DNA of 64,000 nucleotides from Parcubacteria group bacterium (GTDB lineage Bacteria > Patescibacteriota > Minisyncoccia > Phycocordibacterales > UBA2135). The stretch covers positions 48,824 to 112,823 of the forward strand of contig JACPBB010000002.1 in NCBI GenBank assembly GCA_016180525.1. Reading direction: 5' to 3'. This document shows positions 1 to 64,000 of the stretch, piece after piece. The translations under genes and the position numbers were made by a program. Every line of letters begins with the position of its first letter. The first letter of the stretch is position 1. Under the pieces are notes generated by a model, which saw only the letters and a program-made list of their open reading frames with translations, made no database searches and was not told the origin of the DNA.

Positions 1-1
1 G

Positions 2-116
2 CCGTGGTTTTTCGTTGATAATTCGGTCATTTTTGAGGACGATGCTCAAGACTACGGAGCGGGCCCCGGATTCGGCATGAAATTCATCTGGGAATTGCTA
101 CGACAATATGTATAAA
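2..116 (+). CDS. 3' end of an unidentified gene (partial, open frame to TAA at 114-116)
   Basis: Open frame running off the window start. It ends ...GFGMKFIWELLRQYV* just before a hairpin terminator. Confidence 0.3.
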
Positions 117-125
117 AACAATAAA

Positions 126-149
126 GCGGCGCAATGCGCCGCTTTTTTT
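126..149. terminator. Bidirectional rho-independent terminator (GCGGCGCAATGCGCCGC hairpin + T7)
   Basis: Perfect GC-rich palindrome followed by a T-run. It lies between convergent gene ends. Confidence 0.6.
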
Positions 150-155
150 AATTTT

Positions 156-422
156 TTATTCCCGAAAGACAAGCGGGCGGACTAAAGTAACCCTACCCTC
201 ATCGTCGGTGCAAAATTTTACTAAAACATCAGCCTGTAGTCCTTTTTTACTAAATTGAGTGAGTTCGCGGAGACGCTCCCCGCTATAACTCTCAATCTTA
301 TCAAGCGTAAACGGATATTCTCTCCCATTTTTCCCCTCTTCAATAATAAAGACAATATTAGACTGAATCCTCGCCACCTTTCCCAAACGGAATCTCATGT
401 TTGGCTTCCCTCTCCGGTACAA
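156..422 (-). CDS. hypothetical small protein (88 aa)
   Basis: ORF of plausible length with a terminator downstream of its stop. No recognisable family. Confidence 0.45.
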   Translation of the reverse strand: MYRRGKPNMRFRLGKVARIQSNIVFIIEEGKNGREYPFTLDKIESYSGERLRELTQFSKKGLQADVLVKFCTDDEGRVTLVRPLVFRE

Positions 423-460
423 TCTTTAATTATCTTAACAGGAAAATAAGAAGTTGGCTA

Positions 461-1516
461 TTAATTAATTTCAATGTCTATGTGTTTCACTGAAGGAAAT
501 GCCGCCATTATTTTTTTCTCCGCTTCGTCAATTTTTCTGCCGACAAGACGCGGAACACGGTTTGTCTGATACGCAACGAATCTCTTAAACTCTTCAAAAT
601 CTTTTTTGATAACTTTAAATTCACTCTCCATATCATCCTGCTCCATAATTTCTTCAATAAGAGCAGCACCGTTGAATTCAATCTCACACTTTACGCGATA
701 CTTCCCGATATCAAGAACTTCTGATTTAAAATCAATTATTTTTTCAATGTAAGGCTCCGTAAGGAGCATCGTGGAAATTTCCTCCGCGATATCTTCGGGA
801 ATACTTTTACCCATAAGAAACTCGCGATTTTTTTTGATAAGAAAAATGGCGATAACCGCTAAAATAATTCCGACAATAACAGAGCCAACAGCATCCCAGA
901 TAAAACTTCCAGTGAGATATGAGATGAGAACAGCAGAGAGAGCAACAATAACTCCGAGCACCGCGGCCGCATCCTCATAGACGACCGCAATGGTGACAGG
1001 GTCCCCATGCTGTAGCGCTTTATAGAAAGTATCTTTTTTATGGTGCGAACGCAGTTCTTGGACAGCCTTGTATAACGTAAAAGATTCAATGAGAAGCGAG
1101 ATAGAGAGAATCGCAAAAATAGTGCCGCTGATCTCCGCTTCATGATGCTCAATAATTGTCATAATTCCGTGATAGATGGTAACTCCCGCACCCAAGAAAA
1201 AAATACCGCAGGCGGATATAAGCGCCCAAAGAAAGCGCTCACTTCCGTACCCGTATACATAGTCCTCGTCTGCCGCGCGAGTTGAACGGCGAAGCCCTAT
1301 AAGAAGAAGCCCTTGGTTCATGGTGTCTGCCAAGCTATGCACCGCCTCACTAAAAAGAGAGCTTGAGCCGGAGAGAAAATACCCAATAAACTTAAGAATG
1401 GCGATGCAAAAATTGCCGCTCAAGGCAAAAATGACCGATGTTGTACCCGGAGTTGTGCCGCGAGATTTCATAGATATGCATAAGTATAGCACTCTCGGAG
1501 ACGCCGCATCAGACAA
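461..1516 (-). CDS. cation diffusion facilitator (CDF) family metal efflux transporter
   Basis: Six TM-like hydrophobic segments and an HSLADTMNQ-type motif. The C-terminal cytoplasmic domain is typical of CzcD/FieF. Confidence 0.85.
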   Translation of the reverse strand: MSDAASPRVLYLCISMKSRGTTPGTTSVIFALSGNFCIAILKFIGYFLSGSSSLFSEAVHSLADTMNQGLLLIGLRRSTRAADEDYVYGYGSERFLWALISACGIFFLGAGVTIYHGIMTIIEHHEAEISGTIFAILSISLLIESFTLYKAVQELRSHHKKDTFYKALQHGDPVTIAVVYEDAAAVLGVIVALSAVLISYLTGSFIWDAVGSVIVGIILAVIAIFLIKKNREFLMGKSIPEDIAEEISTMLLTEPYIEKIIDFKSEVLDIGKYRVKCEIEFNGAALIEEIMEQDDMESEFKVIKKDFEEFKRFVAYQTNRVPRLVGRKIDEAEKKIMAAFPSVKHIDIEIN

Positions 1517-1875
1517 TTTTTATGATGAGTTCAGTGAATAATCTTTAATATTATCGCAGAATTCCATGGGCGTAAGCCCGTGGAGAAGTTAAGCAATGCG
1601 AGCGGGGCGAAGCATTGCGACCCAAAACCCTCCATTCTAGAAATAAATCTCCGCGCCTGTAAGGGCGTAGAGATTTATAATAAGGACGTATTGATTTATC
1701 TAACGCCAACAAAAAATTTTTTCATTATTTAAAAAGAAATATATTTGGGGCGCCCCACCTACGCCAAGGCTTTGACGGGCAAGCGTCGTAGAGGATGCTT
1801 GCCCATCCGTAGCTTTAGCGAAGGAGGGTTAGAACTGTAATACACCAAACGAGTAAGAATTTTTATATTCCTCTC

Positions 1876-2742
1876 TTATCTATTTGAAATAACAATTAAA
1901 TAATCTTTGAAGTCCAAATAATTGCTCCTTTGGTATTTTTTGATTTTATTAAGAAACGTTTTCGCTTCTGAGTCTTTGGGGAATGAATCTGTGTTATGAA
2001 TGAAACGGTAGAAAATTTTCAGGTCAAAGGTTTTTGTTGTGTTTAAGATATCTCCAACAAACATTCTCATTTTGAGCTTTTTAGCTTTAACTTTAAGATT
2101 TAATTTTTTATAGAAACTCATTATATACTCTGCATAATTAAATGTTGGATATATTTGATGAAGCATTATCTGATAGTGAGCACTTTTTTCTGGAAGGGTT
2201 AAAATAAGAAGTTTGCCTTTTGGTTTCAAAAAAGTGACCAATTTTTTAAGTTGTCGGTCGTAATCCTTTTGATTAAGCGCCCAGTAATAGTTTGTATGTG
2301 ACGTAAAAATTGTGTCATATTTCTTTTGGGGATTAAACGACGCGAGAGAGCGCGGAAATAGTTCTCCAACATTATTTTCGGGCTCAAGAAATGCTTCCGC
2401 TGAAGCAAGGGCATTTTCATTCGGTTCCAGCAAGTCACAGGTGTAATTCCCTTTTATCCTGTCAAGAACTTGTTTTGTGGTATGCCCTTCGCCGCACCCC
2501 ACGTCAAGGATTTGTTTCCTTCCCTTAACCTTAACAGAATCAACCTCTTTAACTATTTCAGCAATAATATTAATCCAGTCCTCATTGAGAGCACGGATAT
2601 ACATGTTTTCATATACATCAGAGAATTCCTTCTCTCCCCAAAAATGCCATTTTGCCATGAATTTTATTATATCAGTTCCAGCGACCCGATGAGGTAGTTT
2701 TTTAGACCCTACAAAATAAAACTCTTTTAGATGGGTGCTCAC
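1876..2742 (-). CDS. class I SAM-dependent methyltransferase (start probably the internal ATG at 2658)
   Basis: LDVGCGEGHTT motif I. The longest ORF overlaps tRNA-His, so the internal Met (MAKWHFW) is the more likely start. Confidence 0.75.
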   Translation of the reverse strand: MSTHLKEFYFVGSKKLPHRVAGTDIIKFMAKWHFWGEKEFSDVYENMYIRALNEDWINIIAEIVKEVDSVKVKGRKQILDVGCGEGHTTKQVLDRIKGNYTCDLLEPNENALASAEAFLEPENNVGELFPRSLASFNPQKKYDTIFTSHTNYYWALNQKDYDRQLKKLVTFLKPKGKLLILTLPEKSAHYQIMLHQIYPTFNYAEYIMSFYKKLNLKVKAKKLKMRMFVGDILNTTKTFDLKIFYRFIHNTDSFPKDSEAKTFLNKIKKYQRSNYLDFKDYLIVISNR

Positions 2743-2806
2743 TGAGAATTGAACTCAGATTAAAGGCTCCACAGGCCTCTGTGTTAACCGTTACACCATG
2801 AGCACC
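2734..2806 (-). tRNA. tRNA-His (anticodon GTG) with encoded G-1
   Basis: Cloverleaf read by eye with a 7-bp acceptor stem and an extra 5' G pairing the discriminator C. Anticodon loop is CTGTGGA; T-loop is TTCAATT. Confidence 0.85.
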
Positions 2807-3134
2807 ATAAAACTTTTGCTCTGCAAAAGTAAATTTCTAAAAACTAAACACTAACCGCTGAATCCTATTTATAATGCGGATTTTTCTCTCTAATTCCTCT
2901 CTTGAAGTTAACAAATCACGCGAGCGCAAACAAGAGCGATGAATCCCGTTCCAAATCGCAGGCGCGTCCCCAAAAATCTCACGCTTTCCGCTTTTTCGTG
3001 TCAAAAAATTTGGTAGTGCCTCAACCCCCTTTCCTGTATATAACATGCAGAAGGATTATAATACGCGAACTTGCTGTTGTAAAGATATGTTTTCTAAGAT
3101 TAATTGATTATTATGTACTAAGGCGTTTAGAAGC

Positions 3135-5183
3135 ATGGAGTTTGAAATGACCCCGATCGATGTTGATAAGCTCATTAAAAATGATATTGAAAGAAAGAAA
3201 AAGCGTCACAGCAAGCATCAGCATATCACATTTAAAGAGTACCTTGAATTAGTGAAGCAGAACCCGCGTATTGCCCAAAACGCATTCGCACGAGTGCATC
3301 AAATGATAATGCATGCCGGCATTGAAGAAATTCCGGAACATGAACGTTGGCTCGGTGTTGATCGGCGCCTTCTATTCTTTGCCCAAAAACTATTTGGCAT
3401 TGATTCTTGCGTTGTACAACTCACCGACCACATGGAAGCAGGCGCAAACCGTGCCTCAACGGGCAAACAAATCCCCCTTTTGGTTGGTCCGCCGGCGAGC
3501 GGAAAATCAAGCATTGTAAAAATGCTCAAACAAGGTTTGGAGCACTATGATCTCTTGCCCATTTTTGCAATCTCTGGATGTCCGAAGCACGAAGAGCCCC
3601 TACATCTACTTCCGAGAAATACGCGGGAAGAGATTGAAAAAGACCTTGGAGTACGTATTACTGGAGACCTGTGCCATGTATGTCGGCACCGCTTAAAAAC
3701 TGAATTTAAATCTGATGACGGCACTATTCGTTGGTGGGAATTCCCCGTTGAGACATTTACATTTTCTATTCAAGGAGCTCGCGGTATTACTTCATTTGAA
3801 CCTTCCAATGAAAAGGCGTCCGATATAACGGCTTTGACCGGAAGAGAAAATGTCGGTGTTACTTCAAATCCAAATCGTGGATACAAAGACCCTCACGCAT
3901 TTGAACTCTCTGGAGAAATTCCAAAGGCAGAGCGTGGAATTTGCGAAGGAAGAGAGCTTACTTCAAGCGACCCGGAAGTGCTTAATGTGTTCTTCAGCGT
4001 TGCCGAGGAACAAGAGTTGAAAATTACCGGTTCTAACTTCCCTCACCTGTCAGTGGATGCTGTCATTATCGGGCATACGAATCTAACGCCATATAAAAAC
4101 TTTGCGGGGGACAAGAAACACGAGGGACTGCATCAACGATTTTATGTGATTCCGTGTCCATATCCGCTTCGTATTCAGGACGAAGTCCGTGTATATAGAA
4201 AGCTCATTGAACAAGAAAGTGATTTTGTCCGTCTGAAGAAATGCCACATTGCCCCCGGCTCGCTTGAGCTCGCGGCAACGTTTGCTGTCATTACACGATA
4301 TGTAGAGTCTGACAAAGTCGGACCAATCACAAAGGCAAAAATCTACAATAACGAAAAGGCGCTTACAGAACTCGAAAACGCAGAAAGCAGGCCTCGTGAT
4401 ATTCAAGAATTGCTTGATGAAGGCCAGGGACATGCGGATATCGCAAAACGCGAAGGAATGTTCGGCGCAAGTGCGAGAGACGTGCTCGCGGCGCTCAACA
4501 ACGCACTCGTGCGCGAATCGACGCGCGGCAAGTGCTTAACCCCGCTTACCGCAATTCGTGCTATGCGCGATATATTCCAAGGTGAACACCGCATGGGATA
4601 CACTCCTGAGCAAATACAGAAATTCTTGGAGCTACTCTCTGCCGCAGAGGGAGAGAGTGTCATGACAGAGTACAAAGAGTTTGTCGTGACGGTCGTGAAC
4701 AAAGCGTATCTTAGGGCATACGGATCTCTTGCGGAAGAATTGTTTAGAAAGTACATTGCGGAAGTTGATCATTATCGCGACACAAAAAGAAAATATGTTC
4801 GCGGAAAACAAGTTGAGATTAAACGAGATATCGTAACGAACAAACCCAAGGAGCCTGATATCAAATTTCTCCGCTCTATTGAACAGCACATTCCGCTCAC
4901 GGAAGCAGAAGCAGAAGTGTTTCGCGGAGAAGTTCTTGAGTGTAAGGCAAGCATGAAGGACTTTTCTTACTCAACATATCCCCCCCTTGCGCGCGCGGTT
5001 GAGAAAAAGCTTCTCGCAGACAGTAAGTCCAGCCTGACGCTTGTGCTCGCGAGCGACAAACCGAAGGGAACCGAGGAAAAGAAACGAGTTGAAAACCTGT
5101 TCGCCTCTCTCGGCGAAAGTGGATTCTGTGAAGTGTGCGCTAAAGAAGTTGTTGAAAAAGCACAAGAGTTTTTGAGAGAATAA
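3135..5183 (+). CDS. prkA: PrkA family serine protein kinase (YeaG-like)
   Basis: Walker A motif LVGPPASGKSS. Length and overall similarity fit PrkA/YeaG. It is followed by yeaH and spoVR, as in the conserved trio. Confidence 0.9.
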   Translation: MEFEMTPIDVDKLIKNDIERKKKRHSKHQHITFKEYLELVKQNPRIAQNAFARVHQMIMHAGIEEIPEHERWLGVDRRLLFFAQKLFGIDSCVVQLTDHMEAGANRASTGKQIPLLVGPPASGKSSIVKMLKQGLEHYDLLPIFAISGCPKHEEPLHLLPRNTREEIEKDLGVRITGDLCHVCRHRLKTEFKSDDGTIRWWEFPVETFTFSIQGARGITSFEPSNEKASDITALTGRENVGVTSNPNRGYKDPHAFELSGEIPKAERGICEGRELTSSDPEVLNVFFSVAEEQELKITGSNFPHLSVDAVIIGHTNLTPYKNFAGDKKHEGLHQRFYVIPCPYPLRIQDEVRVYRKLIEQESDFVRLKKCHIAPGSLELAATFAVITRYVESDKVGPITKAKIYNNEKALTELENAESRPRDIQELLDEGQGHADIAKREGMFGASARDVLAALNNALVRESTRGKCLTPLTAIRAMRDIFQGEHRMGYTPEQIQKFLELLSAAEGESVMTEYKEFVVTVVNKAYLRAYGSLAEELFRKYIAEVDHYRDTKRKYVRGKQVEIKRDIVTNKPKEPDIKFLRSIEQHIPLTEAEAEVFRGEVLECKASMKDFSYSTYPPLARAVEKKLLADSKSSLTLVLASDKPKGTEEKKRVENLFASLGESGFCEVCAKEVVEKAQEFLRE

Positions 5184-5192
5184 CATACCCCA

Positions 5193-5225
5193 AAGCCCCC
5201 TCTTTTATGAGGTGGGCTTTTTTGC
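5193..5225 (+). terminator. intra-operon hairpin + T-run (attenuator-like) between prkA and yeaH
   Basis: AAGCCCCCTC...GGTGGGCTT stem followed by TTTTTTG. Confidence 0.4.
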
Positions 5226-5267
5226 TACACTCTAACATAGAGTATCCTTGAAAGACGGAGAATATAG

Positions 5268-5804
5268 ATGCCAATTATTGTCTCAGAACATATTCAAGAA
5301 CGCGGCAAGGGAGATGCGCGACGACATCGCGACAAGCAGCGAGAGGCTATAAAGAAAAATCTTCCTGAAATACTTTCGGAAGAATCAATTATCACTGGAA
5401 GGCCGGGGAAAATTATAAAAGTCCCCATTAAGAGTCTTGATATACCGCATTTTAAACACGGGCGAGGCAAAGACGAAAATGACGCCGGAGTTGGTCAAGG
5501 TAAGGGAAAGCCAGGGGATGTTATTGGTCGTCGGCCAGGAAAAGGAACAAAACCTGGAGGACCGGGAACTGAACCAGGGGTAGACTATCTTGAGGCAGAA
5601 TTTACCATTGAAGAATTGACGGAATTATTCCTTGAAGATATGGGTCTCCCCCGACTTGAGAAAAAAAATGTCCGTGAAATTGAAGTAGAGCTTGGATTTA
5701 AAGTAAGAGGAACCCAGCGCACAGGGCCGCATGTCCTTTTAAATCGCAAAAAAAACAGCGCAAGAGGGAATGAAGCGGTTTTGGAGCTTTCTCCAAGCAC
5801 TTAA
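5268..5804 (+). CDS. yeaH: YeaH/YhbH (DUF444) family protein, N-terminal part (frame 0; interrupted)
   Basis: N-terminal DUF444 region (lysine/arginine-rich, GRPGKGTKPGGPG). The frame terminates at 5804 while the C-terminal part continues in another frame. Confidence 0.6.
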   Translation: MPIIVSEHIQERGKGDARRHRDKQREAIKKNLPEILSEESIITGRPGKIIKVPIKSLDIPHFKHGRGKDENDAGVGQGKGKPGDVIGRRPGKGTKPGGPGTEPGVDYLEAEFTIEELTELFLEDMGLPRLEKKNVREIEVELGFKVRGTQRTGPHVLLNRKKNSARGNEAVLELSPST

Positions 5805-6597
5805 ACAAGAAACGGGAAAATCTGAACTGCACTGTTACGAAGCATTGAAGCGCACAGACGGCCGTTTTGCCGACGCGCTTGAATTGCTCAACGCAGGAAA
5901 AATTGTGCTGACAGACGAAAGTCACGTTTCTGTTGATCCATTCCCGATTCTTCACCATGAAGATTATCGATATCACAAAATAGAAGAAGATGTTACAAAA
6001 GAATCTCAGGCTGTGGTCATTGCGATTATGGACGTTTCCGCGTCAATGACTCCTCTCAAAAAATATTTCGCTCGCACAATGATCTTCTGGCTTGTAAATT
6101 TCCTACGGCAAATATATAAACGAGTTGACATCCGTTTTATCGCCCATGATACCGAGGCACGAATCGTCGATGAAGAAAATTTCTTCAGAGTTGGAGAAAG
6201 CGGCGGAACACACTGTTACGCCGGATATGAACTCGCAAACTCACTCATAGAGACTGATTATCCGATAAGCCAATGGAATGTGTATGTATGGCACTTCTCT
6301 GACGGAGAAGATGGAAACACAGCACGTTCTATGGAAGAGGCACGGAGGCTTTTTGAGCGAAAGATTAATATGTTCGGCTATGGGGAAATATGTCCTGAAA
6401 AAGAATATTGGCCACCTGAACTTCTAAAACAATTTATTAAGACCTTTGATCTCAAAGAAGTTAAAGAAGAAAAAGATTTCACGGTTCATGTAAGTTTTGA
6501 CGAAAAATATCCGTTCTTGGGTGTCGCGATGCAGGAAAAAAAACATATCTGGCAAGCCCTTAAGGCGTTTCTCAAGCGAGATAGGTGGTCGTCATGA
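5770..6597 (+). CDS. yeaH: YeaH/YhbH (DUF444) family protein, C-terminal vWA-like part (frame +1; open from 5743)
   Basis: VVIAIMDVSASM metal-ion-dependent adhesion motif and the conserved C-terminus of YeaH. It overlaps the upstream ORF, consistent with a 1-nt indel in the A8 tract at 5748-5755. Confidence 0.6.
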   Translation: MKRFWSFLQALKQETGKSELHCYEALKRTDGRFADALELLNAGKIVLTDESHVSVDPFPILHHEDYRYHKIEEDVTKESQAVVIAIMDVSASMTPLKKYFARTMIFWLVNFLRQIYKRVDIRFIAHDTEARIVDEENFFRVGESGGTHCYAGYELANSLIETDYPISQWNVYVWHFSDGEDGNTARSMEEARRLFERKINMFGYGEICPEKEYWPPELLKQFIKTFDLKEVKEEKDFTVHVSFDEKYPFLGVAMQEKKHIWQALKAFLKRDRWSS

Positions 6598-8105
6598 AAA
6601 AGCACGAACTAAAGCGTCTTATACAAATTGAGAAAGAAATAAAAAAGATCGCGGTTGAAGAGTGCGGCCTCTTAACGACCGATATCGTATTTGAGGTTGT
6701 CCCCGCAAGAAAAATGATTGAGGCAATGGCGTATCAGTTTCCGGTCAACTTTTCACACTGGTCCTTTGGACGCGATTATGACAGGCATCGCACCATTTAC
6801 GAACACACCGGAGTTGGAATACCATATGAACAAGTGTGGAACTTTGAAATTCCTAAGGCACTTCTCGTTGATACCAATCCACTTCCGTTAAATGTGTTGG
6901 TAATAGCCCATGTATACGGACACGTTGATTACTTTTTAGGAAATCGCTACTTACAACACGGTCGTTCTTTTTCCGATATCGCCGAAGAAGCACGGTATGC
7001 GGCGACACGGTTTAAAGAATATGAAGTCCGATTTGGAATAGAGTGGGTTGAAAAAGTAATTGAGGCAGGTATGGCGCTACAATGGCACCAGCCGCTTGAT
7101 CCCTTCCTGGAAGAGCCGCGTGAAGAAGATGCTCGTGCATATCTCATGAAATTGGAAAAAGAGAAAATGCGGTACGTTCAGACACACGCGGTCTCGTCAA
7201 ATAAAAAGAAGACTGAACAAGAGTTACGGAGACTGGAAGCACAGCTTAAAATACTCGCGCACAAAACTCCACCTGAACCAGTATATGATATACTCCAATA
7301 CATTATTAAACACGCCCCACGCCTTAAGGAAGAGGAGCGTGATATTTTAACGGTTATCAGAAATCAAGCGCGAGCACTGGCTCCAAATCGCAGAACGAAA
7401 CTGCTCGATGAAGGATGGGCGACATACTGGCACACCCGTATCATGCGCCGACTATTTGAAAAAGGACTTTTGAGTGCTGAAGAACATGGAGTCTTCCTTG
7501 ACTATCACGCAAAAGTAACTCAAGCGAGTAAGCGACAATTCAATGTATACAATATCGGTCCCGCACTCTTTGAGTACATAAAAGAGCGTTGGGACAGAGG
7601 GCAGTTCGGAAAAGAGTATGAGGAATGTAGGAACCCTTTTGAACGAAATCGATGGGACACAAAAGTAAACAGGGGAACAGAAAAAATATTTGAAGTTCGT
7701 TCTTCATATACTGACCGCATGGCAGCAGAAGAGTTTTTTACTCCAGATTTTATACGAGCATGTGAGTTATATATTTATGAAGATCGTCAAGATGGCTTAG
7801 GAAACATTGTGTCTGTCGTTGTGGAAAAGAGACCCGCAGAAGTTCAAAAAATCTTCAAAAGAATATATGCTCTCTACGGCACGCCTCAAATATGTGTCAT
7901 TGACGGCAATTATAAAGACAAAGGATTTTTGTATCTTGCCCACAAACCCTTCGGGGATGGGGAGCTTGATCAAACATACCGAAAAGGAGCTCTTGAATAT
8001 GTTTATGCATGTTGGAAACGCCCGGTTTTTCTGGAGACACAAATCGGCAAAGATGTTGTTGTATGTTCTTTTGATGGAACAAAACACAAGATTGTACCTA
8101 AATAA
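6585..8105 (+). CDS. spoVR: SpoVR family protein (YcgB-like)
   Basis: Full-length similarity to SpoVR/YcgB. Its start overlaps the yeaH end. Confidence 0.9.
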   Translation: MVVMKKHELKRLIQIEKEIKKIAVEECGLLTTDIVFEVVPARKMIEAMAYQFPVNFSHWSFGRDYDRHRTIYEHTGVGIPYEQVWNFEIPKALLVDTNPLPLNVLVIAHVYGHVDYFLGNRYLQHGRSFSDIAEEARYAATRFKEYEVRFGIEWVEKVIEAGMALQWHQPLDPFLEEPREEDARAYLMKLEKEKMRYVQTHAVSSNKKKTEQELRRLEAQLKILAHKTPPEPVYDILQYIIKHAPRLKEEERDILTVIRNQARALAPNRRTKLLDEGWATYWHTRIMRRLFEKGLLSAEEHGVFLDYHAKVTQASKRQFNVYNIGPALFEYIKERWDRGQFGKEYEECRNPFERNRWDTKVNRGTEKIFEVRSSYTDRMAAEEFFTPDFIRACELYIYEDRQDGLGNIVSVVVEKRPAEVQKIFKRIYALYGTPQICVIDGNYKDKGFLYLAHKPFGDGELDQTYRKGALEYVYACWKRPVFLETQIGKDVVVCSFDGTKHKIVPK

Positions 8106-8112
8106 ATACGCA

Positions 8113-8150
8113 AAACCGCTCTGGTATACATCAGAGCGGTTTTTTCTTTT
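8113..8150. terminator. rho-independent terminator after spoVR
   Basis: AAACCGCTCTG...CAGAGCGGTTT hairpin followed by a T-run. Confidence 0.6.
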
Positions 8151-8155
8151 GGTGC

Positions 8156-8215
8156 GCAGGAGAGGAATTTCACTACTCGTCGCTCCGCCAGTTGGCGGAG
8201 CTCCTGCGCTTTCAA
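8156..8215 (-). other. tRNA-Leu-derived pseudo-tRNA remnant
   Basis: On the minus strand it reads GCGCAGG...ATTCCTCTCCTGCGCACCA. It shares the 5' acceptor strand and the last about 18 nt (T-stem plus acceptor plus CCA) with the bona fide tRNA-Leu 190 bp away. The internal region is replaced by a single hairpin. Confidence 0.45.
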
Positions 8216-8308
8216 ACCACTCGGTTTGAAGAATCCTCCACGGGAAAACTACAGTTTTCCCGGCCCCTTTCGTGTTCAAATCCTCACCGTGCTCAAAAAC
8301 ATCACAAC

Positions 8309-8343
8309 AAAAAAACCGTACTGTTTGTGAGTACGGTTTTTTT
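8309..8343. terminator. hairpin + T-run immediately downstream of tRNA-Leu
   Basis: CCGTAC...GTACGG stem flanked by an A-run and a T-run. Confidence 0.45.
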
Positions 8344-8347
8344 GTTT

Positions 8348-8434
8348 TGGTGCGCAGGAGAGGATTTGAACCTCCACGACCTTGCGGCCACTAGCCCCTC
8401 AAGCTAGTGCGTCTACCAGTTTCGCCACCTGCGC
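8348..8434 (-). tRNA. tRNA-Leu (anticodon GAG), class II with long variable arm, CCA encoded
   Basis: Cloverleaf read by eye. Anticodon loop is TTGAGGG, variable arm GGCCGCAAGGTC, T-loop TTCAAAT, and the acceptor stem is GCGCAGG/CCTGCGC. Confidence 0.85.
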
Positions 8435-8484
8435 AAAAATCAGTATTTAGTATAGAGTATTTAGTATGAAGTTTCAAGAAAACT

Positions 8485-8516
8485 AAAAACCTTTCGATGC
8501 TGTCGAAAGGTTTTTA
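8485..8516. terminator. bidirectional terminator downstream of rplS
   Basis: AAAACCTTTCGA...TCGAAAGGTTTT hairpin. Confidence 0.5.
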
Positions 8517-9005
8517 GTTTTCTTTTTCTGATTTTGCCTCTGCCGCAAGGACAACGGGTCCTTTGCTTGTACTCTCTGCTTCGACCGCTTCACTATTCTC
8601 GGCCGCAAGTACTGTGGGCAACTCTTTCTTCTCTTCTTTCGGCTCAACGGGAACAAAGTCAGCGAGTCCTTTCATTTTTCTCCTGATTTCCCGAGCTGTT
8701 TTTTCGCGAATGTAATAGAGCTTGCTCCGACGAACTTTAGAGCGACGAATGACTTCAATTTTATCTATAACCGGTGAGTAGAGCGGAAAAATTTTCTCAA
8801 CCCCAACTCCGGAGGCAATTTTCCTTACAGTAAAAGTAGCTCCTGGCTCTCTGCCATGCTTACGAGCAATGACGAGCCCCTCAAACGCCTGAAGGCGTAT
8901 TTTGCCTTTTTCATCCTTTATTTTCTGCCACACGCGTACAGTGTCCCCCGCCCGTATGAGAAGCGCGCGTCGTTCGTTTATATTAACCGGTGAAAGTGTA
9001 ATCAT
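8514..9005 (-). CDS. rplS: 50S ribosomal protein L19 with C-terminal extension
   Basis: GDTVRVW...[11 protein letters not shown]...[22 protein letters not shown] core is typical of L19. Confidence 0.85.
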
Positions 9006-9030
9006 AAAATATGAAAGTTACTGTATCATA

Positions 9031-9753
9031 TTATAATTTTATATTCAATGTCGTGAGCGCCGCTTTGAAATCAGGAGGTATCGGTGCCTCAAGACGAAGC
9101 GCTGCCCCGCTCGGAGTTTTGATTTCAATGCTATATGCGTGAAGCGCGAGCCGACCCATCTCTTTCGGACATGAGCGTTTGGGAGCATAGAGCGTGTCAC
9201 AGAGTATCGGGTGACCAATTGATTTAAGGTGTACTCTTATTTGGTGGGTTCTGCCCGTCTGCGGCAGAACCGAAAGATACGAGAAGGCGGAAGTTTCTGA
9301 AATAACCGAATATCCAGTCTGTGCGGGACGCTTCAGTCCGCGAGCACTCGGCTCTGCCGAACGAGCCCTAAAATCTTTTGAGCTTCTGCCGATTGGTTTA
9401 TCAATAACGCCTCTTTTTACTTTGAGCAAACCGTAGACAATGGCGCGGTACTCTTTTTTAACGCTTCGTTCTTGAAATTGTTTTTTAAAAAATAAAAAAG
9501 CGTTTTGATTTTTTGCGAACAGCACAAGCCCCGAAGTTTCTTTATCAAGCCTATGCACAATGCCCGCCCTATGTATTATTTCCCCCGATGAGAGTTTGAG
9601 CGGCTCTCCGATTGTTTCCAATTTAGGATATTTTTTTACAACAAAATCAACAAGCGTTTGAGCTTGAGTTTTCCCATCTGAATGAACAGTAAGACCTGCG
9701 GGTTTATTCACGGCCACAATATCATCATCTTCAAAAACAATGCTTGGTTCCAT
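9031..9753 (-). CDS. RluA family pseudouridine synthase
   Basis: HRLDKETSGLVLFAKN catalytic motif. Confidence 0.85.
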   Translation of the reverse strand: MEPSIVFEDDDIVAVNKPAGLTVHSDGKTQAQTLVDFVVKKYPKLETIGEPLKLSSGEIIHRAGIVHRLDKETSGLVLFAKNQNAFLFFKKQFQERSVKKEYRAIVYGLLKVKRGVIDKPIGRSSKDFRARSAEPSARGLKRPAQTGYSVISETSAFSYLSVLPQTGRTHQIRVHLKSIGHPILCDTLYAPKRSCPKEMGRLALHAYSIEIKTPSGAALRLEAPIPPDFKAALTTLNIKL

Positions 9754-9765
9754 GTGCTATATAAA

Positions 9766-10446
9766 TTATTTTCCCCTCCTTCTCTCACGCTCACCAAATT
9801 CTGCAAGAATCATCTCAAATTCTTTTTTTGAAAAATCAGGCCAAAATGTATCAATAAAAAAAAGTTCACTATACACTGATTGCCACGGTAAAAAATTAGA
9901 AAGTCTTTTTTCGCCTCCCGTGCGAATAATAATATCCGGATCGGCAATTCCAACAGTAAAGAGATGATTCGCAAAATCTGCCTCCGCAATTTCCTTTTGA
10001 GAACTTGCGAAAGAGCAAAGCGCCTGAGCGGCAGAGATAATTTCCGCACGTCCGCCATATGAGAGCGCAATACCAAGCGTGAATTCTTTTTTATCCTTCG
10101 TTTTTTCCTCCGCCTCATGCATCAGTGCTTGCATATCTTCTGGAAAACGATTCCGTGTTCCCAAAAAACGAATTTTTGTGTCTTCTCCTGAGAGAGTTTC
10201 AATCTCGTTTTTAAGAACCTCGCGGAATAAATCCATAAGATACGACACTTCTTCCTCCGTTCTATTCCAATTCTCCGTTGAAAATGCGTATACAACAAGG
10301 ACCTTGACGCCAACCTCTTTGGCCCACCCGACAACTTCTTTCAATTTTTCATATCCCTTTTTGTGCCCTTCATATGTAGGAAAACTGTGAGCCATTGCCC
10401 ACCTACGATTGCCGTCCATAATAATACCGATACATTTTGGAATCAT
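9766..10446 (-). CDS. uppS: isoprenyl transferase / undecaprenyl diphosphate synthase
   Basis: N-terminal GIIMDGNRRWA motif and overall UppS similarity. Confidence 0.9.
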   Translation of the reverse strand: MIPKCIGIIMDGNRRWAMAHSFPTYEGHKKGYEKLKEVVGWAKEVGVKVLVVYAFSTENWNRTEEEVSYLMDLFREVLKNEIETLSGEDTKIRFLGTRNRFPEDMQALMHEAEEKTKDKKEFTLGIALSYGGRAEIISAAQALCSFASSQKEIAEADFANHLFTVGIADPDIIIRTGGEKRLSNFLPWQSVYSELFFIDTFWPDFSKKEFEMILAEFGERERRRGK

Positions 10447-10484
10447 ATACTTAGGGGTTAGTAGTTAGCGTTTAGGATTTAGTA

Positions 10485-10766
10485 TTAATAGAGGATTTTA
10501 AAGCCTTGAAACTTCTCTACCGGCTCATGCCACTCTACTTTAACATTCGCGACTCGTGCAAGAAACGGACCTTTGTGAAGATATTCTAAAAGCTTTTCCA
10601 AACTCTCTTCGGTTCCTTGCGCAAAAACTAAAACTGAGCCGTCTTCCTGGTTTTCAACGGTCCCTGAAATGTTAAGTCCGCGCGCTTTGCGCTGAACAAA
10701 ATCCCTGTACATAACAAGCTGGACCTTCCCGCTTATTTTACATCGTATTTCTTTTATCATAATCAA
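10485..10766 (-). CDS. acyP: acylphosphatase
   Basis: VQLVMYRDFVQRKARGLNISGTVENQEDGSV resembles the acylphosphatase signature. Confidence 0.85.
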   Translation of the reverse strand: MIMIKEIRCKISGKVQLVMYRDFVQRKARGLNISGTVENQEDGSVLVFAQGTEESLEKLLEYLHKGPFLARVANVKVEWHEPVEKFQGFKILY

Positions 10767-10818
10767 ACAATGCGCGCTAGGACCTTCTCATATTCCATAA
10801 AATTAATACATTAATTTT

Positions 10819-10892
10819 ATGGACGCTAGAGGACTCGAACCTCTGACCCTCTCGGTGTAAACGAGATGCTCTACCAACTGAGCTAAGCGTCC
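10819..10892 (-). tRNA. tRNA-Val (anticodon TAC)
   Basis: Cloverleaf read by eye. Acceptor stem is GGACGCT/AGCGTCC, anticodon loop TTTACAC, T-loop TTCGAGT. Confidence 0.85.
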
Positions 10893-11044
10893 ATTTGAGT
10901 GTGGAGACAAAACTGAGTCCCGACGTTTTTGTCGGGACCCCGACCGCTTTGCGCGTCGGGGCTAAGCGTCCCCCACATTTGTCCATACTATACTTAACTA
11001 TACTAAAAATACAAATAAAAAAGGCGGGCGCAATGCGCCCGACC

Positions 11045-11570
11045 CGAGTTTGAACAATCTGTTTTTCATTATTCTCGCCTGAGCTGCCCAATAAGCAGTC
11101 GGCGGGTTTTTTCTTCCCAGGGTCCGTCTTTGTTAGGCTTACTGGTAGCCAACCTTGGCTTCGAGATAAGCCTTCAGGGTACGATATACGCACCCTCGTG
11201 AGTCCATCCACATCGAAACCTCCTGTGAAAAGTGGTGGAAAGAACGCACATGAGGCCTCGCCGCTATTTATAATGTAAAAACATATGTGTTAAGGGAGGC
11301 CTCATGCGCATTCTCTCGCCTCTATGAACCATATTCTAATTCTTAACTCCTATTATACACAAATATAAAATTTTGTCAAGTTTTCACTAAGGAGGTAGTT
11401 TTTAATCCTCTTGGGATAAAAATAAAGTCATCCCGATTTGTATTGAGACTCGTTTGTTTTTTACGCAGGATACTTGAATTAGGGCGAACCCACCGCGCCT
11501 TCGGCGCGGCAGAACCCCCGCCAAAAATGCAGGCGGCGAAGCCGCACCGCTGACAATTTCAAGTTTTTTT
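11045..11570 (+). ncRNA. rnpB: candidate RNase P RNA (rnpB), bacterial type with insertions; boundaries approximate
   Basis: In the correct order, between tRNA-Val and a GC-rich islet:
- P4 5' strand-like AGTCGGCGGG (about 11098).
- CR-II/III-like CTGTGAAAAGTGGTGGAAAGAACGCAC (about 11224-11249).
- A long P12-like hairpin CATGAGGCCTC...GAGGCCTCATG.
- A UUCG-capped hairpin immediately before GGCAGAACCCCCGCC, the P4 3' strand (about 11507).
- Possible P2 pairing CGCCTG/CAGGCG and terminal T8.
No ORF of 60 aa or more lies in 11212-11618. rnpA is present elsewhere in the window. Confidence 0.45.
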
Positions 11571-11736
11571 TGACGGCGAATAAATCCAAGAATTCGCGAA
11601 GCGAATACCTTGAATGAACTAAATATAGAAAATTATGACAATAATTTCAATTTTAGAAAAAGTGAGAGCCCCGAGCAGATTTTTGGTCCGCGAGGGGCTC
11701 GGGTTGAGGGCGATGTTTGTGCGTGCCAGGCCACGA

Positions 11737-11910
11737 CTACTTCGTCTTGTAGAAGATCGTGATCGTGACGTCGTGGTCCAGGCGTCCGGAGGCGTCCTGC
11801 ATGGTTCGCGTGATCTCGATCTTGTCGCCCATCTTGTCGAGCCACGCATTGATCCGCTGTTCCAAGCCCTCCGCATCGTTGCAGCCGTAGAAGACTTTCA
11901 CTCGTTCCAT
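11737..11910 (-). CDS. small hypothetical protein (57 aa) in a GC-rich islet
   Basis: Strong RBS GAAGGAGG lies 8 nt upstream of the ATG (MERVKVFYGCNDAEG...). A hairpin plus T-run lies downstream. GC content is clearly higher than the surroundings. Confidence 0.5.
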   Translation of the reverse strand: MERVKVFYGCNDAEGLEQRINAWLDKMGDKIEITRTMQDASGRLDHDVTITIFYKTK

Positions 11911-12202
11911 TTCGCGAACCTCCTTCAAGGTGCTGTTTTCGGCGGCACTTTACCGCAGAAGTCAGCGGGTTTTTGGAATTCCGATGACACAACTAATATA
12001 GCATATTCCTTGCTTAAAGTCAAGGGCAAGTGGGAAAACAGAAAAAGCCCATATTTTAGGGCTTTTTCTGTGGTTTCGTATTGGATTAAAAATTTTTCTT
12101 CCCCTCAAACGAAATCGCGAATTCCGTTTTGAGCCGAAAATACAATACGCGCGAGCCGCCGAGCAACGCGAGGCGGCGAGCTCTGACTTGCAATTTCCTT
12201 TC

Positions 12203-12277
12203 TGGTGCCCTCGGCAGGAATCGAACCCGCATCAACGCCTTAGAAGAGCGCTGCTCTATCCATTGAGCTACAAGGGC
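12203..12277 (-). tRNA. tRNA-Arg (anticodon TCT), CCA encoded
   Basis: Cloverleaf read by eye. Anticodon loop is CTTCTAA, T-loop TTCGATT, acceptor stem GCCCTTG/CGAGGGC. Confidence 0.85.
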
Positions 12278-12359
12278 AATAATAATGTTGTTCAGTTAAA
12301 AAGTTTTAAAGCATAATTGGTCTTTATAACTTTATAAACTTGATAACTTTATAACCGAT

Positions 12360-12692
12360 TTACAATGATGGGTCAATTATTTCCGGTCGATTGCTGAAAA
12401 GCTCTTGAAACAAAATTTCTTTTTCTTTAAACAATTTGAGTACCTCCTTAAGCGCATCCACATGCACGACCTCAGAGCGCAAGGCTCCGACAGTTTCTAT
12501 ATTGGCTCCTTCGTCAGTATTGATGATAACAAAAAGATACACTGCGATCGTTACGAGTAAAACACCGACAACGAGCATGAGGATGATAAGAATAAGCCAG
12601 TCTCTATACGGATTAATGTCAAAACTTCCCTTGTGAGAAAGTTTTAGAAACGAAAACCCTTTTTTTATTGTACTAATTATATTTTGGAACAT
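12360..12692 (-). CDS. hypothetical single-pass membrane protein in pilus assembly cluster
   Basis: Central hydrophobic TM segment. It is co-directional with pilO/N/M-like genes. Confidence 0.45.
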   Translation of the reverse strand: MFQNIISTIKKGFSFLKLSHKGSFDINPYRDWLILIILMLVVGVLLVTIAVYLFVIINTDEGANIETVGALRSEVVHVDALKEVLKLFKEKEILFQELFSNRPEIIDPSL

Positions 12693-12712
12693 AAGAATTA
12701 AAAATTGAGTTA

Positions 12713-13327
12713 TTATTTTGGATCAAAGCTAAGAACCGTAAGCGTAAACACGGCGTGCCATGTATCTGTCGCCTTCCGTTTTTCAAGACCACGGGGAGTT
12801 TCTTTATCAAGTAAAAATTTTTCAAGCGAAATTTTAACAGGAATATGCTCCACAATTTCCAGAAAATAAAATATTTCACTGAAACTCCCGAGTGTTTCAA
12901 ATTCCATAGCAAGAACATTTTCTGTTTCTCGAATATTTACAAAATTAAATCGCAAAAGAACGTTTGCGTGCCTACCCGCCTGCTCTATGTCCTCAATAAA
13001 TGCAACTAATTTTTCCTCGTTTATAAAATACCTATTAAGTGCTTCCCGCTCCGTTTCTGTGTCGCGAAAACTATCGCGGAGCGCGTAGAGCTGTTGTTCT
13101 TTAAGTTGCTCGGTGTCGAGCATACTTGTCGCCTCGGTAATCGCATCTTTTTTGTTCAGTACAAATCCAAACAAAAACGCATACCCTAAAAGTGCCAGCG
13201 TGGTCAGCGCCATGAGCAGAATAATACTGTAACGAACCGACATTTTTTTTCGATCCGACTCAACAATTGAAATCGGGGAAGACCGCGGTTTAAAAGAAAT
13301 TTCTTTGGAATTATTTTCCATCTTCAT
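12713..13327 (-). CDS. PilO-like type IV pilus assembly protein (putative)
   Basis: N-terminal TM followed by a coiled-coil-like region. Placed by position after the pilN-like gene. Confidence 0.45.
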   Translation of the reverse strand: MKMENNSKEISFKPRSSPISIVESDRKKMSVRYSIILLMALTTLALLGYAFLFGFVLNKKDAITEATSMLDTEQLKEQQLYALRDSFRDTETEREALNRYFINEEKLVAFIEDIEQAGRHANVLLRFNFVNIRETENVLAMEFETLGSFSEIFYFLEIVEHIPVKISLEKFLLDKETPRGLEKRKATDTWHAVFTLTVLSFDPK

Positions 13328-13874
13328 CGTTGTTAAATTGTAATGAAACAGAAAAAGGAATGTCAGAACTTTTTACAAAATTTGAAACAGGAAGCTCTAC
13401 ATTTGTAAAAACAGGTTCTTTCTCAAGCGCGTTCACAAACGCAAGAAGCGTTTGTCGGTCTTTTGCGACGCCTGAGACCGTCATCCGTACTCCTTGTGAG
13501 CTTCCTGGGATATTTTCGTAAAAAAACGCGGTGAGTGTAACATTAAAATTTTTCCGTGCCATGGTTTTTTCTATTGCTTCGTATATAAAAATATATCCGC
13601 TCTTTTCTTCCTGAAGCAGGGAGATTTTTTTGTTTGTGTCCGATACGCTTTTCTTTAAATTTTTGCGCTCTTCAACAGAAACAATTTCTGAGACAACAGT
13701 AAGACGATCAAGCGCCACTTTCTCTTTTACAAAGCCCCACAACAGAGCAGGTGAGAGTGCCACAACCCCAAACCCTACGGTTATCACGAAAAATATGAGC
13801 CCAACAATTAAAAGACGGGATTTGTATGTATTTTGTATTTTTACTTTCTCTGAAACTGGTAATAAATTAACCAT
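13311..13874 (-). CDS. PilN-like type IV pilus assembly protein
   Basis: N-terminus MVNLLPVSEK is followed by a TM segment, as in PilN (INLLP motif). Adjacent to pilM. Confidence 0.6.
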   Translation of the reverse strand: MVNLLPVSEKVKIQNTYKSRLLIVGLIFFVITVGFGVVALSPALLWGFVKEKVALDRLTVVSEIVSVEERKNLKKSVSDTNKKISLLQEEKSGYIFIYEAIEKTMARKNFNVTLTAFFYENIPGSSQGVRMTVSGVAKDRQTLLAFVNALEKEPVFTNVELPVSNFVKSSDIPFSVSLQFNNDEDGK

Positions 13875-13886
13875 GATTTTAAAATT

Positions 13887-14975
13887 CTACGATAGAGTTC
13901 CTAACGCAAGCCCAAGCGCAGTTGCGTATCGGAGCGCGTGATTACTAGGGATCTCGGGAACATACTGTGCGAGTGAATTAATATTAATCCACGGGTTCGC
14001 AATTTCTATGTCTATGTTGAGTGTTGTTGCTAAATAATTGGGGAGCCCCGGAACGTTAGCCTCTCCGCCGCAGATTATAATACGGTCAATCGCATCACCA
14101 CCTTTTTCAATAATATTTTCGTGAGAGCGGGCGTATTCATAATGCTTACTGATTTCATCACGTAAAATAGCTAGCCGCGCGACAAGCGCCCGATAGAGCG
14201 GGTCCTCTTTTCCGTGAAGTAAGCCTTCGCTTTCTTTGCGCCGCTGTGCTTCTCCAAAAGAAATATTGAGGGAGCGCGCTACCGCTTCCGTTAAAGAGTG
14301 CCCTCCAACTTTTATCGTAGAGGTAAATGTTATAACTCCCCCTGACTGGACCGCGACCCCAGTTCTTGTGCCCCCAATGTCAAGCAAGAGAAACGTGCCG
14401 CAATCGCCTCTCTGTACGATTGCCCTCGCAATAGAGTGCGCCTCAAATTCAAAAGAAAGCGGCGTTAATCCGGTATTTTCAAAAATTTTAAGATAACCCT
14501 CTACAACTCTATGCGGCATAACCGACAAACCGACCTTGTAATTTCCCTCACTCCGTGAGACTCCGCAGGTTACCAGCTGATAATCAAAAACAGCCTCGTG
14601 GGGAGAGAGCGGAACATGGTCTGCGAGTTGCAATTCCAAACTCTCATATATTTCTTCCGGCTTAACGCGTGGTATTTCAATTTTGAGCGAATATCCCTGC
14701 TCTTCGGGAAGCGACGTCCGAACAAAAGAAAAACCATGTTTTTTTTTCATACCCACAAGTATTTTGCGCATTTCATCGTGTTTGCGAATAAGCCCCTCAA
14801 CGACAATGCCGGGAGAAATTGATTGTTCGCCAAATTTTCCCAACACAAGGCCGTGAGAAGCGCGTTTCAACTCGGCAAAACGAATAGACTGATCTGAGAT
14901 ATCAAGGCCAACCGCTGGCATTTCCAAAAACTGCGGTGGAGGAAAAAAACGGAAAAAACGATTATTATACAGCAT
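13887..14975 (-). CDS. pilM: type IV pilus assembly protein PilM (actin-like ATPase)
   Basis: VGLDISDQSIRFAEL N-terminus and an actin-fold (FtsA-like) architecture. Confidence 0.8.
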   Translation of the reverse strand: MLYNNRFFRFFPPPQFLEMPAVGLDISDQSIRFAELKRASHGLVLGKFGEQSISPGIVVEGLIRKHDEMRKILVGMKKKHGFSFVRTSLPEEQGYSLKIEIPRVKPEEIYESLELQLADHVPLSPHEAVFDYQLVTCGVSRSEGNYKVGLSVMPHRVVEGYLKIFENTGLTPLSFEFEAHSIARAIVQRGDCGTFLLLDIGGTRTGVAVQSGGVITFTSTIKVGGHSLTEAVARSLNISFGEAQRRKESEGLLHGKEDPLYRALVARLAILRDEISKHYEYARSHENIIEKGGDAIDRIIICGGEANVPGLPNYLATTLNIDIEIANPWININSLAQYVPEIPSNHALRYATALGLALGTLS

Positions 14976-15147
14976 TATTTTAAGTATACCCCCACACTAA
15001 TATATTTTGAAATTGATGTGGGGGTATAAGCAATAATCCCGCAGACGTATATGTTTTTAGCCCCATCCCGCCGTATACTCCTTATATGCCTACAATACAA
15101 ACACAGTTTGAAATAACAATGTGTGACACCCTTACGGACGCAGAGAT

Positions 15148-15747
15148 TCAACGAACAAAGAGTACGAACGCAATAATTATAATAGCCACAATAATAGAAA
15201 TAGTGTTGAAATAAGTAAAAATGAGATTTCCCAACCGGTCGCCGAATTTTTGAGCACAGAACGCAACAATAAAAAATCGTAAGGCGCGCCCAATAATTGA
15301 CGCAATAATAAAAATCATAAGAGAGATATGAAAAAAGCCAGCACTTAGTGTAAACACTTTATACGGGATTGGACTAAACGCAGATACAAAAATGGCAAGA
15401 AACGCGTTATCGGCAAAGAGAACTCCGACTTTCTGCATTTCATCTCCAAAATGATATGCCTCTATGATTTGTTTTCCAATTACATCAAACAAAAAACTGC
15501 CAATAAAATAGCCGGCAACTCCGCCCAGCACTGAGGTAATAGTGGTAAGTGTTGCATAATATATCCATCGCTCTTTCCGCGCAATTAAAATAGCGATAAG
15601 TAAAATATCCGGAGGAATGGGAAAAAACGTTGCTTCCGCAAATGAAAAAAAAGAAAGCCATGCTTTCATGTGTGGACCTTCAGCGTGACGCACAAACCAG
15701 TCGCGTATCCTAATCTTAAGCAGTGTTTTGTTGATATCATTTTCCAT
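15148..15747 (-). CDS. DedA/YqaA family membrane protein (VTT domain)
   Basis: Multi-pass membrane protein with an FFPIPPD-like motif typical of DedA/YqaA. Confidence 0.7.
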   Translation of the reverse strand: MENDINKTLLKIRIRDWFVRHAEGPHMKAWLSFFSFAEATFFPIPPDILLIAILIARKERWIYYATLTTITSVLGGVAGYFIGSFLFDVIGKQIIEAYHFGDEMQKVGVLFADNAFLAIFVSAFSPIPYKVFTLSAGFFHISLMIFIIASIIGRALRFFIVAFCAQKFGDRLGNLIFTYFNTISIIVAIIIIAFVLFVR

Positions 15748-16138
15748 TATTGTATTTTCTCTTATCTAAAAAACTCTGTAAAATAATCGCAGCCGCAGAA
15801 TCATCTACGGGGACATTGCTCTCTTTTTCTCTGCTACGCCGAGCTTCCTGCGAAGTAAGCACCTCTGATTCAAACGCAATTGGAAGGCTTGTAGTTTTTT
15901 GGAGCCTCTCTTTAAAATCAGCTATTTTTTTCATGACCGGATTCTCTGTCCCTCCATACATGCGTGATTCCCCGATAACAATTTGAGAAACACTTTCTTG
16001 TTTGCATATGTCGTGAATGCTTTTTATAAGACGTGCATCGTTGTTTAAAATACTGTGAGGAAAAGCTAGCATTCCATTCTCATCGGAGAGGGCTATGCCA
16101 ATTCGTTTTTCCCCATAATCAATGCCGAGAAAACGCAT
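15737..16138 (-). CDS. ruvX: Holliday junction resolvase-like protein RuvX/YqgF
   Basis: MRFLGIDYGEKRIGIALSD N-terminus, as in the YqgF RNase H-like fold. Confidence 0.85.
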   Translation of the reverse strand: MRFLGIDYGEKRIGIALSDENGMLAFPHSILNNDARLIKSIHDICKQESVSQIVIGESRMYGGTENPVMKKIADFKERLQKTTSLPIAFESEVLTSQEARRSREKESNVPVDDSAAAIILQSFLDKRKYNNGK

Positions 16139-16311
16139 AGTATGTAGTATATCGCATCTTGCCTTGCCCGGTAGCGAGCCTTGCTCTGGTACTGGGGTAG
16201 TTTTGTATATATAACAATAATGAACCCTTAAAGATACAGGGTTGTTTGATACTTTATACTTGATATCAGAGCACTAAACACTCTTTTTGTGCTTTTAGTG
16301 CTCGACCGAGC

Positions 16312-16354
16312 ACATAATTTGCAAATTATGTGCTCGGGCTTTATACTTGATAAT
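16312..16354 (+). promoter_or_regulatory. 13-bp-arm inverted repeat (CGAGCACATAATTT/AAATTATGTGCTCG) fused to GGCTTTATACTT promoter-like element, abutting a start codon
   Basis: Near-identical architecture recurs at 45121-45165 upstream of pilB. TATACT lies about 10 nt before the ATG, consistent with a leaderless transcript. Confidence 0.45.
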
Positions 16355-16600
16355 ATGCCTTCATTAGAATTATTTTTTGAGCAAAATTTGTGGGTGCTGG
16401 TAGTTGCAATGCTCTGGGTTTTGCCGTGGAAAGGCTATGCCCTCTGGAGCGCCGCGCAACTGCGCCACAAATGGTGGTTCATTATTTTGCTCGTGGTAAA
16501 CACACTTGCAATTTTGGACATTATCTACATCTTTGCTATCGCCAAAAAAGGTAGCGCGCTTTTTGGAAAGAAAGATAGAGTTTCATCTCAAAACGAGTAA
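16355..16600 (+). CDS. small two-TM membrane protein (81 aa)
   Basis: ATG immediately follows the promoter-like motif. Two hydrophobic helices. A tRNA and terminator follow. Confidence 0.5.
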   Translation: MPSLELFFEQNLWVLVVAMLWVLPWKGYALWSAAQLRHKWWFIILLVVNTLAILDIIYIFAIAKKGSALFGKKDRVSSQNE

Positions 16601-16735
16601 CAAATTAATTGCTTTATTCTCCTTTTTGTCATATTCTCAAAGAGAAGTATTTTTTGTGTAGAATAAAGAATAATTTTACTTCGTAAAATTTGCTTCCATA
16701 AACATTCTTTATTTAAGACGAAAAAGTATTTTAAG

Positions 16736-16822
16736 GGAGGAGTCGCATAGTGGTCTAGTGCGGCGGTCTTGAAAACCGCTAGGTCTTTATCGGCCTCGTG
16801 AGTTCGAATCTCACCTCCTCCG
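16736..16822 (+). tRNA. tRNA-Ser (anticodon TGA), class II
   Basis: Acceptor stem GGAGGAG/CTCCTCC, anticodon stem GCGGT/ACCGC with loop CTTGAAA, long variable arm, T-loop TTCGAAT. Confidence 0.85.
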
Positions 16823-16827
16823 TTTTT

Positions 16828-16866
16828 ACGTCCCTTTCCGATAGATATCGGAAAGGGACGTTTTGC
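16828..16866 (+). terminator. rho-independent terminator after tRNA-Ser
   Basis: ACGTCCCTTTCCGATA/TATCGGAAAGGGACGT 16-bp stem followed by TTTTG. Confidence 0.65.
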
Positions 16867-16930
16867 ACAGCTCATTTTTCAACAAGATAGTTTCTGATGA
16901 TATAATAAAGACAAGTAATGCACGTTATTC

Positions 16931-17398
16931 ATGGAAGAAGAACAAAAAAATATCACCTGGAAAACACTTGAACATAAACATGCCCACAAAGACCCTGACT
17001 GGTTTTGGGGTATTGGCATTATTGCCACATCAATCGCGATTATATCCATCATTGGCGGAAATCCGCTGTTTGCCGTTTTAATCGTTATTGGAGCAGTTAC
17101 ACTTTTCCTGCACGCAATAAAAATACCCCAGAATATAGAGGTGCGTGTCAGCGCGGATGGTATTTTAATTCACAATGCTCTTTTCTCATATGAACAGCTT
17201 GAGTCATTTAATGTTGAAAATAACGAGCACGACTCCTTTATTATTTTAAAATCAAAAAGAATTTTAACCCCACGAATTATTGTTCCGCTCAAGGCGGGAC
17301 TGGAAAAAGACGCACGGGGTGTGCTTCTCAAGTATCTCAAAGAAGAAAAACTTGAAGTTCCGATATCGCATCGCCTTCTTGAATTTTTAGGATTATAA
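16931..17398 (+). CDS. hypothetical membrane protein (155 aa)
   Basis: Two N-terminal TM helices. A terminator follows at 17404-17439. Confidence 0.55.
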   Translation: MEEEQKNITWKTLEHKHAHKDPDWFWGIGIIATSIAIISIIGGNPLFAVLIVIGAVTLFLHAIKIPQNIEVRVSADGILIHNALFSYEQLESFNVENNEHDSFIILKSKRILTPRIIVPLKAGLEKDARGVLLKYLKEEKLEVPISHRLLEFLGL

Positions 17399-17403
17399 AG
17401 AAA

Positions 17404-17439
17404 ATCGCCCCGATTAATATCGGGGCGATTTTCTTTTTT
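17404..17439 (+). terminator. rho-independent terminator
   Basis: ATCGCCCCGATTAATATCGGGGCGAT hairpin followed by TTTCTTTTTT. Confidence 0.6.
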
Positions 17440-17467
17440 GTATATTGCAATCTAAAATTTGAAATTG

Positions 17468-18196
17468 TTAGAATTCCTCAAATTCCGGAATAAGCGTCAC
17501 TACAGCGCTATCTGAAAGCTCGCCTCCTTCGTTTTGGCACGTTAGTATAAATGTGCTTTGCACAGTAATCGGGCCAGAGGGCGCAGAGCCCGAAATGCCG
17601 GTTTGTGAAAATCCATTAGGGCCGGTCACCGTACAGCTGTCAACGTTTGTCGCGGACCATGTAACTGTTGACTGATTGCCAGACTTTACCGAAACCGGAC
17701 TTGCAGAAATGCCAACATCAGGGTTAAGCACCGTTACTCCAACTGATGATTGAAGCGACGACGGAGAGTATGTGCCAGGATTATAAAAGCATACAACAGT
17801 GTACGTCGTGTCTGTTGTGGGAGAAACAACAACCGAACCAGAAATGGCTCCCCCCGTTGAAAAATTAAGACCATCGCAACTCGTCGCTCCGGTGGCATTC
17901 CATTCAATTGTTACGCTACCCCCTTGGTTTATGGTGATAGCCCCCCCGCTTTCACCAGTTTCATTATTTTCTCCAAATAAATTAAGTGCGGGCGGAGCAC
18001 ATTCTCCCGGGGTATGCTCGTATGAGGGACACGACGCGGGAATCGCAAACCCGCCGCTTATCCCTTTAGGAGAAAGAGATGTAACGCCAACCTCCACAGA
18101 TTTTTGCGGCAACATAGTAAGGCCGGCGCCCCAAAATATCCACCCGATAAGAAGTAGCGCGAGCACAGCGACAATAAGTTGAGGAATGTTTTTCAT
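17468..18196 (-). CDS. secreted Gly/Ser/Thr-rich surface protein (hypothetical)
   Basis: N-terminal signal/TM segment (MKNIPQLIVAVLALLLIGWIF), then a low-complexity G/S/T-rich region. Confidence 0.55.
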   Translation of the reverse strand: MKNIPQLIVAVLALLLIGWIFWGAGLTMLPQKSVEVGVTSLSPKGISGGFAIPASCPSYEHTPGECAPPALNLFGENNETGESGGAITINQGGSVTIEWNATGATSCDGLNFSTGGAISGSVVVSPTTDTTYTVVCFYNPGTYSPSSLQSSVGVTVLNPDVGISASPVSVKSGNQSTVTWSATNVDSCTVTGPNGFSQTGISGSAPSGPITVQSTFILTCQNEGGELSDSAVVTLIPEFEEF

Positions 18197-18235
18197 GCTA
18201 ATAATTATATCAAATAGAGCCAAAAACAAAAACAA

Positions 18236-19006
18236 TTATTTGCCGGCGGTTAAATTAATATTAAATCGTATGGCTTCTTTCATTTCATAAACCCCTTGTC
18301 CCGCAACGTTTGGATCGTTTCCGGGGTATGCCCTATGCCAATCTGATTCTGTAAGAGTTTCCGCCCAAAAAAGCGCCTTTTGAAAGTAAATCTTGGCTTT
18401 TTCATTATTGCCTAGGTTCATATGCGCAAGCGCTGTCATATTTAAAAGCCACGGGTTATTCGGAAAATGCGCGAGTCCGCCCTCCGCAGTTTGCCGTGTT
18501 TTTTCATAGTTCCCCTGTTGAAAATAAATCCACGCCAGGTCGTTGTACACAGCCCAGTTATTTCTATCCCATTCAAAAAATTTCAAAAAATTTTTCTCCG
18601 CTTTTTCATATTCTTTCGTATATCCATAAATGAGCCCGCGGATATAATATGAAGACATAAGCGAGTCGCCATGCAGCTCAATTTGTGTATTTATCTTCTC
18701 GAGTGCCCCATCAAAATCCCCGCGCAAAAAATCAATCCGCGCAAGCTGGTGCCACGCATCAGACACGTTCGGATCGACTCCGAGCGCTTTATTAAAATAT
18801 TCTGCCGCCCTGTCTAAGTCATACTTCCCGCTTCCGCCAACATTGAAATAATAATTTCCCTTTTGCACGAATACGTTCGCGTCATTCCCCCGCAAAGAAA
18901 ACATATCAAAAACAACTGCTCCCGTTTTTGTTCGTGTCAACACAAGTACTACAAGCACAAAGATTACGAAAATAAAGATAAGTTTTTTATTCAGCGAGAT
19001 TTGCAT
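18236..19006 (-). CDS. TPR repeat-containing membrane-anchored protein
   Basis: N-terminal TM segment plus multiple TPR-like repeats (AEYFNKAL, WHQLARIDF, etc.). Confidence 0.7.
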   Translation of the reverse strand: MQISLNKKLIFIFVIFVLVVLVLTRTKTGAVVFDMFSLRGNDANVFVQKGNYYFNVGGSGKYDLDRAAEYFNKALGVDPNVSDAWHQLARIDFLRGDFDGALEKINTQIELHGDSLMSSYYIRGLIYGYTKEYEKAEKNFLKFFEWDRNNWAVYNDLAWIYFQQGNYEKTRQTAEGGLAHFPNNPWLLNMTALAHMNLGNNEKAKIYFQKALFWAETLTESDWHRAYPGNDPNVAGQGVYEMKEAIRFNINLTAGK

Positions 19007-19129
19007 TATTTCTCTATTATACCAAAAACACTATAAAATAAGGATTTTTTTAAATATTGACAGATATGTATTTATTTGTTATAATTAACGATAAAGATCT
19101 TTACAATTCGATTCCACCTTCATGAAAGG

Positions 19130-19723
19130 ATGAAACAAATGAGATACTTTGGATTCTTGTTTTCCATCTTTGCGCTCATTTTTGCCTTGACATTACAAAA
19201 TAGCGCAGAGGCGGCTCTCCCGTCGCCGCAGGAAAACGCTCGTCCGGAAAACGTTACACCACTTTCGGTCTCCAAAACATGGACCATTCCTCAAGAAAAA
19301 AGAAGCGCCTACTATCCGAACGCGGAAGCGTTCGAGGCGATGGTAGACAACCTTCACGTGCGTGGAACCGACGCGGGAGAGGGCACGCACAGGGTGATCC
19401 TGACGCTCACCGCCGGCACCCCCCGCACTGAGGGCTCGGTTGCGTACTTCTTCATATCCCCAATTGCGTTTGAAGGTATATTCATGTGGATGCTCGAAGA
19501 ATACGAAGAGCGTGAAGGAGGTCTCAACGTGAGGTTCTGGTTCTTCTCCGATGAAATTCGGAGTTACGAAGCGGATCTGTTTGGCGGTGCGCCACCCAGT
19601 CCGTCAGAATATTTCATGCCAGAGAATCCGGGATGGGACACGGCAGTGAAGAAATCCCGTCTTGCGTGGAAATTGCTCTGTGAGAAATACGGATGCATCC
19701 CGCACCGCTATAACGCGTTCTAA
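19130..19723 (+). CDS. secreted hypothetical protein, GC-rich (likely horizontally acquired)
   Basis: Signal peptide MKQMRYFGFLFSIFALIFALTLQNSAEA. Codon usage and GC are clearly elevated against flanks. A terminator hairpin lies at about 19758-19788. Confidence 0.6.
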   Translation: MKQMRYFGFLFSIFALIFALTLQNSAEAALPSPQENARPENVTPLSVSKTWTIPQEKRSAYYPNAEAFEAMVDNLHVRGTDAGEGTHRVILTLTAGTPRTEGSVAYFFISPIAFEGIFMWMLEEYEEREGGLNVRFWFFSDEIRSYEADLFGGAPPSPSEYFMPENPGWDTAVKKSRLAWKLLCEKYGCIPHRYNAF

Positions 19724-19813
19724 TCAGAAAATTCTCCCGCCACCGTGGCAAAACTCGACAACCCTTGCGAAAGTAGGGGTTGCTTTTTTTATAAAAATAT
19801 TACGCAAAAAATT

Positions 19814-20560
19814 TTAATATCCTCCGACAATAATACTCTCTCCTGAAACGGCGGTTGCCAGATCCGAAGCTAGAAACAAACAAGCGTTCGCAATATCAAC
19901 AGATGTTGGTAATTTTTTTAAAAATGTCTGGTCTGCGATAGAAGAATATTTTTTTGAAAAATTTTCATCATTCTCTTTGTTGACAAAGCCCGGAATAACC
20001 GCGTTTATTCTAATACCGTCCTCGCCGAGTTCTTTTGCAAGTCCTAGCGTCAAAGACAAAAGAGCTCCTTTTGAAACAATATAATGAATCCCCGTCTGAG
20101 AAAAAAGTGGCCTCAAGGCGGCAATTGAGGAGATGTTTATTATAGATGGATTTAATCTTTGTTTTAAAAGCGGAGTCATTTTTTTTATTAAATGAAACAC
20201 TCCAAAAAAATTCGTTCGTAGAGCGTCTTCCCATATTTCATCACTTATATTCTCAAGAGAGTTCCATTGTCGAAGCGCGGCGTTATTTATGAGAATATCA
20301 AGGTGCCCAAAACGATTCTTAATTTGAGAAACAATCTCTTCAACTGCTCCTGCGTCTCCGATATCAGCAGATATGCCAATTACTGCATACCCCTTTCCTT
20401 CAAAAATATCTACCACTTTCTGAACAGTATTTTTCACCCTTCCATTAATAATTATTTTAGCCCCCTGTTCAGCAAATGCTTCGGCAATAACATACCCAAT
20501 TCCACGTGTAGATCCGGTTACCAAAACAACTCTCTCTGTAAAATTTAAATATTGCTTCAT
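19814..20560 (-). CDS. SDR family oxidoreductase (3-oxoacyl-ACP reductase-like)
   Basis: VLVTGSTRGIGYVIA Rossmann motif and a YxxxK-type catalytic region. Confidence 0.85.
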   Translation of the reverse strand: MKQYLNFTERVVLVTGSTRGIGYVIAEAFAEQGAKIIINGRVKNTVQKVVDIFEGKGYAVIGISADIGDAGAVEEIVSQIKNRFGHLDILINNAALRQWNSLENISDEIWEDALRTNFFGVFHLIKKMTPLLKQRLNPSIINISSIAALRPLFSQTGIHYIVSKGALLSLTLGLAKELGEDGIRINAVIPGFVNKENDENFSKKYSSIADQTFLKKLPTSVDIANACLFLASDLATAVSGESIIVGGY

Positions 20561-20604
20561 GCCCCATTCGTTTTTGAATTAGAATTCATTGAATAAAGTT
20601 TTGT

Positions 20605-22251
20605 CTAATTAGTAGCGGAAATCGCAACAATGTCTGCTAAAAAATCATTGTTGTTAAGAAAACCACTAATAATACCTGTAAGAGAATCCTTTTTTGTAAA
20701 ACAAAAATAATAATAATTTTTATTCCCCGCAGAAAATGTAAAGCTGACACAATTGCCCTTTATAACAAAATTGTCAAGTGATCCATCTTCTGCACCAATA
20801 CTTGATTCAAAAAATCGTCCCGATAACGCTTCTTTGCCGGATGAATGGGAAAAGCTCATTTTAAATGTTCCTGAACTAAATCTCCCCGGACCTTCAGTTC
20901 GTTCCCATGACACGTTCCATGGAGAATTTTGTACAAGAATTTCCGCAAAAGACTTTGAGCCGCTGGGGGTATTTGTTTCTAATTTTAACAAAATCTCAGA
21001 AAGACGGAAGCCACGAGTTGCTCTATTGTTGGCTGAATTTATTTCAAGTGCATTTTTGTACGCAGGTTGTGCTAACTCAAATTCGCCTAGTCTCATATAA
21101 ATATCTCCAAGAACACGATACGGCGCGCTAATTTTGTCCAGCCTTTCGGGGGTATTGTATCCACGAACTTCATATCCTGGAAAGTCTTTAAACGGCTTGT
21201 CTAAATCATGATTAAACTCAACCGCAGAAAGAGCATATTTTTCCGCTTCTTCCATTTTCCCAAGAGCAAGTTTTGCTTCTGCCAAAACATGCAACGCAAA
21301 TACTTTAAAGTATGGGGGCATAAATTCTAAAAATTTTTCATCATTCACCACTCGTTCTAGATGACGCTCTTCTTCTATATAATTATTTTTTGAAAGCGCC
21401 CTCATCCCAATGGTGTAGTTTTTAAACATTTCTTCGGTTTCTTTCATCACGATTCCGCGTGGAGGATATGGTGTCTCTTCTAAATTTTTTATTTTATTTA
21501 ATGCCATTGCTAAATTTTTAGGCTGAATAATAAGATATTGATTCTGGCCACTTGGTGACATTATATTTTGCAATCTTTGAAAGTCTTTAAAACTTAATTC
21601 ATAATTATTTCCAAGCCAATAACTCTGAAATATCAATTTTCCATTGGGTTCGTCAATGCCAATAAGTACTGTCGCGGGATAATAATGAAATGTTGAATTA
21701 AAAGGTTGGCTCTCCGTTAATGGCAGGAGCAAAAAAAGTGGAGTTCTCACTTCTTCATTAATATATTTTTTTACTTCGTTAAGGGTAAGTCGTTCTTTTT
21801 TTACCACGTAATATCCAGTCTCCTGAACATATTTCTCCACACCATCAGTTGAGAAATCAAATGAACCTGACCTTACCAACCTCTCAGTAATTTCCGCGGG
21901 GGTTATCTTTCCCGGATTCCAATATTCTAACACTGAGGCCACCGCCCCGCTTACATCACCTACAATAAAACTATTTTTCCCAATATGATTATGGACACCA
22001 ACATACGGAACTCCTGGAATTGTGTATCTAAACGTTCCTGCGGGTATACGAACAGATTCTGTACCACCAATAACTTCTCTAATTTCTCCTGGCTTTATTA
22101 TTGACTCAAGCGAGGAGGTTTTTAAAGAAAAAAAGTACCAGGTAAAACCTCCCGCAACAAGCAGTAAAAGAACGCTTACCCAAGCAACAATAGTTACTGG
22201 AGTTGCTAATTTATTTTGATCAAAGGCATTCTTTTGATTATTGTCTTCCAT
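20605..22251 (-). CDS. membrane-anchored hypothetical protein with N-terminal EYWN-motif domain and C-terminal TPR-like region
   Basis: N-terminal TM segment. Shares a VxEYWNxG motif with the two downstream paralogs. TPR-like helices are present. Confidence 0.55.
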   Translation of the reverse strand: MEDNNQKNAFDQNKLATPVTIVAWVSVLLLLVAGGFTWYFFSLKTSSLESIIKPGEIREVIGGTESVRIPAGTFRYTIPGVPYVGVHNHIGKNSFIVGDVSGAVASVLEYWNPGKITPAEITERLVRSGSFDFSTDGVEKYVQETGYYVVKKERLTLNEVKKYINEEVRTPLFLLLPLTESQPFNSTFHYYPATVLIGIDEPNGKLIFQSYWLGNNYELSFKDFQRLQNIMSPSGQNQYLIIQPKNLAMALNKIKNLEETPYPPRGIVMKETEEMFKNYTIGMRALSKNNYIEEERHLERVVNDEKFLEFMPPYFKVFALHVLAEAKLALGKMEEAEKYALSAVEFNHDLDKPFKDFPGYEVRGYNTPERLDKISAPYRVLGDIYMRLGEFELAQPAYKNALEINSANNRATRGFRLSEILLKLETNTPSGSKSFAEILVQNSPWNVSWERTEGPGRFSSGTFKMSFSHSSGKEALSGRFFESSIGAEDGSLDNFVIKGNCVSFTFSAGNKNYYYFCFTKKDSLTGIISGFLNNNDFLADIVAISATN

Positions 22252-22308
22252 GTTGTTTATGCTTTTTGTACGCGCTCATCGCCAATTAAGACAAAAAGAG
22301 AAAGCGAC

Positions 22309-23208
22309 TTATGCCGTATTGCCAAACGAAATAAGTTTATTTGCAAAAGACAACATTGCCTCTCTTGCTCCTTTCTTATTTATCGAAACATGGGGCATAA
22401 CTCCTAAGATTTTATGAATGTCAAATTCTTTTTTCTTGTTAAAAATTTCTCCGGCAGTCCAATCTCTGTAATGTGCTCGAAGCAGTAAGTATGCTTCTCT
22501 GCTTTTATCTTCTACTTGCCCTGTAATTTCTATAGATTCGCTGGGCTCAAGCAAAAGGCCGTCACTGTCTTTCATTTTTTTCCATATGTTTTGTGTATTT
22601 CCGATGGCGTGCGCCTTAGATGTGTTTTTTGTTTTTATGTTCTGATGATTAACCCCCTCCGTCTTCTCAATGGCATTTTCTTCAAATACATGAATGTCTT
22701 TAAATTTTGAATCAACTATTAATTCTGTGTTTTTAGGATACACGACCCGAAGTAGGGAAAGATGGTCAATAAAACTTTCTTCGGGCTCAATTTCTTTTAT
22801 CTGAGCAATAAAGTGTCCATCCCTCAGTTGTACATTATTCTGAATTCGATATAGATCCGGCGTAATCTTTCCGCTTTCATACATTTGCATTCCTTCCTTT
22901 TTATTAGTAAACAACGTATTAGGTTTCCCAAACAAAAAATCATTTTCAAATATAAATGTTTTCCCGTTCCACGTAGATATAAAAGGGGTACTGAAACCGC
23001 CGTCATGATCTGCACAACCGCTGTCACAGCCACCGTCGCCGCCACCGTCGGCTCCATCACCGCTAGAGTCAAGTATAAAAAAGGGGGAAAGAAAAACGCC
23101 CATACTCATCTCAAAATACTGAGAGGCAATGAGCATCGCTAGTAAAGAAACTATCTTTATTAGAAATGATTTTTCGATTACGAAACATTTTGTAATTGAA
23201 GTTTGCAT
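22309..23208 (-). CDS. membrane-anchored hypothetical protein with Asp/Gly/Cys-rich linker (paralog of 23227-24018)
   Basis: TM segment, then SSGDGADGGGDGGCDSGCADHDGG, then an STWNGKTF domain. Confidence 0.55.
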   Translation of the reverse strand: MQTSITKCFVIEKSFLIKIVSLLAMLIASQYFEMSMGVFLSPFFILDSSGDGADGGGDGGCDSGCADHDGGFSTPFISTWNGKTFIFENDFLFGKPNTLFTNKKEGMQMYESGKITPDLYRIQNNVQLRDGHFIAQIKEIEPEESFIDHLSLLRVVYPKNTELIVDSKFKDIHVFEENAIEKTEGVNHQNIKTKNTSKAHAIGNTQNIWKKMKDSDGLLLEPSESIEITGQVEDKSREAYLLLRAHYRDWTAGEIFNKKKEFDIHKILGVMPHVSINKKGAREAMLSFANKLISFGNTA

Positions 23209-23226
23209 ATATATTTTAAAGATATT

Positions 23227-24018
23227 TTATGACAAAACCGGATTCTTGCCCTTATTTTGATATGTATTAAGCGTGTATAATTTTTTTAAAAATGATTTTG
23301 AGTCCAAATCAAGCCGTCCTGCCCAATCCCCCGCTTCTTTTTGGGCCTCTTCGCTTGCCGCTGTGTACACGCCCCCTGCTTGAAGCATAAAAGCATATTG
23401 TTCGTTAGAGGAAATATTCGGCTTCACTACTTTAAAAGAAACGTCAACGACATCGCCTGGGATTGTGTGGAGATATTCACCAGAGCGTGGAGAATTAAGA
23501 ATCCTTGCATAATCTTTTTCTTCTCTTTTATGATATGCTCTCGCAACTGAAAATTGTTCTGTCTCGTAAGAAAGATTTTTCTTTGGAGAAATGAGTCCGG
23601 CAAAATATACCTTATGTTTTTTTGTCGCAGTTACCCGCAATTGCACATTTCCCCTTTTTTGTATTGCTTCTTTGGGAATAGTAATTGTATTCAATGTCGG
23701 CTGATAATACCGTGGTGAATAAATATCAAGTGGCACAAAAGAAATACCGTTCCAATATTCAATTATTAAAGAGCATCCTCCGCCAGACCCGCCACCGCAT
23801 CCAGGTGGGGGGGGCGGGGGTGGAGTATCGGCGTGTGCCAAGGGAGTACCCTTTGTAGAACCAAATAAAATATTGTGCGCCTTTTGAGAAAGCGTGAGTG
23901 TTTTGCCCTCATCGCCTTGACTCCCAGAGATTGTTTTAAGTACAAAAAGAATAAACAATCCAAATAAAAGCGCTATTCCTTTAAATATTTTTTTTATTTT
24001 ATTTTGCGTGTAAACCAT
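23227..24018 (-). CDS. membrane-anchored hypothetical protein with Pro7 and GCGGGSGGGCS segment (paralog of 22309-23208)
   Basis: Signal anchor, then PPPPPPPGCGGGSGGGCSLIIEYWNG, then a conserved domain. Confidence 0.6.
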   Translation of the reverse strand: MVYTQNKIKKIFKGIALLFGLFILFVLKTISGSQGDEGKTLTLSQKAHNILFGSTKGTPLAHADTPPPPPPPGCGGGSGGGCSLIIEYWNGISFVPLDIYSPRYYQPTLNTITIPKEAIQKRGNVQLRVTATKKHKVYFAGLISPKKNLSYETEQFSVARAYHKREEKDYARILNSPRSGEYLHTIPGDVVDVSFKVVKPNISSNEQYAFMLQAGGVYTAASEEAQKEAGDWAGRLDLDSKSFLKKLYTLNTYQNKGKNPVLS

Positions 24019-24175
24019 AATGCCTACGAGTAATTATGAAAATTACAAAAATTTATAAAAATAACTATAAAAAGCGCGAATACAACATTATATCATAAAT
24101 ACGACAGAGCCTACGAGCAATTATGAAAATGATACAAAATTGGTGTATTTATAGTATATTATACATACTATCCTT

Positions 24176-25666
24176 ATGAAAGAGTTTGATGTGGAAGTTA
24201 CCACAAACGTTGTGGAATATTTAAAACAAAGACATTTTCGTCCATATAAGCGAAGCATTTTAAAGTTATGCCTAAAAATGCTTGAAAAATACACGGGAGA
24301 GAATATTACTATACCCGTCTCTCGAGAGCTTCAATTACTTGGAGGAACATCGGTTTATCTTTGGAATTCAATAGAGACGCTCTACGCACTGCAGTCTTTG
24401 GGTATCGTTTCGCATTTCTCAAAAAATATGCACTACCCAGACGAGCCGCGTCTTCACGGATATAGCGCGGCATATTCAACCTCAGCAAATCGTTCACTAA
24501 GTAGAGCAAGCGGGGTTGATTTCTTTGACAAAAAAAAGGCTTTCTTCCGAATGCTTGGCGAATCAGTTGAGCGGCATTTGTGGTCTTGCACAGATTTTTT
24601 TTCAAGAAATCAAATAATGAAACCTTATAAAGAAATTAAAAATAAATCATTGAATATATTTTTACTTGCCGGATTCACGAAAGAACAAAAAAAACAATAT
24701 AGAGAGCTCCAGCTTACCGAAAATACACCACTTGCGTGGATTCCCGCCACATCACTTGTAAGTGAAAAGAAAATATGGTGTCCAACACAACTATTGAGCG
24801 TCCGTTATTTTAGAGAAAATGTGAGAACGCCAAAGAGACCCGCGAAACCAGAGCCAATGCTGCGGTGGTGTGTTACCACAGGTCTTGCAACGGGAAAAAC
24901 ACTAGAGGAAGCAATCGTTGCTGGGATATTGGAGGTAATAGAAAGAGACGCATTTATGATTACCTTTTTAAATAAACTCTCTCCTCCACTCATAGATTTG
25001 GAATATGTCGCAAGCCAAGACAAAGACATAGATACTATTTTGAAAAAATTTAAACGATACAATCTTGAAGTATATATGATCGCGCTTCCCACTGATTTTC
25101 CTGTACACGTTGTGTTGAGCCTCGTTATTGACCCATCGGGACGAGGCCCGGCTACAAGTGTGGGAGCAAGTGCTGATTTTGATTTAAAAAGATGCATCCT
25201 TGACGCATTATCTGAATCTCTCTCAGTAAGATACAATATAAAAAATAAATACAAGGATCCGATTGATTTGCAACATATTGGAAGAGAAGAGAGAATATTA
25301 TATTGGGCAAAAGAAGAAAACGTGCCTGGTCTTGAATTTTTAACAAAAGGGAAAAAAAATAAAGTTGAGTTAAATAAACAACATGTTTCGCAAAACTCAG
25401 AGATTCGTCATGACAAAAAACAACTTGATACACTTAGAGTAGAATTTAAAAAACAAAATCAAGAAGTATGTTTTGTAGAGCTTTCCTCAAAAGAAACCAG
25501 AAAACTTGGCTTTAGAACGGTTTTTGTGGTTGCTCCGGAAATGCAGCCAATGCACCTTGATGAATCAATCCCCTATTTTGGTGGCAAGCGCCTCAAGGAA
25601 GTACCTGAGAAACTGGGATACAAACCAGCGAAAGAATTAAATAAGGAGCCACATCCCTTTCCTTAA
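24176..25666 (+). CDS. YcaO domain cyclodehydratase (TOMM D-protein-like) with about 100-aa N-terminal extension and C-terminal PxPxP
   Basis: FFRMLGESVERH and GLATGKTLEEAIVAGILEVIERDAF YcaO signatures. The C-terminus ends EPHPFP (PxPxP motif). Confidence 0.85.
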   Translation: MKEFDVEVTTNVVEYLKQRHFRPYKRSILKLCLKMLEKYTGENITIPVSRELQLLGGTSVYLWNSIETLYALQSLGIVSHFSKNMHYPDEPRLHGYSAAYSTSANRSLSRASGVDFFDKKKAFFRMLGESVERHLWSCTDFFSRNQIMKPYKEIKNKSLNIFLLAGFTKEQKKQYRELQLTENTPLAWIPATSLVSEKKIWCPTQLLSVRYFRENVRTPKRPAKPEPMLRWCVTTGLATGKTLEEAIVAGILEVIERDAFMITFLNKLSPPLIDLEYVASQDKDIDTILKKFKRYNLEVYMIALPTDFPVHVVLSLVIDPSGRGPATSVGASADFDLKRCILDALSESLSVRYNIKNKYKDPIDLQHIGREERILYWAKEENVPGLEFLTKGKKNKVELNKQHVSQNSEIRHDKKQLDTLRVEFKKQNQEVCFVELSSKETRKLGFRTVFVVAPEMQPMHLDESIPYFGGKRLKEVPEKLGYKPAKELNKEPHPFP

Positions 25667-25668
25667 TC

Positions 25669-26415
25669 ATGCTTTCTAAATTATTTCACAAAAAAATCAC
25701 AAATGAACGACCATATACACCAAGAGACCCAAAAGATTGGCCGATTTCATGGCGTACCGTGTATTTTAAAGAATACCCAAGATTTGATAGAGTAATGCTG
25801 CCAATAAATTTTTTAGAGCTGAAAAATTTAAAAGATGTTTTAGAAAAAAGACATTCTACCAGAACGTTTGACATAAAAAAAGAAATAACTCTACAGGAAC
25901 TCTCAACAATGCTTTATTATTCAGCCGGCATAAAAGGGACGCCTGGCAAATATAGAGACAAGCCGCAAATGGAAAAAAATAAATCAAGGCGATTCTATCC
26001 GTCCGGCGGAGAGCGATATCCGCTTGAAGTGTACGTCGCAATAAAGCGAATTTCCGAGATAAACTCTGGAATATACCACTATAACTTGCCCAATCACTCT
26101 CTTGAACAATTGTCAGATAAAGAATGTTTAAGCGAGTTTTATGAAGCACTTGGCGAACCATGGGCAAAAGACGCTGCGGTAGTTTTTATTATAACTGCTG
26201 TCTGGGATAGAAATTTTATAAAATATCAAGACTTCGGTTACAACATAATTCTTACCGAGACGGGACATATGGCTCAAAATCTAATTTTACTTTCAGAGTC
26301 TTTGGATCTACACTATTGTCCGTTTATTGGATTTGATAATAAAAAAATAAATAAAATTTTAGACATTGATGAGGAAAATGAGTCTTCTTTATATATGATT
26401 GCAGGAGGAAAATAG
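25669..26415 (+). CDS. SagB-type dehydrogenase (nitroreductase superfamily, TOMM B-protein-like)
   Basis: RHSTRTF and PSGGERYPLEVY motifs. Its start lies 3 nt after the ycaO stop. Confidence 0.8.
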   Translation: MLSKLFHKKITNERPYTPRDPKDWPISWRTVYFKEYPRFDRVMLPINFLELKNLKDVLEKRHSTRTFDIKKEITLQELSTMLYYSAGIKGTPGKYRDKPQMEKNKSRRFYPSGGERYPLEVYVAIKRISEINSGIYHYNLPNHSLEQLSDKECLSEFYEALGEPWAKDAAVVFIITAVWDRNFIKYQDFGYNIILTETGHMAQNLILLSESLDLHYCPFIGFDNKKINKILDIDEENESSLYMIAGGK

Positions 26416-26457
26416 TATTATTGATTCTTTAGAGAAATTTTATGTGCTATTAATTGT

Positions 26458-27483
26458 ATGTTTTTTATAAAAAACCTTTCACAAAACAACACAGAGCATG
26501 AAACCGTATTACAGGATCAGCTCTTGGCAACGCACTACTTAATTACTCTCACACACACAACACTTGAGCGTCTGGGCCTTTTTGATGTCTTGAGAAAAAA
26601 AACAGAGCCAGCAGCAATTGATGAGCTATCAAAAATAATAAAAGTAAGAACTGACATTTTAGAGGCTTGTATTAATTTCTTGTGGTCTACGACCAATTAT
26701 CTAGAAAAAAACGGGCAAAAAATTATTTTGAAAAATAATCCGCCAAAATGGTTTTGGATAGCAACGTATAAACCTGTATTTGACAACTTAGAAAGTTTAT
26801 TAAAAGGAACAAAAAAATATGGAAATGATGTTGTTCGTGATGGATATTATTTACAAAAAATGTCTATTACAATCAATAATCCGGTTGAAAATTATATAGT
26901 CCAACAGCTTCAAGAAATTAAAGAAAAAAGTATCCTTGTCGATTTGGGCTGCGGCCCAGGGACACTTCTTTCACGGGTAAGCGCTGCAAATCCATTAATA
27001 GAGGGGCTTGGCATAGATGTTGACCCAATCATAACCGACATTGCTCAAAAAAACGTAATGCGTTCGCGTCGTCCAATAAAAATTATCACGGCAGACGTGA
27101 CAAAAATACATTTCTGGAAAAAACACATTCCATCAAATGTAAATCTTATATTCTCAGCAAATTCCATACTCCATGAACTCTTACGAGACGGAGAAGAAAG
27201 GTTCATCTCTTTTTTAAAAACACTCAAGGGCGCGTTTCCGGGCTCTCGATTTTTTGTAACAGAAATTAACGCGCTTTCGCCTCAAGAAATAAAAAATATG
27301 CGGAGCAACGATTACAAATTTTTTATGGCAATGTTTATGTTCACCCATCCGCTTACTGAACAGGGATTGCCACGATCCAAAAAAGAATGGCTTTCTTTTT
27401 TTAAAAAAAGCCAGTGGTCCGTCATGCGAACAGAACAACCTAAAAATAATGACGCGCGAATTATCTATGACTGTCTCTTATGA
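26458..27483 (+). CDS. class I SAM-dependent methyltransferase (O-MT-like with N-terminal dimerisation region)
   Basis: ILVDLGCGPGTLLS motif I. Confidence 0.75.
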   Translation: MFFIKNLSQNNTEHETVLQDQLLATHYLITLTHTTLERLGLFDVLRKKTEPAAIDELSKIIKVRTDILEACINFLWSTTNYLEKNGQKIILKNNPPKWFWIATYKPVFDNLESLLKGTKKYGNDVVRDGYYLQKMSITINNPVENYIVQQLQEIKEKSILVDLGCGPGTLLSRVSAANPLIEGLGIDVDPIITDIAQKNVMRSRRPIKIITADVTKIHFWKKHIPSNVNLIFSANSILHELLRDGEERFISFLKTLKGAFPGSRFFVTEINALSPQEIKNMRSNDYKFFMAMFMFTHPLTEQGLPRSKKEWLSFFKKSQWSVMRTEQPKNNDARIIYDCLL

Positions 27484-36518: not shown

Positions 36519-36797
36519 ATGATTTTAAATTTTTTGTCTATGTGGTATTACGTATATATACTTCGTTCATTAAAGGATAAAAAATTTTATATAGGATATA
36601 CTACTAATTTAAAATCACGATTTGAGGCACATTCAAAAGGGCATGTAGAGTCAACAAAGAAAAGAGGTCAACTAAAAATTGTATATTCCGAAGCGTGCCT
36701 CAATAAAAAAGACGCGTTGCATCGTGAAAAATATTTTAAAACACATCATGGTAAACAATTTTTATATAAACGCCTCAAATCGTATTTAACAGGGTGA
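36519..36797 (+). CDS. GIY-YIG nuclease superfamily protein (YhbQ/UPF0213-like)
   Basis: YVYILRS...KFYIGYTTNLKSRFEAH matches the GIY-YIG motif. Confidence 0.8.
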   Translation: MILNFLSMWYYVYILRSLKDKKFYIGYTTNLKSRFEAHSKGHVESTKKRGQLKIVYSEACLNKKDALHREKYFKTHHGKQFLYKRLKSYLTG

Positions 36798-36834
36798 TGA
36801 TTTTAATAGTCATTTCATTCCTTAAAAATCTATC

Positions 36835-37716
36835 ATGGACATGCTCAAATGGATAATTTTTATACTTGTTATTCTTTGGATCGTTTGGTTTTTAACCGGC
36901 GGTCCAAAAAGCGGATTTGTCAGTCAGCCGTTTTTACGCCCTCCCGCCCCTCTTGATACCGGGGAGCTTTATGGAGAACCGCTTTCAATTCCAGGCTTTG
37001 AAAGCAGAAGTGAAACGGGGTCTGCACAAGAAGAGAGCGCGCCTACATCAATATTCAGCGGAAGTATACAGCTTGCGGTTGGCAACCCCTACACTCAAAG
37101 TCCGCAGGAAGAATATGTTGAGATACGAGCCTCTTACAGCAACACGCAACCAATTAACATAACTGGCTGGGAAATAAAAAGCGCGATAAGCGGACTTGGC
37201 GCAAAGATCGGACAGGGAGTATACCTGCCGGCGTCTGGATTAGTAAACAGAGAAGAGCAAATTTTTCTAAATCCAGGTGACCACGCCGTTATAAACACGG
37301 GGCGATCCCCAAACGGCGTTTCGTTTCGGCTTAACAGTTGCACCGGGTACTTTGAACAATTCCAAGATTTTGCTCCGCAGCTTCCCTCGCAATGTCCGCT
37401 TATTGAAACTAAAGATCTGCCCGCAGTTGGAGCAGGAGGATTAAATGATGCCTGTATAAATTATATAGAACGTCTTCCGCAGTGTTTTGCTCACGTGCTT
37501 GCGGTCCCCACAGAGCTTTCTTCGGCATGCGGTGAATATATAAATAAAAATATCCATTACAGCGGATGTGTAGCCGCGCATAAAAATGATTCGGATTTTT
37601 ACAAGTCAGAATGGAGAATATTTCTAAATCAAAATACCGAATTGTGGCGCCAAACTAGAGAAACAATAAAGTTGTTTGATGCGCAGGGAAAAGTCATAGA
37701 CTCGCTTTCCTATTAG
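36835..37716 (+). CDS. hypothetical membrane-anchored Cys-containing protein
   Basis: N-terminal TM segment. No recognised domain. Confidence 0.5.
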   Translation: MDMLKWIIFILVILWIVWFLTGGPKSGFVSQPFLRPPAPLDTGELYGEPLSIPGFESRSETGSAQEESAPTSIFSGSIQLAVGNPYTQSPQEEYVEIRASYSNTQPINITGWEIKSAISGLGAKIGQGVYLPASGLVNREEQIFLNPGDHAVINTGRSPNGVSFRLNSCTGYFEQFQDFAPQLPSQCPLIETKDLPAVGAGGLNDACINYIERLPQCFAHVLAVPTELSSACGEYINKNIHYSGCVAAHKNDSDFYKSEWRIFLNQNTELWRQTRETIKLFDAQGKVIDSLSY

Positions 37717-37723
37717 GAATTAG

Positions 37724-37782
37724 GCACTAGGCGTTAGAATTTAAATTTTCTAGAGCCTAACGCCTAATACCTAGAGCCTTTT
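37724..37782. repeat. TTAGGCG-heptamer palindromic intergenic element (convergent-gene terminator)
   Basis: aggcactaggcgttagaa...ttctagagcctaacgcctaatacctagagcc. The same element family occurs at 59355-59415, 61395-61440 and 62425-62520. Confidence 0.5.
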
Positions 37783-38339
37783 TAAATATTTAAAATTCTG
37801 AAGAGGGCAGCCCCAGCTGCGACAGAGACATTGAGTGACTCCTTTTTCCCCTTCATGGGAATTTCCGCGATGATGTCGCAGTATTTGAGCACAGACGCGG
37901 GAATTCCCGACACTTCATTTCCAAAAACAAATGCTGTTTTTTTCTTCGGATGAATAGTTTTATAATCAATAGATTTTTTATCCTGCTCAATCGCAATAAC
38001 ATAAAAGCCATTTTGTCGTAATAACTTAATGAGCGGCACAACTCCAGTAACCTGCTCCCAGAATACTGTTTTTTCGGCCCCAAGCGCGGTTTTTTGAATC
38101 TCTTTTTGAATTCTACTAAATCTATCTATGGGCGCCGGGGTATGCCCCACAAGATATATTTTTGAAACTCCAGCTGCTTCTGCTGTCCTAAATATTGAGC
38201 CGACATTGTGGGTGCTTCGAATATTATGGAGCACAACTACAACTTCTTTATGGTTTCTCATGCGAAAACTATACCATATAATCTCTATGATATACTCATA
38301 GTATGATCTCTTTGTTTCCAGACTTTCTTTCGTTCGCAC
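37782..38339 (-). CDS. SpoU/TrmH family RNA 2'-O-methyltransferase
   Basis: VVVLHNIRSTHNVGSIFRTAEAAG motif. Confidence 0.8.
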   Translation of the reverse strand: MRTKESLETKRSYYEYIIEIIWYSFRMRNHKEVVVVLHNIRSTHNVGSIFRTAEAAGVSKIYLVGHTPAPIDRFSRIQKEIQKTALGAEKTVFWEQVTGVVPLIKLLRQNGFYVIAIEQDKKSIDYKTIHPKKKTAFVFGNEVSGIPASVLKYCDIIAEIPMKGKKESLNVSVAAGAALFRILNI

Positions 38340-38650
38340 TCATTGCACCATTTATCATTCGGCTCTGTCTTGGTTTTTATTTTTTGCTGTACGCAATTCG
38401 GCTTTTTAAAAACCCACCACCTGTGGGCAGTGCCCATAAAGGATATATTCTTGCGACAATTGCTCTCTTGGGAAGCGTCTTTGTGCTTCTCGGCCTTTTC
38501 ACTCAGGGGGCGGCAATTGTTCTTGGGCTTCTCTCTCTTTACCGAATGAAGCGCTCGCAAAATAAAATTCTCTACGCGCTTCTCTTCGGCATGGCGCTCT
38601 CGCTTCTCTTCTCCGGCGCGGGGCTTTTCGCGTTTGACTTGCCCTTGTAA
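38303..38650 (+). CDS. DoxX-like small membrane protein
   Basis: Four hydrophobic helices. 115 aa. Confidence 0.5.
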   Translation: MISLFPDFLSFALIAPFIIRLCLGFYFLLYAIRLFKNPPPVGSAHKGYILATIALLGSVFVLLGLFTQGAAIVLGLLSLYRMKRSQNKILYALLFGMALSLLFSGAGLFAFDLPL

Positions 38651-38700
38651 TTCTATATTGAAAATTGTATAGTGAACCCAGAAAAAAAGGAGTTGCCACA

Positions 38701-38964
38701 ATGAGTTACGCCAATATTGATCAACGAATTAAAGAATTAGAAGAAGAAATTGCCGACGGAAGCGAACATCAGATAGAAACTTGGGAGCATGGTGGCTGGG
38801 GGGTTGGCTATGGACTTCTTGCACAGGGCAGTAGGCTTGAGAAAAAACGTAAAAAACTTTCATCATTAAGAAAAGTGAAGCGGCTCTATGAGGCATTGGA
38901 CATGTTTTTGAAGCATATTCGCATTTTTTTTCGTAGCCTCGGGGGTGTGGGGACACGCCGATGA
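38701..38964 (+). CDS. hypothetical protein
   Basis: AAGGAG RBS lies 9 nt upstream of the ATG at 38701. ATGA-coupled to the next ORF. Confidence 0.45.
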   Translation: MSYANIDQRIKELEEEIADGSEHQIETWEHGGWGVGYGLLAQGSRLEKKRKKLSSLRKVKRLYEALDMFLKHIRIFFRSLGGVGTRR

Positions 38965-39317
38965 GCCACGTTGACATTGACGCGTGTATTGCATTTTCTA
39001 AAGAGGGAGTCACGCGTTGTGAGAAAATGATAATGGAGATGTTTGGAGATGGCGGCTGTTGCATTGCCCAGTCATTTGCTTTGGCAAAACAGAGACACTT
39101 ACTCAATATTGAATTGTTGGAAGAACTGAAACAAAAATACGAAAATTTAAATGATCTTCAAAAACAAGCCCTCATACAATCTTTTCTTGCAAAAATAATT
39201 ACTGAATTTCATACTGATGTGCTAAAGAGAAAAATAGAGATTCTTGAGAGAACAATAATCAGACTGCTTCCTGAAGCTGCCCAAAAATTTGTTCACACAA
39301 CTCCAAAAGCCGCATAA
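38961..39317 (+). CDS. hypothetical protein (118 aa)
   Basis: Coupled to the upstream ORF. A terminator hairpin follows. Confidence 0.5.
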   Translation: MSHVDIDACIAFSKEGVTRCEKMIMEMFGDGGCCIAQSFALAKQRHLLNIELLEELKQKYENLNDLQKQALIQSFLAKIITEFHTDVLKRKIEILERTIIRLLPEAAQKFVHTTPKAA

Positions 39318-39371
39318 AGCGGCTTTTTCTTGTTTTGAGTTTGAAATTTTAAACTTTTATGATATAAAAAT

Positions 39372-39396
39372 AATGACGCATGTGCGTCATTTTTTA
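39372..39396 (+). terminator. rho-independent terminator
   Basis: AATGACGCA-TG-TGCGTCATT followed by TTTTT. Confidence 0.5.
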
Positions 39397-39397
39397 T

Positions 39398-39470
39398 CCG
39401 CCCATAGCTCAGCTGGTAGAGCAGCTCCCTTTTAAGGAGAAGGTCCCAGGTTCGATTCCTGGTGGGCGGA
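39398..39470 (+). tRNA. tRNA-Lys (anticodon TTT)
   Basis: Acceptor stem CCGCCCA/TGGGCGG. D-arm GCTCAGCTGGTAGAGC. Anticodon loop CTTTTAA. T-loop TTCGATT. Confidence 0.85.
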
Positions 39471-39888
39471 TTTGATAAAAAGGAAAATTTGTTTTAAAAA
39501 CAAAAGTTATCCACATATGATATTGCTCCCTTCGCGTCACAAGATACAATAAAGGCAGACCTGAAATACGTCTTATTGAAAAACTTTAGCCGGTAAGGCC
39601 TCAACATTTCGTTCAATACAAAGACGCATTTCAATTGTTCCATTAAAGTCATTTTTTGACTCTATTTTTTAAAGCCCGATTGCTAGAAACCCGCAAACCA
39701 TTGCGGGTTTCATTATTGCCAAATTTTAATGAGTTTAAACGAATATAAAATTTGAGCACCCCGTTAGAAGTTTTTATGTTATACCAGCATATTATTGATG
39801 GTAGCCGTAGGCGGATTCGCTTGCGTATATTATTTCACCTCTTGGCGCGCGCTGAACTTTCTAATGGGGTAAGCCCACAAAATATTTT

Positions 39889-40599
39889 TTAGAGATTAAG
39901 CACGAATCGCTCAAGCGCAACGCGCATGTCATGGAGCCCGCGCCGCGCGTCGTGGTAGAGAGAAACGAGGGCCTCCGAGAGATTTTCAAGCTCTTCCGTA
40001 GAATAGTTATTCGCAAACCGTTTTGTTTTCTGATACACAAAGGGGTGAAGTCCCGGATTTTCTCCTTCCCGCTTCACCAAAAGCATATTTTTGATTTGAG
40101 AAAAAAATGTGCCAAGTATCTGCTCCGGCTTAAGACCTTCTCCATCAATCGCCTTACAAAACAATACCCATGTTTTTTTGCGGTCTCGTGCGCCAAATGC
40201 GTCTCCAAGCGCAAAGGAGTTAATGTTTCTTTTTTGTCCTTTTTCTTTCTCTGACTTCCATATTTTCTGCGCGTGCGCAGTAATCTTTTTTATAAACGCC
40301 GCCTCAATTTTCTCTTCAAGTAATACAAAAACATTCGGGGATTCCGCAAACTCTTTTAAACGTTCTTCAATAAATGCTTTCGCCTCCGGCGCAAGAAGGG
40401 CATTTCGCAAAAGAATAATATGCTCGCGCTCAAAAAGTCCCTGCCCGTGTAGGAGCTCTTCAATATCCCGAATATTAAAATTTTCCTCTCCGTATTCAAA
40501 AAAGGACGCGTTCGGTTTTTTCTCAAACAATTTTTCTAAAAACATATCGCACTTTTTGCGACTTTCATCAGCGTTGTTTCCATAAAAAAGATAAATCAT
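39889..40599 (-). CDS. holA: DNA polymerase III subunit delta (HolA-like)
   Basis: MIYLFYG N-terminus and a delta-subunit-like helical C-terminus. Adjacent to polA. Confidence 0.65.
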   Translation of the reverse strand: MIYLFYGNNADESRKKCDMFLEKLFEKKPNASFFEYGEENFNIRDIEELLHGQGLFEREHIILLRNALLAPEAKAFIEERLKEFAESPNVFVLLEEKIEAAFIKKITAHAQKIWKSEKEKGQKRNINSFALGDAFGARDRKKTWVLFCKAIDGEGLKPEQILGTFFSQIKNMLLVKREGENPGLHPFVYQKTKRFANNYSTEELENLSEALVSLYHDARRGLHDMRVALERFVLNL

Positions 40600-40619
40600 G
40601 CTAAATTTTAAATTTGAAA

Positions 40620-43007
40620 TTATAAATTTGCAATTTGCAATTTTTTCAACTCTCCCCAATTATCTCCTACAGATACATCAACAATGAATGGAATGTCGGT
40701 TTTAACAATATGTTCCATAATGTGTTTAATTTTTGGCACAACTGCTGAAACTGCGTCTTTTTTAATTTCATAAACAAGCTCGTCGTGCACCTGTAAAAGT
40801 AAAAATACCTTATCAGCTAGATTTTCTTTAGTGAGCATTTCATTCACGCGGATAATCGCGAGTTTAATAATATCCCCCGTTGCGGTCCCTTGTATGGGGG
40901 CATTCACTGCCATGCGCTCTGCCGCGCTTCTGATATAGGGAATATTTGAATGAATACCCTCAATATAGCGACGTCTTCCAAAAAGCGTTTCCGTATAGCC
41001 CCTCTTCGCGGTTTCTTGTTTTATGTGCTCAATATACTTCGCGATTCCAGGAAATTTTTTAAAATAATCATCATAAAATTTTTGCGCTTCTTCGCGGGTA
41101 CTTTTGAGTGACCGCTGAAGCGATGTAATCCCCATACCATAAATAATGCCGAAATTAATCACCTTCGCCTTCCTGCGCATATCTTTATTTACTTTGTGAA
41201 GAGTGACCCCGAATATGTGAGCGGCAACGGCCGCGTGCACATCAACTCCCTCCTGTAAAATTTTCGTAAGTGTTTTCTCTTTTGATAACAACGCAAGAAC
41301 CCGCAGTTCAATCTGCGAATAATCAAGTGCGACAAGCGAAAATCCTTTGTCCGCGCGAAATGCCATCCGAATTTCGTCTCCATATCCTCCGCGCGCGGGA
41401 ATATTCTGCATATTCGGGTCTTTTGACGACATGCGACCCGTTGTTGTTCCTGTTTGAATAAATGTTGTATGCAGTCGCCCATCTTTTGAAACCATCTGCG
41501 GAATATTATCAACATATGTTGAAAGTAGCTTTTGCAGTTCCCGATAGCCTAAAATGTGCTCAATAATGGGGTGAGCGCCCTCAAGTTTTAAAAGTTCCGA
41601 CTCGCGAGTTGAGCGCGCACCTCCCTCTGTTTTCCGCAACCCTTTGAGAGAAAGTTTCAGGTGATCAAAAAGCACAACCGAAAGCTGCTGTGATGAGTTA
41701 ATATTAAATCTTTCCCCAGCTTCTTTCCAAATGTTATTTTGGAGTTTTTCCAGTGCGTCGTGATATTTTTTAGAAAGTTTTTTCAGGTATGCGGTATCAA
41801 CAATAATTCCCCGCTCACTCGCCTGTTTGAGAAGCGGCAGAAGTGGCAATTCAATGTCGTAGTATACTTTTTCTAGATTTCTTTTTTTGAGTTCTTCAAA
41901 AATACGCTTTTTTGCGCTTGCAAAAGAATCTGTGTGAACAAATTGCAAAATATCTTCTTTTGTGGGACTTGTGATGTTGGAATTAACAAGCCAGAGCGCG
42001 AGAGCAGTTTCTGCAACTTCTTTTTGAGAAATGCTCTCTGATTTCGATGCCTCTTTTTCTTCTGTTGTCTCAACGTCTCCAAACATTTTTTTTGCCCGCT
42101 CGGTGAGCGTTCTGAATTCAAGCTCGTGAAAAAGCGCCGCAACTTTTGAAACATCAAACGACTCCGCAAATGATTTTTCCGGAAGAGAAAAAGAAATGGG
42201 GGCATCGGCGCGAATTGTCGCGAGCGTTTTTGAAAAAAGCGCTTCTTCTTCGCCTTCTTGTAAAAGTTTTATTATGCGCGGCGTTAGACTCTTTTTCGCA
42301 AACTGTTTCTCGTCTTTTTTAAGCGCCCTATACATCTCTTCAATACTTCCAAATCCTTGAATTAGAATTGTCGCTGTTTTCTCTCCGATACCCTTAATTC
42401 CCACAATGTTGTCCGACGGGTCTCCCCGCAAGCCTTTAAAATCAGGAAGAAGTTTTGGAGAGAATCCGAAACGTTTTTCTACGGCCTCTTCGTCGTAGAG
42501 TACCGTGTCGTTTATTCCTTTTTTAAGGGTAAATACCTGTACCCGCCTATCGTCTACAAGCTGGAGCGTGTCCATGTCACCCGAGGCAATCACTATTTCA
42601 ATATCGCCCTTCTGAAGTTTTTTTTTCATCTGCGCGACAATGGTGCCGAGCATATCGTCAGCCTCAAACCCCAATTTTTCATAGATGGGAATGTTAAACG
42701 CCTTGAAAATATCCCGCGAGCGATTCATTTGCGCGATAAGGTCATCTTCCGCTTTGGGCCGCTTCGCTTTATATGCTTCATACGCGACGTGCCTGAACGT
42801 GGGGCCCGGCATATCGTAACAAGCGGCAATATAATCCGGCTTCAAGTCGGCAATGATTTTCATGAGCATAGCGGAGAGACCATAGAGAGCTCCTGTCGGC
42901 TCGCCCTTGCTTGAAGAAAACTCAGGCATGGCGTGATAGCCACGATGGAGAATCGCGTGCGCATCCAGAAGCACTAATCTCTTTGATTTTTTAGATATGT
43001 TTACCAT
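40620..43007 (-). CDS. polA: DNA polymerase I (5'-3' exonuclease + polymerase domains)
   Basis: N-terminal 5' nuclease domain. C-terminal family A polymerase motifs: DYSQIELR, RRxAKxxNFGxxYG and QVHDELV. Confidence 0.9.
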   Translation of the reverse strand: MVNISKKSKRLVLLDAHAILHRGYHAMPEFSSSKGEPTGALYGLSAMLMKIIADLKPDYIAACYDMPGPTFRHVAYEAYKAKRPKAEDDLIAQMNRSRDIFKAFNIPIYEKLGFEADDMLGTIVAQMKKKLQKGDIEIVIASGDMDTLQLVDDRRVQVFTLKKGINDTVLYDEEAVEKRFGFSPKLLPDFKGLRGDPSDNIVGIKGIGEKTATILIQGFGSIEEMYRALKKDEKQFAKKSLTPRIIKLLQEGEEEALFSKTLATIRADAPISFSLPEKSFAESFDVSKVAALFHELEFRTLTERAKKMFGDVETTEEKEASKSESISQKEVAETALALWLVNSNITSPTKEDILQFVHTDSFASAKKRIFEELKKRNLEKVYYDIELPLLPLLKQASERGIIVDTAYLKKLSKKYHDALEKLQNNIWKEAGERFNINSSQQLSVVLFDHLKLSLKGLRKTEGGARSTRESELLKLEGAHPIIEHILGYRELQKLLSTYVDNIPQMVSKDGRLHTTFIQTGTTTGRMSSKDPNMQNIPARGGYGDEIRMAFRADKGFSLVALDYSQIELRVLALLSKEKTLTKILQEGVDVHAAVAAHIFGVTLHKVNKDMRRKAKVINFGIIYGMGITSLQRSLKSTREEAQKFYDDYFKKFPGIAKYIEHIKQETAKRGYTETLFGRRRYIEGIHSNIPYIRSAAERMAVNAPIQGTATGDIIKLAIIRVNEMLTKENLADKVFLLLQVHDELVYEIKKDAVSAVVPKIKHIMEHIVKTDIPFIVDVSVGDNWGELKKLQIANL

Positions 43008-43009
43008 TC

Positions 43010-43456
43010 TTAAATCTTAATAGTTATTTTTCTTTCATGCTCACTAATATGTTCAAAATATATTTTTATTGCGTTTTTGGGAATTGCTTTTTCTATTCTG
43101 TCCGCCCATTCAACAAGAATAATGTTGCGCGAATCTTTTTTTATATCATCCCAGCCGATTTGATGTAGCTCGCCCTCATCTTTGAGCCGATACGCGTCAA
43201 TATGTATAAATTTTGTAAAATCATTTTTTAAAATATCATATGCCCGCAAAAGTATAAATGTAGGACTTGGAACGGTTTCCTCTACTCCAAATTCTTTCGC
43301 GGCCGCTTGAGCAAAATTCGTCTTTCCACTTCCTAAATCTCCGTAGAGCGCGAGCATCGTGGCTTCTTTCCGTTTTGTGTCAGAGAGAATGTTTGCAACT
43401 ATTTCGCGAGCTATTTTTTCCGTCTCTTTCGGATTGTGAGTAATGTGCTCTGTCAT
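43010..43456 (-). CDS. tsaE: tRNA threonylcarbamoyladenosine biosynthesis protein TsaE
   Basis: LYGDLGSGKTNFAQ P-loop and the SPTFIL motif. Confidence 0.85.
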   Translation of the reverse strand: MTEHITHNPKETEKIAREIVANILSDTKRKEATMLALYGDLGSGKTNFAQAAAKEFGVEETVPSPTFILLRAYDILKNDFTKFIHIDAYRLKDEGELHQIGWDDIKKDSRNIILVEWADRIEKAIPKNAIKIYFEHISEHERKITIKI

Positions 43457-43552
43457 ATTTATTTAATTGTAACACGACATTATAAATAGAAAGGGCGCGC
43501 CATCCAAATCCGAAGATTGGATGTCGCGCCCTTGAGTTGTTGGCCGAGTTGC

Positions 43553-44029
43553 TTAGCGCACGCCGCAGAACGGCGAGCCCCAGCCGTGCACACGGCACTG
43601 TTCGGCCGCGTCATTCCAGGCCTGGTTATCGGCGGCATTGCGGACCCACTGGGCTCGAACGTCACCGAGATTCGCGCCGCCCTGGCCGATGCCGAAGCCG
43701 ATGGTGGCTTGCGGCGCCTGAAAGATGACGCCCTGCTGCTGCGGAACCGGAACGATAATGATCTGCGGCTGCTGGTAGACCACGACAGGCGGCTGTGGAG
43801 CCTGAATGATGACCGTCTGGGTCGGATACGAGTGACCGTAGACGACCTGCGGCGGCGTCAGTATCCGGTCGAGCACGAAGCCGGTGAAAGTGCCAGCCGC
43901 GAATGCACCCCAACTGTTACCGCCGTGATTGTGGTGACGGCCGCCGGCGTTGGCGTCGTTGGCGAAGCCAGTGAAGCCGATGGCGATGATCGAGAAGATG
44001 GCAAGCGAAGAGAGAATCTTGCGAACCAT
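43553..44029 (-). CDS. secreted Pro/Gln-rich hypothetical protein, GC-rich islet
   Basis: Signal peptide MVRKILSSLAIFSIIAIGFTGFANDANA. GC is much higher than the surrounding genes. Confidence 0.55.
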   Translation of the reverse strand: MVRKILSSLAIFSIIAIGFTGFANDANAGGRHHNHGGNSWGAFAAGTFTGFVLDRILTPPQVVYGHSYPTQTVIIQAPQPPVVVYQQPQIIIVPVPQQQGVIFQAPQATIGFGIGQGGANLGDVRAQWVRNAADNQAWNDAAEQCRVHGWGSPFCGVR

Positions 44030-44223
44030 TTTTTTGGCCCTCCTTAGGCCGATGTTGAATGGAACCACTTCTAAGCTAATGTAATTATATCATACTTTGA
44101 TATATAAAGTCAAGCCCCCAAACAGTTAAAATACCCTTATTTTACAATCATAAAAATTCAGTTCCAAGGCCTGGCCTTGGAACGGTAAAAATAAAAAGAG
44201 GCGGCATCGTGAGATGCCGCCGG

Positions 44224-44388
44224 CTAGAGATAGAATTCCGGTACTTTTTTTGAGAGGCGCCTACGATTGTGTTTCTCCATCCACTCTCCAGCACTGTCTA
44301 TGAGCCGAAGAGCGGAGATAAGCGTCGCGGCGATTGCGACGATTGCCCACTCTGCAAATTTTCGGGCATTGTCATCTTTCATGTTCAT
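44224..44388 (-). CDS. small single-TM protein (54 aa) in GC-rich islet
   Basis: GGGAGG RBS lies 6 nt upstream of ATG AAC ATG. TM segment WAIVAIAATLISAL. Perfect 9-bp hairpin plus T-run lies downstream. Not in the supplied ORF track (<60 aa). Confidence 0.4.
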   Translation of the reverse strand: MNMKDDNARKFAEWAIVAIAATLISALRLIDSAGEWMEKHNRRRLSKKVPEFYL

Positions 44389-44508
44389 GATCTGCCTCCC
44401 TTAAAATGTTAAATCTGATTGCTTTTTATTATATCAATAAAATATATTTATGTCAAGTGTCTAAAATAATATAAAAGCGCCCCTAACTTGAGGGGCGCGA
44501 TTGCGAAA

Positions 44509-45000
44509 TTAATTAACGATTCTCCATGAACCATCCGGATTTCTGCACGCTGTGCCATAGGCTCGCACCTTCTTGCCGCCGACAGTTACTTCCTGCTGAT
44601 ATTCGCGACAGTATTCACCAGAAGAAGTCTGATATGTGCGAGTAGGCATAATCATTCCAGAGTGTCCGGAATCAGGATTGTGCCACGGAGTTCCGACCCT
44701 GGTGGGATTCGTTTCAAGAGCTACCATAGCAGCGCGCTCAGCGTACATTCTGTCAGCGCGGTCAAGCGAGGCGCCGACTTCACTACCAGCCCATGCACCG
44801 AGAAGGACGCCGAGTGCAGTTGCCGCAAGCTGACCCTTGCCCGAGCCAATCTGCGAGCCAGCGAGTCCGCCGATAGCCCCGCCGATAAGCATTCCGCCTG
44901 TTTGTTTGTTCCCCCATCCATTTGACTGACATGCCGAAACCGAAATCATGAGCGCAAACACAAGTCCAACGCTTAGAATGGCTTTCATTATTCTTTTCAT
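44509..45000 (-). CDS. glycine-zipper lipoprotein (17 kDa surface antigen/SlyB-Pcp-like family), GC-rich islet
   Basis: Lipobox VSAC. Gly-zipper GGAIGGLAGSQIGSG. C-terminal YCREYQQ...GTACRNPDGSWRIV module. GGAGGGG RBS. Terminator hairpin GCGCCCCT...AGGGGCGC lies downstream. Confidence 0.65.
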   Translation of the reverse strand: MKRIMKAILSVGLVFALMISVSACQSNGWGNKQTGGMLIGGAIGGLAGSQIGSGKGQLAATALGVLLGAWAGSEVGASLDRADRMYAERAAMVALETNPTRVGTPWHNPDSGHSGMIMPTRTYQTSSGEYCREYQQEVTVGGKKVRAYGTACRNPDGSWRIVN

Positions 45001-45120
45001 TGACCCCTCCTTTTTGGGCCGCATTGTGGGTGTCAAAACCCGCACAAAGTTTATATGAAGAGAGATTGTGGGTCAAGCTAACCCACCTTTATACCTTATA
45101 CAGAATACCGAAGCACCGAA

Positions 45121-45165
45121 CACATACTTTCAAAGTATGTGCTCTGGCTTTATACTTAAAGATAT
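45121..45165 (+). promoter_or_regulatory. 13-bp-arm inverted repeat (GAACACATACTTT/AAAGTATGTGCTC) fused to GGCTTTATACTT promoter-like element abutting the pilB start
   Basis: Near-identical to 16312-16354. Confidence 0.45.
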
Positions 45166-46845
45166 ATGGTTACATTTGACGAGAACAGGCAAAACAAACA
45201 ACTGGAGATACTGCGCCGCTCTGAAGAAGAGGACGTGGTAAAAATACTTTCTCAAAAATACGGAATTCCCTATCTTGACCTTGGAAGTATTCCTATAAAC
45301 ACGGACGCACTCCGCCTTATTCCCGAAGAAGAGTCGCGAGAAGCAGAGGCCGCCGGTTTTAAGCTTGTCGGCAAAAAAATTTTTGTGGCGGTTCTTTCTC
45401 CCAAAAAAGAGAGAACTCTCATGGCTTTAAAAGAACTTGAGCGCAAGGGATATGAGCCGCTCCTTAATCTTGTCTCAAGACAAGGCCTTGAGCGCGCTTG
45501 GGAGCGTTATAAAGAAATTTCTTTTGCCGAAGAGACGGAGGCGGGGGTTCTTGAAATTTCAAGTCAAAAACTCTCTTCGTTTGTTGAAGAGCTCGGGACA
45601 ATAGAGGACCTTAAAAAACTTATTACCGAAACGATGGGGTCATCCACAAAATATCATGTATCCCACATTCTTGAAATTCTAATTGCTGGCGGCATGGCAA
45701 CTGAAGCTTCCGATATTCACATTGAACCGGAGGAGACTTCCGCAAAATTGCGGCTACGGCTTGATGGAGTGCTTCAAGATTTAATGTTTATTGAAAGCAA
45801 AATATATACCCTCATCAACTCACGCATTAAATTGCTCTCGGGACTCAAGCTTAATGTTAAAGATGAGGCTCAGGACGGCAGATTTAGCATAAAAATTAAG
45901 GATAACGATATAGAAATCAGAACTTCAATAATTCCCGGCGCATATGGAGAGTCAATTGTAATGCGTCTGTTAAATCCTAAAAAACTTTCTGTTTCTTTTG
46001 AAAATCTTGGGATAGAGCCGCGGCTTCTTTCAATTATTGAGCGTGAGCTTGAGAAACCAAACGGAATGATATTAAATACCGGCCCGACGGGATCTGGAAA
46101 AACAACCGCGCTCTACGCTTTTTTAAAAAAAGTGCAAACTCCTGGAATAAAAATTATCACCATTGAGGATCCTGTTGAATATCATCTGCCGGGAATCACG
46201 CAAACCCAGGTTGACGAGGAGGGAGAGTATACATTCGCGCAAGGAGTCCGCTCCGTGCTCCGACAAGACCCTGATGTCATCATGATTGGAGAAATCAGGG
46301 ACAAAGATACCGCACGAACCGCGATTCACGCGGCTTTGACCGGACATTTGGTTCTCGCAACGCTTCACACAAACAACGCTGCCGGAACAATTCCGCGTCT
46401 TATTGATCTGGGAGTTAACAGTAAAGTTATTGGCTCCGCGCTTACGGCGACAATGGCGCAGAGACTCGTGAGAAAAATATGCCTTGAGTGCAAGAAAAAA
46501 CGGGCACCCACCGCCGCTGAAAAGAAAATTATTCAAACTATTATTTCCCGTATGCCCGATATATATAAGCAAGAAATGCCAAAAACATACTCACTGTGGG
46601 AGGGAGAGAAGTGTCTCAAGTGCCACAACACCGGCTATAAAGGAAGAATTGGTATTTTTGAAGCAATACTGATGGATGAACAGGTAGAGAAAGTAACAAC
46701 CCAAAATCCAAGCGAGCGTGAAATTACAAAAGCTGCCGAATCCCAAAATATACTGTCAATGCGGGAAGACGGACTGTTAAAAGTTATGCGGGGCATAACT
46801 TCTCTTTCTGAATTAGAACGAGTGGTTGGACTTGAAGGAGACTGA
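45166..46845 (+). CDS. pilB: type II/IV secretion system ATPase (PilB/GspE family)
   Basis: Walker A GPTGSGKTT. Asp/His boxes. C-terminal CxxC...CxxC zinc motif (CLECK...CLKCHNTG). Confidence 0.85.
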   Translation: MVTFDENRQNKQLEILRRSEEEDVVKILSQKYGIPYLDLGSIPINTDALRLIPEEESREAEAAGFKLVGKKIFVAVLSPKKERTLMALKELERKGYEPLLNLVSRQGLERAWERYKEISFAEETEAGVLEISSQKLSSFVEELGTIEDLKKLITETMGSSTKYHVSHILEILIAGGMATEASDIHIEPEETSAKLRLRLDGVLQDLMFIESKIYTLINSRIKLLSGLKLNVKDEAQDGRFSIKIKDNDIEIRTSIIPGAYGESIVMRLLNPKKLSVSFENLGIEPRLLSIIERELEKPNGMILNTGPTGSGKTTALYAFLKKVQTPGIKIITIEDPVEYHLPGITQTQVDEEGEYTFAQGVRSVLRQDPDVIMIGEIRDKDTARTAIHAALTGHLVLATLHTNNAAGTIPRLIDLGVNSKVIGSALTATMAQRLVRKICLECKKKRAPTAAEKKIIQTIISRMPDIYKQEMPKTYSLWEGEKCLKCHNTGYKGRIGIFEAILMDEQVEKVTTQNPSEREITKAAESQNILSMREDGLLKVMRGITSLSELERVVGLEGD

Positions 46846-46852
46846 GAAAAAC

Positions 46853-46881
46853 AAAAATCCGACACATGTCGGGTTTTTGTT
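46853..46881 (+). terminator. rho-independent terminator after pilB
   Basis: AAATCCGACACATGTCGGGTTT followed by TTTGTTT. Confidence 0.6.
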
Positions 46882-47245
46882 TGCTATACCGTTACACCTC
46901 AAATTTACATATTTTCAAGATTGCGGAGTATTAAAAAATAGAGAAAATGAATTCCAAAGATTCATATGTTTACATAGGTCGGTACGACACCTTTATTCTC
47001 TAAGCAATCCTTTTGAGTCAGAAAACAAAAAAGACAGGCAAATCGCTAAGGGGAACTCCAGCATACACACCGAAGCGGGCACCCAGAGTATCCTCGCAGA
47101 ATACCCTAAAGCCCGAAAGGCCCGATTGCCTAGAGAATAAAAGGTCCTACCGTGTTAAAGAGACTTTATAAGAGTCGCTTGATATAATGAGTATGCAAAT
47201 CAAAAAGCATTAACTACTAATACATGCTAGCATAAATAATAAAAA

Positions 47246-48262
47246 ATGTCAAGTACTCCAAAAAATAAAGATTCCGAACCAAAGTTCTTAGACAACACGC
47301 TTCGCCCGTCAAAATGGGACGAGTATATCGGGCAACGAGGAGTTAAAAATAATCTTCGCATTCTACTGGATGCTGCGGGCGGAAGAAAACAGCCACCCGA
47401 GCATCTCCTCTTCTACGGACCTCCGGGGCTCGGTAAAACAACGCTCGCGCATTTAATCGCGCAAGAAACACGTTCACAGATGAAAGTTACTTCCGGTCCC
47501 GCGATTGAAAAAATCGGAGACCTTGCCTCGCTCCTTACAAATTTATCTCCGGGAGATATTCTTTTTATAGATGAAATACACCGTTTGAGTAAAGTTATAG
47601 AAGAAGTGCTCTACCCCGCGATGGAGAACGGCTCGCTTGATATTATTATCGGCAAAGGCCCTTCGGCGCGCACGATACAACTTGAGCTTCCTCCATTTAC
47701 CCTTATCGCTGCGACGACACGCATAGCCCTTCTCTCTTCGCCTCTGCGAAGCCGTTTTTCGGGCGGAGTATTCCGACTTGAATTTTACAGCGAAGAAGAG
47801 ATCCAGCAAATATTAAAACGCTCCGCGGGGCTTCTTAAAACAAACATTAATGCTGATGCTCTTGCCGAAATCGCGCAAAGAAGCAGATACACTCCGAGAA
47901 CCGCAAATTATCTATTAAAACGATGTAGAGATTTTGGACAAGTAAATAAAAAAAGAGAGCTCACAAAAGAAATCGTAGAGGAGGCTCTTTCTCTTCTTGA
48001 AATTGACGCGCGAGGCCTTACCTCATCAGACCGAAAAATACTTGAGTCAATTATTATGAAATTTAACGGTGGACCCGTCGGAGTAAACACGCTCTCTGCT
48101 GCGACGTCAGAAGAGAGCGCCACCATTGAGGAGGTCTACGAGCCGTATCTCTTACAAATCGGCATGCTTGAGCGAACACCCCGCGGACGGATGGCGACAA
48201 AAGCCGCATATGAGCATTTGGGGCTTCCCCCGCCGCAAGACCCGCAAGAGAGGTTGTTATAA
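47246..48262 (+). CDS. ruvB: Holliday junction branch migration helicase RuvB
   Basis: LLFYGPPGLGKTTLA Walker A and an AAA+ RuvB architecture. Confidence 0.9.
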   Translation: MSSTPKNKDSEPKFLDNTLRPSKWDEYIGQRGVKNNLRILLDAAGGRKQPPEHLLFYGPPGLGKTTLAHLIAQETRSQMKVTSGPAIEKIGDLASLLTNLSPGDILFIDEIHRLSKVIEEVLYPAMENGSLDIIIGKGPSARTIQLELPPFTLIAATTRIALLSSPLRSRFSGGVFRLEFYSEEEIQQILKRSAGLLKTNINADALAEIAQRSRYTPRTANYLLKRCRDFGQVNKKRELTKEIVEEALSLLEIDARGLTSSDRKILESIIMKFNGGPVGVNTLSAATSEESATIEEVYEPYLLQIGMLERTPRGRMATKAAYEHLGLPPPQDPQERLL

Positions 48263-48472
48263 CGAGTGTAGTGAGTATATTTTCTTAACCGAGAGCACTC
48301 AACGTATTGAGTGCTTGGTGCTCAAAAAATGTGGTCGCTTCGCTCCCTATTTATTTGGCATGTCTGGTCATAACAAATGGAGTAAAATTAAACACCCTAG
48401 TATCACAGCGCGAAGCGCTGGCTACGGGGCGGGAAGTGGTAATACAGACTTATCAGAGTAAAATTACATACG

Positions 48473-49006
48473 ATGTCGGGACATAACAAATGGAGTAAAA
48501 TTAAACACAAAAAAGCGGCGGAAGATGCTAAAAAAAGCAAGGCATTTTCAAAGTTTACCCGCCTCATAACGCTTGAGGCAAAAAAAGCAGCCGGAAACAA
48601 AGACGCTCCCGGGCTGCGAACTATCATTGAGCGCGCACGAGCAATTAACATGCCTGCCGATAATATTGAGCGAGCAATTAAAAAAGGTTCTGATAAAGAA
48701 TCCGCAAATCTTGAGGAGGTAACATATGAAGCATACGGTCCGGGCGGAAGCGCGCTCATTGTAGAGGGACTCACTGATAACAAAAACAGGACTTTGGGAG
48801 AATTAAAAATATTATTCGCTGATTATGATACAACTCTTGCCGAGCGCGGAGCAGCACTCTGGGCGTTTGAAAAAACTCCCGACAAAAAGTGGCACCCAAA
48901 AACTACCATGTCTCTTTCAGATGAGAATAAGGAAAAATTAAAACAACTGATTGATATGTTGGAGGAAAACGATGATGTGCAAGCAGTATATACTAATGGC
49001 GGTTAG
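48473..49006 (+). CDS. yebC: YebC/PmpR family DNA-binding transcriptional regulator
   Basis: MSGHNKWSKIKHKKAA N-terminus is characteristic of YebC. Followed by ruvC, as in many bacteria. Confidence 0.85.
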   Translation: MSGHNKWSKIKHKKAAEDAKKSKAFSKFTRLITLEAKKAAGNKDAPGLRTIIERARAINMPADNIERAIKKGSDKESANLEEVTYEAYGPGGSALIVEGLTDNKNRTLGELKILFADYDTTLAERGAALWAFEKTPDKKWHPKTTMSLSDENKEKLKQLIDMLEENDDVQAVYTNGG

Positions 49007-49062
49007 CGTAGAGCGTTTAGCATGAAACACAAGGTTGTTTCCAAATTAAAACAATACATTGC

Positions 49063-49584
49063 ATGAATCGCGACACACGATACAAGTTACACGATATAAG
49101 AGTGCTTGCTATTGACCCAGGATTTGAGCGACTCGGTATCGCCGTCATCGAAAAAAAACAAAAAGGACGAGAGATTCTTCTCTTTTCTTCGTGTTTTAGA
49201 ACTTCCCCGAAATTGCCATTCCCAGAACGCCTAGAATCTGTGGGAAAAGAAATAGAAAAAATGATAAAAAAGTTTAAGCCGCGAGCGCTTGCGATTGAAA
49301 CACTTTTTTTTAACACGAACCAGAGAACAGCCATGCGAGTCGCAGAAGCGCGGGGCGCGATTATGTTTGTATCAAAAAAAATGGGACTTGAAATTTTTGA
49401 ATATTCACCTCTTCAGATTAAAATAGCCATTACCGGATATGGCCGCGCGACCAAAGAACAGATTACGTTGATGATTCCCCGCCTTATAGATATTAAAAAT
49501 AAAGGGGGAAAAACGGATGATGAATATGATGCCATCGCGGTAGGACTTACCCATTGCGCCTCCACGCTACCTGTGGACAAGTAA
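49063..49584 (+). CDS. ruvC: crossover junction endodeoxyribonuclease RuvC
   Basis: RVLAIDPGFERLGIAV and the catalytic acidic residues of the RuvC fold. Confidence 0.85.
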   Translation: MNRDTRYKLHDIRVLAIDPGFERLGIAVIEKKQKGREILLFSSCFRTSPKLPFPERLESVGKEIEKMIKKFKPRALAIETLFFNTNQRTAMRVAEARGAIMFVSKKMGLEIFEYSPLQIKIAITGYGRATKEQITLMIPRLIDIKNKGGKTDDEYDAIAVGLTHCASTLPVDK

Positions 49585-49698
49585 GTGTTCTTAACTATAG
49601 ACAAAAAAACGGGATTTGATACAACTATGGGGACTGCGTGTAACGCATTTAAAAAGGTCATTTAATTTATTATTAGTCATTAAATTCGTAGTATTATA

Positions 49699-49791
49699 AT
49701 GGACGACGAACTTAATGTTTTAGACGAAGAAGAAGCAGAAGACGACGCTCCGATTATGGATGATATGAGCGAAGAAGACGAAGAAGAATAA
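49699..49791 (+). CDS. putative 30-aa highly acidic peptide (MDDELNVLDEEEAEDDAPIMDDMSEEDEEE)
   Basis: ATG directly follows a TATTATAAT -10-like box. A terminator hairpin lies 10 nt after the stop. Not in the ORF track (<60 aa). Confidence 0.3.
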   Translation: MDDELNVLDEEEAEDDAPIMDDMSEEDEEE

Positions 49792-49798
49792 CAAACTA

Positions 49799-49830
49799 AA
49801 AATCATCCCGATTCCTCGGGATGATTTTTA
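49799..49830. terminator. bidirectional terminator (tyrS / acidic peptide)
   Basis: ATCATCCCG...CGGGATGAT stem followed by TTTTT. Confidence 0.6.
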
Positions 49831-49835
49831 GTTTG

Positions 49836-51077
49836 TTATTTTACTTTTATTTTTAAAAATTTTTTCTTTCCTATTTTTAAATTTATATCTGCGTTGATAC
49901 GATAACTGATACTGTCCAACTTAACGCCAGTTTCTGTATTCATAATCGCTCGCCCTTCAATAAGTCTTCTAAATTCAGACTTGGAAGAAACGATGTTTTT
50001 TGCCAATAAAATATTTTCAAGAGTGGCATCCCTAGCAACAGAAATCTCAGTGGCGTCGCTGGGAAATTCTTTTCTCTGAAATGTGCTGACAAAATGTTTT
50101 TCCGCTTCCTCCGCTTTTTTTGCTCCATGATATAGGGCAACAATTTCCTTCGCTAGCTTCATTTTAATGTCTCGAGGATTAATACCCGCCCTCAGTTCTT
50201 TTTTAATGTGCTCTATTTCAGAAAGAGACACGAGGGTGCAATCAATAAACACTTGAATAATGGTGCTGTCTGGAAGCGCCATAACTTTTCCATACATGTG
50301 AGCCGGAGTATCGCAGAGCGCCACATAGCCTCCCTCACTTTTACTCATAAGTTTTCTGCCAGTTTTTGGATTCTCAAGAAGAGTCGTCGCTATAATAAAT
50401 TTTTCTTTATTGTTATATTTCCTCTGAAGTATTCTGCCGGCAAGCATATTAAAAATCTGGTCAGAGCCTCCAATTTCAATGTCTACATCCATCGCAGTGC
50501 TGTCATACCCCTGCATCAACGGATAAAAAAATTCATGCATATATATCGGCCTCCCCTCTTTCATTCGTTTTTCAAACATATCTCGTTCAATCATGTGCTG
50601 CACCGTAAATGAGGACGCTAGTTTCAAAATCTGCTCAAATCTTAATTTCTTAAGCCACACGCTGTTTTGTAATATCTTTGCCGGATTTTTTTTGTCAGTA
50701 AACGAGAGAATGGGAGCAATTTGTTTTTTCCATGTTTTTAAATTCTTTTTTATCTCCTTCAGAGAGAGCGCAATACGCGCGGAATCTTTCCCCGATGGGT
50801 CTCCTATCATCGCGGTAAAATCGCCAAACAAGACAATTACCTCGTGCCCCAGTTTTCGCAATTTTTCAAGCAATATAAAATTTGTTGAATGCCCTAAATG
50901 TAATTCAGGCCCCGTCGCATCAGCCCCAATATAAATACGCAAACGCCTGCCAGAAAGTAGTTCTTTTTTAAGCACTTCCCGCGAAGGAAGAATTTGAAAA
51001 ACACTCCGCGAAAGGAGTTCGTCTATTGCTTTTTCCTCAGTAACAATAAAATTTTTTTTCTTTGCGGAGCGTATCAT
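49836..51077 (-). CDS. tyrS: tyrosyl-tRNA synthetase
   Basis: HIGH-type LHLGH motif and a KMSKS-type KLMSKSEGG motif. C-terminal S4-like domain. Confidence 0.85.
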   Translation of the reverse strand: MIRSAKKKNFIVTEEKAIDELLSRSVFQILPSREVLKKELLSGRRLRIYIGADATGPELHLGHSTNFILLEKLRKLGHEVIVLFGDFTAMIGDPSGKDSARIALSLKEIKKNLKTWKKQIAPILSFTDKKNPAKILQNSVWLKKLRFEQILKLASSFTVQHMIERDMFEKRMKEGRPIYMHEFFYPLMQGYDSTAMDVDIEIGGSDQIFNMLAGRILQRKYNNKEKFIIATTLLENPKTGRKLMSKSEGGYVALCDTPAHMYGKVMALPDSTIIQVFIDCTLVSLSEIEHIKKELRAGINPRDIKMKLAKEIVALYHGAKKAEEAEKHFVSTFQRKEFPSDATEISVARDATLENILLAKNIVSSKSEFRRLIEGRAIMNTETGVKLDSISYRINADINLKIGKKKFLKIKVK

Positions 51078-51149
51078 AATATATACAATAACATACAATA
51101 GAAAACTTTGACAAAACAAAAAAATCTATTTATGATACGATGAATATCG

Positions 51150-53702
51150 ATGGTAAAAAGGAAAAAACATCGTCTGCAAAATCTATTCCTGTTCTTCGTT
51201 GGACTGGGCTTTTTCGGCGCGGGCGGGATACTCCTCTGGGCCGCGGTGCTCCCCATTCCCGATTTAAATACATTTGAAGACCGTATTGTAGTTGAGTCAA
51301 CAAAAATATATGACAGAACAGGAGAGGTGCTTTTGTATGATTTTCACGAAAATGTACGGAGAACTGTCGTTCCTATTGAAGAAATATCACACAACCTCAA
51401 AAATGCCACAGTTGCGATTGAGGACGACACATTCTACGAGCATTACGGAGTGCGGCCGCTTGCGTTTCTCCGCGCAGTATTGGTAAATATACTCAACTTG
51501 GAATTCTCGCAGGGTGGTTCAACATTAACTCAACAAGTCGTAAAAAACTCAATTTTAACGGCACAAAAAAAGATTTCACGAAAACTAAAGGAGTGGGTTC
51601 TTTCGGTAAAATTAGACGCAACGCTCTCAAAAAATGAAATCCTTGGGCTTTATCTCAACGAAACTCCGTACGGAGGAAACGTCTACGGAGTAGAAGACGC
51701 GAGTAAATTATTTTTTGGAAAAAGCGCAAACGAAGTAACGCTCGCCGAAGCAGCCTACATTGCTTCTCTGCCACAGGCGCCAACATATTATTCGCCATAT
51801 GGAAACAACAGAGAAAAATTGGAAGAACGAAAAAATCTCGTACTCACCCGGATGCGAGAACTTGATTTTATAAGCGAAGAAGAATACAACTCAGCTCTTG
51901 CCGAAGTCGTTGAATTTAAACCGCGCGCCACATTTGGCATTCGTGCTCCACACTTCGTGTTCTTTGTTCAAGAATATCTTGAACAAAAATACGGAAGAGA
52001 GGCGGTGGAAAGAGGGGGGCTCCGCGTAACAACAACTCTTGACGCAGAATTGCAAGAAAAAGCAGAAAATCTTGTCACGCAATTCGCGGACGTCAACGCA
52101 AAAAATTACAACGCCCATAACGCTGGCCTTGTCGCAATTGACCCAAAAACTGGAGAGATTCTCGTCATGGTAGGGTCTCGTAATTATTTTGGGGAAAGTT
52201 TCCCTGAAGGATGCACTTCTGGAGTTAATTGCGCGTTTGACCCGCAAGTAAACGTTGCGGCTCTAAAACCGGGACGACAGCCTGGTTCTTCATTTAAACC
52301 GTTTGTATACGCAACTGCCCTCCAAAGAGGATATACCCCCGAAACAGTCGTATTTGACCTTGAAACACAATTTCATTCGGGTTGTGACAGTGAAGGAAAA
52401 CCAGTTGATCCAACTGTAAAAGAAGAAGAGTGTTACAAACCGATAAATTATGACGAAGTATTTCGCGGACCGGTAACATTTCGCAATGCCCTTGCGCAAT
52501 CAATTAACATTCCTGCTATAAAAGTTTTATACCTCGCGGGGCTAAGAGAGTCTTTGCAAACGGCAAAAAAGATGGGTATTTCTTCACTCGCAGATATTAA
52601 TCGGTACGGCCTTACGCTCGTGCTCGGAGGCGGAGAAGTGTCGCTCTTAGAAATGGCAAGCGCGTACGGAGTATTTGCAAATGAAGGGATAAAGAATCCT
52701 CCCACAGGGATACTTAAAGTTGAGGACAGAAATGGAAATATTTTAGAAACATTTTCTCCGAGGCCGGAGCGGGTGCTAGAGCAAAATATTGCTCTTCAAA
52801 TTTCAGACATTCTCTCCGATGAGGAGGCACGTTCTCCCGCCTTTGGTGAGCGTTCGTTCCTTTATATTCCGGGGCATGACGTGGCTGCAAAAACCGGAAC
52901 TACAAATGATTATAGAGATGCGTGGATTATTGGATACACACCAAGTATTTCCGTCGGCGCATGGGCCGGAAACAATGACAACAGCGAGATGGAAAAAAGG
53001 GTCGCAGGGTTTATCATAGCGCCACTCTGGAACGCGTTTATGAAAGAAGCCCTCGCGCAAACGCCACAAGAGCCATTTAAAAAACCTGAAAATACTTCAG
53101 AAAAAAATATAAAGCCGATTTTACGCGGAGTATGGCGCGGCAATGAATCATATTTTATTGATAAAATTTCCGGAAAATTAGCAACGGTATATACTCCGGA
53201 GGAAACAAAAGAAGAGCGCGTGATAACAAACGTGCATTCAATTTTGTATTGGGTTAAAAAAGAAGACCCGCGCGGTGAAATACCTTTAAGTCCACAAACT
53301 GATCCTCAATTTTCATTGTGGGAAATACCTGTACGCAAATGGGTTTTGGAAAATAATATTATAGAAGGAGGAGCTGAGTCAAAGCCAAAAGAATTTGATA
53401 CCGTACACAGGCCAGAACTTGCTCCTAAAATTAAAATATACGGCATAGACACCAGCGCAGAATATGACCCGACTCAAAAATTAACATTTACCGTGGTGGG
53501 GATTGGAAATTATCCGGCAACTCGTTCTGATTTATTTATAAATGGAGTATATTTGTCATCCACAAATAAAATTCCATTTATTTTTTCTTTTGTTCCAAAC
53601 GACATAACAAATATAAAAGAAGAAAACGAAATTCGAGCAATAGTTTACGATTCGGTCATGAACAGAAGTGAGAGTGCATTTACTTTAAAAATTCGCCCAT
53701 AG
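51150..53702 (+). CDS. penicillin-binding protein 1A (bifunctional transglycosylase/transpeptidase)
   Basis: N-terminal TM segment. GT51 motifs (EDDTFYEHYG, GGSTLTQQ). Transpeptidase SSFKPF (SxxK) motif. Confidence 0.9.
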   Translation: MVKRKKHRLQNLFLFFVGLGFFGAGGILLWAAVLPIPDLNTFEDRIVVESTKIYDRTGEVLLYDFHENVRRTVVPIEEISHNLKNATVAIEDDTFYEHYGVRPLAFLRAVLVNILNLEFSQGGSTLTQQVVKNSILTAQKKISRKLKEWVLSVKLDATLSKNEILGLYLNETPYGGNVYGVEDASKLFFGKSANEVTLAEAAYIASLPQAPTYYSPYGNNREKLEERKNLVLTRMRELDFISEEEYNSALAEVVEFKPRATFGIRAPHFVFFVQEYLEQKYGREAVERGGLRVTTTLDAELQEKAENLVTQFADVNAKNYNAHNAGLVAIDPKTGEILVMVGSRNYFGESFPEGCTSGVNCAFDPQVNVAALKPGRQPGSSFKPFVYATALQRGYTPETVVFDLETQFHSGCDSEGKPVDPTVKEEECYKPINYDEVFRGPVTFRNALAQSINIPAIKVLYLAGLRESLQTAKKMGISSLADINRYGLTLVLGGGEVSLLEMASAYGVFANEGIKNPPTGILKVEDRNGNILETFSPRPERVLEQNIALQISDILSDEEARSPAFGERSFLYIPGHDVAAKTGTTNDYRDAWIIGYTPSISVGAWAGNNDNSEMEKRVAGFIIAPLWNAFMKEALAQTPQEPFKKPENTSEKNIKPILRGVWRGNESYFIDKISGKLATVYTPEETKEERVITNVHSILYWVKKEDPRGEIPLSPQTDPQFSLWEIPVRKWVLENNIIEGGAESKPKEFDTVHRPELAPKIKIYGIDTSAEYDPTQKLTFTVVGIGNYPATRSDLFINGVYLSSTNKIPFIFSFVPNDITNIKEENEIRAIVYDSVMNRSESAFTLKIRP

Positions 53703-53708
53703 AATTAT

Positions 53709-53969
53709 TTATCGAATATCGGAAATTTGTTTTTTTTCAATTTGTTCACGCATTCTTTCTAGAAGAATCGGCTTTTTTATGTGCATCTCGCTTTTTATAG
53801 CAGGAGAAGCTGCAAGGTAAATGGTGTTATGTTCAACTCGTATGTCTTTCGGCTCTATGTCTATGTTTATTTCTTCTTTAACAATAGTTATAAAAATTTT
53901 TTTAAGAAAATCATCTGGAGGAGTTATGTGTTTATACTTTTCAAGATATGAGCCGATATTAAAATCCAT
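53709..53969 (-). CDS. small DUF721/DciA-like protein (tentative)
   Basis: 86-aa ORF immediately downstream of dnaN. The family call is weak. Confidence 0.35.
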   Translation of the reverse strand: MDFNIGSYLEKYKHITPPDDFLKKIFITIVKEEINIDIEPKDIRVEHNTIYLAASPAIKSEMHIKKPILLERMREQIEKKQISDIR

Positions 53970-54038
53970 ATGTTAAGTATTTCGTATCTCGTATTTAGTA
54001 TTAATAAAATTAAATAACTGTATACCAGATACTAAATA

Positions 54039-55136
54039 CTACTTATTGAGCGGCATCACGAGGTACATGAATGATTTGTCCCCCACTCCTCGTATGACAA
54101 GCGGGCGAGCTTCGCCGCTAAATTGAAAGACAACGCTGTCTTTTGGTATTGAAGCAAAACATTCAATCAAATATCTCTGATTAAAACTCAAAGAAAGTTT
54201 TTCTCCGGAAAGAGCTCCTTCTATATTCGCCACATGCTCTCCAACATCCGCATTTTGGGAATGAACTGTAAACTCTTTTCCTTTAGGATCAACTGAGAAA
54301 TCAACCTGATTTAATTTATCTGAAAATATATTGGATATTTTTAGGGCATTTATCATATCTTCTTTTAGTATCGTTGCTTCTGATTTAAATTCTTTGGGAA
54401 TAATCTGTTGATAATCCGGAAAGACGCCGTCAATAATGCGGGAAGTTATATACATATTTTCAGTCACAAAAGAAATTTGATTTTTATCAAAATGAACTTC
54501 AACATCTCCAGAAACTTCGTCAAGTATTCGTATTATTTCCAATATATTTTTTAACGGGATAAGCACCGGAGAAAATTGTTCTCCATGGGAAACAGATAAT
54601 TTTTTTTCAGCAAGACGAAACGAGTCGGTCGCGACTAGCGTAACTGTGTCAGAGTCTCCAAAAATATAAACGCTTGATATTTCAGGTTTTATATCGGATA
54701 GTGAGGCACTGTGAGAAACTGATTTAAGTCCCGAAACAAATTTATGCGAATCAATAATAAAAGGATTTTTATTTTTTATATGGGGTAATGTCGGAAAATC
54801 TTCATATGGGTAACTTTTAATAACCGTTGATATATTTTTTGTTGAAACTGAAAGATTATTATTTTTAAGCTTCAATGAAACCGTCTTGTCATGCATATTT
54901 GATAGCAGATTATTAAGTACTCCACCGGGAATTGCGGTTACCCCTTCTTCTTCTACTTTTGCAGGAACTATAATTTCAACTCCTAAATCAAGATTCGTTG
55001 CCCGTATACGCACCATTTGTCCTTTAGCGACAAAAAGTAAAGAACTCAAAATAGGCAATGTAAGATTTTTACCGGTTACTTTTTCTGCAATACTGACAGC
55101 ATTTTTTATTTTTTCTTTTACACATTCTATTCTCAT
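54039..55136 (-). CDS. dnaN: DNA polymerase III subunit beta (sliding clamp)
   Basis: Three-domain clamp length. Position next to dnaA. Confidence 0.9.
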   Translation of the reverse strand: MRIECVKEKIKNAVSIAEKVTGKNLTLPILSSLLFVAKGQMVRIRATNLDLGVEIIVPAKVEEEGVTAIPGGVLNNLLSNMHDKTVSLKLKNNNLSVSTKNISTVIKSYPYEDFPTLPHIKNKNPFIIDSHKFVSGLKSVSHSASLSDIKPEISSVYIFGDSDTVTLVATDSFRLAEKKLSVSHGEQFSPVLIPLKNILEIIRILDEVSGDVEVHFDKNQISFVTENMYITSRIIDGVFPDYQQIIPKEFKSEATILKEDMINALKISNIFSDKLNQVDFSVDPKGKEFTVHSQNADVGEHVANIEGALSGEKLSLSFNQRYLIECFASIPKDSVVFQFSGEARPLVIRGVGDKSFMYLVMPLNK

Positions 55137-55440
55137 AAATAATCTATTTTAAAAAACTATACACCACTGTTTATAAAATATAATGTTTTGATTATAAATA
55201 TATAATGATGATTATAGTGTTGTTGATATGTTTATAAAACTTATATTGTCTTTAAATTCAAAGGTTTATTTGAAACTATAATTTTTAACATCGTGTTGAA
55301 AATTAAAATGAAATGTTTACATTTTTTTTATATCGGTAATTACAGAAATTATATCCATATCATGCACATGTTTTAATTCGATATTTCCACTCACTGTTCA
55401 CATTTTTATATAAGATGTAAACAGTGTTATAAACAATTCT
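55137..55440. promoter_or_regulatory. AT-rich dnaA-dnaN intergenic region with DnaA-box-like motifs (candidate oriC part)
   Basis: About 300 bp of very AT-rich DNA between dnaN and dnaA, with TGTTATAAACA/CTATACACC-like boxes. Confidence 0.35.
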
Positions 55441-56796
55441 TTAAAACATTGAACGAATTCTTTCAACCTCCTGAACGAGCATATTGTTTTCTTTTAGGTT
55501 GTTTCTGATTTTTTCACACGAATGTATAACGGTTGTGTGATCTCTTCCTCCCATTTTTTGTCCAATAGTTGGATAAGAAATATTAAAATCTTCCCGCAAA
55601 ATATACATAATTATCTGGCGAGGCTTAACAATTTCTTTACGCCTGGTTTTCTTATAAATATGATCTCGTTCTACATTGTAAAAATCAGAGACCACACGCA
55701 CCACATCATCAACGGAAAGCATTTTTTTAGGGCGTTCATTGTGTTTTATAAGAGACTTAATTTCTTGAATGGATAATTCTCTGTTTTTTAATTGAACTTG
55801 GCAGATAATCATATTTAATATTCCTTCTAATTCTCTGATACTGCTTTGCGTGGCAGAAGAAACATACTCAATAATTTCATCCGGCAATTCAAAATTTGCC
55901 TGCTTTGATTTTGATTTGAGGATAACCACTTTTGACTCAAAATCAGGCTCCATAATATCAACGATCATTCCCTGCCCAAGTCTAGATTTAAGGCGCTCCT
56001 CAAGTTCTGCGTAGTTGTAGTGTCTATCAGCGGAAAATATCATTTGTTTATTGTTGTTGTACAACGTATTAAACAAATGGAAAAATTCATCCTGTGTTCC
56101 GCCTTTTCCTTCAAAATAATGTATATCGTCCATTATGAGCACGTCATATTTACGGTATTTTTCCTTAAAAATACTTATTTTATTCATTTGCACTGAGTTT
56201 ATATAGTCAAGATAAAACTTTTCGGCAGTGAGATAATACACCTTTTTATTTTCATGAGCCTGTTTTATGCCATTCCCGACAGCTTGCATAAGATGTGTTT
56301 TACCAAGGCCAGTTTTCCCATAAATAAATAAGGGATTATAGGCATCGCCTGGCTTTTTCATGACCGATTGAGCAGCTGCATAGGCAATCTCGTTAAAGGG
56401 GCCTACCACAAAAGACTCAAAACCATATCGAGGGTTTAAATTATCTTCTTTATTTATATAAAGGTCTTTAAGAGGCAGTTCTCCGGCATAGGCTGGAGCT
56501 TTTTCCTCTAATTGTACGGCCTCTTTTACCTCTCGTGGCTCATTTTTTGTGATGATATACTCAATACTCCGCACGCCCTCGTTTAAATTCCGCAGAGAGC
56601 GCAGTATAGACTTATGATACTTATTGGAAAGCCACTCTCGCGCGAATCCATTGGGAACACCCAAAAAAATGATTCCATTTTCCTGCTTTACAATATAGGT
56701 GTTTTTAAACCATGTACTAAAATTTGCTTTGGAAACGCCTATCTCGAGGTCGCTGAGTACATTTTCCCAAAGTTGTTTGTTGTCCATAGTGAGCAC
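55441..56796 (-). CDS. dnaA: chromosomal replication initiator protein DnaA
   Basis: Walker A GKTGLGKTHL. AAA+ motifs. C-terminal DNA-binding domain (GGRDHTTV). Confidence 0.9.
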   Translation of the reverse strand: MLTMDNKQLWENVLSDLEIGVSKANFSTWFKNTYIVKQENGIIFLGVPNGFAREWLSNKYHKSILRSLRNLNEGVRSIEYIITKNEPREVKEAVQLEEKAPAYAGELPLKDLYINKEDNLNPRYGFESFVVGPFNEIAYAAAQSVMKKPGDAYNPLFIYGKTGLGKTHLMQAVGNGIKQAHENKKVYYLTAEKFYLDYINSVQMNKISIFKEKYRKYDVLIMDDIHYFEGKGGTQDEFFHLFNTLYNNNKQMIFSADRHYNYAELEERLKSRLGQGMIVDIMEPDFESKVVILKSKSKQANFELPDEIIEYVSSATQSSIRELEGILNMIICQVQLKNRELSIQEIKSLIKHNERPKKMLSVDDVVRVVSDFYNVERDHIYKKTRRKEIVKPRQIIMYILREDFNISYPTIGQKMGGRDHTTVIHSCEKIRNNLKENNMLVQEVERIRSMF

Positions 56797-57080
56797 GTTT
56801 TAAAGAGATTCTTATTTATTATTTATTAATTATATATGACTTGAAATTACTGCAAACTTGTTAAATTGGTTGCAGTGTGTTGATAATATGTGGAAAATGG
56901 TGATAAAAAAATTTGACTTTTAAATTTTTTGATAGAAATTAAAACAGGGCGTATTTTATAAATAAATCAAAAAAATTTTGATGCATTGATGCGCTCGTAT
57001 ATTAAATTTTTTTAATGCGAACCTTGTCCAAGGCGGGCGGGGGTTTACTAACATCACCTTTTGGTATACACTACCTGTTA

Positions 57081-57218
57081 ATGTCTAAAACATATCAACC
57101 CAAGAGGAAAAAAAGAAAAACAACGCATGGTTTTCTTGTTCGAAGAAAAACTGCCGGCGGAAGAAATATATTGAAGCGAAGAATGAGAAAAGGAAGGAGA
57201 CGTCTAACTGTTAAGTGA
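57081..57218 (+). CDS. rpmH: 50S ribosomal protein L34
   Basis: [29 protein letters not shown] matches L34. Confidence 0.8.
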
Positions 57219-57320
57219 ATATAACACGAAATGTTCGAAAAACATTCGAAATCTATGAAAATATAATGTTTTTAATTTCATAATTTCGCATATGATTTTT
57301 TAGTTCCGCATTATTGTTTT

Positions 57321-57671
57321 GTGCTAAAAAAAAATCAAAAAATAAAACGGAAAGAATTTCTTGACGTTATGGCGCGAGGAAAAATATTTCACTCCCAGCA
57401 CCTCTCTTTGAGGGTTTCTAAAAAAGAAACTCAAAAAAATAATTCTCCCAAAATTTCTTTTGTTGTATCCGCCAAAGTCGCGCGAAAAGCAGTCGATAGA
57501 AATAAATTAAAACGAAGAGGATATATCATTGTTCGCGCGTTGCTCAAAAACATAAAGCAAAATTATTTTTTTGCTTTTTTCTTTAAAAAAGATTCTACTA
57601 CGCTTTTATTTGAAGAAATAAAAAAAGAAATTATTTTTTTATTAAGGCGTGCGGATGTTTTGTATGACTAA
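57321..57671 (+). CDS. rnpA: ribonuclease P protein component
   Basis: Basic protein directly downstream of rpmH. RnpA-like KLKRR motif. Confidence 0.8.
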   Translation: MLKKNQKIKRKEFLDVMARGKIFHSQHLSLRVSKKETQKNNSPKISFVVSAKVARKAVDRNKLKRRGYIIVRALLKNIKQNYFFAFFFKKDSTTLLFEEIKKEIIFLLRRADVLYD

Positions 57672-57888
57672 AAAAATTGCAACATTTTTAATAACTTTTT
57701 ATCAAAAATTTTTTTCTCCCGACACAGGAATTACTGGAAGGAGAAATATTTGCGTTCTTTACCCAACTTGTTCTGAATATGCCAAAATCGCCATTGAAAA
57801 ATATGGGTTTATTAAGGGCGTAGTAAAATCAGTAGCACGCATTTTTCGGTGTCATCCGTGGCAGAAAAATCATATAGATGTACCGTAA
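57649..57888 (+). CDS. yidD: membrane protein insertion efficiency factor YidD
   Basis: YQKFFSP...CxxxPTCSEYA...GxxxRxxRCHPW motif. Confidence 0.8.
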   Translation: MRMFCMTKKIATFLITFYQKFFSPDTGITGRRNICVLYPTCSEYAKIAIEKYGFIKGVVKSVARIFRCHPWQKNHIDVP

Positions 57889-58011
57889 AACATATAACGT
57901 AAAACGCAAAATGTGGATTATAAAACCTGAAGTATAAATTGCAAAAATTCTTGAGTTATACGCCTTACGTTATGTGTTGCGCGTATTGTGTAAATCCCGT
58001 ACAATACGAGG

Positions 58012-58776
58012 ATGATTGCCGATATTTTTAATACGATTCTCTATGAACCCCTCTTAAACGGGTTGATTTTTTTAGTGGGCGTTATTCCTTATGGAGATGT
58101 CGGATTTGCCGTCATAATTCTTACGCTTTTGGTAAAAATTATTCTCTTCCCCCTTTCTCATAAATCAGTTAAAACACAGCGGAAAATGAAAGAGGTTGAG
58201 CCTGAAATTAAAAAAATAAAAGAAAAATATAGCAAAGACAAACAAGAACAGGCAAAAAAGGTAATGGAACTATACAAACAGCACAGCCTTAATCCTTTTT
58301 CTGGATGTTTATTTTTTGCCATACAGATGCCTATCATTATTGCTCTCTATTGGGTTTTCTGGAAAGGACTTACAAACGGCATCAACGCGGATCTTTTGTA
58401 TTCATTCATAACAGTTCCTGAATCAGTGCACTTTAACTTCTTGGGGTTTATCGATATGACCGGGCGTAGTTACTTTTTGGCGGCGTTTGCGGGCATCTCT
58501 CAATATATTCAACTCCAACTCTCTCTTCCTGCAACTCCGGTGTCATCGCTTAAGGCGGGGGGCTCGTTTAAAGATGAATTTGCAAGAAATTTTACGTTTC
58601 AGATGAGGTACGTGTTTCCTGTCTTTGTGTTTATAATTTCATATACGATTTCTTCCGCAGTTGCCTTATATTGGGCAGTATCAAACATCTTCATGATAGG
58701 GCATGAGCTTTTGGTGCGGCGGAAAGCAAGGGCTATCGCCAGCAATCCGGATACTCCGAATAAAATATCCGAATAA
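58012..58776 (+). CDS. yidC: membrane protein insertase YidC (short form)
   Basis: Five-TM core with conserved YidC helices. Operon position. Confidence 0.85.
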   Translation: MIADIFNTILYEPLLNGLIFLVGVIPYGDVGFAVIILTLLVKIILFPLSHKSVKTQRKMKEVEPEIKKIKEKYSKDKQEQAKKVMELYKQHSLNPFSGCLFFAIQMPIIIALYWVFWKGLTNGINADLLYSFITVPESVHFNFLGFIDMTGRSYFLAAFAGISQYIQLQLSLPATPVSSLKAGGSFKDEFARNFTFQMRYVFPVFVFIISYTISSAVALYWAVSNIFMIGHELLVRRKARAIASNPDTPNKISE

Positions 58777-58866
58777 CTCGAATAGAGTTGCTACCGCTTG
58801 ATTTTATCTCTCAATCAGGTATATTCGGAGTATTCGGATACTCATTCATATATTCTGATTATTATC

Positions 58867-59358
58867 ATGGAAACCGCATTTATACAAAAAACAATAGAAG
58901 ACATATTGAGGTGCCTTTCTGTTGACGCCACGTTTTCGGGCATTGTTGAAATAAACAACGGAGATATTATAAAATTTTCAATTAAAACAAAAGAGCCCTA
59001 TATTTTGATAGGAGATGAGGGTAAAGTACTCATGGCTTTTAATCATTTGATTAAAAAGATTTTTGAGACTCAGTCCGTGAAACAAAATTTTAAACCACTT
59101 AATTTTATTGTGGATATTAATGATTATCAGGAGCAGAAAATTGAAGATATAAAAAATAAAGCTCGCATGATGGCGGAGCGAGCGCGCTTTTTTAAAAACA
59201 ATGTTGAGCTACCTGCCATGAATCCGTATGAACGAATGATTGTGCATTCGTTTTTCACGAATACGCCCGATATAGAAACTGAATCAACCGGCACAGGCCT
59301 CGAGCGCCGCGTCGTGATTAAATATGTAGGAACAACAGAAGAGGCTCTAGGAAACTAG
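58867..59358 (+). CDS. Jag/KhpB-like RNA-binding protein (KH/R3H domain)
   Basis: C-terminal R3H-like MIVHSFF...GTGLERRVVIKYV. Position after yidC. Confidence 0.7.
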   Translation: METAFIQKTIEDILRCLSVDATFSGIVEINNGDIIKFSIKTKEPYILIGDEGKVLMAFNHLIKKIFETQSVKQNFKPLNFIVDINDYQEQKIEDIKNKARMMAERARFFKNNVELPAMNPYERMIVHSFFTNTPDIETESTGTGLERRVVIKYVGTTEEALGN

Positions 59359-59410
59359 GCTTTAGGCGTTAGGAAAAATTAAAAAACCCTAAAGCCTAGA
59401 GCCTGACGCC
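59359..59410. repeat. TTAGGCG-type palindromic intergenic element
   Basis: ctaggctttaggcgttagg...cctaaagcctagagcctgacgcctaaggcctaa. Lies between convergent genes. Confidence 0.5.
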
Positions 59411-60645
59411 TAAGGCCTAATTTTCAGGCTCCACAACGAGGAGTCTTTTTTGTTTCTGAAGATAAGGAGTGTTTCATCTAGAGAAAGCTCCGGATCAATG
59501 AGGTCAATCTCTGTTCGGGCGTCGTCTTCCGGAATCGCGAGAATGTTTAATGCGCCCGTTTCCGTATTTATTTTCCATATTGTGTCGGAGAAGGAAACTT
59601 TTCCTTGGTACCAAAAGTCAGGGTAGTCTCCTGTTTCAACTGAACGCGGCGCTCCACAGAAAAGCGTTACGTCATCCTTACTCCACGCACACTTTTCAGG
59701 AAGAGTTGTAATGGGGAATGCGGTTATCCCCCGCGTTCCTGTTCTGTGGAGAAATGTTTCAAAAGAATCGCTCGCACTTGCCGAAAAAATGACTTTGCTT
59801 TTATCATGTGAAACAAGTGCGGTTAACCCGGGGACATCTCCGAGCAGTTTACTCAAAACCCCAGTTTTACTATTAAGAGTGTACAAAAAACCTCTTACTA
59901 ACGCGGATGGCTTTGGAAGAAGAGTAATGGTGTTTGTGTCTACCCACTTCGGGATCCAGCCAACTATTGCAGATTCAAAAATTTGCTTTTTACTGCTCCC
60001 ATCAATTTTTGATATTGTTCCTATTGCTGCGTTTCCAAGAGAGAGAATATAAAACAAGTCTTGTCCGCTCGGAGAGATGGAGAGATTGTGAATATTGTCT
60101 GGAAGAAATGTTCCATTTAATGCTCCGTTGCTTCCCGTTGTTGTTGAAATTGCGATATTCGCCGCAACTGTTTTTATCGCGTTATTGTTTTCAAGATATT
60201 GAAATATGAGGTTTTCTCCACTTGCCCCCCACAGTATTTTTTGGATTCCCGGGACGGTTGTATTTGAAATCCTTTCCGCGCGCGCTCCACCCGACCCTAT
60301 TTCATAAACATGCCCTGTTTGTTTTTCTATATATCGTATAAAAGTTTTACCGTCTTTTTCAAAGACGACTGCCCCCGCGACGGGGCGAGAAGATATTTGC
60401 CGAAGACCACCCTTAAGGGGTTCTGCCGCTTCTTGTTTTTCTCCATCTCTGCTTATAGATGGTATTGTGGGGGCACCACCGGTGTCCCGAGAAGACCCTC
60501 CTCCAAAAGGAGAGATTTTGCTCGTTGTTAAGGGTTCTACACCTGGAATCTTGCCTTGCTGTATTAAAATAAATCCTCCCACAAAGAGCGCAATACCGAG
60601 CACGGCGAGAATCCCTATTGTTATGTAAATTGTTTTTTGGTGCAT
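59410..60645 (-). CDS. membrane-anchored hypothetical protein (beta-rich, possibly propeller)
   Basis: N-terminal TM segment. No confident family. Confidence 0.5.
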   Translation of the reverse strand: MHQKTIYITIGILAVLGIALFVGGFILIQQGKIPGVEPLTTSKISPFGGGSSRDTGGAPTIPSISRDGEKQEAAEPLKGGLRQISSRPVAGAVVFEKDGKTFIRYIEKQTGHVYEIGSGGARAERISNTTVPGIQKILWGASGENLIFQYLENNNAIKTVAANIAISTTTGSNGALNGTFLPDNIHNLSISPSGQDLFYILSLGNAAIGTISKIDGSSKKQIFESAIVGWIPKWVDTNTITLLPKPSALVRGFLYTLNSKTGVLSKLLGDVPGLTALVSHDKSKVIFSASASDSFETFLHRTGTRGITAFPITTLPEKCAWSKDDVTLFCGAPRSVETGDYPDFWYQGKVSFSDTIWKINTETGALNILAIPEDDARTEIDLIDPELSLDETLLIFRNKKDSSLWSLKIRP

Positions 60646-60648
60646 GTT

Positions 60649-61392
60649 TTATTGTTTGACTTCACACACATAAGTGCCTGCAAAGTTTTGAGCAGTTCTT
60701 AAATATGAATAAGAAAATTCCCCTCCCTGTTTACTGCATACAATTCCAGCGGCCTTAACTTGTTCACCACTTACGTTTCCGGTTACGACTGCTTCAAAGT
60801 ATTTTCCTGTTTTGGGATCAAAATTAGTATATTTTAAAACATTTTCTTTTCTCCCGAGTAAGTCTTTGCCCGTAACGCTTGTTCCTGTTTTTGCGGCATT
60901 TTCTGCCTCTTTGACTGATGGTAGCGGAACTGTGGTTACATTTCTTGTCTCCGGAGAAAATTTAAATACCACCAAATCGGGGTTTATAGTTTCAAGCAAA
61001 AGATACCCGCCAAACGCTATGGCAAGTCCGAAAATCGCCATAGTAATTTTATTTTTCGCGTCCTCTTTTTTCGTAAACGCGTCGCTTCCCATGTATTCTA
61101 TCCCAGCAATAACAATAACAAGGACCGCAAGAACAATAGCAAGGCCGATACCCAAGAAAATAAGATTTTCAAGATACCCGATTGCGTTTGTTGTACCAAT
61201 TCCTTGCTGTCCCGGAAGTGAGGTAAGCGAAGTGTAGGAAACCTGAGCCACTTGCTCGTCACTTGCCACAGCAGCGGCATTTTGCTGGCCAGATTCATTC
61301 CATGCATATAGGCCGCCAATCATAATAAGCATTGTGGCGGTAACAATAAGAGGATGTTTTTTTTCTTGGACGAGTTTTAAAATTTTTTCCAT
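60649..61392 (-). CDS. hypothetical membrane protein with TrbC/VirB2-like two-helix pilin-like segment (tentative)
   Basis: Two long hydrophobic helices separated by a short polar loop (LIFLGIGLAIVLAVLVIVIAGIEY...ITMAIFGLAIAFGGYLLL). Adjacent to a VirB4-like ATPase. Confidence 0.45.
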   Translation of the reverse strand: MEKILKLVQEKKHPLIVTATMLIMIGGLYAWNESGQQNAAAVASDEQVAQVSYTSLTSLPGQQGIGTTNAIGYLENLIFLGIGLAIVLAVLVIVIAGIEYMGSDAFTKKEDAKNKITMAIFGLAIAFGGYLLLETINPDLVVFKFSPETRNVTTVPLPSVKEAENAAKTGTSVTGKDLLGRKENVLKYTNFDPKTGKYFEAVVTGNVSGEQVKAAGIVCSKQGGEFSYSYLRTAQNFAGTYVCEVKQ

Positions 61393-61436
61393 ATAATTTT
61401 TTTCTAAATCCTAATACCCAATATCTAGAGCCTAAT

Positions 61437-62423
61437 CTAAAACCTTATAATTAATTCTGCCGCTGCCTCCTGAAGAATGTTTATTGCATTTTTTATTTCA
61501 AGAGCAACTTGTGCAATGCCTCCCGCGGTATCTCGTTTAAGCGTTATCTCGTTAATTTTTTCAGAAGATTCAACCGAATTGCTGTTCAGGGACCATCCAA
61601 AATTCACCTTCCGCGAAGCGAAGTCTTCTCCCGAGAAAAAATAAGGCTCCGCGCGAAGCGTTATCTCTTCTTGCGAAAGATTTAGCTGTGGTCCAAGCGC
61701 GTTGTCGTATTTGATTCCCTCTGTCGGATGTTTTTCATAAAAAATTATTTCAGGATTTCTTGACTCAATAACAACTGCGCTTCGCGCTTTGTATATTCCA
61801 TCTTGAGACGAAACAGAAACAGAAATATTGCTTGTTTGAAATAGTCCGGGGGCCGTAATAAAAATACTTTCTTTCCCCGTGCCAGAGAAGGACCCTAAAA
61901 CTCTTCTGTCCTGTTGCCAGGTATATATAAGACTATTTGAAGATATTTTCTTTCCGTTTTCAGAAATAAAATGTGGTATTGCCGCTATTTTTATTCTGCT
62001 TTTTGAGCTCGCGAGAGACTTTCCTTTATAAAACGGCGGAGCGTAAGTAAACGCTTCCCAAACAAGGTCAACTTCCGCGGGGTGCACTTCAAAATTTCGT
62101 TCAATGATTTCGTTTTCTGTATTTATTGTAATTTGAACCATAGACACAGAGCCCAACTCGCCTGTTTTAAAGGTGAATGTTGTTTTGCCGACACCATCCT
62201 GTTCCAATTTGTTATTTAGTCGCCAAGAGATACGCGCGGTATTTAAATTGATAGAAAAACTCTCTAATGCTACCAAAACATCTTCATAGGCACGGGGCTC
62301 CCCAGGGGTGATGCTTATGTTTATAGACGGTGCTATTTGAGCGTGCGCAGTAAAACCAGCAATTAAGAAAAATACTGAAATAATTGCTATTTGGGATGCT
62401 GTTTTTTTGATAAAAGATGTCAT
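61437..62423 (-). CDS. secreted hypothetical protein
   Basis: Signal peptide MTSFIKKTASQIAIISVFFLIAGFTAHAQ. Confidence 0.5.
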   Translation of the reverse strand: MTSFIKKTASQIAIISVFFLIAGFTAHAQIAPSINISITPGEPRAYEDVLVALESFSINLNTARISWRLNNKLEQDGVGKTTFTFKTGELGSVSMVQITINTENEIIERNFEVHPAEVDLVWEAFTYAPPFYKGKSLASSKSRIKIAAIPHFISENGKKISSNSLIYTWQQDRRVLGSFSGTGKESIFITAPGLFQTSNISVSVSSQDGIYKARSAVVIESRNPEIIFYEKHPTEGIKYDNALGPQLNLSQEEITLRAEPYFFSGEDFASRKVNFGWSLNSNSVESSEKINEITLKRDTAGGIAQVALEIKNAINILQEAAAELIIRF

Positions 62424-62424
62424 G

Positions 62425-62517
62425 ATTTAGGCGCTAGGCCTTAGGCGTTAGGCGTTAGGCGTTAGGATTTAATTTATTTTTCTAGAGCCTAACGCCTAAT
62501 GCCTAAAGCCTTATTAA
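62425..62517. repeat. (TTAGGCG)n / (CGCCTAA)n inverted tandem-heptamer palindromic element
   Basis: ttaggcgctaggccttaggcgttaggcgttaggcgttagg...ctagagcctaacgcctaatgcctaaagcc. Confidence 0.55.
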
Positions 62518-63999
62518 TTATACCCCACTCTGTCTGTTTTGAGGCAACTCAACTCTGTTCGGTGCAGACCCGCCTTGACTCGTCGGCGAGGCAGGCGTCT
62601 CACCCTGTAAAATTTCTTTGTCTCGCTTTGCTTTCTTAATGGCTAAAATTTCAGATGGTTTTGAGGTTATGAGCTGGTCTTCAGTGTAGGATGCGATTAC
62701 TTTGAGGGCTACGTGTTTTAGCCCTGCAAAAAATATCCCCTCTCCCACATCGGACTCAAGCAAGAGATATTTTTCCTCATCGGTTAAGTTGAACGTTTTC
62801 TGAATCAGGTCAATTGCCGTCGGCGACTGTTTAAAAAGAATTTGAATCGCAGAGTTTGTAAGCATCGCGTTTCCATATGAAGAACGGAGAAAATCCCCCA
62901 CATCTTGGGTAATAGTTGCAAGCCCAAGATAATATTTGCGGCCTCGTTTTGCCATACTGAAAAGAAACGAGGCCGTATCGTCTGCTTTCATCATCCACCA
63001 CGCCTCATCAATCACTAGCAGTCGTTTTTTAAGGTTTTTTCGTACTGCGTTCCAAATAAAATGAGTAATAATGTACATTGCAACCGGCTTTAGCTCGTCC
63101 TCCATGTCGCGAACGGAAAAGACGACGAATTTTTTATTTATATCAACGTTGGTCGGTCTGTTGATAAACCCGGACCATGTGCCCTTGGTATATTTGGAAA
63201 GTTTTTGTGATAGTGTTCCGCCCCCCTCCATGCCGGCAAGCACAAGCTCAAAATCAGAAAGGAGCGGCGGCTCTATATTACTAAAATTAGAATCGGGCGT
63301 AATGTCTTTTAGGGCATATGTTTCGGAAATCGCACGGTCTATAATAGCGTCTTCCTCTGGAGTGAGCCCGTTAAGCATTACTCTGAAGAGACCAACGAGA
63401 TTTACAATATTTGAACGCAGCACATCTGCCGGTGACTCATCTTCTCCGACTGGAGGCAAATCAAACGGATTAATATGGTGCTCGGAAGTGAGAGAAATAT
63501 TGAAATATCGTCCGTCTGCCGCTTCCGTCAGGTACTCATATTCTTTTTCCGGATCAATAACGATTACATCTGTGTCAAACATAAGGCTTCTCAGTATTTC
63601 AAGTTTAGTTGCATAAGATTTTCCTGCGCCGGAAGTCGCGAACATGACAGAGTTGTAGTTTTCCATTGAAAATCGGTCAAATAGAATTAAGCTTGAATTG
63701 TGGCGGTTTACTCCATAAAGGATTCCACGGTCAGAAGTAAGGTCAAATGACACAAACGGGAAGAAACTTGAAAGCGGAGAGGAATTGAGTTTGGAATGCG
63801 TTTTAAGCTGGTCGTCTGCTATGGGGAGCACGCTTTTGAACCCCTCTTCTTGCTGGAAGAGTGCTGGCCGGATATATATTAATTTTGATTCAAGTATTGA
63901 TTTAATTTCTGACTCTATTTTATCGAGCTCTTTTTCATTATCCGCGTATATACTGAGGTACAAGCCGACATCAAAGAGCTTTTCCCGCGCTTGCTGCAA
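62518..63999 (-). CDS. VirB4/TrbE/TraC-like type IV secretion ATPase, C-terminal portion (N-terminus beyond window end)
   Basis: Walker A FATSGAGKSY, a DEAW Walker B region, and a conserved C-terminal TQ...D region. The ORF is open to the window edge. Confidence 0.75.
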   Translation of the reverse strand: MQQAREKLFDVGLYLSIYADNEKELDKIESEIKSILESKLIYIRPALFQQEEGFKSVLPIADDQLKTHSKLNSSPLSSFFPFVSFDLTSDRGILYGVNRHNSSLILFDRFSMENYNSVMFATSGAGKSYATKLEILRSLMFDTDVIVIDPEKEYEYLTEAADGRYFNISLTSEHHINPFDLPPVGEDESPADVLRSNIVNLVGLFRVMLNGLTPEEDAIIDRAISETYALKDITPDSNFSNIEPPLLSDFELVLAGMEGGGTLSQKLSKYTKGTWSGFINRPTNVDINKKFVVFSVRDMEDELKPVAMYIITHFIWNAVRKNLKKRLLVIDEAWWMMKADDTASFLFSMAKRGRKYYLGLATITQDVGDFLRSSYGNAMLTNSAIQILFKQSPTAIDLIQKTFNLTDEEKYLLLESDVGEGIFFAGLKHVALKVIASYTEDQLITSKPSEILAIKKAKRDKEILQGETPASPTSQGGSAPNRVELPQNRQSGV

Positions 64000-64000
64000 C

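Follow-up and report, generated by a model that had tools for sequence, protein, structure and literature searches.

Several kinds of described genetic element resemble parts of the arrangement reported here. SXT/R391 elements insert at the 5' end of prfC and dusA-specific integrase islands insert at dusA, and in both cases the target gene is regenerated. At these sites, the first tens of bases of the gene are repeated around the insert, the downstream start keeps the gene intact, the insert brings expression signals, and tandem accretion is possible. REP/BIME, MITE-like, and Correia elements lie in AT-rich intergenic DNA as imperfect, GC-rich palindromes whose base is conserved and whose top varies, and some small palindromic elements, such as the Correia elements, carry promoters. 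Leader-peptide uORFs, which control genes through attenuation or re-initiation, consist of a short upstream ORF with an internal hairpin and a stop shortly before the real start. Finally, short repeats under concerted evolution are nearly identical within a genome, diverge between genomes, and differ at their edges. The yebC locus that we analyzed shares traits with each of these systems, and none of them fits it fully.

Our analysis was based on a window of 64,000 nucleotides (the whole stretch of DNA that was analyzed) from a Parcubacteria group bacterium, a metagenome-assembled genome of the Paceibacteria (Patescibacteria), in which the gene order is ruvB-yebC-ruvC, all on the forward strand. 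ruvB (47246-48262; 338 aa; Pfam RuvB_N, AAA_lid_4, and RuvB_C) is separated by 210 nt from yebC (48473-49006; Pfam YebC/TACO1), which encodes the short 177-aa form of the protein that is normal for Paceibacteria, and ruvC (49063-49584; Pfam RuvC) follows. The true first 36 nt of yebC (copy B, 48473-48508, ATGTCGGGACATAACAAATGGAGTAAAATTAAACAC) occur a second time upstream as a pseudo-start that spells yebC codons 1-12 (MSGHNKWSKIKH; copy A, 48360-48395, ATGTCTGGTCATAACAAATGGAGTAAAATTAAACAC). The two copies are identical at 34 of 36 positions, lie at an offset of 113 nt with a 77-nt spacer between them, and differ at nt 6 and nt 9, both differences being silent. The best 36-mer match in 2000 shuffles of the upstream 670 nt reached 24/36 (mean 18.4) and the pair is the longest close direct repeat of the window; a chance repeat is thereby ruled out. 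Copy A opens a uORF of 33 codons (48360-48461) that runs through a hairpin in the spacer, termed E2, and its stop codon, TAA (48459-48461), lies 11 nt 5' of the yebC ATG. Two statements of the original prediction, that the gene start is encoded twice with two silent differences and that a 33-aa upstream ORF stops 11 nt before yebC, are thus confirmed. By themselves, the two silent differences of the window are uninformative on selection, and the support for preserved coding comes from relatives.

The region between ruvB and yebC can be divided into distinct parts. A first GC-rich hairpin, E1 (48289-48318), reads CCGAGAGCACTCAA-CGTA-TTGAGTGCTTGG and is followed by TGCTC; its position and 3' flank (..GGGG/GGTG followed by TGCTC/TGAC) are homologous to inserts bounded by inverted repeats that lie about 40-45 nt 5' of yebC in the related loci L008, L073, L089, and L090. 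The adjoining segment (48319-48359), which now precedes copy A, aligns with the leaders of L008 and L073 (GTCGCTTCGCTCC..TA..ATG), and the whole of 48300-48359 could be aligned to the functional yebC leaders of these two loci (GGGTGA..TATAGTCGCTTCGCTCCTTA..ATG). Because the region 5' of copy A aligns with functional leaders, it is probably the ancestral yebC upstream region; copy A would then mark the ancestral start position, with the spacer and copy B being derived. The spacer opens with the E2 hairpin (48396-48429), which has the base CC(C/T)AGTA..GCTACGGGG and a variable apical stem, AGCGC-GAA-GCGCT. It continues with a conserved motif, CTACGGGGC(G/A)(G/A)GAAGTGGTA (48422-48441), that anchors our nhmmer profile (window E = 1.5e-7), and ends in an AT-rich tail (48442-48472) with a -10-like TAAAAT at 48459-48464, which is 17 nt from GTGGTA on its 5' side and 8 nt from the yebC ATG on its 3' side.

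Searches with the spacer gave largely negative results. No second copy of it exists elsewhere in the window or among the flanking sequences of related loci, it has no tRNA match, and it is similar neither to yebC nt 37 onward nor to the region 5' of copy A. The window region and 11 related loci gave no match in Rfam 15 at the gathering score or at E < 0.5, and no conserved complementarity between spacer and 36-mer, as expected for an antisense or alternative-pairing switch, was found, with one case only, in L027. We also rejected an origin of the spacer from a decayed ruvB 3' end and intergenic sequence, as local alignments were no better than those of shuffled sequences in five lineages (p 0.23-0.73) and marginal in L172 only (p 0.03). 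A tentative likeness of the hairpin to 23S rRNA (the sarcin-ricin loop, helix 89, and the region that cross-links to YebC) is a lead that amounts to short, gapped matches.

Nine further lineages share this architecture, with YebC only 50-75% identical among them. The order of parts is the same throughout: a pseudo-start ending at nt 36, a hairpin with the base CCCAGTAC...GCTACGGGG, the motif CAAGAAGTGGT, an AT-rich tail, and the real yebC. E2-type units were present in five of 80 metagenome loci (L086, L122, L123, L127, and L144) and in none of 80 species representatives; among the latter, two upstream pseudo-starts, arranged as tandem units, were seen in L027, and a single one, with a GC-rich insert of 517 nt, in L076. 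Of eight closer relatives recovered by protein search, L167 carries two units, L168 and L175 carry a single unit each, and L172 carries hairpin and tail but no copy A; L166, with 37 nt of upstream sequence only, is uninformative on the presence of the cassette. Two lineages (L167 and L027) thus have tandem units. The upstream copy of every E2-type unit begins with the start codon and breaks off precisely at nt 36 (...AAACAC), after which CC follows. The units measure 102-124 nt, apart from the 152 nt of L144, where a 32-nt mini-element interrupts copy A, and the inserts between the copies (66-88 nt) are homologous between genomes. A recent tandem duplication of the gene start, as originally proposed, does not account for these data, since the spacer is unrelated to the flanks and is not the contiguous type of sequence that a simple duplication leaves, and since the same junction and a homologous spacer recur in nine other lineages.

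When 175 loci and the window were searched with a profile built on the 3' half of the hairpin and the tail, the only matches were these cassette loci and L172, and we therefore regard the module as yebC-specific. The conserved motif CTACGGGGC(G/A)(G/A)GAAGTGGTA is confined to yebC 5' ends in the same 175 loci and window; the 64-kb window has a single E2 motif, and in about 0.86 Mb of loci this motif is found at yebC only. The distribution is patchy. Most relatives are entirely without copy A, and the cassette of copy A and E2 is missing in L131, L032, and L006, the last of which retains a tail-like leader; this pattern is consistent with repeated loss (L131, L032, L006, and L172). Comparison of orthologous loci thus places the duplication in relatives as well, and the layout is a recurring piece of gene architecture, not a one-off duplication or an assembly error.

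Similarity between the copies ends sharply at the start codon and at nt 36. The 22 nt located 5' of copy A and of copy B are no more similar to each other within a lineage than between lineages, so the repeat is bounded at these two points, and a duplication reaching 5' of the ATG is not supported by the leader comparison. Within this boundary, copies A and B are nearly identical in most genomes (34-36/36 in six, a seventh being L144 with its interrupted copy A), and the 36-mer differs between lineages at up to 11 synonymous sites. Differences between A and B fall mostly at nt 1-9, a clustering at the edge that would be expected of gene conversion with tracts that rarely reach the repeat edge. 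Their adenine-independent nature led us to reject a DGR-type repeat.

The differences that do exist preserve the encoded peptide. Across eight lineages, 26 of 27 A/B differences keep MSGHNKWSKIKH, compared with an expectation of 85% non-synonymous for random changes, and the silent differences include switches between Ser codon families (TCA/AGT, TCT/AGY) in L167, L168, and L175. This disparity suggests that copy A is under coding selection or has been repeatedly replaced from functional alleles. Two copies escaped homogenization and still kept their coding sense: copy A2 of L167 differs from B at 10 positions and copy A of L168 at eight. Copy A2 of L167 matches copy A of the window at 35/36 positions and its own copy B at only 26/36. 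Similarly, copy A of L168 matches L144 at 35/36, with cassettes 81% alike (3' half and tail) and YebC only 50% identical, while the window and L086 have YebC 71% identical and cassettes only 38% alike. This incongruence between cassette and YebC, together with the mosaic copies, is suggestive of exchange between lineages, on a comparison of about 50 aligned bases in sequences near consensus, where two cassettes could look alike for that reason alone. Several upstream copies are damaged, namely those of L123 (W7R), L144 (the 32-nt insert, after codon 8), L167 (A1), L027, and L076. The start codon of copy A, ATG or GTG, is retained in all E2-type units. In L086 and L123, copy A begins 9-11 nt after the ruvB stop, and no hairpin lies 5' of copy A in L086, L123, L168, L175, L127, or L144.

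In the E2 hairpin, the base is conserved, including a bulged A and a C-C mismatch, and the apical stems are wholly different in sequence yet still complementary. The basal helix with its bulges is the same in L123 and L168, and related hairpins occur in L086, L122, and L167b. Four of nine hairpins are more stable than GC-matched shuffles (z -2.5 to -3.8) and five are not. Hairpins with the same base also stand 39-43 nt 5' of yebC genes that lack a duplicated start (L008, L073, L089, L090, and L172), and in the window one stands 5' of copy A as well (48289-48318). The tail carries GT(G/A)AGTAATAT, with TAATAT or TAAAAT about 8 nt before the ATG in most cassettes; the distance from GTGGT to TAATAT is about 17-18 nt in most of them and 15 in L123.

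Copy B has no Shine-Dalgarno sequence. Across 167 loci, -10-like hexamers peak 6-9 nt 5' of the yebC ATG, which suggests that yebC is probably expressed from a leaderless mRNA, and a similar peak was seen for ruvC. Shine-Dalgarno motifs are mostly absent from the yebC loci L006-L175 and from ruvC starts, and leaderless mRNAs may be common in these Paceibacteria. The geometry of the tail, with its hexamer about 8 nt from the ATG, fits this clade-wide peak and supports a promoter within the cassette. A consensus scan called no strict sigma-70 promoter in the tail, where the -35 is poor, and no intrinsic terminator in the cassette. The yebC start itself has further features. In many loci (e.g. 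L144 2998-3025 and L027 2462-2475/2516-2529), the usual codons at nt 1-12 and nt 16-29 make ATGTCAGGACAT a perfect palindrome; on the minus strand, GGTCAA supplies a -35 (TTGACC), with a -10 (CATATT) that overlies the start codon; and the unit end in L027 is a perfect 14-nt antisense of yebC nt 16-29.

The reading that we tentatively place first, at a little short of even confidence, is that of a conserved cassette, made up of hairpin and promoter and bordered by a regenerated gene start; on this view, the upstream copy has been orphaned and is read as a short uORF. The two 36-nt copies form the borders of a unit of about 100-125 nt that recurs at the yebC 5' end in scattered Paceibacteria. 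Since hairpins with the same base precede yebC where the start is not duplicated, and given the -10-like geometry, hairpin and tail would constitute the working upstream module of yebC; the hairpin may terminate transcription, insulate the gene, or bind a protein, and a leaderless yebC mRNA would start at copy B from a promoter in the tail. Copy A would be the former start, left behind the older upstream signals, and its short uORF, which would still be read, stops within the tail. Gene conversion or recombination would keep the copies alike, recombination between them could delete or multiply the unit, and units or unit parts may be exchanged between lineages. The unit could have arisen in either of two ways: by insertion of hairpin, tail, and 36 nt after nt 36, or by placement of a start copy 5' of a pre-existing hairpin-tail intergenic region. 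Several points count against this cassette reading. The -35 is poor, the sigma-70 scan called no promoter in the tail, and five of nine hairpins are no more stable than shuffles. A copy A that is a neutral leftover predicts mostly peptide-changing differences, of which one in 27 was seen, so that exchange of functional alleles or real selection would be needed; and we found no enzyme or mechanism for making a bounded 36-nt duplication.

The first alternative, which we consider fairly unlikely, is that selection maintains copy A for a regulatory role, as a translated uORF, a decoy start, or a relay. Initiation on copy A would occur leaderless from the old promoter or, in L086 and L123, by re-initiation after the ruvB stop; ribosomes would melt the hairpin, which lies inside the uORF, and stop 11-37 nt before copy B, gating a real start that lacks a Shine-Dalgarno sequence. 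Control could operate by re-initiation, competition, or titration, and the N-terminal identity would be held because the same initiation region or peptide is needed. YebC/TACO1 has itself recently been shown to be a translation factor, acting to relieve the pausing of ribosomes at proline-rich motifs (PMC12234827), which makes translational feedback plausible. The uORF ends 5' of copy B in eight of nine cases, and copy A sits behind native signals or directly after ruvB. The uORF or decoy function suggested in the original prediction finds partial backing, in the preserved 12 residues, in the start codon kept by all E2-type units, and in the position of copy A behind an ancestral leader. Other observations are at odds with it. 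The peptide past codon 12 is unconserved, frame and stop position vary, and no conserved poly-proline stretch or other known YebC-dependent motif is encoded; folding and manual checks revealed no conserved alternative pairing; and five loci, listed above, have decayed upstream copies. L172 and the E1-type loci do without copy A, as do most relatives. The coding-preserving signal comes mainly from L167 and L168, and exchange with functional alleles can yield the same signal. When compared with known leader-peptide uORFs, this one differs in opening with an exact copy of the first 12 codons of the regulated gene, in the lack of conservation of its remainder, and in having neither a terminator/antiterminator alternative nor a conserved stalling motif.

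A second alternative, improbable in our view, takes the unit to be a small, non-autonomous cassette, mobile or integrative, that brings along a yebC start of its own and homes to the 5' end of the gene. In that case the 36-nt copies would be att-like cores, as in dusA and prfC elements, or homology arms; a recombinase acting in trans would be needed, and tandem units would stem from repeated integration. Several of the findings above fit this scheme: direct repeats with sharp borders flank an insert, as att cores do, at the same positions in all lineages; tandem arrays exist in L167 and L027; and the similarity of cassettes does not track that of their hosts. Copy A of L167 and of L168 departs from the resident copy B from the first codons onward and resembles the starts of other lineages, although such resemblance may reflect a common consensus. 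The hairpin base also resembles a dispersed palindromic mini-element of 31-33 nt (window about 1797-1828, copy A of L144, and unit 1 of L027). However, within 2.5-3 kb at about 170 loci there was no recombinase gene, full-length parent element, second yebC-start copy, or larger insert, and motif and junction were absent from 2.9 million viral contigs, save for two chance coding matches. The prfC and dusA elements run to kilobases and bring an integrase gene with them, whereas the insert at yebC spans 66-88 nt with no recombinase nearby, and a unit of about 100 nt is far below the size of any known integrative element. In L172, moreover, E2 hairpin and tail form a plain intergenic region without the repeat. 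A combined version seems equally improbable: a self-propagating cassette or, equivalently, a selected decoy, in which a module of about 110 nt with a hairpin, a leaderless promoter, and the first 12 codons would home to, or be maintained at, the yebC start by the 36-nt identity. The spare leaderless start would be translated and its coding sense selected, resulting in feedback or relay control of YebC.

Far less likely is a single ancient tandem duplication of hairpin, promoter, and yebC nt 1-36, followed by vertical descent, in which the non-coding parts diverged to saturation, the 36-mers were homogenized by gene conversion, and the unit was lost many times. Such a history would agree with the identical junction everywhere, with the ease of loss by repeat recombination, with the differences at the repeat edge, and with the window, where each copy is preceded by a CC...GG-based hairpin and a leader of 41-43 nt. 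It conflicts with the six loci that lack a hairpin 5' of copy A, two of which (L086 and L123) have copy A almost directly after ruvB, with leaders that are not detectably related, and with the incongruent cassette and host similarities, and it demands very many independent losses as well as persistent conversion of a 36-bp tract. An assembly artifact or a meaningless strain-private duplication can be dismissed with near certainty, because, even though short repeats are able to confuse assemblers (the one point in its favor), the copies are resolvable by two differences, the layout occurs in nine other lineages whose samples are unrelated, and five independent Logan assemblies from separate sequencing runs with identical YebC (L001-L005) are 100% identical to the window over 301 nt covering both copies.

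Other known processes fit the locus in part or not at all. A dispersed repeat of the REP/MITE type would be present in many copies, and in the loci and window searched the E2 hairpin and tail are found at yebC only; furthermore, the flanking repeat is 36 nt long and not a target duplication of 2-10 nt, and no RAYT or transposase was seen here. Off-target integration of CRISPR spacers (neo-CRISPR) would fit the 36-nt repeat but not spacers of 66-88 nt that are homologous between genomes. Programmed translational bypass of the T4 gene 60 type does not apply, as codon 12 is not followed by a stop, copy B carries a start codon of its own and so needs no bypass, and bypass leaves the 36-nt identity unexplained. 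Concerted evolution of short repeats describes the behavior of the copies in part; here, unlike in its usual form, the tract is only 36 bp, one partner is a gene start that is itself essential, and L167 and L168 escaped homogenization.

The interval between ruvB and yebC contains other insertions in related loci. In L076 (1984-2500), an independent duplication of the yebC start with another junction (similarity to about nt 56) encloses the 517-nt insert, which is GC-rich and foreign-looking and has a 59-aa ORF on the opposite strand. In L173 (340-567) and L174 (about 800-1100), a small Cys/His-rich ORF is inserted on the opposite strand. Inserts of 120-216 nt bounded by long inverted repeats with the base CCCAGTAC...GTACGGGG were also observed, at L008 2318-2462, L089 2819-2960, L090 2809-2959, and L073 2152-2403. 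In L008, L089, and L090 the insert includes a promoter-like TATAAT as well as a conserved candidate for a small hairpin RNA without an Rfam match, with a covarying outer stem (GCGACACAC/GUGUGUCGC vs ACGAACCGC/GCGGUUCGU) and the inner sequence GCCUAUUC(C)GGC.

The window holds additional repeats away from yebC. At about 1755-1828 (minus strand), 3' of the gene at 1876-2742, there is a GC-rich mini-element of 31 nt, CCCTCCTTCGCTAAAGCTACGGATGGGCAAG, with an inverted, diverged copy after it; together they form a long palindrome that is REP/BIME-like. Members of this mini-element family lie in copy A of L144 (after nt 23) and in the hairpin loop of L027 unit 1, and one forms the L127 spacer. The last 20-30 nt or so of tRNA-Leu(gag) (8348-8434, minus strand), including the CCA, and the preceding terminator-like hairpin are duplicated 198 nt downstream (8140-8169 and 8338-8367; 30 nt, 93%). 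The interval between these repeats is rich in GC hairpins and resembles a truncated tRNA-like minihelix (GCGCAGG..CTCCGCCaactGGCGGAG..CCTGCGCACCA); a decayed tandem tRNA is one possible origin and an att-type scar another. Lastly, a 33-nt direct repeat (24022-24054 and 24109-24141; 85%, spacing 87 nt; GCCTACGAGyAATTATGAAAAT...) lies in an AT-rich region between divergent genes and is not a gene-start duplication; its two copies are possibly a pair of regulator sites.

YebC is about 240 aa long in model bacteria. In this clade the protein has a short form of 175-179 aa, in which the match to the Pfam model of the second and third domains is split and partial. Cassette loci can also mislead gene callers into picking the wrong start or inventing N-terminal extensions, as illustrated by an in-frame extension from copy A in L086, an upstream extension in P0095/L169, and a spurious 129-aa ORF in L005. 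Neither a yebC leader nor this unit is described in the literature that our search returned, and the search gave nothing relevant on REP/MITE elements in CPR bacteria. The conserved, yebC-specific upstream module, bounded by an exact copy of the gene's own first 12 codons and with copies that co-evolve, appears to be undescribed.

To our knowledge, nothing is known about how YebC is controlled, and we know of almost no regulatory elements described in Patescibacteria. If a relay or decoy operates at this locus, it would represent a new wiring of leaderless gene expression through a spare start; if the unit is mobile, it would be a very small unit of DNA that propagates by carrying a piece of its target. 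The locus is concrete and testable, and both readings would have something to tell about gene regulation and genome dynamics in Patescibacteria.

Follow-up and report, generated by a model that had tools for sequence, protein, structure and literature searches.

The question raised by this locus is what kind of element fills the whole of a gap between two genes of one operon with a single large inverted repeat. The window analysed here, a 64,000-nucleotide stretch of a Parcubacteria genome taken as a whole, includes, besides housekeeping genes, a T4SS-like operon and the surroundings of the dnaA/dnaN origin. Within it, the type hairpin at 62424-62517 (delimited by period-7 array calls, folding and ORF context, and assigned to neither strand) constitutes the entire spacer from the stop of a VirB4-like gene (62518) to the start codon of a 328-aa gene (62423), both on the - strand. 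The original prediction had taken it for the type member of a genome-specific, REP/BIME-like family of palindromes that lie mostly between convergent genes and can serve there as bidirectional terminators. Our analysis leads to a different assignment: the elements are intergenic tandem heptanucleotide repeats of the STRR/LSSR class, many of them paired as inverted-arm stem-loops, and they are not genome-specific, not REP/BIME elements by definition and not the terminator type of this genome.

The architecture of the type locus agrees with the original description of TTAGGCG units facing their reverse complement across an AT-rich spacer, with six units set against four. The 5' arm (62427-62468) consists of six TTAGGCG-like units, which read on the + strand TTAGGCG (62427-62433), CTAGGCC, three further TTAGGCG (62441-62461) and TTAGGAT. 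It is followed by a 13-nt AT-rich spacer (62469-62481) and by a 3' arm of four CTAANGC units (62482-62509; CTAGAGC, CTAACGC, CTAATGC and CTAAAGC), the end of the array lying 3 nt from the ATG of the 328-aa gene. Tandem Repeats Finder reports 62427-62466 as a period-7 repeat of 5.7 copies (score 66) and the right arm as a second period-7 array. The units are imperfect, with at most three consecutive identical ones. The predicted RNA fold is very stable in both senses, at -44.8 kcal/mol for the - strand, which is the mRNA sense, and -49.9 kcal/mol for the + strand (z-scores of -6.7 and -7.3, respectively). The nematode telomere unit is the hexamer TTAGGC, and the match of the heptamer to that unit, proposed earlier as a coincidence, therefore amounts to a partial resemblance between repeats of different period.

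The signal that distinguishes these elements is their 7-nt phasing and not the word TTAGGCG itself. Exact TTAGGCG occurs nine times in the window against 8.35 expected from shuffles, so that word enrichment was rejected as a signal and phase-aware tests were used instead. Runs of at least three TAG at exact 7-nt spacing were observed eight times, compared to 0.21 in dinucleotide shuffles (shuffle maximum, 3), and TAG at this strict spacing is the most conserved feature of the window arrays. A strict periodicity threshold (18 of 21 matches) returned the type locus only and was relaxed, with other periods serving as controls; under the relaxed setting, 13 imperfect tandem arrays were found at period 7, compared to 0-3 at each of periods 4-6 and 8-12 and about 0.4 in shuffles. 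Of these 13 arrays, 11 fall within non-coding DNA, which makes up 11.4% of the window (p = 2.6e-9). Motif types differ between arrays (TTAGGCG, AGTATTT/TTTAGTA and CGTAAAA), and what they have in common is the 7-nt period and, in most, a TTAG/CTAG core. The same period dominates the other genomes that were fetched, with 240 arrays at period 7 and at most 24 at any other period, and in those genomes the arrays remote from the site that triggered retrieval have highly diverse motifs.

Several hairpin copies are dispersed through the intergenic regions of the window, as had been predicted for a family of palindromes; the inverted elements, like the type locus, are assigned to neither strand. Two of the predicted copies (37724-37782 and 59359-59410) are real hairpins with somewhat different boundaries. 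The one at 37713-37779 is located between the convergent genes of an LTD-domain protein (+) and a SpoU methylase (-), is 83% identical to the type locus over 81 nt and folds with a dG of about -29 (z -5.6 and -6.0); the TAG of its first heptamer unit is the stop codon of the + strand LTD-domain gene. The one at 59355-59423, between the convergent jag/R3H gene (+) and a 411-aa gene (-), is 80% identical to the type locus over 79 nt and folds with a dG of -32.5 and -28.6 (z -5.4 and -3.6). Here the stop codons of both flanking genes are TAGs of heptamer units, bringing to three the stop codons that these two elements provide. The alignment of the copies covers part of the spacer and flank, and it is therefore whole elements, not units alone, that appear to have been copied.

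Further inverted elements are built from other heptamers. A hairpin of AGTATTT/TCGTATC-type units at 53970-54038 (dG -18.6, z -3.8 and -4.6) separates two - strand reading frames, reaching from the dnaN stop (54039) to the start (53969) of an 86-aa ORF, and inverted CGTAAAA-type arrays at 57882-57990, whose fold is comparatively weak (z -2.5), run from the yidD stop to the yidC start on the + strand. In the origin neighbourhood (54039-59358), dnaN (54039-55136, -) and dnaA (55441-56796, -) are followed by rnpA, yidD, yidC and jag/R3H on the + strand; the gaps near dnaA at 55137-55440 and 56797-57014 are very AT-rich (GC about 0.32-0.34), and the gene order of this region also occurs in the relative L130. 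Between the divergent rpsT (ATG at 34446, -) and ruvA (+) genes, identified by their S20 and RuvA Pfam matches, a degenerate inverted array at 34447-34520 with units GTTAAGG GTTTAGG GTCTAGC GTTTAGT ... CGCTAAACGCT folds weakly (z -2.0 and -2.8).

The remaining arrays have a single arm. That at 61393-61436 (-), which reads TTAGATTAGGCTCTAGATATTGGGTATTAGGATTTAG on the - strand, is the whole 44-nt spacer between two - strand genes and abuts the start codon at 61392; it is degenerate and yields no hairpin by folding (z -1.0), and the related palindromic copy predicted at 61395-61436 was thus not found. Five TTAGNNN units at 10451-10486 (+) begin 4 nt from the start codon of uppS (10446, -), again with no hairpin by folding (z -0.1). 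The similarity of composition that had been pointed out at 10447-10484 and 34455-34530 corresponds to this array and the one at 34447-34520, both of which have period 7 and a TTAG core. An AGTATTT/TTTAGTA array at 8438-8478 (+) is flanked by the rplS terminator and by the 5' end of tRNA-Leu (-), and a short array at 2832-2859 (-), reading CTAAAAA CTAAACA CTAACCG on the + strand, lies between tRNA-His (-) and a + strand gene. Altogether, the 64-kb window holds about five hairpins and about five single arrays. Elements are 52-94 nt long with arms of three to six tandem heptamers, stems of 18-30 bp with bulges and loops of 8-28 nt, and folds are stable at five loci.

Placement relative to genes departs from what had been predicted. 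Only two of the ten intergenic arrays (37713 and 59355) are located between convergent genes, whereas five (62424, 61393, 53970, 57882 and 10451), including the type locus and 61393 between same-strand (-) genes, are at same-strand junctions, and the other three, including the divergent 34447, are between divergent genes or adjacent to tRNA genes. Array flanks are about half gene starts and half gene ends, so there is no enrichment at gene 3' ends, the test that had been proposed for the family. At four starts (62423, 10446, 34446 and 53969) the gap between array end and start codon is 1-4 nt, and no SD-like motif was found at these starts or at 61392. However, an SD-like 4-mer occurs at -16 to -6 in only 4 of the 67 ORFs of the window, so that SD-less starts beside arrays reflect the genome at large and are nothing peculiar to the arrays; SD displacement was accordingly dropped as a distinguishing feature. 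Many ATGs of the window stand about 8-12 nt after a TATAAT-like box (e.g., 18236-19006, 33331-33747 and 24176-25666), which, together with the few SD sites, suggests mostly leaderless or SD-independent initiation.

A terminator scan of the window calls none of the heptamer hairpins, and, as a group, they do not have the short GC-rich stem, 3-8 nt loop and immediate U-tract of intrinsic terminators. A T-tract in the transcribed direction is absent at 62424 (-), 53970 (-) and 34447. The U-tract 3' of the 59355 element is weak and confined to the + strand, and a canonical T-tract terminator (59426-59446) comes immediately after it. The + side of 37713-37779 is directly followed by the T-tract CTTTTTAAATATTT, and no other copy is followed by a clear one. 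Bidirectional termination would thus fit two of about ten loci at most. Ordinary T-tract terminators are present elsewhere (e.g., 8112-8143, 17397-17436, 34136-34175, 39305-39327 and 59426-59446), and the heptamer hairpins are a class distinct from them. The genome's real bidirectional terminators are the long perfect palindromes at 49785-49842 and 34136-34175, between convergent genes, which have stems of 27 and 18 bp, respectively, and A/T tracts on both sides. A promoter reading was rejected as well, with no sigma-70-like promoter predicted inside the three TTAGGCG hairpins (62424-62517, 37713-37779 and 59355-59423).

Likeness to REP/BIME elements holds in part: the elements are intergenic, form hairpins and are probably transcribed, but they have neither a tag nor a unit of 20-40 bp, and the window encodes no transposase for them. 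No GTAG or CGTC tag flanks any copy, the only similar sequence being the TTAG/CTAG internal to the units, and no transposase or RAYT gene, the associated tyrosine transposase that had been proposed as a check, was found among the approximately 60 window ORFs of at least 100 aa. As for MITE features, inverted arms are present, and the copy alignment has no clear target-site duplication or sharp ends. A phase-variable contingency locus was considered and judged unlikely, given imperfect units with no more than three identical in succession and five independent assemblies (Logan contigs of up to 4.7 kb) that are 100% identical to the window, with no copy-number variation. Short-read contigs of the host genome (L001-L005) end exactly at heptamer elements (window 59426 and 61409), and long perfect TTAGGCG arrays stand at contig ends in L011, L041, L055, L084 and L108; these ends are consistent with repeat-induced assembly breaks.

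Rfam gave no match on any of the elements, either at gathering thresholds or at E <= 0.05. The same was true, even at E <= 0.05, of five long, GC-rich and apparently structured non-coding gaps (1517-1875, 8106-8347, 10894-11634, 33970-34174 and 44048-44508), which may represent divergent CPR non-coding RNAs or the remains of genes. Two other features of the window deserve mention. A low-GC island at 24176-32596 (34-37% vs. about 41-44% elsewhere) encodes YcaO, nitroreductase, methyltransferase, DegT-type aminotransferase, a 1082-aa PQQ beta-propeller/AMMECR1 protein and Asp/Arg beta-hydroxylase, and looks like a RiPP-type modification cluster, possibly horizontally acquired and unusual for a Parcubacterium. 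In the PrkA/DUF444/SpoVR operon (3135-8105), the DUF444 (YeaH-like) gene is split into overlapping ORFs (5268-5804 and 5770-6597) that match the Pfam model over its N- and C-terminal half, respectively, which could be due to a frameshift, a pseudogene or a sequencing error.

Related Parcubacteria were reached through orthologues of the 328-aa protein (51-58% protein identity), which gave three syntenic loci. In L133, three consecutive junctions of the same T4SS-like operon each have a TAGGC-type hairpin; the three are nearly identical and keep a conserved AT spacer of about 50 nt, and a GAATTAG-type hairpin lies upstream of the 328-aa-protein orthologue. At the orthologous junction between VirB4 and the next gene, two AGTATTT-type hairpins are present in L131, which also contains heptamer hairpins with further motifs, and L130 has no hairpin at that junction. 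Three of four related genomes have heptamer hairpins at the same operon junctions, and the comparison of L133, L131 and L130 indicates that positions recur while the heptamer turns over.

The elements are not restricted to this lineage, contrary to the idea of a genome-specific family. A 19-mer comprising 2.7 TTAGGCG units has at least 120 matches in GTDB species genomes against about 4 expected by chance (a rough estimate from collection size); those listed include Thermomicrobiales, Acidobacteriota, Bacteroidota, Planctomycetota, Gammaproteobacteria and others, and many of the listed matches share the arm-spacer-arm layout. L039 and L095, from unrelated genomes, contain nearly identical complete hairpins (79-83% over 70-76 nt relative to the type locus). 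In viral contigs, TTAGGCG forms 13 arrays, compared to 6 and 8 for two composition-matched heptamers and a chance expectation of about 0.5 (again roughly estimated from collection size), while TAACTGA forms at least 120. Since the control heptamers are about as frequent, TTAGGCG is probably one of many array-forming heptamers; its standing as a special cross-phylum word was rejected as unsupported, TAACTGA being the one that is clearly special. Several IMG/VR contigs, L262/L263 and L272/L278 among them, contain dozens of CAGTRAT...ATYACTG (TAACTGA-family) hairpins each, all in one arm order. When metagenomes were scanned with the 19-mer common to the two best copies of the window, 10 unrelated loci (GC 0.37-0.60) were recovered, with no additional copies from the host lineage among them; three of the 10 (L285, L286 and L288) represent orthologous leaders, between which the number of 7-nt units varies. 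In Pirellulales/Planctomycetota (L042, L046, L107 and L124), TTAGGCG arrays are repeatedly interrupted by a second small element, GAGCGGGGGGCGTTAGCCCCCTGTTTG, about 30 nt long, which is similar to very small dispersed repeats reported from heptamer arrays of cyanobacteria.

The inverted heptamer arrays have a nearly constant arm polarity, 5'-(G-rich arm)-loop-(C-rich arm)-3', and, the element being a palindrome, either strand shows this order. Among the TTAGGCG loci listed, 52 have the G-rich arm first and 9 the opposite order. Across all motifs and sources after de-duplication, the G-rich arm comes first in 76 hairpins and second in 10 (p about 1e-13; 51 vs. 5 at the locus level). Hairpins of TTAGGCG and of unrelated motifs share this polarity, be they from Parcubacteria, viral contigs or genomes of many phyla. 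The T-tract terminators of the window lean the opposite way, with a C-rich 5' arm in 15 vs. 8, and for single arrays the gene-relative bias is weak (45 vs. 28, p = 0.06). Heptamer hairpins of other taxa keep the polarity but not the UAG. On a bolder and rather doubtful view, heptamer-array hairpins might form a distinct functional class of cross-phylum intercistronic RNA elements whose polarity is fixed by a co-transcriptional requirement. The order of arms could keep C-rich RNA, on which Rho can load, from ever being exposed, or it could allow a factor to engage the 5' arm prior to stem closure, and in SD-poor genomes the hairpins may set processed mRNA ends beside start codons. If this were true, the puzzle of 7-nt dominance in prokaryotic intergenic DNA would become directly testable.

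The explanation that we prefer overall, at roughly even odds (a probability of about 0.5), is that these STRR/LSSR heptamer arrays originated by slippage and copying and, with less certainty, that they function as transcribed intercistronic stem-loops. Arrays would arise and change through 7-nt slippage, and whole elements would occasionally be copied into other spacers; motif turnover would be quick, with occupied positions recurring among related genomes. The elements lie inside operons, abutting stops and starts, and so would be transcribed in polycistronic mRNAs, where their most likely role would be that of RNA stem-loops punctuating the message. Such a stem-loop could protect the 3' end of the upstream cistron. 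The elements could also be processing sites, since a stem of 18-30 bp is the kind of substrate that RNase III cuts, and cleavage at the stem would give the downstream cistron a very short leader, one that would suit a genome with scarce Shine-Dalgarno use. That the arrays fill operon junctions completely and contribute stop codons makes it unlikely that they are inert at these sites. Some observations run against an RNA role: the type locus has a more stable fold in the non-transcribed (+) sense (-49.9) than in that of the mRNA (-44.8), and G-U-compatible mismatches in its arms, read by eye, do not favor the transcribed strand. Moreover, since the single-arm arrays (10451, 61393 and 8438) cannot act as hairpins, no single RNA-structure function can account for every member of the family.

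The main rival to transcribed stem-loops is a neutral or selfish by-product, which is less likely but has a real claim to consideration. Slippage would favor 7-nt units, template switching would create and homogenise the inverted arms, and arrays without any function would persist only where, and in which orientation, they are harmless. Polymerase slippage has been suggested for heptameric repeats (Mrazek 2007, as quoted in PMC4692102), composition-matched heptamers form arrays in viral contigs about as often as TTAGGCG does, and the motifs of arrays elsewhere in other genomes are very diverse. The rapid motif turnover between relatives and the absence of the element from L130 are also expected of a neutral repeat. 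What speaks against a neutral origin is the recurrence of hairpins at shared operon junctions in three of the four related genomes, the precise packing of arrays against start and stop codons in a compact genome (89% coding) and the 76 vs. 10 polarity, which needs selection or a directional mechanism. A REP- or MITE-like mobile element, the inverted arms of which would be terminal repeats for a transposase (RAYT or other) encoded elsewhere, ranks lower and is improbable. It would account for the whole-element similarity that includes the spacer (83% over 81 nt between the type locus and 37713), for the three near-identical L133 copies with their conserved spacer of about 50 nt and for a fixed arm polarity, which would be inherited, and assemblies do break at arrays. 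Yet a mobile family sits poorly with the absence of transposase or RAYT genes among the approximately 60 ORFs in 64 kb, of tags, of clear target-site duplications and of defined ends; the metagenome scan gave 10 unrelated loci and no copy burst, and single-arm arrays and many motifs do not suit one transposon family.

Bidirectional intrinsic termination, the function originally proposed, is very unlikely. The hairpins are very stable, two of them are located between convergent genes and one has CTTTTTAAATATTT on its + side, but five loci are within operons or directly before start codons, loops reach 28 nt, no hairpin is called by the terminator scan, T-tracts are absent at 62424, 53970 and 34447, the 59355 element is directly followed by a canonical terminator, and the T-tract terminators of this genome tend to the reverse order of arms. 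Least probable of all, and highly so, is that the elements are binding arrays for a single-strand RNA-binding protein controlling hairpin formation or translation. The HutP antiterminator site is UAG-N4-UAG-N4-UAG, and TAG at strict 7-nt spacing gives a UAG-N4 pattern in the 5' arm; the G-rich, UAG-bearing arm would moreover come first in every transcript, as a factor that acts before pairing would require. To our knowledge, HutP is known from Bacillota only, however, and no HutP-family protein was found among window ORFs of at least 100 aa. Cold-shock proteins bind about 7 nt each (PMC4679880). Even so, the hairpins of other taxa keep the polarity and not the UAG, and no candidate protein was found.

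Several known systems resemble the transcribed stem-loops that we favor. The early mRNA of phage T7 contains intercistronic RNase III hairpins, and similar stem-loops serve in processing within operons; the window elements share with them a long intercistronic stem and a downstream start near its 3' base, a likeness that is a functional analogy only, with no sequence relationship. With REP elements, BIMEs and REPINs (PMC3733652; PMC3116915), they have in common that they are intergenic, palindromic, often at same-strand or convergent junctions and probably transcribed, and REP-type elements have been proposed as mRNA stabilisers. REP units are, however, defined by a length of 20-40 bp and a GTAG or CGTC tag, the GTAG type being tied to the RAYT transposase (PMC3733652), whereas the window elements are tagless stretches of 52-94 nt made of tandem heptamers, with no RAYT in the window. 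For annotation, the message is that the elements are neither REP elements nor the terminators of this genome.

Closer parallels are found among heptamer repeats. The GGGAATC/GGGGAYT repeats of Xanthomonas and Nostoc (Rehm 2015, PMC4692102) are likewise intergenic, near ORF ends and in some cases paired as inverted stem-loops, and they have a gene-relative polarity in common with the present arrays, with the G-rich strand coding after stops and non-coding before starts. They were studied as G-quadruplex formers (PMC4692102), whereas TTAGGCG has GG runs only and no G4 is possible. In marine Beggiatoaceae, Cyanobacteria and Bacteroidetes, direct repeats of TAACTGA stop about 1 nt short of SD-less starts (MacGregor 2015, PMC4679880). 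Both sets of arrays lie a few nt from SD-less starts, including those of ribosomal protein genes, and are patchy across phyla, and the start-proximal arm here, (C)TAACGC, is similar to TAAC-TGA. The heptamers differ (TTAGGCG, AGTATTT and CGTAAAA types in the window), and inverted pairing is common in the window compared to one inverted TAACTGA set among 170 in BOGUAY (PMC4679880).

The best match is to the cyanobacterial STRRs and the LSSRs of Mrazek (2007), with which the elements share imperfect 7-nt tandem units, an intergenic location and several motif families per genome. Unit numbers that vary in 7-nt steps, a further trait of the class, are seen in unrelated genomes at the orthologous leaders of L285, L286 and L288. 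At least three head-to-tail 7-nt copies, an excess of period 7 and intergenic placement were all found. Tandem heptamers are reported as the most abundant intergenic periodic repeat in prokaryotes, with no clear clue to their function (Mori et al., 10.1101/309039), and heptameric repeats are over-represented in many bacteria (Mrazek 2007, quoted in PMC4692102). A full-text literature search for the TTAGGCG tandem motif returned no description and matched only primers. The present elements differ from STRRs and LSSRs in their CPR/Parcubacteria host and in their short arrays of three to six units, which often form inverted arms that occupy whole spacers. Although the instance itself is ordinary for the class, our results extend the class to an SD-poor and highly compact CPR genome; they also show that the same operon junctions carry different heptamers in related genomes and that a strong arm polarity persists across motifs and phyla.
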